DNA from: Malacoraja senta
Lineage: Eukaryota
DNA: 43,253 bases
NCBI GenBank assembly: GCA_038087875.1
Contig: JAXLNO010000041.1
Location: 186,001-229,253 of the forward strand
Direction of reading: 5' to 3'
Position 1 is the stretch's first letter, and each line of letters begins with the position of its first letter. A model generated the notes under the pieces. The model was not told the origin of the DNA. It was given only the letters and a program-made list of their open reading frames with translations, and ran no database searches. Both the position numbers and the translations under genes were made by a program. Positions 1 through 43,253 of this stretch are shown here, in pieces.

Positions 1-124
1 CTCTCACCTTTAACCTAATTCCTCTGGTTCTTTATTCTCCAACTCTGGGTAAAGGACAGTGTGCATTCACGTTCTCCAATCCGCTAATGATTTCATACAC
101 TCAGCCTCCAGCGCTCAAGATATC

Positions 125-417
125 AGAGATCCGCCGTGGAAACAGGCCCTTCGTCCCACAGAATCCGCGCTTACCAACGATCACCAACAGTAGCACTATC
201 CTGCAAGCTAGAGACAAGTTACAATTTGCAGACGTTAAGAATAAACTATATTTCTGTACGTATTTCTAGTCTGGGAGGTAATCGGAACACCCGGAGAAAA
301 CCTAGGCAGTCATCGGGAGAACTTGCAAAATCGCTACTGACAGCACCGTACTCAGGTTCTAATCCGGGTGTCTGACACTGCAAGGGAGCAACTCTACCGC
401 TACGACACGATGCCGCC
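125..417 (-). mobile_element. Degenerate tRNA-derived SINE (HE1/V-SINE-like) with CR1-like 3' tail
   Basis: Minus strand begins GGCGGCATCGTGTCGTAGCGGTAGAGTTGCT (A-box-like head), followed by the core TTCTCCGGGTGTTCCGATTACCTCCC. It resembles the other SINE copies in the window. The left boundary is approximate. Confidence 0.6.
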
Positions 418-1336
418 TAATTTAGTCCTACCCAGCTCAACCGATCCTTTTTGCGTAGTCGCTCGAGGGAGTATAGTAGAGCTGTGATCTGGAACACCCT
501 TCTAGTGAAGGGGTTGTCATGTTGCTGTTGTGGGGGAATAATCAGACTATAGCGATGCAGAGAAGTAATTCAGTACCGCCTCATTGAGCAAAAACAGTAA
601 TTACTGCTTTAAGGTATTTGCATATTTGTGCAGTCGCCCATTGGGAAAGGCACCAGGCGTATTTAGAGTGTTTAATTTTACTGCCCTCACGTGACTATCC
701 ATCAAGGGATTTACTTTAGCAGTTGCTGTAGCTACGCATCTGGTGTCCAGTGATATATCCAGCGACTCAGATCTGGATCACTCAGCAGGGCCCAATGGTG
801 AACCACCCATCTATATTACTGGTAATCCGCCATATGCGGTAGTATATTTTGGTTTATAGACTTCCTATTCTTCCCGAGTCCCGGACGATTTTGCTGCTAT
901 TAGTAAAGGTCAATCACTACCTGAAATTAGAAAGTCTGTCAGGGTGTCGGTAAAGTGTAATTGGTTAACGTAATTCTGACAATTCCGGGCCAGCCCATCC
1001 TCCATCCAGTGACACCCACGGTTCTATAATTAAAACAGATAATTCTGCAGTTATTAAACAGGTTATCCAGGACCGAGAGAAAGTGAAACAGAACAAACGT
1101 TTCAGATCTCTGGTCACATTTCCTATCCCGCTGCCAAGTGTCGTAAGAGCTCTTGTAATTCTCTGCAGCTATTGGCTAATGATATGGAAACGGATTCCGG
1201 AGAAGCAGCTCGCAGTTGGAAACAATCAAACCACCAGGACACCTGCACAGAATGAAAGCAAACCGACAACTGAGAGAGAACAGTAAAGCAGGCACATCCA
1301 ACCGCATCAACGGAGCAGAGAACAAGACAACGGCGA

Positions 1337-1374
1337 TGTTTTTGTAAGGGGCTTAACTTGTTTCCATCACGGTG
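1337..1374 (-). other. V(D)J recombination signal sequence, 23-type (22-bp spacer)
   Basis: Minus strand: heptamer CACCGTG (1374-1368), spacer ATGGAAACAAGTTAAGCCCCTT (22 nt), nonamer ACAAAAACA (1345-1337). It directly follows the YYCALC codons. Heptamer and nonamer each differ from consensus (CACAGTG / ACAAAAACC) by one base. Confidence 0.92.
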
Positions 1375-1840
1375 CGGCACAGTGCGCAGTAATAGACTGC
1401 AGAATCGCTGAGATCCAGCCCTGAGATACTCAAGCTGGTGAACTTAATCGCGGTATTGAGCACAATAGAGAAACGAGTATCAACGTATTGGGCCTTATAT
1501 TCATATGTGTTGGTGTCTCTCCACATAGTAAACTCGAGCTGCATGCCTGGATATTGTCGGTACCATAATAAAGTATATCCACTCCATGTGGTATCATAGT
1601 TACAAGTTAAAGTCACCGCTTCTCCTTTTGTCTTCTTCGCCGAGTGCAGTGGCTGTGTGACAGATTCTCCGTGAATAATGACTGTAAAATAAATATATTG
1701 AGATAGTAACAGACATCGGAGTCTCATGAGATTGCACTTCTCAAAACCTGAATGAGAAAGGCGAGTAAAACTGAAAAATTTGATCCCGAATTACCTGTCA
1801 GAAACGCTCCCCACCCAACACAGATGCCGACGAAACGCAT
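1375..1840 (-). CDS. TRAV/DV: T-cell receptor alpha/delta variable gene segment, apparently functional: leader exon 1840-1795, 113-bp phase-1 intron 1794-1682, V exon 1681-1375
   Basis: The leader exon is 46 nt (MRFVGICVGWGAFLT+G) and ends at the donor G|GTAATT. The acceptor TTTTACAG| resumes in the matching phase to give VIIHG-ESVTQ...VTLTC...LLWYRQYPG...RFS...TSLSISGLDLSDSAVYYCAL. Cys23, Trp41, Leu89 and Cys104 are intact, with no stops, and an RSS follows. The YYCAL end and FR3 pattern fit alpha/delta better than beta, gamma or Ig; alpha versus delta cannot be resolved here. Confidence 0.9.
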
Positions 1841-1928
1841 TTTACCCGTTCACTCTGTACTAGCTGCGTTCCAAACTTGAAGCGACACAAACTGGTGCGT
1901 TTTCTCAGTCAAAGAGCGGCTGCTGGTC

Positions 1929-1937
1929 ACCGGATGT
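1929..1937. promoter_or_regulatory. Candidate ETS site in the V promoter region
   Basis: ACCGGATGT matches an ETS consensus and lies about 90 bp upstream of the leader ATG. This is a motif match only. Confidence 0.3.
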
Positions 1938-2166
1938 TCGCTGTCACTGCCCTGTTCCGCCAGTGATGGAGTCAGAGATGTGGGTGGCCAGCGGGGTCTC
2001 AGCCAATTGAAATACACGTAGCCGGAATCCAGCTTTCCCCCCGAGAGAAGTCGCATCCGCTTGAATGAACCGTGGTTGAGGAAGACATATTTGTTCTTGT
2101 AACCGGTAGTGAAGGTGCGAAGCCTGAGATTGTTAAACGGAACAATAATAATGTGCATATTCACAA

Positions 2167-2520
2167 ATGGAATAGATCGGGTAAACTCACAGAGTCTCTT
2201 GGCCAGATTAGGGGGATCGAGAAACAGAGAAAATAGATTTAAGGTCAGTGGGGAGGAAGATTTAATAGAGACCAGAAGGGTAACTTTTTAATACAAAGGG
2301 GGCTTATGGAACGAGCTGCCGGAGGTAGTAGTTAAGGCAGGCACAATCGCAAAGTTTAAGAAGAACGTTGACATATGCATGGATAGAACATATGTTGAGG
2401 GATAGGGGCGAAACACATGCGGGTAGGACTAGTGTAGATGGAACATGTTGGCCGGTGTGGGCAAGTTGGATCGAAAGGTGTGTTTGCGCGCTGTAAGACT
2501 CTATGATGCCATGATTCTAA
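2167..2520 (+). mobile_element. CR1 LINE 3' end fragment
   Basis: Degenerate ORF2 C-terminus (TGGAACGAGCTGCCGGAGG, WNELPE), then a 3' UTR ending CGCTGTAAGACTCTATGATGCCATGATTCTA. Confidence 0.75.
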
Positions 2521-2523
2521 AAA

Positions 2524-2654
2524 AACACAACAGTATTAACGGCATCCGTCCAAAGGCGACAGTTGTACAGTCGTTTCGCCAGTGTCGAGAAAACAACAGT
2601 GTTAACGGCATCGTCCAAAGGCGACAGTTGCACAGTCGCTTCGGCAGTGTCGAG
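2524..2654. repeat. Two-copy tandem repeat, about 65-66 bp unit
   Basis: ACAACAGT(A/G)TTAACGGCATC(C)GTCCAAAGGCGACAGTTG(T/C)ACAGTCG...CAGTGTCGAG starts at 2527 and again at 2593. Confidence 0.85.
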
Positions 2655-2896
2655 TAAAGGGGAGTTATTACGATGTTTTGATGTTTTAATTGAGAAATGC
2701 ACGTGATTTCGATATGAAGTATATTACAAGCAAAGCCAGAAGGATGTACAAGGAGACATTTTCAATCAATGTTTCCAGTTCCACTCTCCCTTCATCAGCC
2801 ATGTTTTGGCATATGAAATTCATTCCTGAGGACCTCATCACACCGAGTCCACGCCGACCACCGATGATCAGATAACTTTCGTTCCATGTTATTTCA

Positions 2897-3295
2897 CTTT
2901 TACATCTATTCCTTTCACACTTGGTGTATGCTTACAGAGGCCAATTAACCTAAAACATCACACCTATTTGGGATACGGGAGGAAATCAGAGCACCTGGAC
3001 GATACCGACACGGTCACAGCGAGACGGGAAAACTCCACTCAGACATCACCCGAGTACAGGATTGATCCCGGGTCTCTGAAGCTTTTACATCTATTCCTTT
3101 CACACTTGGTGTATGCTTACAGAGGCCAATTAACCTAAAACATCACACCTATTTGGGATACGGGAGGAAATCAGAGCACCTGGACGATACCGACACGGTC
3201 ACAGCGAGACGGGAAAACTCCACTCAGACATCACCCGAGTACAGGATTGATCCCGGGTCTCTGAAGCTTTGAGGCAGCAGCTGCGCCACTGTGCC
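2897..3295 (-). mobile_element. HE1/V-SINE-like SINE with an apparently perfect 185-bp tandem duplication (2897-3081, 3082-3266)
   Basis: Minus-strand head GGCACAGTGGCGCAG...AGAGACCCGGGATCAATCCTG. The body is repeated with period 185 and CTTT microhomology at the junction. Confidence 0.85.
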
Positions 3296-4180
3296 GACAA
3301 AATGTGTGAATTGTTTTTATAAAGAGTGCAGCTGGGTGATTGTTGAACTTTAACCACAGCTAACCGGCAAAATAGGTTTGGAATTTCCATGAGTTGCAGC
3401 AGTATATCGAGTGGTCTGGTGATCTGCATTCTGCGCACAGACCGCTGCTGCCTGGATTCGGTTCGTGGTCAGGGGTTATGGCTGTTTTTTTCTATCTCCA
3501 ATGGAAACACTATTAGACCGCGCACCGTTCACTCTGCGTAGTATCAGCGTCGCCGCCACCACGTGAACAGTCAGCAGCTCACTAACATTTAAAATGATAT
3601 ACTTATGCAAAATACACAAAGATTATTGCTACCAACGGCTAACATTACCATAATCCCGACAGGGTCAGGCGGCCAGGGGTCTCAGAATCAAATTAATATT
3701 GAGATTCGCTTTCAAAATATATCTCCAAAATCAAAGAAAATATAAACCAACAATGGCCCACAAATCATCTTTTCGAATATGCTAACTATACAACGTGATG
3801 TCAGTCATGTAAACAAACCACTGGATATTGGAAGATAATTCTAATGCACTCTCGCTCACTTTCTCGCGGAGTGGCGTGGATATCAGGGCAGTTGGGGAGG
3901 AGCAGCTATAAATTGAGATATAGCAACATTTGACTGGGTCTTTACATGGAAATGGTTCCGCCTTCACAGAACTCGACTATGGCAAAAACAAGTGCGATTG
4001 TTGTGAATTGTGGAACCAGTCATAGTACGTCAAGTTTTTGTATTTCAAAATATATACTTTATTCGAGAAATAAATATATACAATACATGATCGTTACAAA
4101 ACCCCATCCGACATTCTCGGAGGCTAAACATATATTCAATACTGTTTACACAAATTACACAATTTTACCTCCCACCTTAG

Positions 4181-4335
4181 GGGTCACAAGTAACATTAGA
4201 ACATTTGCAGATGACACAAAGCTGGATGGCAGTGTGAACAATGAGGAGGATGCTGTGAGAATGACTTCGACAGGTTGCGTGAGTGGGCAGCTGCATGGCA
4301 GAAGCAATTTAATGTGGGTAAATGTGAGGTTAGCC
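4181..4335 (+). mobile_element. CR1 RT fragment
   Basis: Translates to IRTFADDTKLDGSVNNEEDA (RT catalytic FADD motif). Confidence 0.8.
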
Positions 4336-4360
4336 ACATAATTAATGTGAGGTCAGCCAA

Positions 4361-4822
4361 GTAATTCCACATCAATGTATTATCAATGCATTCCGATGAT
4401 TTCGCCCTAATATCTGGAATAACGTCACATGCGGCCCCCCCTGTCTGTTTTATTGATAAAAACATCGCTCAAAATATAACTATTTGATCAAGGACATTCC
4501 TTGCTGATATTTATTTCCGGTCATTTGGCACGTTATACGTTAAATTTTCTTATGATTTTCTTCATGAAGTGCCAACAGGTGAAAGATATTAATGCCGCTG
4601 CTGTTTCCAATTATATTCACTCCCACCTAGACAGGTCCATGTGATTTACATCATTTAGACCGCTGCACAGGAACCATTATCGTTTGTTTTGAAGAGGAGC
4701 TCCAAGCGAAACCCAGGAAAATATTATTACTGGGTACATGTCAAGTGAATTCAACAGTGTCTGGTAAGAGCAGTAGAAAGGTAGAAAATACAATATTACA
4801 TCGCAGCATGTGTTGATAAGTG
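4361..4822 (+). repeat. Old paralogue (U0) of the GPCR upstream block; ancient CR1 remnant
   Basis: Shares TCAATGCATT..GAT.ATTTCGCCCTAATATCTGGAATAAC, CTTCATGAAGTGCCAACAG.TGAAAGATA and ATCGCAGCAT.TGT.GATAA with 7880-8325 and, with more mismatches, 23280-23720. Confidence 0.7.
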
Positions 4823-5713
4823 ATCACAAGGTCATAAGTGATAAGTGCAGAATTAGGCCACTAGGCTCATCAAGCCTACTCCGCCATTTAATCATGGATG
4901 ATCCATCTCTCCCCCCCCCAACCCCATCTTCCTGCCTTCTCCCCATAACCGCTGACACTCGTACTAATCAAAAATCCATCTATCTCTGCCTTAAATATAT
5001 AAATTGACGGCTTCCACAGCCTGGTGTGGCAAAGAACTCCACAGATTCAACACCCTTTAATTAAAGATATTCTTCCTCCTTCTTCCCAAAGGAACGCCAT
5101 TCCATTTTGAGGCTATGGCCTATGGTCGAATACTCTCCCTCTAGTGGAATCATCCTCTTCACGTCCACTCTATGCAAACCTTTCACTATTCGATAAGTTT
5201 CAATGTGGACCCCCATGATGCTTCCAAACTCCCGCGAATGTCGTCAAACGCTCGTCATATTTTAACCGACTCCTTTGCTGGGATCGTTGTTGTAAACGTA
5301 CTCTGGACCCTATCATGAACTGGGAATTCCTTCCTCAGATATGGTACCCACAATTGCTCACGATACTCCAAAAGCGACCTGACCAGTGCCTGATAGTGCC
5401 TCAGTATTGCATACCTGTTTTTTGTATTATTGCCCTATTGAAATAAATGCTAGCATTTTGTTTGCCTTCCTTACTACCAATTCGATTTACAAATTACCTG
5501 GTTTGGGTATCCTGCACTAGCACTCTCAAGTCCCTTTGCACCTTCGATTTCTGGATTCTCTCCGCAGTTTGTAAATGGTCTACGCTTTTATTCCTACTTC
5601 GAAAATGCATGACTCCACACTTTGCTACTCAATATTCCATCTGCCACTTCTCTGCCCACTCTCCCAAACTATCCAAGTCCTTATGTAAAGTTTCAGCTTT
5701 CTCTGCACTACCT
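4823..5713 (-). mobile_element. 5'-truncated CR1 LINE (RT C-terminus and 3' UTR)
   Basis: Minus-strand translation includes LHKDLDSLGEWAEKWQMEY. A short repeat tail (CATAAGTGATAAG) lies at the left end. Confidence 0.8.
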
Positions 5714-5736
5714 GTGTATGGAGCACGCTGCCAGAG

Positions 5737-6890
5737 ACAATAGGCAATAGACAATAGGTAAAGGAGTAGACCATTCGGCCCTTCGAGCCATTCAATGTGA
5801 TCATGGCTGATCATCTCAAATCAGTACCCCGTTCCTCCGTTCTCCCCATACCACCTGGCTCCGCTATCTTTAAGAGCCCTATCTAGCTCTCTCTTGAAAG
5901 TATCCAGAGAACCGGCCTCTACCGCCTTCTAATTAAGATAATTCCACAGACTCACAACTCTCTGTGAGAACAATTGTTTCCTCGTCTCCGTTCTAAATGG
6001 CTTACCCCTTATTCTTAAACGGTGCCCCCTGGTTCGGGACTCCCCCAACATCGGGAACATGTTTCCTGCCTCTAGCGCGTCCTAAACCTTATTACTCTTA
6101 TATGTTTCAATAAGATGCCCTCTCATCCTTCTAAACTACAGAGTATACAAGCCCAGCCGCTCCGTTCTCTCAGCATATGATAGTCCCTCCATCCCGGGTA
6201 TTAACGGTGCACTCCCTCAATAGCAAGAATGGCATTCCTCAAATTAGGGTACCAAAACTGCACAATACTCCAGATGTGGTCTCACTGGGGCCCTGTACAA
6301 ATGCAGAAGGTCCCTTTGCTCCTATACTCGACTCCTCTTGTTATATAGGCCAACATGCCATTCCCTTTCTTCACTGCCTGCTGTACCTACATGCTTACTT
6401 TCATAGAATGACGAACAAGGACCCCCCAGATCACATTGTACTTCCACTTTTCCCAACTTGACGCCATTTAGATAGTAATATGCTTTCCTGTTTGTGATAC
6501 CGAAGTGGATAACTTCACATTTATTCCCATTAAACTTCAACTGCCATGCATTTGCCCACTCCCCCAACCTGTCCAATTCATCCTGCATTCGCATAGCATC
6601 CTCGTCACAGTTCACACTGCCACCCAGCTTTGCGTCATCTGCAAATTTGCTAATGTCACTTTGAATCCCTTCATCCAAATCATTTATATATATTGTAAAT
6701 AGCTGCGGTCCCACCACAGAGTCTTGTTGTACCCGACTTGTCACTGCCTGCCATTCTGAAAGGGACCCGTTAATCCCCACTCTTTGTTTCCTATCTGCCC
6801 ACCAATTTTCCATCCATGTCAGCGCTCTACCCCCAATACCATGTGCCATAATGTTGCCCATTAATCTCCTATGTGGGACCTTATCAAATG
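5737..6890 (-). mobile_element. 5'-truncated CR1 LINE
   Basis: ORF 6322-6861 gives GPQLFTIYINDLDEGIQSDISKFADDAKLGG...WQLKFN (RT). Tail CAATAGGCAATAGACAATAGG at 5738-5758. Confidence 0.9.
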
Positions 6891-8348
6891 CGTAGGCAGG
6901 TGGGGTGTGCAGCCAGTCTTGATTATATTGCCTCTCGTGATAACGTTCAAAACTTGAAATGTCAACTCACAACATCGTTCACTGCAGAGAAATAAAATAT
7001 CCTGACCTATACAGTCTCTCTCGGAATTGAACGTCTCCAGTCCTGGCAAAATCTTTGTCATTAATAACCTGCCACTCGCCAGATTAATGGTATCATTGCT
7101 AACATATTGCAATCTGGACAACATTGCACGTGCGGTCTCGCCAACGTCCTATACCAGATGGTTAAACTCCACTTATACCCAACTGCGTGCGACTCCGGAA
7201 GTGAAATAAGCCCACACCTTAAGATGGCTGAGGGAAACAATATCCTACAATCCCCATACAAATTGACTCGCATCGCTTGCAAGCCGATTGCTCATGAACA
7301 AGATGGAGAAAAGGCCCTGTTTCCGTGCTGTATAGCATGCAACGACCACTTACAGTGAGAGTTGGTTGAATATACCTGCCTCTCCCGTGAGGAGGAGTTG
7401 GCGCTGCGTCCCCTTTAAATATTTACCGACTCATTTTAGACTACTGCCCTCTTTTAGAGACCTATATCAGAGGAACAAAATAAAATACCTCCACTGATCA
7501 TCACCGTGTCTTATTTTAACACTATAACTCCTCGGGGTCTTGTGCGCGAGGAACCTCTGCATTATCAAGTCCATCTCACAATTTACAGCGTCCAATATGA
7601 GTATCATTCTTGTGAATAGAGTTGCATACTCCCTAGTTAAAATGGATTCTTAATGAATTATTTCGAAAAATAATATCCCTCCTCCTGTGCTGTACTGCTC
7701 TGTGAAGGTTTTTCCTGTGAATTGCTTAGTTTGAGTGCACAAAACATGACACTTCTTTCTTAGGTCACGACTTTCTTCAGAATGATCTACTCCCAAACAT
7801 GTACCGCCGGTCAGATTCTCCTTAACCGATTCAGTCGGCTCTATCATCTTGCATATCAACATTCTTGATATCTCCAACGGATCAATGCATTGAGATTATT
7901 TCGCCCTAATATCTGGAATAACATCAAAATCTATTCACCTCTCGTTTTATGAATTAACACATTTCTTTCAAGATAACCTGTAGATCAAGAACATTTCTTG
8001 TCGATATTTATTTCTGGTCAGTTTCCACGTTGCACATAATATTTGCATATCCTTTACTTCATGAAGTGCCAACAGTTGAAAGATAGTAATGCTGCTGTTG
8101 TAGCTGAATTGTATGAGATGTCGTCTAGAAGGTTCCTGTGACTTACATCATTTGGAACGCTGCCCAAGAATGATTCCCTTTTCTTTTGAAAAGGAGCTGC
8201 ATGAGGAATCCAGGATCAAACTATTAATGGGTGCATGTTAATGAATGGAACAGTGTCTGAAAAATGCATTACAAATGCTACAAATAAAACACTATATTAT
8301 ATCGCAGATTGTGTGGATAAATGCTATATGACATGTATTTTGCTGCAT
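6891..8348. repeat. GPCR upstream block U1, a mosaic of ancient CR1 remnants, paralogous to 22074-23745
   Basis: Colinear with 22301-23745 at roughly 85% identity by eye. The minus part reads like decayed ...YRTLARPHVQCC. The plus part reads like decayed KVP...W...KR...NPGSNY (CR1 KVPEDW...KKG...NPGNYRP). Confidence 0.7.
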
Positions 8349-8563
8349 CTTCGTGTCACACCTTTAAATTTAAAAATAGAATGTGCAGTCGTATCTTACA
8401 TTTCCCTTGTGCGGTTGGTACTCAGCTGGTGCCTGAGTAGCAAACGATCGCATAATGAGTTTGATCGCTTTGTATCACCAGGGAGCAACCTATTTGTTGA
8501 ACGGTCCAAAACGGATGTCCGCGGGGAGGTGAACGCACGCTGTCCTTCACTTTTTTCTAGGAA

Positions 8564-8571
8564 TATAAATA
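8564..8571 (+). promoter_or_regulatory. Candidate TATA box of the GPCR
   Basis: TATAAATA about 80 bp upstream of the exon-1 ATG, next to a small CpG-containing patch. Motif and position only. Confidence 0.35.
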
Positions 8572-8644
8572 TAGCGCGGTTTGACTTCTCACTTTGACTT
8601 CTGTAAGTTTTGAACGGCATAACTGGGTACGGCTTGACGGAGAA

Positions 8645-10498
8645 ATGGGTTGGAAGTGGAATTTGACAGCTGAATATTATTATTATCCAATTCTAGCAGC
8701 AATCGCAGTACCTGGTAGGTCAATGGAACGTGTATGCGGGACTGACTTGTGGGATGATGTGTTGATAAAGGCAATGTTAAAGGTAAAGTGCAAATAGTGT
8801 GCGAAACACGGGAATGCTGGACTGCATCCGTCGTCTATGGATTATGCTTGGTGATATTAACTCCGAGGAACTTGAAGTCCTCAACCACTTCCACTTCAGG
8901 AGCGTTGATGGTGACCGGTGATCCTTCGCTTTTCCTGAAATAGATAACTTGCTCCTTCGTCTGGTTGATACTGACGTTGAGATTGTTATTATCTAGAAAG
9001 TTGTGGGAGCAGTTACAGCCGAATTTGGCCGCGGGTCGTAAGTGTTTAGGGTGAAGTGTCGGGGACGGAGCAGACATCTTTATGGGGCACCGTTGTTGAG
9101 AATTATTGTGGATGGGGTGTTATCACTGATTATCACTGATTAAGGTATGTTCATTAGAAAGTCGAGTATCCACTCGCAAGCTGGAGTGCTGATCGCGAGG
9201 CTCGGGAGTTTATCAATGTGTTCGGATGGGAGTAGTGTTGAAGGCAAGTGTTCCAGCGGAGAAATGGGAATCTAACGTTCGCCTCCTTCCTGCCTGGCTG
9301 TTACAGAGAAGGGTTTAGGTCCAGGACGATGGCGTCTGATGCTGAACTGCTGCTGCAATATGCAGTCTGCGGTTCATCAAAGGCGGCTGGGAGAGGGCTC
9401 ACGCTACCTGCGTATACCGCTGATAGCTAATGCGCACATCTCCTTAGCACGCACTGAGGGATTGCAAGCGGAGCAATCGTTTTCGACCAAATAAACAAAG
9501 CGTACCAAAAATTTACCCCCACCCCAAATTAGCATCGCGTTTCCCTTCCATGTAACGACAGTTTCCTCTTTTCTACTCCCCCAGTGAACTTGTTGGCGAT
9601 TGTGATCCTGTCGCGCAGAAATTGTGGTCTCTCAAAATGCACCACTCGTTACCTGGTGGCCATGGCGGCGGTGGACCTCTCAGTGATTGTCTGCGAAGTG
9701 ATATTACATCGGATTGCCGACGTTTACTGGTGGCACACATTCCTCTTCCACAATACTGTGTGCAGGTGCATTATGTTCCTCGCTCCCGCCGCCGTTGCCT
9801 GTTCGGTTTGGCTCACGGTCGCTTTCACATTTGATCGCTTTGTGGCCATTTCCACTCAGAATCTGAGAACCAGATACTGCACCGAAAGAACCGCGGTGGT
9901 GGTTATAGTGACCCTAATTGCGTTGTTCTGTTTACAGAACGCTCCCTGGCCGTTTGCGTACACTTATTATCTCAGGGATCAGCAGGGTATACAGTGGGGT
10001 TGCCAAATACCATATCACTTTTATGTCCTGCCCTCGTGGATAGCATTTTCCTGGACTCAACAGCTGCTAATCCCAGTCATTCCATTTTGTTTGATTATGC
10101 TTATGAACATGCTCACTGTCAGACGCATTTTAGTGGCCAGTCGTGTCCGTAGAAAACTCCGCGATCTCAGTAGTGAGGACCCCGAAATCGCAAACCGCAG
10201 ACGGTCCGTAATTTTACTCCTAGCAATTTCCAGCAGTTTTATGCTGCTCTGGAGCACAACTGTAGCATATTTCGTTTTCTATCGATGTACGAACGCATTT
10301 AGGTTCAGAGGGTTGAAGAACCCATTTGCAACATTTGAACAAACTGGAATTATGCTACAACTGTTGAACACCTGCACAAACACGCTTATTTACACCGTGA
10401 CCCAGAGGAGGTTCAGAGAGCAGCTGCTCCAGGTACTCATTTTCCCCTTCACCCTAACTGTAAGTTTAATAAAACTGAGAAAACCTGGTGTAAAATAA
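8645..10498 (+). CDS. GPR139/GPR142-like class A orphan GPCR, copy A, intact: exon 1 8645-8714, intron 8715-9584, exon 2 9585-10498; 327 aa
   Basis: Exon 1 is MGWKWNLTAEYYYYPILAAIAVP+G with donor G|GTAGGT. A polypyrimidine CCCCCAG| acceptor resumes in phase 1 to give VNLLAIVILSRRNCGLSKC. There are seven hydrophobic segments, TM2 D, SVWLTVAFTFDRFVAI (DRY-like), an ECL2 WGC and TM7 NTLIY. N-terminal sequon NLT. No stops. Family assignment is from recalled motif similarity; orthology is not established. Confidence 0.9.
8790..9440 (-). mobile_element. Ancient Rex1/Babar-type LINE RT remnant in the GPCR intron (antisense)
   Basis: Minus translation NNNLNVSINQTKEQVIYFRK...VEVVEDFKFLGVNIT, with decayed AFNT.P.KL-type and RST.DAI-type RT segments further 5'. 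Confidence 0.7.
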
Positions 10499-11624
10499 CA
10501 TTACAATAATAATCCCTTCGTGAGTGAGTGCAAAAACTATGTAATGAAGGAGTTTTCTCTGAAATCTTTCCGCATCAATTTTCAAAAAAATAGCTGAGAA
10601 ATACAATCTGAACGCGTTCCCTGCATTGGAATGCACATTTGTCCATCTATTCAACATGCGACACAATAACTTGGGACAAAATTACTTTTCCTTCAGTTGT
10701 TTGTGCCAGTTTTGATATCCATTGGGATCAGTGTCCATTTGTGACGTGGCGCCACCTTCCACAGCAATCTTTTCTGAATCTGATTTACCAACAAACCCTC
10801 CATCCGTAGAATCCAGCCGCCACGCCTCCAAATGAATGGCAATAGCTCTACTATTCCGGTCCTCGATTCTTCCCCATCATCACATTGCTCATGTAAGTAC
10901 TCATTGATATAATGAGATTACAATGTACATTAAAGATTCACTCTTCACCAGTTGCATCCAACGGTAGCGGATGGTGTTTATTCAAGCAAGGGAATCTAAT
11001 AATATTTTAAGGAAGCAGAGTCTAGTAGTCGGGGCGGTAAAGGGAGAAGGTTCGCTTTTCTGATTGGTCATAGTTACAAATTGGTCTGGCATGTATCTCC
11101 CACGCCACTACCACAGCGCAGACGCTGCAGTTCTGCAGAGGCTAAGAGAGTAGAATAAAAACAAGAGGAAAACGCTCGAAAGGAAACTTCTCAGAATCGA
11201 GTGCACCTCAGGTAGGACTCCGCAGTTGGGCAGACATTGAGAAAAATGGAGAAGGCTTCCAATTTAAATGTAACTGATTACGAAGAATAAGGAATCTTTC
11301 AGCTGTTTGTGCCAGCTAAGATATTCACGAGGATCAGGGTTGAATGGTGACTTTTGTCTTGGCGGCAACGTCTGCACAAATCTTTCCATAACATAATTTA
11401 CATTCCTTCATACTTTGAATGCAAGAGCAAGCCTTCAGCTCTCAATGGCAATAGGTCCACAATTCCGTTCCTCAACCGTTCCATGCCCATCACACTTTTC
11501 TTTTTGTGGCCATCTATGATTTTCTATGTAAGTGCCCAGACCACAATTCTTGATAACCTTCTTGGAGACTGCTTCTCCCACATTCGTGCAATAATATGTC
11601 TATACACACACATATATTCCATTT

Positions 11625-11927
11625 GGAGATACAGCGCGGAAACAGGCTCCTCGACACAGCGAGTCCGCGTTGATCAGCGATTTCCGCACATTAACACCAT
11701 CCTACACATTGCGGATAATTTAACATTTTTACCGAAACCAATTAACCTACAAACCGATACGTCTTTGGAGTATTCGAGGAAACCGGAGCACCCGGATAAA
11801 AGCCTACGGGGAGAACGGACAACGGGTCACGCGGATAACGGACAAACTCCGTGCAGGCAACTACAGTGGTCAGGATCAAATCCGGATCTCTGACGGTTTA
11901 GGACAGCATCACTGCCTCTGCGGCACC
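11625..11927 (-). mobile_element. HE1/V-SINE-like SINE
   Basis: Core CCAATTAACCTACAAACC...GGAAACCGGAGCACCCGG on the plus strand, tRNA-like head at the right end, CR1-like tail at the left. Confidence 0.8.
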
Positions 11928-12009
11928 CCTGCGGGTTTGATAGTAAACAATGTTATGGAAAGATTTTTGCGGAAGGTGATGCCAAGTGACAAGTCATAAA
12001 TCAACCTTG

Positions 12010-12240
12010 ATCATACATAGTAATATATATAGTAATATATATAAATATAAATATTTTAAAAATATGTTAATACATATAAAAATAATTGTTATAATAATAT
12101 ATACAAATATAATAATATATACAAATAATATTAGAGAATACTATTTATTGTCAAACAAAACAGATATGGTTCGTACGAAATGTATAATTGTATATATTAT
12201 TATTATATTTATTTTAATATATTTATATATATATTTAAAT
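12010..12240. repeat. AT-rich low-complexity (TA-rich) tract
   Basis: Runs of ATATAT and AATAAT; the paralogue is at about 32885-33110. Confidence 0.8.
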
Positions 12241-12825
12241 GGATGGATGGAGATATTAACAGAGGACATCGCATCAGGCGTTAAACAGATTAAATGCGTT
12301 TGGCGGAATGTCACAATTCTAGAATCGTTTTGGCATTACGAGAACGCACAGAAGGAAGAGCAGTTCTCAGCAAAGTGTGTGGAGGCTTCTCTGAACTGCT
12401 GACAAGAGTTCACTTCAAATGCTTCCAACTGACTCAGTAGATGTTTTTCTCACATAGAAGTCGGAATGTTGCACGAAAGCAAATATCTAATTTGCTCTGT
12501 GGGTATTACTTCCCCGATTTAATCAAATCCCTGCTTGCTTTTGTTTGCAATTGCAAAACAACACACTTCCCACATTATCTTCCGTGGCCCATGGACCGAC
12601 CCTTTACCCAACCGTCCATTTACTGTTCTCTCTTGAGTCCTCCCTTCATCTTTGCAATCTCTGAGTATCGGCCATAACGCTGTTCCTACAATGTACGCTC
12701 TATTCGCTAACAAAATCAACCAAAGACTTAATTTTAAAGAAAAGAATCACATGAGATAAGCGTTAGTGGGAATAGTAAGTTATCAGCAATGGTCTCTCCA
12801 ACGTGCATCACTTTCCAATGAGGAC

Positions 12826-13493
12826 AATAGAAACATAGAAACATAAAAAATAGAAGCAGGAGGAGGCCGTTCGGCCCTTCGAGCCAGCATCGCCATTCAC
12901 TGTGATCATGGCTGATCGTCCGCAATCAATAACCCGTGCCTGCCTTCTCCCCATATCCCTTGATTCCACTAGCCCCTAGAGCTGTATCTAACTCACTCTT
13001 AAATCCATCCAGTGACTTGGCCTCCACTACCCTCTGGGGTAGGAAATTCCACAAATTCACAACTCTCTGGCTGAAAAAGTTTTTTCTCACCTCAGTCTTA
13101 AATGGCTTCCCCCTTTATTCTAAGACGGCGGCCCTTGCTTCTGGACTCGCCCAACATTGGGGCCATTTTTCCTGCATCTAGCTTATCCAGTCCTATTAGG
13201 ATTTTATATGTTTCTTTAAGGTCCCCCCTCATGCGTCTAAACTCCAGTGAATACAAGCCTAGTCTTTTCAATCTTTCCTCATATGACAGTCCCTCCATCG
13301 CAGGGATCAATCTCGTGAACCTACGCTGCACTGCCTCCATCAGAAGGAAGTCGTTCCTCAAATTAGGAGACCAAAACTGTACACAATACTCCAGATGTGG
13401 TCTCACCAGAGCCCTATACGACTGCAGAAGAAACTCTTTACTCCCAGACTGAAATCCTCTTGTTATGAAGGCCAACATTCCATTAGCTTTCTT
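12826..13493 (-). mobile_element. CR1 LINE 3' end with (ATAGAAAC)n tail
   Basis: ORF 13098-13511 gives LVRPHLEYCVQFWSP...RRFTRLIP...LEFRRMRGDL. Confidence 0.9.
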
Positions 13494-13789
13494 GTAATTG
13501 TAAACCAGCATTTTCGGTTCCTTGCTGCTGCAGATGCAACAGCTGATTTTACACCTGCTCTATTCCCACAATTCATGCCAATTGAAATCTATGGGGAACC
13601 ATACGAGGTTGGGGGGGATGAACGGGCGAGGAGAACGTCCATACATTTAATATTTCAGGTAAAGGATTTAGGGTAGTTGATGTTGGGAGAATGGTTTCAC
13701 AGTGGAGAGAAACCAGGGAGGGATTGGGATGAGGTGTGGCGGGCGGGAGTTACATGGAAACAGTCCCGTCGAGTCAACACCGCCACCGA

Positions 13790-14031
13790 TTACCCGTCCA
13801 CAACCATTTCCATGTTATCTCAGTTTCGCACGACTCTCCCCATACGAGGGGGAATTTTCAGAGGGCTGATCAACCTACAAACCCGCATGCCTTTAGGACG
13901 TGAGCTCAAACCGGGACACCCGGAGTTAACACACGCGTTCTCATGGAGATTGCCCAGCAGCACCCGAGTTCAGGATCACACACGTCTATCTGGAGCTGTC
14001 AGGTAGCAGCTCTACCAGCCGCGCCACTGTG
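13790..14031 (-). mobile_element. Degenerate HE1/V-SINE-like SINE
   Basis: Minus head CACAGTGGCGCGGCTGGTAGAGCTGCTACC; core ATCAACCTACAAACCCGCATGCC. Confidence 0.7.
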
Positions 14032-14946
14032 TATTCCGCTAATAGTGGGCGATTTCCTTCGGCTGCTCCAGTGTCCTCCCACGAAGGATGGCGATAATCT
14101 ATCTGCCATTGCCGCGTGGAAAGTAGTATCATCGGTTGGAGTTGATTGGCAGATGAAATTGAGAGATTTGCAATAGTAAGTAACAAGAATGAGATTCGAG
14201 GGATTGCTCAGAGCCGGCTTTAATTCCTCCTGCAGGGAGGGCAAGGAAAAGATGTGAAATCCCCAAAATTTATTTTCTCCGCCGATGACGGCTGAGATTT
14301 GTATAGATTCAAATTTGAGTTGGGTACTCTCTCCCCAAATCCTCTTCGCTCCAGACTCTAGTATCCCGATTACACCATACGGCAAACACATCCTGTCATT
14401 TGGGTCTTGGGTCCTGATATTTAGTTGACAGCGATGTACATGTTGTTCAATTTGAGGAATTCGCTGGGGCTGCTGGTTTGCGCTCAAAGGTAATTTCACG
14501 GTTGTTCACAGCTCATTCTGATTTATTGGCCCCCACATCCTGCTGTACGTTCGGCTCCTCTCTCTTTCTCTCGCTCTTTCCACCTCCGTCGACCCACCCA
14601 CGGCCCCTCGGTCCAAACTGCAAACAATCTTTTTTATGTTGGATTCCAGTGGATATCACACTCTCAGAAAGGAAGCGGCAAATAAACCTCGTGGCCTTCG
14701 TTCAAGCAGTCCGATGGAACGGTCTCCCTGGACATCGACATCCCAAATGTCCCATTGGCGGACAATGGACGATAGTGATACGCCAAAGCGCCAATCTGAC
14801 CATTTCAATGAAGGCGCTTATCTAAAATGGTCCCATATGGTTGTACTTGGCGCATGTTCTTCTAAATCTTTTCTAACCATTAATTAGCCCAAATGCATCT
14901 TAAGTGTTGTAACGTTGCCGACTACGACCACTTCCTTACACATATC

Positions 14947-15240
14947 GGCACCGTGGCGTAGTGGTAAAGCTACTGCCTTGGAACGCCAGAGACCCGGGAT
15001 CGATCCTGACTACGGCTACTTGTCTGTACTGAGTTTGTCCATTCTACCCGTGACCTGCGTGTGTTTTCTTCGAGATCTTCGATTTCACCCAACACGCCAA
15101 AAAAGTCGAGTATGTAGGTTACAGGTTAATTGGCTTGGTGTAAATGTAAACATTGTCACTAGGGCAGTTTTAAGTGATCACTGGTGGGTGCGGACTCGAT
15201 TAGGCGAAGGGCCAGCATCCGCGTGGTATCTCCACATTAA
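14947..15240 (+). mobile_element. HE1/V-SINE-like SINE with Pol III A/B boxes
   Basis: A box TGGCGTAGTGGT (14954-14965) and B-box-like GGGATCGATCC (14996-15006). The 3' end GGCGAAGGGCCAGCATCCGCGTGGTATCTC is CR1-like. Confidence 0.8.
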
Positions 15241-15359
15241 ATATCCACCGTGAGGGAACAAATGCGCTTCACGACGTGTTTGAATGTTTCTCCTCCCTCC
15301 TTCGGCTTATGCACTCGTTTGGAGAACCGTGCCAAATATGAAACTCTTTATCTATTCTA

Positions 15360-15560
15360 CTCGTGATACTATAAACCATGAAAGTTCACCTCACGAACCC
15401 GTACAGTGAAGGGATGAAGTTCTCAGATCAATCCAGTTTCGTTCTGAATGGAATCCTTCGGGTCCCGGCAACATCCCAGTAAATCTTTTCTGGACGCACT
15501 CGAAGTTAACGTCATCCTTCCTGAAGTATTGACAGAACTGCATTCGAGAATGATATTCCA
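15360..15560 (-). mobile_element. Ancient CR1 RT C-terminal remnant
   Basis: Minus translation resembles VQKRFTGMLPG (CR1 VQRRFTRMLPG). Confidence 0.55.
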
Positions 15561-16654
15561 AGTGCAGAAAGAAGGAACTGCAAAAGCTACTTTAAAAAAA
15601 GATACATAACATTATGTAGACATTATTGGGTCAAACAACATCTCCGGAGAAAATGCACACGATGTTACACATTTAATGCTGCAAACCTGTAAATAAAAGT
15701 CGAACCTTACACTCCTTTCACCTCCAAAACATTATCGGGAAATCCATCGAGCAACAGGGATATTTTCACCTCTGTGGTCCTGGCGCTTTTCAGTAATCGC
15801 GACCAGATGTGAAGTCTGGTGACTTCACTTATAGCATGGATTTATATACCAAGAATGCCATTCTTCTGCCGTAACCAACAGATAATAGTTGGCTATCATT
15901 TTGGAACTAGCCATTCTTCTTAGTGCTGAAAATGCATGCTATTTATTAATATCATCCACCGAGCTAGCCTCAAATGTCTCTGAAATAGAGACGTTTACCT
16001 TTTCTCCATGCTAGGTGTTCTTGTTGCCGTGATTCAGAGGCCACGTGATTTCGTGGCAATTGTAAGTGAGCCCGAATATGTTTCCAAGCATCTAGAAGCG
16101 AACCTGCTTGCTTGACATGTGGTGCTGTTAGTAGACGACTCCGTCTTAGCTGAAAACGTGTATACTCCTTTCATTATAGAACTCACCATCGTCGTACACA
16201 CATGTTCGTGTCCCATAGTGTCAACCACTGCTTACATTTTCTGTACATTATCAGCTCACCGGACTAAATGCGAACTTACAGGTGGAATGGTCTAAAGCAA
16301 GCACACATCTGAAGACGAGTGGTCGAGACATAGGATGGCATGTCCATGCGCGTCGATTGGCTCTGTCTGCAAACATTGTTAAGCATGGGCAAGGTAAGGG
16401 TAAGGGCTTGCCTCCGTAATTTATAACTCAATAAGCAAAGATTAGAGTTCTGCTGGAAATTAATTCAAACCACGCAGCCACGTTCTGCACGCTCTATATC
16501 TGTTGTCCCTCAGAACTCTGTCATACCATGCCCAGCTGTTGAGCAGAACAAATATGCGACATCTTGCTCGCATTGCGTTGTGCGTGACATTCGTTATTGG
16601 TAACAACGTTTATATTTTAATGTTGTCATGTCCTTCAAGAGAGAATTGCAAATC

Positions 16655-17486
16655 TGTAGATTGATGACGCATGTGAACCAATCACACTTAGCCAGCATCA
16701 CTAACTCCACCCCACTATAACACGTATACTAAGGCCTATTCCCAGCACCGTCAGTCTGAGCAGCTAGGATGAACTGACTACACCTTGTCTTTAAATGCTG
16801 CCAAGTTACAGTGCTGATTATATATGTGTTTAAATCATATACTCTCAGGTGTCTGTCTACATGGTGTCAGAAGTGGCATTAATCCCAAAGAACTGAACAC
16901 TGCCATTAAGCGCCCACACCATCCCACGAAGACAGTAGAGAATGTCGCGGCAAAGATCGGAACGGTCACCCTATTTTCTGTCCGAGATGCAAGGAAACGG
17001 TCATACGACAGATCCAGCAGACCTCTCCAGCCTCTACTGCCGGGCCAGGTCGTCCGTCTATGAACTTCAACTGGACATTCTCGTCTGGGCACTGTTGTAC
17101 GCCCGAGTGATGAGCCGCGATCGTACCTTGTGGACTGTGAGGGAGCGGTATACCGGAGAAGTCGACAACACCTGCTTGCTGTGAAGGAGCCCCGACCACC
17201 GCCTGCTGATCCCTATGCTCCGCCGCTCCAGCTCCAGCCGCCTTTCGCAATGTCTCACGCCCGTGGCCGCATGCCTTGCACGCCCCCCTCCCACGTCCCT
17301 CGGTCTCCACTAACCACGGGGTTACACATACAGCATGTTTCCCCTCTCGGTCACCACAAGCCTCTCCCGTGCGATTTTCACCTTCAGCCTCTCCGCCTAA
17401 TCCTTCAGTGGAGGGAGGGGATGGTTGGGTCTGATGCTGACTAAAGATGTGTTTAAATTATATATTGTCTCAGGTGTCTGTCTACA
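16655..17486 (+). mobile_element. Miniature internally deleted Gypsy/Ty3 LTR retrotransposon (832 bp), copy A
   Basis: TSD AAATC (16650-16654, 17487-17491). The 5' LTR 16655-16861 has termini TGTAGA...TCTACA. PBS TGGTGTCAGAAGTGG at 16862-16876. RT piece INPKELNTAIKRPHHP is fused to integrase C-terminal LLPGQVVRL...PRSYLV...RRSRQHL. PPT GGAGGGAGGGGA precedes a shortened 3' LTR (17422-17486). Confidence 0.88.
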
Positions 17487-17507
17487 AAATCGAAGCGGTC
17501 GGGTTAA

Positions 17508-17690
17508 ACATAGAAACATAGAAACATAGAAAATATGTGCAGGAATAGGCCATTCTGCCCTTCGAGCCTGAAACGCTATTCAATATGATCATGGCTGATC
17601 ATCCAACTCAGTATCCTGTACCTGCTTTCTCTCCATACCCCCTGATCCCATTAGCCACAAGGGCCACATCTAAATCCCTCTAACTAAATG
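17508..17690 (-). mobile_element. Short CR1 3' end with (ACATAGAA)n tail
   Basis: ACATAGAAACATAGAAACATAGAAA, then GGCCATTCTGCCCTTCGAGCC...ATCATGGCTGATC, as in the other CR1 ends here. Confidence 0.75.
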
Positions 17691-19809
17691 TTGTGGCCTA
17701 GCATAACGGGTCCACAAATCAAGGAGGCACAAGGGAAGATACAAAACAAATTACACAAGGTATGCGTAGTCCTTGCCATCAGTAAATGTCGTTTGGAATG
17801 TAAATGGCCATCGGGATGTTCCCATTTTCAGTATTAGAGATACAGCACAGAAACAGGCCCTTCGGCCCACCAATTTCACGTTGCCCAGCGATTTCCGTAC
17901 ACTAACACTATGCTACACATTGGACACTTTAGTTTCATTCTTGGAACACAGATTCTTGGATTCATGGAACACATCGCAGAACAGCGTATATTGACGTCGC
18001 AACAGGTCTCATGCTTCCAGAAACCCACCGCACCGACGAGGTCCTCTCTCCAGCAGCCGGTCTCCTTACCGGCCCTATGTCGGCCTCCTCCCATTGTGGG
18101 CGGGCGAACCGGGACGTCCGGCTGAGTTCCCGCGCGCGGCGCTTGTTCTCCGTCCTCGGTCTGCGGCGGGCGAAGCATGCATACCGGGCTGGTCCTCAGT
18201 TATTGGCGATTGAGGTCTGGCCTAGCCAGCGATACTCTGTCCGCTGGGTGTGGCCGCGGCTAGATCACATCTGGCCGCGCTTTGGCCACATTCGAGACAC
18301 ATGCAGGTTTGCCGTTTAATTGGTCTCTATAATTGTTCCTGTGTGCAGGAGAGAGGCTGTGTGCGGGTACTTGCTGGTCGGCGTGGACGTGATGGAGCGA
18401 AGGGACTGTTTTCACTCTGTAAACTAAACTAAAGAAAACACAAGCAATGTCTTATAGTTCACTCTATAATTCGCTCTCTTCAGAAACGGCACGAAGTTAG
18501 ATTGTTTTCCTTTCAATGCTACATTATCGTGTAACTGAAATGTAACTAGCAGATGAAAGTGTTTTCACCGGAAGTAAAGATAATGAAATGTTTCTGGCTT
18601 CTTCTTCGCATTTCTTTATTCTTCCAAGTACTTTTTAGATAGAGAGAACAAAAGATGAAAAACTCTTTTGTTATTAACATAAATCCTATTAAATCGTAGA
18701 CAGAAATATCAGCGAAATTGATTCGAATTGATCGGAGAGCACCTTGGTTCGCATTGAATAATTACAATTGTCGAAACAGAATCTCTTGTTTGTTTCATAT
18801 TGCTCATGTTGACAGTTGTTCAAAGAAGAAGAAAGATTCACTTGGTTAACTTGGTCAACACATTCCTATGTATTCATAATTTGAATGTTTAGTAATAAAT
18901 TGATCTTTGGCTAAATCGACTAAACCTGTTGTTTTTATTCCTGTGTTGAAAGAAGTTGCGCAACTTCTGGGGGCAGATAAATCTTCGGTAACCCGTCATG
19001 GTCAATGTGTATCTGCAACATCAGAGGTGCAGCTGTAGAAACGCTGCAGAATATGACAGTGCCCCAATGCCTTAATTCATCGAATCTGCTTTTTAACATT
19101 AGGACCGAACTCTCTCTTGAGTACATCAATTTTATTTTATTGCTAATATTATGCAATCTCCGGTCAGTCACCAATCAAATACACTCTACTGATTGCACCT
19201 GGGGAATTCTATTTTGAAGAAAAATAAACAGCCTTTATCATTAACCTTCTTTTTCGCCTTCTAACTGCTGCTTTTCCGCTGGAGATTTATTTTATATTCT
19301 GTGCAATTGTACATGTTCAGTATCTGCGGTATTTTGTATTTTATTAAACTACGCCATATTGCAGCTGGTCCAAATTCGGCGCACCTTCTGCTGCATATGC
19401 CATACATGCAGGGTACAGCCATTGCCTAAAAATTAAAAAAAATACTTCGTTTAACAGCAGGCACAATCACTGTTCATAATCACTGCACCTCTTAGGACTT
19501 CCTGTGGCCATTGCGAAAATAATACCAAACTTCCTAAACCTGGACCAGACTCTGTCTGTTTTGGAACGTTGAAAATATTTTGTAGCGTGCTATCCAGTCA
19601 GCAGAAAGACAATACTTGATTGTAATGGAGCCATTTGTAGTATTATAGATACATGATAATGGCACAACGTTTAATGCAAGGTGAAGCCAGCATAGCCCAA
19701 TCATACATAGTGCTAGGGTCAGCATTTAGGTAGATCGGTTGAGGAACAGATTTTTAGTCACAATGTCTGTGTCGACCTGATACCAAGAGCAGCTCGGATC
19801 TACCTGCGC

Positions 19810-20170
19810 GTTACCGATATCCCTCCATTCCCTGCAGATTCATATCTCCATCCAAATCTATTTTAAATTCCACTATCGTATCCGCCTTAACCATCAGCCC
19901 TGGCAGCGCCTTACATGCACTCGCCACACTTCGTGTAAAACATTGCGCCGCACATGTTCGTTAAATTTTGCCATTCGTACCATAAAGCTGTGACCTCTTG
20001 TATATAATGTTTTCCATTCTGGGAAAATCAAAGTTCCGCCGGTCTACCGGGTCTCATAAGTTTACATAACTCGACCAGGTCTCCCCGCAATCTCCGACGT
20101 TCCAGAGGGATAAAAATCCAAATATGACCAATCTCTCCCTGTACCTAATACCCGCCAATCCAGCCACCGT
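19810..20170 (-). mobile_element. Old CR1 3' fragment
   Basis: Decayed version of the CR1 ORF2 C-terminus and UTR seen at 4823-5713 and 12826-13493. Boundaries are approximate. Confidence 0.55.
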
Positions 20171-20344
20171 GCGCAACTGGACAACTGCGGCTGTGAAACA
20201 CGCTGTTCTTATTACGTTTCCCCATCTTGCTGAATTGACAAAGTCATTCACTAATGGCTTTGCTGCCGGTCACCAGTTTCTGCAGCGTGCTAGTTTAGTT
20301 AGTTTACATTAGTTTGGTGTAGTTAAAGTAAACTAAACAAATAC

Positions 20345-21120
20345 AAGGATAAATATAAAGGTGGATAGTAAAAGCGTCTTTAGGTATGTGATGAGGAAAA
20401 AATAGTTAAGACCATAGTTGGACCCTTGAAGACTGAACAGCGTCAATTTATTACGGGGTACAAGGAAATGGCAAATGAGTTGGACAGGTACTTTGGATCC
20501 GTCTTCACTAAGGAGGACAGAAACAATCTTCCAGATGTACTAGCCGGATGATCTGGGGTGACGGAGGAACTGAAGGAAATCGACAATTGGCAGGAAATGG
20601 TGTTGGGTAGACTGATGCGATTGAAGGCTGATAAATCCCCAGCGCCTGATGATCTGCATCCCAGGGTAGATAAGAAAGTGACTCTAGAAATCGTGGACGC
20701 ATTGGTGATCATTTTCCAATGTTCTATAGATTCAGGATAGGTTCCTGTGGATTGGAGTGTAGCTGATGTTATCCCACTTTTTAAGAAAGGCGGGAGAGAG
20801 AAAACAGTGAATTATAGATCAGTTAGCTTGACATCGGTGGTAGGGAAGATGCTGGAGTCAACTATGTAAGATGAAATGGCGGCTCATTTGGAGAGAAGCA
20901 ACAGGATCGGTCCGAATCAGCATGGATTTACGAAGGGGAAATCATGCTTGACTAATCTTCTGGAATTTTTTGAGGATTTAACTAGGAGAATGGACAAGGG
21001 AGAGCCAGAGGATGAAGTGCACCTGGACATTCAGAAAGCATTTGATAAAGTCCCACATTGGAGATTAGTGGGCAAAATTAGGGCACATGGTATTGGGGGT
21101 AGAGTGCTGACATGGATAGC
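20345..21120 (+). mobile_element. CR1 RT fragment (plus arm of an inverted pair)
   Basis: LKADKSPAPDDLHPRV...QHGFTKGKSCLTNLLEFFE...AFDKVPH. Confidence 0.85.
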
Positions 21121-21930
21121 AAATTTGCTCATGTTACTTTGATTCCCTTCATCCAAATCATTTATGTATATTGTAAATAGCTGCGGTCCCAGCACCGACC
21201 TTGCGGTACCCAACTTTTCACTGCCTGCCATTCCGAATGGGACCCGTTAATCCCTACTCTTTGTATCCTGTCTGCCAAACAATTTTCCATCCATGTCAGC
21301 GCTCTACCACCAATACCATGTGGCCTAATTTTGCCCACTAATCTCCTGTGGGACCTTATCAAATGCTTTCTGAATGACCAGGACACTACATCCACTGGCT
21401 CTCCCTTGTCCATTTTCCTACTTCCATCCTTAAAAAAATTCCAGAAGATTAGTCAAGCATGATTTCCCCTTCGTAATTCCATGCTGACTCGGACCGATCC
21501 TGTTACTGCTAACCAAATGTGCCGCTATTCTTTTATAATTGATTCCAGCATCTACCCAACCACCGATGTCAGGCAAACTGGTCTATAATTCCCTGTTTTC
21601 TCTCTGCCGCATTTCATAGAAAGTGGGATAACATTAGCTACCCTCCAATCCACAGGAACTGATCCTGAATCTAGAGAACATTGGAAAATTAACACCAATG
21701 CATCCGCAATTTCTAAGCCACTTCCTTAAGTACCCTGGGATGCAGACTATCAGGCCTCGGGGATTTATCAGCCTTCAGTCCCATCAGTCTACAGAACACC
21801 ATTTCATGCTTAATGTGGATTTCCTTCAGTTCATTTGTCACCCCAGATCCCCTGGCCACATCAAGAACATTGTTTGTGTCCTCCATAGTGAAGACGGATC
21901 CAAAGTACCTTTTCAACCCATCTGCCATTT
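21121..21930 (-). mobile_element. CR1 RT fragment (minus arm of an inverted pair)
   Basis: Minus translation covers YFGSVFT...HPRVLKEVA...MDKGEPVDVV...GPQLFTIYINDLDEG...SKFA, the same region as the plus arm. Confidence 0.85.
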
Positions 21931-22073
21931 CCTTGTTCCCAATAATAAATTCACTTTTTTCAATCTTCATGGTCCAATCTTCAAGGATGTAGTTTAGGCA
22001 GGTATTGTCGCAACGTTTAAGAAATATTGCGACAGGTACATAGATAAGATATGTTAAGAGGAATATGGGCCAT

Positions 22074-23745
22074 TCGTATGCAGGTGGGTGTGCAGATGGG
22101 ATACGTTGGTCATCGCGGGCAGTATGGGCCGGAGGACTATGTTTCACGCTGTATTACACTAGAACTCTATGCCAAGATCGAAGAACAAATCACCTTCCGC
22201 TTGTGCAAGCCACACGTTTCTGGAGTTAACATCCGAGTCTTCAACGTTACTATATCTCTCTTCCTCCTCATTTGGAAGAAAATTCGGCATATCGACGACT
22301 GTCTTGATTATATTGCCTCTCGTGATAACGTTCAAAACTTGAAATGTCTATTAACAACATCGTTCGCTCCAGAGAAATAAAATATCCTGACCTATACAGT
22401 CTCTCTCGGAATCGAACGTCTCCAGTCCTGGCAAAAACGTTTTCATTAATACTCTGCCACTCCCCACATTAATGGTATCAATGCTAACATATTGCGATCT
22501 GAAGAACATCGCACGTGCTGTCTCGCCAACGTCCTATACCAGATGTTTGAACTCCACTTATACCCAACTGCGTGGGACTCCCGCAGTGAAATAAGGCCAC
22601 ACCTCATGCTGGCTGGGGGAAGAAAAAATCCTACCATCCACATTCAAATTTACTCGCATTGGTTGTAAGCAGATTGTTCATGAACAAGATGGAGAAATGG
22701 CCCTCTTTCCGTGCTGTGTAACATGCAACTACCACTTACAGTGAGAGTTCGTTCAATATACCTGCCCCGCCCACGAGGAAGAGTTGACGCTGCGTCCCTT
22801 TAAATATTTACCGTCTCATTTGGTACTTTTGCCCTCTTTTAGAGACGTATATCCGATGAACAAAATAATATACCTCCACTGATCATCACCGTGTCTTATT
22901 TTAACCCTCCATAACTCCTCATTCTTTTGTTCGCTGCAGAGGGAAAACGCTTCTGCATTATCCTGTCCATCTTACAATTCACTCCGCCCAATATTAGTAC
23001 CAGTATTGTGAATAGAGTTGTATACTCCTTAGTTTAAATGGATCCTTAATGAATTATTTCGAAAAATAATATCCCTCCTCCTGTGCTTTACTGCTCTGTG
23101 AAGTTTTTTTTCTGTGAATTGCTTAGTTTGAGTGCACAAAATATGACACTTCTTTCTTAGGTCACGACTTTCTTCAGAATGATCTGTTCCCAAACATGTA
23201 CCGCCGGTCAGACTCCCCTTAACCGATTCAGTCGGCTCTATCATCTTGCCCATCAACATTCTTGATATCACCAACGGATCAATGCATTGAGATTATTTCG
23301 CCCTAATGTCTGAAACAACATCAAAATCAGTTCACCTCTCGTTTTATGAAATAACACATTACTTTCAAGATAACCTGTAGATCAAGAACATTTCTTGTCG
23401 ATATTTATTTCTGGTCAGTTTCCTCGTTACACATAATATTTGCTTATTATTTACTTCAAGAAATGCCAGCAGTTGAAAGATAGTAATGCTGCTGTTGTAG
23501 CTGAATTGTATAAGATGTCGTCTAGAAGGTTGCTGTGATTGACATCATTTGGACCCTGCCCAAGAATGATTCCATTTTCTTTTGAAAATGAGCTGCACGG
23601 GGAATCCAGGATCAAATTATTAATGGGTGCATGTTAAGTGAATGGAACCGTCTCTGGAAAATGCATTACAAATGCTACAAATAAAATACTGTATAATATC
23701 GCAGCATATGTGGATAAATGGTATATGACATGTATTTTGCTGCAT
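22074..23745. repeat. GPCR upstream block U2 (older paralogue of 6891-8348)
   Basis: CGTATGCAGGTGGGTGTGCAG matches 6891-6912. From GTCTTGATTATATTGCC (22301 vs 6916) it is colinear to TGTATTTTGCTGCAT (23745 vs 8348), with many substitutions. Confidence 0.8.
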
Positions 23746-26700
23746 TAAAAATTTTTCTTTTTGTATTTTTAAAATTGTGTTTAATATTAATTTTATTTTT
23801 AATGTACTTCCCCCTAGTCCCATCTACCTGCACTCAGACCATAACCCTTCATTCCTTTCCCGTCCATATACCCATCCAATCTATTTTTAAAGGAATACAT
23901 CGAACCTGCCTCAACCACTTCCACTGGAAGCTCATTCCACACAGCTACCAATCTATGAGTAAAGAAGTTCCCCCTAATGTTACCCCTAAGCTTCTGTCCC
24001 TTAATTCTCAAGTCATGTCCCAGGCAACATTCTAGTAAATCTCCTCTGTACTCTCTCTATTTTGTTGACATCCTTCCTATAATTAGGCGACCAAAATTGT
24101 ACTCCATACACCAGAATTGGCCTCACCAATGCCTTGTACAATTTTAACATTACATCCCAACTTCTATATTCAATGCTCTGATTTATAAAGGCCAGCACAC
24201 CAAAAGCTTTCTTTACCACCTGAGATTCCACCTTCAGGGAACTATGCACAGTTATTCCTAGATCCCTCTGTTCAACTGCATTCTTCAATTCGCCACCATT
24301 TACCATGTACGTCCTATTTTGATTTGTCCTGCCGTGATGTAGCACCTCACATTTGTCAGCATTAAACTCCATCTGCCATCTTTCAGCCCAGTCTTCCAAA
24401 TGGCCTAAATCTCTCTGTAGACTTTGAAAATCTACTTCATTATCCACAACACCACCTATCTTAGTGTCATCTGCATACTTACTAATCCAATTTTCCACAC
24501 CATCATCCAGATCATTGATGTACATGACAAACAACAGTGGAGCCAACTCAGACCCCTGAGGCACCCCACTAGTCACCGGCCTCCAACCTGACAAACAGCC
24601 ATCCACCATTACTCTCTGGCATATCCCATTCAGCCACTGTTGAATCCATCTTGCTACTCCACCATTAATACCCAACAATTGAATCTTCTTAACCAACCTT
24701 CCATGAGGAACCTTGTCAAAGGCCTTACTGAAGTCCATATAGACAACATCCACTGCTTTACCCACATCAATTTCCCGAGTAACCTCTTCGAAAAATTCAA
24801 GAACATTAGTCAAGCATGACCTGCCAGGCACAAATCCATGTTGACTGTTCCTAATCAGACCCTGGTTATCCAGATGCTTATATATATTATCTTTAAGTAT
24901 CCTTTCCATTAATTTGCCCACCACTGACGTCAAACTAACAGGTCTATAATTGCTAGGTTTACTCTTCGAACCCTTTTTAAACAACGGTACGCCAATCCTC
25001 CGGCACTTTTCCCGTTTCTAATGACATTTGAAATATTTCTGTCATAGCCCCTGCTATTTCTACACTAACTTCCCTCAATGTCCTAGGGAATATCCTGTAA
25101 GGACCTGGCGACTTATCCGTTTCCATATTTTTCAAAAGTGTCCGCACCTTCTCTTCTTTGAATCTCACAGTTTCCATTGCTACTCTGCTTGTTTCCCTTA
25201 CCTCACATAATTCCATATCCTTCTCCTTGGTGAATACCGAAGAAAAGAAATTGTTGAATATCTCCCCCATCTCTTTTGGCTCTGCAGATAGCTGTCCACT
25301 CTGACTCTCTAATGGACACATTTTATTCCTTATTATCCTTTTGCTATTAATATAGCTGTAGAAACCCTTTGGATTTACTTTCACCTTACTTGCCAAAGCA
25401 ACCTCATATCTTCTTTTAGCTTTTCTAATTTCTTTCTTAATATACTTTTGACATTCTTTATACTCCCCAAGCACCTCATTTACTCCATGCTGCCTATAAT
25501 TATTGTAGATCTCTCTCTTTTTCCGAACCAAGTGTCCAATTTCCCTTGAAAACCATGGCTCTTTCCAATTTTTACTATTTCCTTTCAACCGAACAGGGAC
25601 ATTAAGATTCTGTACTCTTAAAATGTCACCCTTAAATGTCCTCCATTTCTAGTCTACATCCTTCCCATAAAACAACATGTCCCACTTCACTCGTTTTAAA
25701 TCCTTTCGCATTTCCTCAAAGTTAGCCTTTCTCCAATCAAAAATCTCAGCCCTAGGCCCAGTTCTGACCCTCTCCATAGTTGTATTGAAACTAATGGTAT
25801 TGTGATCACTGGACCCGAAGTGCTCCCCGACGCATACCTCCGCCACCTGCCCTGACTCATTTCCCAACAGGAGGTCGAGCACTGCCCCTTCTCTAGTAGG
25901 CACCTCTATGTATTGCTGCAAAAAACTATCCTGCACACATTTTACAAACTCCAAACCATCCAGCCCTTTTACAGAATGTGTTTCCCGGTCTATGTGTGGA
26001 CAATTGAAATCTCCCACAATCACTACCTTGTGCTTACTACTAATATCTGCTATCTCCTTACATATTTGCTCTTCCAATTCTCGCTCCCCATTTGGCGGTC
26101 TATAATACACCCCTATAAGTGTTGCTACACCTTTCCCATTTCTCAGTTCCACCCAATAGCCTCCCTAGACGAGCCCTCTAATCTATCCTGCCAAAGCACT
26201 GCTGTAATAACTTCCTTGACAAGCAATGCAACACCCCCACCTCTTGCCCCTCCAATTCTATCACCCCTGAAGCAACGAAATCCTGGATTATTTAGTTTCC
26301 AATCACAACCCTCCTGCAACCATGTTTCACTGGTCGCCACAACATCATACTTCCAGGTGTCAATCTAGGCTCTAAGCTCATCCACCTTTCTTATAATGCT
26401 CCTAGCATTAAAATATACACATTTAAGAAACCCATCACCACTTATTCGCTGTTTATTATCTTTTTCTTCTTTGTCCCCTACATTTTGGGTCCGAGTGCTT
26501 CCCTTCTATGCCTCCTGCCTCCCACATTTTCCACTAGCTTTCTCTATTTGAGTCCCTCCCCCCAACCGTTCTAGTTTAAAGTCTCCCCAGTAGCCTTTGC
26601 AAATCTCCCCGCCAGGATATTGGTCCCCCTCGGGTTCAAGTGCAACCCGTCCTTTCTGTACAGGTCACACCTTCCCCAAAATAGGTCCCAATGATCCAGA

Positions 26701-26896
26701 AATTTGAATCCCTGCCCGATGCACCAGTTCCTCAACCACGCAATTATCCTCCACCTCATTCCATTCCTACTCTCACCGTCGCTTGGCACAGGTATTAATC
26801 CTGAGATTGTTACCTTTGCGCTCCTTCACCTTAACTCTCATCCGAACTCCCTAAATTCTCCTTTCAAGACATCTTCTCTTTTTCTACCTATGTCGT
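23746..26896 (-). mobile_element. About 3.15-kb CR1 LINE: end of ORF1 (SGNH esterase-like), then ORF2 (APE endonuclease and RT), degenerate
   Basis: ORF1 part FLDHWDLFWGRCDLYRKDGLHLN. Endonuclease part GVYYRPP...IVGDFN...LDLLL...GSSDHN. RT part (24013-24984) QHGFVPGRSCLTN...SKYADDTKIGG. It has frameshifts and small deletions, and the usual 3' UTR is replaced by an A-rich stretch. Confidence 0.92.
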
Positions 26897-26959
26897 AACA
26901 TATGTTATCACTAATTCTCACTGATTAAGGTATGTTCATTAGAAAGTCGTGTATCCAAT

Positions 26960-29178
26960 ATTATCTTCGAAATTCCAACTATCAAGGGGAAATAGACAAT
27001 GATGCTCATTATCACCACAACTGTTTGCTCTCATTATTGAACCGCTAGCAGAAAAAATTAGAATACACCCTAATATCCATGGATATAATACTAAAGATTC
27101 ATATAATAAAATATCTTTATACGCGGATGATATATTACTGTACATTACAAAACCTCAAATCACTATACCAAATATATTAAATTTAATTGAAGATTTTGGA
27201 TCTTTTTCTGGATATAGAATAAATTGGAATAAAAGTGAAATTATGTCAATAAAACCGAAAGATTCAACACATTTTTTAAAATTCCCTTTTAAAATAGCTA
27301 CAGAAAAATTTAATTATTTGGGAATCGAAATTACCAGATCATATCAAGGTATGTTTAGGGCAAATTTTGACCCCTTACTTAATAAATTAAACACACTAAT
27401 TAAATTATGGAAAACGCTCCCGATGTCTTTAATAGGCCGAATAAACGCAATAAAAATGATCTTTTTACCACAAATTTTATACCTATTTCAATCAATTCCT
27501 ATATACTTACCAAAGAAGTTTTTTAAAAAACTCGACTCAGATATCACTAATTTTATATGGGACTATAAGTCACATAGAATACAAAAAACTCATCTGAATA
27601 AACCTAAAGTATTAGGGGGTTTAGCACTACCTAATTTTATGTATTATTATTGGTCAGTAAATATTAAAAATATGATTCAACTGATGGATAACTCCGCCCA
27701 GCAAGCGGACTGGATTGTAATGGAGAAAGAGGATTGCTCCTCTAGAAACATTGGAGCGATCCTCCTCTCTCCAATGAAATTGAATAACATAAATTACAAT
27801 AAGAACCCAATTATTCATAGTACAATCCGAATTTGGAAACAAATAAAACAAAATTTAAAATTAAGAAATTTATCACTTTTATTACCTATAGTCAATAACC
27901 CTTCGTTTAATCCTTCTATTATAGATAAAGCATACACAATGGGATAGATTAGGAATTAAAACGCTTGGTGACTTGTATGAAACTGGAAAATTACTTTCAT
28001 TTCAACAATTACAAATAAAATATATACTCGGAAATAATCAATATTTTAAATACTTTCAAATATGCGACTATTTGAAAAAATATACAAAAGATCATCATAA
28101 TAACCCAGCAGATGTACTGGACGAGGCAATGCAGATAAAAGCGGAATCAGCAAACTTAATATAATATTTGTATAATATTATCTTAAATACACAAATACAA
28201 TCTACGGAGGGTATCAGAAGAGACTGGGAACAAGAGTTAGCTATTAAAATTTCAAAGGAAAGTTGGAATGAATACTTATTAAACGTGCATAAATGCTCGA
28301 TTAATGTAAGACACACTTTAATACAATTTAAAATTTTACATAGATTATATTATTCGAAAACTAAAATTCATAAAATTTTCCCAAATGTATCACTATTTGT
28401 GATAAATGTCAATCCCAAGAAGCTACCATAACGCACTCATTCGTTTCTTGTACAAAAGTTCAAAAATTTTGGAATGACATTTTTGAAATCTTTACAAAGT
28501 TATTTAAAACAAGACTGATACCCAAAGCAGAATGGATTATCTTCGGAATAACGGAAGATGGTCCAGATCTAAATGTGTTTCAAAAGAAACTAATGGACTA
28601 TGGGTTAATAACTGGAAAAAAGCGAATTCTAAAATTTTGGAAGAAGGCTCCAATACCAACTATAAATATGTGGATTTCAAATATGTTTGAAACATTACAC
28701 CTAGAAGAGATAAGACTCCTCCTAGCAGGTAAACCAGATCACTTCCACCTGACGTGGTCTGCATTTATAGAATTATTACAAACATAGGGTGCAAAAGTAC
28801 TTTAAAAAAAAATTGAGGTCAGGTAAGGGGGGATGATAGTTGAAGAGCTGGTATGTCCCATTTACGTAATGCTCATAAAAATATTTGTTTTTCTCTTTTT
28901 CCTCTTTCTCTCTTTCTTTCTTTCCTAGGGTCTATTTCTTAACTCTTTTTCTTTTGTTTTTAATTTTGCTCTTATAGGGTCTTCGTCCTTTTTTGTTGTC
29001 ACATTTCCTACACTTTCACTTTTTCCTTCACTTTCTTCTTTCTTTCAATCTTTTCCTTTTCTAGTGTAAAAAATAAATGGAGTACATTAATTGTAAGAAG
29101 ATATAAATGACAAGTACTAATGTATGTGGTTGTAATGTAATGTACTTCTAATAAAATACAAATTAAAAAAAAAAAAAA
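26960..29178 (+). mobile_element. 5'-truncated L1-clade LINE (2.2 kb) with poly(A) tail and 19-bp TSD
   Basis: TSD AGAAAGTCGTGTATCCAAT at 26941-26959 and 29179-29197; empty site at 9156-9174. RT motif SLYADD (YADD at 27120-27131). C-terminal CDKCQSQEATITHSFVSC zinc knuckle after a frameshift. AATAAA at 29150, then an A-run. Nonsense codons at 27000 and 28162 and at least two frameshifts. Confidence 0.93.
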
Positions 29179-29605
29179 AGAAAGTCGTGTATCCAATCGC
29201 AAGCTGGAGTGCTGATCGCTAGGCTCGGGAGTTTATCAATGTGTTTGGAAGGGAGTAGTGTAGAAGGCAAGTGCTCCAGCGGAGAATTGGGAATCTAACG
29301 TTCGACTCCTTCCTGCCTGGCTGTTGGAGAGACGGGTTTAGGTCCAGGACGATGGCGTCTGATGCGGAACTGCTGCTGCAATATGCAGTCTGTGGTTCAT
29401 CAAAGGCGGCTGGGGTGGGCTCACGCTACCTGCGTATACCGCTGATAGCTAATGCGCACATCTCCTTAGCACGCACTGAGGGATTGCAAGTAGAGCAGTC
29501 GTTCTCGACCAAATAAACAAAGCGTACCAAAAATTTACCCCCACCCCAAATTACCATCGCGTTTCCCTTTCATGTAACGACAGTTTCCTCTTTTCTACTC
29601 CCCCC

Positions 29606-30519
29606 GTGAACTTGTTGGCGATTGTGATACTGTCCCGCAGAAATTGTGGTCTCTCAAAATGCACCACTCGTTACCTGGTGGCCATGGCGGCGGTGGACCT
29701 CTCAGTGAGTGTCTGCGAAGTGATATTACATCGGATTGCCGACGTTTGCTGGTGGCGCACATTCCTCTTCCACAATACTGTGTGCAGGTGCATTATGTTC
29801 CTCGCTCCCGCCGCCGTTGCCTGTTCGGTTTGGCTCAGGGTCGCTTTCACATTTGATCGCTTTGTGGCCATTTCCACTCAGAATCTGAGAACCAGATACT
29901 GCACCGAAAGAACCGCGCTGGTGGTTATAGTGACCCTAACTGCGTCCTTTGTTTACAGAACGCTCCCTGGCCATTTACGTACACTTATTATCGCAGGGAT
30001 CAGCAGGGTATACTGTGGGGTTGCCAAATACCATATCACTTTTATGTTCTGCCATCGTGGATAGCATTTTCCTGGACTCAACAGCTGCTAATGCCAGTCA
30101 TTCCATTTTGTTTGATTATGCTTATGAACATGCTTACTGTCAGACGCATTTTAGTGGCCAGTCGTGTCCGCAGAAAACTCCGCGATCTCAGTAGCGAGGA
30201 CCCCGAAATCTCAAACCGCAGACGGTCCGTAATTTTACTTGTAGCAATTTCCAGCAGCTTTATGCTGCTCTGGGGCACAACTGTAGCATATTTCGTTTTC
30301 TATCGATGTACGAACGGATTTTGGTTCAGAGGGTTGAAGAACCCATTTGCAACATTTGAACAAACTGGAATTTTGCTACAACTGTTGAACACCTGCACAA
30401 ACACGCTCATTTACAACGTGACCCAGAGGAGGTTCAGAGAGCAGCTGCTCCAGGTACTCAAATGCCCCTTCACCCTAACTGTAAGTTTAATAAAATCGAG
30501 AAAACCTGGTGTAAAATAA
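29606..30519 (+). pseudogene. GPR139/GPR142-like GPCR, copy B, pseudogene (exon 2 only)
   Basis: Paralogue of 9584-10498. The acceptor is CCCCCG instead of CCCCAG (29605 A>C). A net 1-bp deletion near 29945-29950 splits the ORF. No exon-1 counterpart is found upstream. Confidence 0.9.
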
Positions 30520-32496
30520 CATTACAATAATAATCCCTTCGTGAGTGAGTGCAAAAACTATGTAATGAAGGAGTTTTCTTTGAAACCTTTCCGCATCAAT
30601 TTTCAAAAAAATAGCTGAGAAGTACAATCTGAACGCGTTCCCTGCACTGGAATGCATATTTGGCCATCTATTTAACATGCGACACGGGCGCCTTGTTCAA
30701 AGTGTCCAGTGGGGTGGGCGGCCATGTGGTATGTTGTACTGGAGCAGACCTCCAATGTTTCCGGAATTGAGCCTCGCCGTTAACTGTTTCCACCTTCCTT
30801 TGAATCCAGCGGCAAAGTCTCCAGCACGCAATGAAAACAGACATAGAGTTATGGACATAAACATTTCATGCTCCATTACTCTAGTCTTCTTTCAGACGTT
30901 CCATGGTTACGTGTGTAAGTGCCCAGTGCACAAATGTGTTTAATAAAATTCTTGCTGCAACATTTACGTTAATGAGAGTTCGATTTTATTTTTGCTTCTC
31001 GCACTCAATGTAATGCCTCATTGCACCTTGCAGAGGCTTTCGGTTTTCATCACAATTATTAACTCTGGACTAGATGCAGCCAAAGGTTGTGGGTGCTATT
31101 CATACAAGTTGGCATTACTAATTATATTTTAATGGAAGCAGAGTGTAACAAGCGAGTGTCCAGTAGAGGGCGGTAAAGTGAGTAGGTTCACCTGTGTGGT
31201 AAAGATATTCTGAATCGATTTTCATTAATATCCCACCTCCATTGATGCAGCGCCGACGCTGGAGCTCTGCCGAGGCGAAGTAGCTAAATTCGGAGTACCA
31301 GTACATATCTGTTTTGAGCGGTTGCATCATTTGCATCATTTATCGCTCTCATTGTACGCATCACGGAGATGAAGAAGCGCAAAGGATTGCTTCTCCGTCT
31401 TGAGAGCATTTCTTGTCGGGTAGGCGACGTATCGGCTGTTTAGTGACCTGCAGCGAAAAAATGGAGACTGATGAACTAACATTTTATCGACATATAAACT
31501 GATAACAAAAGTATTTTTGGGACAAAATTAGTTTTCCTTCAGTTGTTTGTGCCAGTTTTGATATCCATTGGGATCAGTGTCCATTTGTCACGTGGCGCCA
31601 CCTTCCACAGCAATCTTTTCTGAATCTGATTTACCATAAAACCCTCCATCCGTAGAATCCAGCCGGCACGCCTCCAAATGAATGGCAATAGCTCTACTAT
31701 TTCGGTCCTCGATTCTTCCCCATCATCACACTGTTCTTCTCTGAACCCATCTCTGATTGCTCATGTAAGTACTCATTGATATAATGAGATTACAATGTAC
31801 ATTAAAGATTCACTCTTCACCAGTTGCATCCAACGGTAGCGGATGGTGTTTACTCAAGCAAGGGAATCTAATAATATTTTAAGGAAGCAGAGTCTAGTAG
31901 TCGGGGCGGTAAAGGGCGAAGGTTCGCTTTTCTGATTGGTCATAGTTACAAATTGGTCTGGCATGTATCTTCCAAGCCACTACCACAGCGCAGACGCTGC
32001 AGTTCTGCAGAGGCTAAGAGAGTAGAATAAAAACAAGAGGAATACGCTCGAAAGGAAGCTTCTCAGAATCGAGTGCACCCCAGGTAGGACTCCGCAGTTG
32101 GGCAGACATTGAGAAAAATGGAGAAGGCTTCCAATTAAAATGTAACTGATTACGAAGAATAACGGATCTTTCAGCTGTTTGTGCCAGCTAAGATATTCAC
32201 GAGGATCAGGGTTGATTGGTGACTTTTGTCTTGGCGGCAACTTCTGCACAAATGTTTCCATAACATAATTTACATTCCTTCATACTTTGAATGCAAGAGC
32301 AAGCCTTCAGCTCTCAATGGCAATAGGTCCACAATTCCGTTCCTCAACCGTTCCATGCCCATCACACTTTTCTTTTTGTGGCCATCTATGATTTTCTATG
32401 TAAGTGCCCAGACCACAATTCTTGATAACCTTCTTGGAGACTGCTTCTCCCACATTCGTGCAATAATATGTCTATACACACACATATATTCCATTT

Positions 32497-32798
32497 GGAG
32501 ATACAGCGCGGAAACAGGCTCCTCGGCACAGCGAGTCCGCGTTGATCAGCGATTCCCGCACACTAACACCATCCTACACATTGCGGATAATTTAACATTT
32601 TTACCGAAACCAATTAACCTACAAACCGATACGTCTTTGGAGTATTCGAGGAAACCGGAGCACCGGATAAAAGCCTACGGGGAGAACGGACAACGGGTCA
32701 CGCGGATAACGGACAAACTCCGTGCAGGCAACTACAGTGGTCAGGATCAAATCCGGATCTCTGACGGTTTAGGACAGCATCACTGCCTCTGCGGCACC
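32497..32798 (-). mobile_element. HE1/V-SINE-like SINE (duplicate of 11625-11927)
   Basis: Near-identical to copy A. Confidence 0.8.
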
Positions 32799-33694
32799 CC
32801 TGCGGGTTTGATAGTAAACAATGTTATGGAAAGATTTTTGCGGAAGGTGATGCCAAGTGACAAGTCATAAATCAACCCTGATGATACATAGTAATATATA
32901 TAGTAATATATATAAACATAACTATTTTAAAAATATGGTAATACATATAAAAATAATTGTTATAATAATATATACAAATATAATAATATATACAAATAAT
33001 ATTAGGGAATACTATTTATTGTCATACAAAACAGACATGGTTCGTACGAAATGTATAATTGTATATATTATTATAATATTTATTTTAATATATTTATATA
33101 TATATTTAAATGGATGGATGGAGATATTAACAGAGGACATCGCATCAGGCGTTAAACAGATTAAATGCTTTTGGCGGAATGTCACAATTCTAGAATCGTT
33201 TTGGCATTACGAGAACGCACAGAAGGAAGAGCAGTTCTCAGCAAAGTGTGTGGAGGCTTCTCTGAACTGCTGACAAGAGTTCACTTCAAATACTTCCAGC
33301 TGACTCACTAGATGTTTTTCTCACACAGAAGACGGAATGTTGCTCGAAAGCAAATATCTATATTGCTCTCTGGGTATTACTTCCCCGATTTAATCAAATC
33401 CCTGCTAGGTTTTGTTTGCAATTGCAAAACAACACACTTCCCACATTATTCCGTGGCCCATGGACCGACCCTTTACCCAACCGTCCATTTACTGTTCTCT
33501 CTTGAGTCCTCCCTTCATCTTTGCAATCTCTGAGTATCGGACATAACGCGGTTCCTAGAATGTACGCTCTATTCGCTAACAAAATCAACCAAATACTTAA
33601 TTTTAAACAAACAAATCACATGAGATGAGCGTTAGTGGGAATAGTACGTTATCAGCAATGGTCTCTCCAACGTGCATCACTTTCCAATGAGGAC

Positions 33695-34362
33695 AATAGA
33701 AACATAGAAACATAGAAAATATAAGCAGGAGGAGGCCGTTGGGCCCTTCGAGCCAGCATCGCCATTCACTGTGATCATGGCTGATCGTCCGCAATCAATA
33801 ACCCGTGCCTGCCTTCTCCCCATATCCCTTGATTCCACTAGCCCCTAGAGCTGTATCTAACTCACTCTTAAATCCATCCAGTGACTTGGCCTCCACTACC
33901 CTCTGTGGTAGGAAATTCCACAAATTCACAACTCTCTGGGTGAAAACGTTTTTCTCACCTCAGTCTTAAATGGCTTCCCCCTTTATTCTAAGACAGTGGC
34001 CCTTGCTTCTGGACTCGCCCAACATTGGGGACATTTTTCCTGCATCTAGCTTATCCAGTCCTATTATGATTTTATATGTTTCTATAAGCCCCCCCCCGCC
34101 TCATGCGTATAAACTCCAGTGAATACAAGCCTAGTCTTTTCAATCTTTCCTCATATGACAGTCCCTCCATCGCAGGGATCAATCTCGTGAACCTACGCTG
34201 CACTGCCTCAATCAGAAGGATGTCCTTCCTCAAATTAGGAGACCAAAACTGTACACAATACTCCAGATGTGGTCTCACCAGAACCCTATACGACTGCAGA
34301 AGAAACTCTTTACTCCCAGACTGAAATCCTCTTGTTATGAAGGCCAACATTCCATTATCTTT
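33695..34362 (-). mobile_element. CR1 3' end (duplicate of 12826-13493)
   Basis: ORF 34072-34383 gives LVRPHLEYCVQFWSP; (ATAGAAAC)n tail. Confidence 0.88.
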
Positions 34363-34662
34363 CTTGTAATTGTAAACCAGCATTTTCGGTTCCTTGTTGC
34401 TGCAGATGCAACAGCTGATTTTACACCTGCTCTATTCCCACAATTCATGCCAGTTGAAATCTATGGGGAACCATACGAAGTTGGGGGGCGATGAACGGGC
34501 GAGGAGAACGTCCATACATTTAATATTTCAGGTAAAGGATTTAGTGTAGTTGATGTTCGGAGAATGGTTTCACAGTGGAGAGAAACCAGGGAGGGATTGG
34601 GATGAGGTGTGGCGGGTGGGAGTTACATGGAAACAGCCCCGTCGAGTCAACACCGCCACCGA

Positions 34663-34904
34663 TTACCCGTCCACAACCATTTCCATGTAATCTCAGTTTC
34701 GCACGCCTCTCCCCATACGAGGGGGAATTTTCAGAGGGCTGATCAACCTACAAACCCGCATGCCTTTAGGACGTGGGCTCAAACCGGGACACCCGGAGTT
34801 AACACACGCGTTCTCATGGAGATTGCCCAGCAGCACCCGAGTTCAGGATCACACACGTCTATCTGGAGCTGTCAGGTAGCAGCTCTACCAGCCGCGCCAC
34901 TGTG
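34663..34904 (-). mobile_element. Degenerate SINE (duplicate of 13790-14031)
   Basis: Near-identical to copy A. Confidence 0.7.
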
Positions 34905-35815
34905 TATTCCGCTAATAGTGGGCGATTTCCTTCGGCTGCTCCAGTGTCTTTCCACGAAGGATGGCGAGAATCTATCTGCCATTGCCGCGTGGAAAGTAGT
35001 ATCATCGGTTGGAGTTGATTGGCAGATGAAATTGAGAGATTTGCAATAGTAAGTAACAAGAATGAGATTCGAGGGATTGCTCAGAGCCGGCTTTAATTCC
35101 TCCTGCAGGGCAAGGAAAAGATGTGAAATCCCCTAAATTTATTTTCTCCGCCGATGTCGCCTGAGATTTGTATAGCTTCAAATTTGAGTTGGGTACTCTC
35201 TCCCCAAATCCTCTTCGCTCCAGACTCTAGTATCCCGATTACACCATACGGCAAACACATCCTGTCATTTGGGTCTTGGGTCCTGATATTTAGTTGACAG
35301 CGATGTACATGTTGTTCAATTTGAGGAATTCGCTGGGGCTGCTGGTTTCCGCTCAAGGGTAATTTCACGGTTGTTCACAGCTCATTCTGATTTATTGGCC
35401 CCCACATCCTGCTGTACGTTCGGCTCCTCTCTCTTTCTCGCGCTCTTTCCACCTCCGTCGACCCACCCACGGCCCCTCGGTCCAAACTGCAAACAATCTT
35501 TTTTATCTTGGATTCCAGCGGATATCACACTCTCAGAAAGGAAGCGGTAAATAAACCTCGTGGCCTTCGTTCAAGCAGTCCGATGGAACGGTCTCCCTGG
35601 ACATCGACATCCCAAATGTCCCATTGGCGGACAATGGACGATAGTGATAGGCCAAAGCGCCAATCTGACCATTTCAATGAAGGCGCTTATCTAAAATGGT
35701 CCCATATCGCTGTACTTGGCGCATGTTCTTCTAAATCTTTTCTAACCATTAATTAGCCCAAATGCATCTTAAGTGTTGTAACGTTGCCGACTACGAACAC
35801 TTCCTTACACATATC

Positions 35816-36109
35816 GGCACCGTGGCTTAGTGGTAAAGCTACAGCCTTGGAGCGCCAGAGACCCGGGTTCGATCCTGACTACGGCTACTTGTCTGTACTG
35901 AGTTTGTCCATTCTACCCGTGACCTGCGTGTGTTTTCTTCGAGATCTTCGATTTCACCCAACACGCCAAAAAAAGTCAAGTATGTAGGTTACAGGTTAAT
36001 TGGCTTGGTGTAAATGTAAACATTGTCACTATGGCAGTTTTAAGTGATCACTGGTGGGTGCGGACCCGATTAGGCGAAGGGCCAGCATCCGCGTGGTATC
36101 TCTACATTA
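35816..36109 (+). mobile_element. HE1/V-SINE-like SINE (duplicate of 14947-15240)
   Basis: A box TGGCTTAGTGGT and B box GGGTTCGATCC. Confidence 0.8.
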
Positions 36110-37181
36110 AATATCCACCGTGAGGGAACAAATGCGCTTCACGACGTGTTTGAATGTTTCTCCTCCCTCCTTCGGCTTATGCACTCGTTTGGAGAACCGT
36201 GCCAAATATGAAACTCTTTATCTATTCTACTCGTGATACTATAAACCATGAAAGGTCACCTCACGAACCCGTACAGTGAAGGGATGAAGTTCTCAGATCA
36301 ATCCAGTTTCGTTCTGAATGGAATCCTTCGGGTCCCGGCAACATCCCAGTAAATATTTTCTGCACGCACTCGAAGTTAACATCATCCTTCCTGAAGTATT
36401 GACAGAACTGTATTCGAGAATGATATTCCAAGTGCAGAAAGAAGGAACTGCATAAGCTACTTTAAAAAAAGATACATAACATTATGTAGACATTATTGGG
36501 TCAAACAACATCTCCGGAGAAAATGCACACTATGTTACACATTTAATGCTACAAACCTGTAAATAAAAGTCGAACCTTACACTCCTTTCACCTCCAAAAC
36601 ATTATCGGGAAATCCATCGAGCAACAGGGATATTTTCACCTCTGTGGTCCTGGCGCTTTTCAGTAATCGCGACCAGATGTGAAGTCTGGTGACTTCACTT
36701 ATAGCATGGATTTATATACCAAGAATGCCATTCTTCTGCCGTAACCAACAGATAATAGTTGGCTATGATTTTGGAACTAGTCATTCTTCTTAGTGCTGGA
36801 AATGCATGTTATTTATTAATATCGTCCACCGAGCTAGCCTCAAATGTCTCTGAAATAGAGACGTTTACCTTTTCTCCATGCTAGGTGTCCTTGTTGCCGT
36901 GATTCAGAGGCCACGTGATTTCGTGGCAATTGTAAGTGAGCCCGAATATGTTTCCAAGCATCTAGAAGCGAACCTGCTTGCTTGACATGTGGTGCTGTTA
37001 GTAGACGACTCCATCTTAGTTGAAAACGTGTATACTCCTTTCATTATAGAACTCACCATCGTCGTACACACATGTTCGTGTCCCATAGTGTCAACCACGG
37101 CTTACATTTTCTGTACATTATCAGCTCACCGGACTATATGCGAAATTACAGGTTGAATGGTCTAAAGCAAGCACACATCTG

Positions 37182-38060
37182 TGGGCGGCGCGACTCTCGT
37201 CGGCAGCGGCCTCTGCAGTCCGTCTGTCTTTTTATTACTTTTGTCTCGTTTTTATGTAGTTTTTATTATTTTTTTTGTCGGGGTATATGTGTGGGGGGTG
37301 GAGGGGGGGGGGTGGGGGTGGGGGTGGGGGGGGAGAACTTTAAAATCTTTCCCCTGCACGGGTAACCCGACCTTTTCTTTGTCGGGTCTCCGTTGTCGTT
37401 GGGGCTGGGCAACGTGGAGCGGCCTCCACCAGGAACGACCTGGGGCTCCAGTTGCGGAGCTGCGGACTACTCACCGTGACGGGGCTGGCCGAGTCCGGAG
37501 CGGGTGGAGCTGTGGTGGAGACAATCGCTGCTGCGACCCGACCCCCGGAGATTCGGAGGCTACAACCGCGGGTCTGGCGGACAGCAACACAGGAAGCCCG
37601 CGGGTCCCTGGGGGGATACCGCTTTTCGGGGCTTCCGCAGCGGCGACTTCTACCGCCCGAGTTGCGGGGTTGAAGAGCACCTGGAGCGGGGCTTTACATC
37701 GTCGCCCCGCGCGGCTTGGAGTGGCCGCGGTTTTTTGCGATCGCGCGCCGGCGCTCTAACACCAAGACCCGGTGCGCGACCTTGCATTAACCGGCGTGGC
37801 TTTAATGGCCGCGGGATAAACACCATCGCCCGCCGGGGGCTTTGACTTTGACTCTGACATCGGGGGGGGGGGGAGTGCAGTGGAGAGATACGTTTTTTTG
37901 CCTTCCATCACAACGCTGTGATGGATGTATGTGTAAATTGTGTTGTGTCTCGGGTCTTCTTCGTTTTGTAATGTATGGCTGCAGAAACGATATTTCGTTT
38001 GGACCTCAACGGGGTCCAAATGACAAATTTATCCAAATGACAAATAAAATAATAATAATA
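37182..38060 (+). mobile_element. B-specific GC-rich non-autonomous retroelement-like insertion with 5-bp TSD ATCTG
   Basis: Empty site GCACACATCTGAAGAC in copy A (about 16301-16316). ATCTG at 37177-37181 and 38061-38065. 3' hairpin TTTGGACC...GGTCCAAA and an (AAT)n tail. No protein similarity recognised. Confidence 0.8.
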
Positions 38061-38409
38061 ATCTGAAGACGAGTGGTCGAGACATAGGATGGCATGTCCA
38101 TGCGCGTCGATTGGCTCTGTCTGCAAACTTTGTTAAGCGTGGGCAAAGTAAGGGTAAGGGCTTGCCTCCGTAGTTTATAACTCAATAAGCAAAGATTAGA
38201 GTTCTGCTGGAAATTAATTCAAACCACGCAGCCACGTTCTGCACGCTCTCTATCTGTTGTCCCTCAGAACTCTGTCATACCATGCCCAGCTGTTGAGCAG
38301 AACAAACATGCGACATCTTGCTCGCATTGCGTTGTGCGTGACATCCGTTATTGGTAACAACGTTTATTTTTTTAATGTTTTCATGTCCTTCAAGAGAGAA
38401 TTGCAAATC

Positions 38410-39241
38410 TGTAGATTAATGACGCATGTGAACCAATCACACTTAGCCAGCATCACTAACTCCACCCCACTATAACACTTATACTAAGGCCTATTCCCAG
38501 CAACGTCAGTCTGAGTAGCTAGGATGAACTGACTACACCTTGTCTTTAAATGCTGCCAAGTTACAGTGCTGATTATATATGTGTTTAAATCATATACTCT
38601 CAGGTGTCTGTCTACATGGTGTCAGAAGTGGCATTAATCCCAAAGAACTGAACACTGCCATTAAGCGCCCACACCATCCCACGAAGACAGTAGAGAATGT
38701 TGCGGCAAAGATCGGAACGGACACCCTATTTTCTGTCCGAGATGCAAAGAAACGGTCATACGACAGATCCAGCAGACCACTCCAGCCTCTACTGCCGGGC
38801 CAGGTCGTCCGTCTATGAACTTCAACTGGACATTCTCGTCTGGGCTCTGTTGTACGCCCGACTGATGAGCCGCGATCGTACCTTGTGGACTGTGAGGGAG
38901 CGGTATACCGGAGAAGTCGACAACACCTGCTTGCTGTGAAGGAGCCCCGACCACCGCTTGCTGATCCCTATGCTCCGCCGCTCCAGTTCCAGCCGCCTTT
39001 CGCAATGTCTCACGCCCGTGGCCGCATGCCTTGCACGCCCCCCTCCCACGTCCCTCGGTCTCCACTAACCACGGGGTTACACATACAGCATGTTTCCCCT
39101 CTCGGTCACCACAAGCCTCTCCCGTGCGATTTTCACCTTCAGCCTCTCCGCCTAATCCTTCAGTGGAGGGAGGGGATGGTTGGGTCTGATGCTGACTAAA
39201 GATGTGTTTAAATTATATACTGTCTCAGGTGTCTGTCTACA
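38410..39241 (+). mobile_element. Miniature Gypsy LTR element, copy B
   Basis: TSD AAATC (38405-38409, 39242-39246), PBS 38617-38631, and the same RT-IN fusion as 16655-17486. Confidence 0.88.
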
Positions 39242-42094
39242 AAATCGAAGCGGTCGGGTTAAACATAGAAACATAAAAACATAGAAAATATGTGCAGGAA
39301 TAGGCCATTCTGCCCTTCGAGCCTGAAACGCTATTCAATATGATCATGGCTGATCATCCAACTCAGTATCCTGTACCTGCTTTCTCTCCATACCCCCTGA
39401 TCCCATTAGCCACAAGGGCCACATCTAAATCCCTCTAACTAAATGTTGTGGTCTAGCATAACGGGTCCACAAATCAAGGAGGCACAAGGGAAGATACAAA
39501 ACAAAATACACAAGGTATGCGTAGTCCTTGCCATCAGTAAATGTCGTTTGGCATGTAAATGGCCATCGGGATGTTCCCGTTTTCAGTTTTAGAGATACAG
39601 CACAGAAACAGGCCCTTCGGCCCACCAATTTCACGTTGACCAGCGATCCCCGTACACTAACACTATGCTACACATTGGACACTTTAGTTTCATTCTTGGA
39701 ACACAGATTCTTAGATTCATGGAACACATCGCAGAACAGCATATATTGACGTCGCAACACGTCTCATGCTTCCAGAAACCCACTGCACCGACGAGGTCCT
39801 CTCTCCAGCAGCCGGTCTCCTTACCGGCCCTATGTCGGCCTCCTCCCATTGTGGGCGGGCGAACCGGGACTTCCGGCTGAGTTCCCGCGCGAGGCGCTTG
39901 TGCTCCGTCCTCGGTCTGCGGCTGGCGAACCAGGCTGGTCCTCAGTTATTGGCGATTGAGGTCTGGTCTAGCCAGCGATACTCTGTCCGCGTTGAGCTGC
40001 CTACTGCTGGGTGTGGCCGCGGCTAGATCACATCTGGCCGCGCTTTGGCCACATTCGAGACACATGCAGGTTTGCCGTTTAATTGGTCTCTATAATTGTT
40101 CCTGTGTGCAGGAGAGAGGCTGTGTGCGGGTACTTGCTAGTCGGCGTGGACGTGATGGAGCGAAGGGACTGTTTTCACTCTGTAAACTAAACTAAAGAAA
40201 ACACAAGCAATGTCTTATAGTTCACTCTATAATTCGTTCTCTTCAGAAACGGCACGAAGTTAGATTGTTTTCCTTTCAATGCTACATTATCGTGTAACTG
40301 AAATGTAACTAGCAGATGAAAGTGTTTTCACCGGAAGTAAAGATAATGAAATGTTTCTGGCTTCTTCTTCGCATTTCTTTATTCTTCCATGTACTTTAAC
40401 AAAAGATGAAAAACTCTTTTGTTATTAACATAAATCCTATTAAATCGTAGACAAAAATATCAGCGAGATTGATTCGAATTGATCGGAGAGCACCTTGGTT
40501 CGCATTGAATAATTACAATTGTCGAAACAGAATCTCTTGTTTGTTTCATATTGCTCATGTTGACAGTTGTTCAAAGAAGAAGAAAGATTCACTTGGTTAA
40601 CTTGGTCAACACATTCCTATGTATTCATAATTTGAATGTTTAGTAATAAATTGATCTTTGGCTAAATCGACTAAACCTGTTGTTTTTATTCCTGTGTTGA
40701 AAGAAGTTGCGCAACTTCTGGGGGCAGATAAATCTTCGGTAACCCGTCATGGTCAATGTGTATCTGCAACATCAGAGGTGCAGCTGTAGAAACGCTGCAG
40801 AATATGACAGTGCCCCAATGCCTTAATTCATCGAATCTGCTTTTTAACATTAGTACCGAACTCTCTCTTGAGTACATCAATTTTATTTTATTGCTAATAT
40901 TATGCAATCTCCGGTCAGTCACCAATCAAATACACTTTACTGATTGCACCTGGCGAATTCTATTTTGAAGAAAAATAAACAGCCTTTATCATTAACCTTC
41001 TTTTTCGCCTTCTAACTGCTGCTTTTCCGCTGGAGATTTCTTTTATTTTCTGTGCAATTGTACATGTTCAGTATCTGCGGTATTTTGTATTTTATTAAAC
41101 TACGCCATATTGCAGCTGGTCCAAATTGGGCGCATCTTCTGCTGCATATGCCATACATGCAGGGTACAGCCATTGCCTGAAAATTAAAAAAAAAAACTTC
41201 GTTTAACAGCAGGCACAATCACTGTTCACAATCACTGCACCTCTTCGGACTTCCTGTGGCCATTGCGAAAATAATACCAAACTTCCTAAACCTGGACCAG
41301 ACTCTGCCTGTTTTGGAACTTTGAAAAGATTTTGTTGCGTGCTATCCAGTCAGCAGAAAGACAATACTTGTTGTAATGGAGCCATTTGTAGTATTATAGA
41401 TACATGATAATGGAACAACGTTTATTGCAAGGTGAAGCCAGCATAGCTCAATCAAACATAGTGCTAGGGTCAGCATTTAGGTAGATCAGTTGAGGAACAG
41501 ATTTTTAGTTCACAATGTCGGTGTCGACCCGATACCAAGAGCAGCTCCGATCTACCTGCGCGTTACTGATATCCCTCCATTCCCTGCAGATTCATATCTC
41601 CATCCAAAACTATTTTAAATTCCACTATCGTATCCGCCTTAACCATCAGCCCTGGCAGCGCCTTACATGCACTCGCCACACTTTGTGTAAAACATTGCGC
41701 CGCACATGTTCGTTACATTTTGCCCTTCGTACCATAAAGCTGTGACCTCTTGTATATAATGTTTTACATTCTGGGAAAATCAAAGTTCCGCCAGTCTACC
41801 GGGTCTCATAAGTTTACATAACTCGACCAGGTCTCCCCGCAATCTCCGACGTTCCAGAGGGATAAAAATCCAAATATGACCAATCTCTCCCTGTACCTAA
41901 TACCCGCCAATCCAGCCACCGTGCGCAACTGGACAACTGCGGCTGTGAAACACGCTGTTCTTATTACGTTTCTCCATCTTGCTGAATTGACAAAGTCATT
42001 CACTAATGGCTTTGCTGCCGGTCACCAGTTTCTGCAGCGTGCTAGTTTAGTTAGTTTACATTAGTTTGGTGTAGTTAAAGTAAACTAAACAAAT

Positions 42095-43253
42095 ACAAGT
42101 ATAAATATAAAGGTGTATAGTAAAAGCGTCTTTAGGTATGTGATGAGGAAAAAATAGTTAAGACCATAGTTGGACCCTTGAAGACTGAACAGGGTCAATT
42201 TATTACGGGGTACAAGGAAATGGCAAATGAGTTGGACAGGTACTTTGGATCCGTCTTCACTAAGGAGGACAGAAACAATCTTCCAGATGTACTAGCCGGA
42301 TGATCTGGGGTGACGGAGTAACTGAAGGAAATCGACAATTGGCAGGAAATGGTGTTGGGTAGACTGATGCGATTGAAGGCTGATAAATCCCCAGCGCCTG
42401 ATGATCTGCATCCCAGGGTAGATAAGGAAGTGACTCTAGAAATCGTGGACGCATTGGTGATCATTTTCCAATGTTCTATAGATTCAGGATAGGTTCCTGT
42501 GGATTGGAGTGTAGCTGATGTTATCCCACTTTTTAAGAAAGGCGGGAGAGAGAAAACAGTGAATTATAGATCAGTTAGCTTGACATCGGTGGTAGGGAAG
42601 ATGCTGGAGTCAACAATGTAAGATGAAATGGCGGCTCATTTGGAGAGAAGCAACAGGATCGGTCCGAATCAGCATGGATTTACGAAGGGGAAATCATGCT
42701 TGACTAATCTTCTGGAATTTTTTGAGGATTTAACTAGGAGAATGGACAAGGGAAAGCCAGAGGATGAAGTGCACCTGGACATTCAGAAAGCATTTGATAA
42801 AGTCCCACATTGGAGATTAGTGGGCAAAATTAGGGCACATGGTATTGGGGGTAGAGTGCTGACATGGATAGCTAATTTGCTCATGTTACTTTGATTCCCT
42901 TCATCCAAATCATTTATGTATATTGTAAATAGCTGCGGTCCCAGCACCGACCTTGCGGTACCCAACTTTTCACTGCCTGCCATTCCGAATGGGACCCGTT
43001 AATCCCTACTCTTTGTATCCTGTCTGCCAAACAATTTTTCATCCATGTCAGCGCTCTACCACCAATACCATGTGGCCTAATTTTGCCCACTAATCTCCTG
43101 TGGGACCTTATCAAATGCTTTCTGAATGACCAGGACACTACATCCACTGGCTCTACCTTGTCCATTTTCCTACTTCCATCCTTAAAAAAATTCCAGAAGA
43201 TTAGTCAAGCATTCCATGCTGACTCGGACCGATCCTGTTACTGCTAACCAAAT
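42095..43253. mobile_element. Inverted CR1 RT pair (duplicate of 20345-21518)
   Basis: Plus arm QHGFTKGKSCLTNLLEFFE to about 42872, then the minus arm to the window end. Confidence 0.85.

Follow-up and report, generated by a model that had tools for sequence, protein, structure and literature searches.

The 43,253-nt stretch of Malacoraja senta DNA analyzed here (the window) is probably, with odds that we put at roughly three in four, a piece of the skate TCR alpha/delta-type V region in which members of a cartilaginous-fish GPCR family are interspersed. We show the anatomy of its V and GPCR genes, the duplication of GPCR sequence, and a layout common to other batoids. Because this layout is found in other skates and in a sawfish, the V looks like part of a normal V region rather than a stray copy.

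The window holds a complete germline V gene of TCR alpha/delta type on the minus strand. A preliminary description had proposed one complete V at the left edge, and leader, intron, V exon, and RSS were all located there:

1840-1795, minus strand: V leader exon (L-part1), 46 nt, ATG at 1840-1838, ending ACAG/GT
1794-1682, minus strand: V leader intron, 113 nt, GT to AG, acceptor TTTTACAG
1681-1375, minus strand: V exon (L-part2 plus V region), open frame, ending in YYCALCR
1374-1337, minus strand: 23-type RSS, directly after the V coding end
1374-1368, minus strand: RSS heptamer CACCGTG, one mismatch (C at position 4)
1367-1346, minus strand: RSS spacer, 22 nt instead of 23
1345-1337, minus strand: RSS nonamer ACAAAAACA

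The leader is split in the usual way, with L-part1, a short intron, and an exon of L-part2 plus V joined by consensus splice sites. The V exon matches Pfam V-set (E 1.3e-11) and carries the Cys, the Trp, and the YYC motif in an open frame; for the residues expected of a V-set domain (Cys23, Trp41, and Cys104), the window V has C26, W39, and C98, which fall in invariant or near-invariant columns of the V-segment alignment. The RSS has a heptamer, a spacer within 23 +/- 1 nt, and a nonamer. Taken together, these features describe an unrearranged, apparently usable gene segment. A look-alike of the heptamer, CACTGTG, occurs inside the V exon at 1384-1378.

A scan of the whole window on both strands, with thresholds of at least 6/7 for the heptamer and at least 7/9 for the nonamer, returned the RSS at 1374-1337 as its sole match, and a looser scan added one weak site. 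No second V emerged from a tblastn search of the window with 26 V queries, all matches outside 1300-1900 having E > 0.01, and a J-type scan of the 43 kb found nothing, in agreement with the absence of a second V or a J previously judged by eye. No D, J, or C segment lies on the window DNA. The RSS points toward the window's left end, 1.3 kb off, and any D, J, or C would therefore be past that end; membership in the locus thus rests on the type of the V and on its neighbors in other species.

The assignment of the V to the TCR alpha/delta type, also proposed earlier, is supported by PDB, word, and profile searches. In the PDB, human Vdelta1 and TRA constructs give its best one-stretch matches, at about 61 bits, versus 20-30 bits for each antibody V domain; per domain, the scores of TCR alpha and Vdelta1 chains are roughly double those of antibody V domains. 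The word search returned germline V segments of Callorhinchus and teleosts, one of them named TCR alpha/delta variable, the nearest database V being about 50% identical. The sole mammalian match is TRAV9-like, with 142 bits to TCR alpha chains. Among the best 60 PDB matches to the V-segment profile, the plain single TCR or antibody chains noted are TCR alpha only (about 97 bits), and Vdelta1 reaches 116. An Atlas search with a homologue of the V did not discriminate among V classes. Search scores place the window V nearer TRAV/TRDV than any of TRBV, TRGV, and Ig V. It resembles the germline TRAV/TRDV segments of jawed vertebrates in its leader exon, short intron, V exon, and 23-type RSS, and the end of its FR3 (LSDSAVYYCAL) is that of teleost and Callorhinchus V segments; it differs from germline TRAV/TRDV in its CACCGTG heptamer, its 22-nt spacer, and its distance from the nearest database V. 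We infer that the window V would be used in TCR alpha and/or delta chains.

On the plus strand, transcribed away from the V, lies an intact class-A GPCR gene of two exons encoding 327 aa (GPCR-A):

8645-8714, plus strand: GPCR-A exon 1, 23 codons plus 1 nt, donor CCTG/GTAGGT
8715-9584, plus strand: GPCR-A intron, 870 nt, polypyrimidine tract, acceptor AG at 9583-9584
9585-10498, plus strand: GPCR-A exon 2, rest of the 7TM receptor, stop TAA at 10496-10498, intact

The V and GPCR-A are divergent, with 6.8 kb from ATG to ATG. The earlier account of an intact, divergent GPCR at about this distance holds in these respects, while the exon structure found is one of two exons. Exon 1 encodes a short N-terminus, in which there is an NLT sequon, and the beginning of TM1; it has homologues at a little skate locus (L001, two copies) and at five further loci (L002-L006), and it coincides with the start of annotated Amblyraja radiata (thorny skate) gene models. 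GPCR-A matches Pfam 7tm_1 (E 3.9e-16) and no other Pfam model, and all 38 of the 38 family-invariant residues are present. With pN/pS values of 0.54 (p = 0.006) and 0.46-0.48 (p ~1e-9), the intact GPCR is shown to be under purifying selection.

GPCR-A has more than 1,000 relatives, and among the 120 matches listed those with a named source are all chondrichthyan. A profile of the family against solved structures places GPR139 first (68.6 bits, E 4e-18, full length), ahead of CCR5 (50.5) and TRHR (48.8). The label "GPR139-like" is therefore apt in that GPR139 is the nearest solved relative. One-to-one orthology was rejected, since GPCR-A, searched as a single sequence, reaches 26.5 bits (E 4e-5) with human GPR139, the same as with the CCK-B receptor, and belongs to a lineage-specific expansion of more than 1,000 proteins. 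By these scores, GPR139 is a distant relative of the window GPCR and not its orthologue. Around the conserved Asn, the TM1 stretch bears a striking resemblance to that of human GPR139 (7vug, 9m42); unlike GPR139, the window receptor has FDRF for DRY and NTxIY for NPxxY, an N-terminus of 10 residues, and a place within the chondrichthyan expansion. Family members have been auto-named "probable GPR139". Identity as an olfactory receptor (OR) was likewise rejected: 7tm_1 is the only Pfam match, and there is no OR among the best 60 solved chains found with the family profile, in keeping with the earlier view of a non-OR family. In the literature searched we found no paper describing this GPCR family or its interleaving with TCR V segments.

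GPCR sequence is duplicated to the right of GPCR-A, and the region between it and the V is made up largely of repeats:

1841-8644: head-to-head spacer between V and GPCR-A, mostly repeats
2134-2511: high-copy element in the spacer
2897-3270: 189-nt tandem duplication in the spacer
6322-6861: RT fragment in the spacer
6916-8348, plus strand: upstream block travelling with GPCR units; identity about 90% with 22301-23745 and 83-85% with two little skate blocks
9118-21460, plus strand: young duplicated block, copy 1, with the 3' part of the intron, exon 2, about 11 kb of downstream sequence, and the head of the next unit
23745-26903, minus strand: LINE fragment, endonuclease and RT ORFs at 24013-26152 (RVT_1 E 3.9e-36, Exo_endo_phos_2 E 9e-10)
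26958-29178, plus strand: AT-rich retroelement inserted in the copy B intron, flanked by a 17-nt target-site duplication
29179-43212, plus strand: young duplicated block, copy 2, 95.6-97.5% identical to copy 1
29606-30519, plus strand: GPCR-B exon 2, pseudogene, CG in place of the acceptor AG at 29605, one nt deleted near 29946
42871-43212, plus strand: head of a third GPCR unit, the last 340 nt of copy 2, at the window end

A 12-kb block containing GPCR exon 2 is thus present twice at 95.6-97.5% identity, with 9118-21460 matching 26903-26957 plus 29179-43212, and 6641-8348 matches 21119-23745 at about 90%. The tandem copies that had been suspected are real; the second copy is a pseudogene, with no exon 1 anywhere in the window, a lost acceptor, and a 1-nt deletion, which leaves the window with one working GPCR gene. 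The LINE fragment occupies the place where exon 1 and the 5' intron of copy B would be expected. The duplicated unit contains no V, and at the little skate locus the units share the GPCR upstream block only and not the surroundings of the V: V segments and GPCR units duplicate separately.

In our preferred reading, the GPCR units, which lie on the strand opposite to the V, would expand through tandem segmental duplication or unequal crossing-over before decaying; a unit consists of a roughly 1.5-kb upstream block, a short first exon, an intron of 0.9 kb, and exon 2. In the window, one gene is intact, a second copy has been lost to LINE insertions, an altered splice site, and a frameshift, and a third unit begins. 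Any D, J, or C would lie past the left end, toward which the RSS faces.

Comparison with other cartilaginous fish, in which neighbors were looked up within 10-kb flanks, places this arrangement in a wider pattern. An intact orthologue of the V is present in little skate (Leucoraja erinacea, L001:15979-16275) with 85% aa identity; its L-part1 is identical at 44 of 46 positions, its leader intron is alignable, and its RSS (CACAGTG-22-ACAAAAACA) has a canonical heptamer at the same position. Between the two orthologues, the V has a pN/pS of 0.64, and this value does not fall significantly below 1 (p = 0.3). The order at this locus is V(-), GPCR(+), V(-), GPCR(+), so that the orthologous V is flanked on both sides by GPR139-like genes with a further, unrelated V beyond, and the neighboring V segments share one orientation and all have RSSs. 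A V lies 9.4 kb from a GPCR in sawfish (L004) and 5 kb from one in thorny skate (L005). Overall, a V occurs within 10 kb of a batoid-clade GPCR in 5 of 6 loci from three species, which indicates that the GPCRs are interspersed among V segments; at the two shark loci checked, no V segments were found near related GPCRs. In little skate (L006) and thorny skate (L008), GPCRs are bordered by NAR-type V segments and a double-V cassette. These NAR-TCR double-V cassettes of elasmobranch TCR delta adjoin sister GPCR genes, which ties the GPCR clade to TCR delta V territory; there are none in the window, whose V is instead a conventional alpha/delta-type segment. Head-to-head V/GPCR pairs at 6.0-7.6 kb are seen in the window, at two places in L001, and also in L006, a recurrence not accounted for by chance sharing of ground alone.

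The window V could be an orphon, copied out of the TRA/TRD locus, perhaps with a whole V-plus-GPCR cluster, and no longer rearranged. Orphons tend to be decayed or to have no usable RSS. The lack of J and C in the window scans is consistent with an orphon, as are the altered heptamer position 4, the 22-nt spacer, and the absence of the V stretch from RNA runs, the two runs that contain it being DNA contigs that cover intron and spacer without a leader-V joint. In addition, V-plus-GPCR regions lie on two A. radiata chromosomes, the window GPCR grouping with genes of CM021368.1 and the NAR-TCR (delta) cassettes being seen on CM021380.1, so one region could be away from J-C. Against this, the little skate orthologue has the same 22-nt spacer length together with its canonical heptamer, and the interleaving of several divergent V families fits a working V array better than a single stray copy. 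Both skates, Malacoraja and little skate, retain the open frame, leader, both splice sites, and RSS, and the neighboring V segments are co-oriented, each with an RSS, which is why we disfavor the orphon and consider it unlikely.

The preliminary description had placed the V at the distal edge of the locus, as the outermost segment, with the GPCR array as flanking territory in place of mammalian ORs. The RSS does point left, at least 41 kb to the right hold GPCR units and repeats without a V, and mammalian ORs are found at, and slightly within, the TRA/TRD locus's 5' end (PMC2275272; PMC3457774). Against this reading stand the little skate orthologue, which has a GPCR on its J-proximal side as well and another V beyond, and other loci where V segments stand on both sides of GPCRs; interspersion of this kind was named in advance as an outcome against an edge. 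The window stops within the third GPCR unit, so nothing bounds the GPCR array, and we regard a distal edge as doubtful. It is more improbable still that the V and the divergent GPCR are functionally linked by shared regulatory elements, such that opening of the V would drive GPCR expression in lymphocytes or GPCR promoters would aid V accessibility. The recurrent head-to-head pairs and an association that has persisted since at least the skate-sawfish ancestor speak for such a link, but the spacer is mostly transposon-derived, with a roughly uniform 85-90% identity to little skate, a conservation no better than that of neutral DNA. GPCR units also duplicate without V segments, and L004, L005, and L008 show different orientations and spacings. 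The boldest form, in which the GPCR subfamily entered the batoid TCR alpha/delta V region before the skate-sawfish split and shared regulatory DNA would turn the receptors on in developing T cells or let their promoters help open V segments for recombination, is a long shot. A weaker variant of it would take the V-plus-GPCR regions on two thorny skate chromosomes to mean that TRA and TRD have split in skates; such a split has reportedly been described in newts recently. Returning to the interspersed V region, we infer that the two birth-and-death families would merely share duplication-prone ground, much like ORs and TRAV segments in mammals, without a working link.

The nearest precedent is mammalian: in the TRA/TRD locus, OR genes are scattered among the TRAV segments of the 5' end (PMC2275272; PMC3457774), and the comparison drawn earlier with these ORs is apt (PMC2275272). 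In both cases, rhodopsin-class GPCRs of a large birth-and-death family lie among or beside alpha/delta V segments. The skate GPCRs differ in belonging to another family, whose nearest solved relative is GPR139, in their two-exon genes, in a cartilaginous-fish host, and in an interleaving that seems to go further (V-GPCR-V-GPCR, with GPCRs also lying between NAR-TCR cassettes). We know of no functional link behind the OR/TRAV interspersion. GPCR genes inside an antigen-receptor V array have been known from mammals and treated as a curiosity of synteny; here, a different and much more expanded family, of more than 1,000 annotated proteins and under purifying selection, is threaded through the TCR V segments of skates and a sawfish. 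The pattern points to V arrays as ground that is in general permissive to other gene families that duplicate fast, and it provides a second, independent case for asking whether V-region chromatin affects the genes embedded in it. For annotation, a V that seems to stand alone on one of this genome's short contigs probably belongs to the normal array.

The V gene of the window is read on the minus strand and has the following parts.

Features of the V gene (window positions)
ATG at 1840, minus strand: L-part1, an exon of 46 nt with donor ACAG/GT
Ending at 1682, minus strand: leader intron of 113 nt, closing with TTTTACAG
1681-1375, minus strand: V exon, stop-free, ...VIIHG/ESVTQ ... WYRQYPG ... 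LSDSAVYYCALCR
1374-1337, minus strand: recombination signal (RSS) abutting the V exon end, CACCGTG at 1374-1368, 22-nt spacer, ACAAAAACA at 1345-1337

The gene is complete and unrearranged. Its splice sites, a Pfam V-set match of the exon (E 1.3e-11) and the RSS bear out the preliminary description of a full V with leader, intron, exon and RSS. Another heptamer candidate, CACTGTG at 1384-1378, was rejected since its spacer would reach 32 nt, and since the orthologue has a canonical CACAGTG at the second site while CACTGTG lies within the conserved coding end. When both strands were scanned for RSS (heptamer of at least 6/7 and nonamer of at least 7/9, 12- or 23-type spacings), the only site in the window to pass was the V's own at 1374-1337; a less strict scan added one further weak site. 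No J segment turned up in the window when an RSS plus FGxG was sought (J-type scan), a tblastn search using the window V and 25 V proteins from databases found no second V there, and no Rfam family matched anywhere in it. Two runs holding the V were considered as RNA support and set aside: within 1000-2600 both span the intron and the spacer but lack the leader-V joint, and so are DNA contigs.

In a single-sequence PDB search, the top one-stretch matches of the window V were human Vdelta1 and TRA constructs at ~61 bits, against 20-30 bits apiece for antibody VH and VL domains. Germline V segments of Callorhinchus (50% identity) and of teleosts came up in a word search, among them one named as a TCR alpha/delta variable; the one mammalian match of that search (P0133), a TRAV9-like V, reaches 142 bits against TCR alpha chains. 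A profile made from the V segments of the word search and those found in other loci scored TCR alpha chains in the PDB at ~97 bits and Vdelta1 at 116, with two-domain antibody scFvs at ~100 bits in total. In the ESM Atlas, the homologue P0121 matched nothing beyond generic V-set clusters. These comparisons, made by profile and pairwise scores, give good support, short of proof, to reading the window V as alpha/delta-type.

The GPCR gene divergent from the V had been described as intact. This stands for GPCR-A, though as a two-exon gene; its second copy, copy B, is dead.

Features of GPCR-A (window positions)
8645-8714, plus strand: exon 1, MGWKWNLTAEYYYYPILAAIAVP plus one base, donor CCTG/GTAGGT
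9585-10498, plus strand: exon 2

The open reading frame at 9584-10498 starts directly behind a polypyrimidine tract and AG (9583-9584) and is thus a second exon; exons 1 and 2 were searched separately, each by reference. The junction codon, GTG (Val), restores the family consensus G-x-P-V-N-L, the joint matches the annotated thorny-skate protein P0003, and the resulting model is 327 aa long. Homologues of the first exon lie 0.7-1.7 kb 5' of exon 2 at the little skate loci L001 (two copies) and L006, the thorny skate loci L002 and L005 and the sawfish locus L004, and fall on the annotated gene start in L002 and L005. A 1270-nt Logan contig (P0001), tried as a transcript, reads through the intron and is therefore genomic. 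GPCR-A keeps 38/38 residues that are invariant in a 26-member alignment, and its pN/pS is 0.54 in comparison with the little skate gene (p = 0.006) and 0.46-0.48 in comparison with two genes of thorny skate (p about 1e-9), values that indicate constraint on the intact gene.

A word search with GPCR-A gave 1004 proteins at E <= 1e-5; among the 120 listed, all source-named ones are chondrichthyan and auto-named "probable GPR139". As a single sequence it scores 26.5 bits to human GPR139 versus 27.7 to the CCK-B receptor, and the family profile ranks GPR139 first, with 68.6 bits over the full length and any other at 50.5 or less. Together these scores point to a distant relative of GPR139, neither an orthologue nor an olfactory receptor (OR), so that the earlier label "GPR139-like" is apt for the best solved match and not for orthology. 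In a tree of 121 sequences, GPCR-A is one of 11 members of a batoid clade (support 99), itself nested in a 37-row clade that also contains subclades of catshark/houndshark, bullhead shark, sawshark and sevengill and to which Callorhinchus is sister. Our literature search found no paper that describes GPR139-like genes of cartilaginous fish or that places GPCRs within the TCR loci of these animals. Across the family alignment (window 9585-10498) an invariant F-D-R-F stands instead of DRY and N-T-x-I-Y instead of NPxxY, and the extracellular N-terminus has only ~10 residues, features that are unusual for so large a class-A receptor family.

The best named GPCR match is P0002 of Leucoraja erinacea, on a 170-kb scaffold, and the 24-kb locus around it (L001) aligns with the window.

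Features of the little skate locus L001 (locus positions)
1717-2064, minus strand: V_b, a V segment ~30% identical to the window V, with its own 23-RSS
8123 (exon 1) and 9923-10834 (exon 2), plus strand: GPCR1
15979-16275, minus strand: V_a, the window V orthologue, 85% identical in amino acids
Upstream block, then exon 1 at 23956, plus strand: GPCR2

V_a retains leader and splice sites, and its RSS reads CACAGTG-22-ACAAAAACA. From the order V_b, GPCR1, V_a, GPCR2 it follows that the orthologue of the window V has GPCRs on both sides and a further V J-proximal to it, which tells against the earlier suggestion of a distal locus edge. It had also been suggested that the GPCRs might be flanking territory; they are instead interspersed among V segments, with a V within 10 kb of a GPCR at 5/6 batoid loci with DNA. 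At the sawfish locus a V with a 23-RSS lies 9.4 kb from the GPCR, at L005 a V lies 5 kb downstream of it, and at L006 a V that matches IgNAR V domains best among single PDB domains stands head-to-head with it at 6.8 kb. L008, also of thorny skate, has the order NAR-type V, GPCR, conventional V, NAR-type V, and its annotated two-V-set gene shows the typical make-up of NAR-TCR (TCR delta) cassettes. No V was found within 10 kb of a GPCR at two loci of the sevengill shark Heptranchias. Judged from these sequence comparisons, the window V is best read as belonging to a V array with this GPCR clade interspersed; "lone", as it had been called, fits the window, where no second V or J was found, but not the related skate loci with their V array. 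In mammals, OR genes likewise sit among distal TRAV segments (PMC2275272; PMC3457774).

An orphon V, carried as a cluster away from J-C, seems an unlikely alternative to such an array. It would agree with the window DNA, on which no J or C segment was found, and with thorny skate, where V segments and GPR139-like genes interleave on two chromosomes: CM021380.1 (~58.33 Mb, L008:7071-23188) carries NAR-TCR double-V cassettes and CM021368.1 (~102.9 Mb, L002 and L005) conventional V segments. In this species, TRA and TRD may be split, or one of the two regions may be an orphon cluster.

Repeated duplication of the GPCR unit, noted earlier, was confirmed by self-comparison. A young block pairs 9118-21460 with 26903-26957 plus 29179-43212 at 95.6-97.5% identity, an older one pairs 6641-8348 with 21119-23745 at about 90%, and a third copy begins at 42871. 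Non-coding DNA of the window is 85-90% identical to little skate, so the young duplication is later than that split. In copy B (exon 2 at 29606-30519), the 770 nt bearing exon 1 are swapped for a 3.2-kb LINE fragment (endonuclease and RT), the acceptor at 29605 is CG instead of AG, and the loss of 1 nt near 29946 breaks the frame, which together leave it dead. Alignment shows copy B to be composite, an old upstream block being joined to a gene copy of recent origin. Its intron holds one further insertion.

Insertion in the copy B intron (window positions)
26958-29178: retroelement, 2.2 kb, AT-rich (27-34% GC), with an ORF at 27243-27947 that has no Pfam match

This element is flanked by a 17-nt target-site duplication corresponding to 9156-9172 of copy A. 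Pfam searches of ten other window ORFs found LINE endonuclease domains and nothing else. A 700-nt inverted repeat of ~86% (20418-21125 versus 21977-21281) lies where units A and B meet, with a further occurrence at 42170-42869; a breakpoint structure could underlie 20418-21977, as could a transposon whose inverted ends are long.

For this locus, a recent joint duplication of V and GPCR in a single cassette was rejected, since the window's repeat unit lacks a V and since the GPCR upstream blocks of L001 are 90% alike while the V surroundings share no DNA similarity. V segments and GPCR units duplicate separately at this locus. The simplest account would be that two birth-and-death families share duplication-prone DNA, which would leave over the recurrence of a head-to-head spacing of 6-7.6 kb (4 occurrences). 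The 6.8-kb spacer between V and GPCR-A is mostly repeats and is conserved no more than its surroundings, and gives no sign of the shared regulation raised earlier. It contains a perfect (100%) 189-nt tandem duplication at 2897-3270 and a very high-copy repeat at 2134-2511, where summed word depth is 1e5-1e6 versus ~100 in the flanks in two whole-genome contig sets.

Two other V-set genes deserve mention. The NAR-type V of little skate (L006:1130-1531, minus strand) ends ...YYCQAEYKWTKQPVYP, followed by CACAGTG-12-GTAAAAACT and, ~30 nt past this, by a J-like reading (GSGTK), an odd, tightly packed V-RSS-J. The annotated two-V-set gene at L005:1-1502, 5' of the thorny-skate GPCR, contains ...YLCLVEF... 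and reads like a non-rearranging IgSF gene rather than a TCR V.
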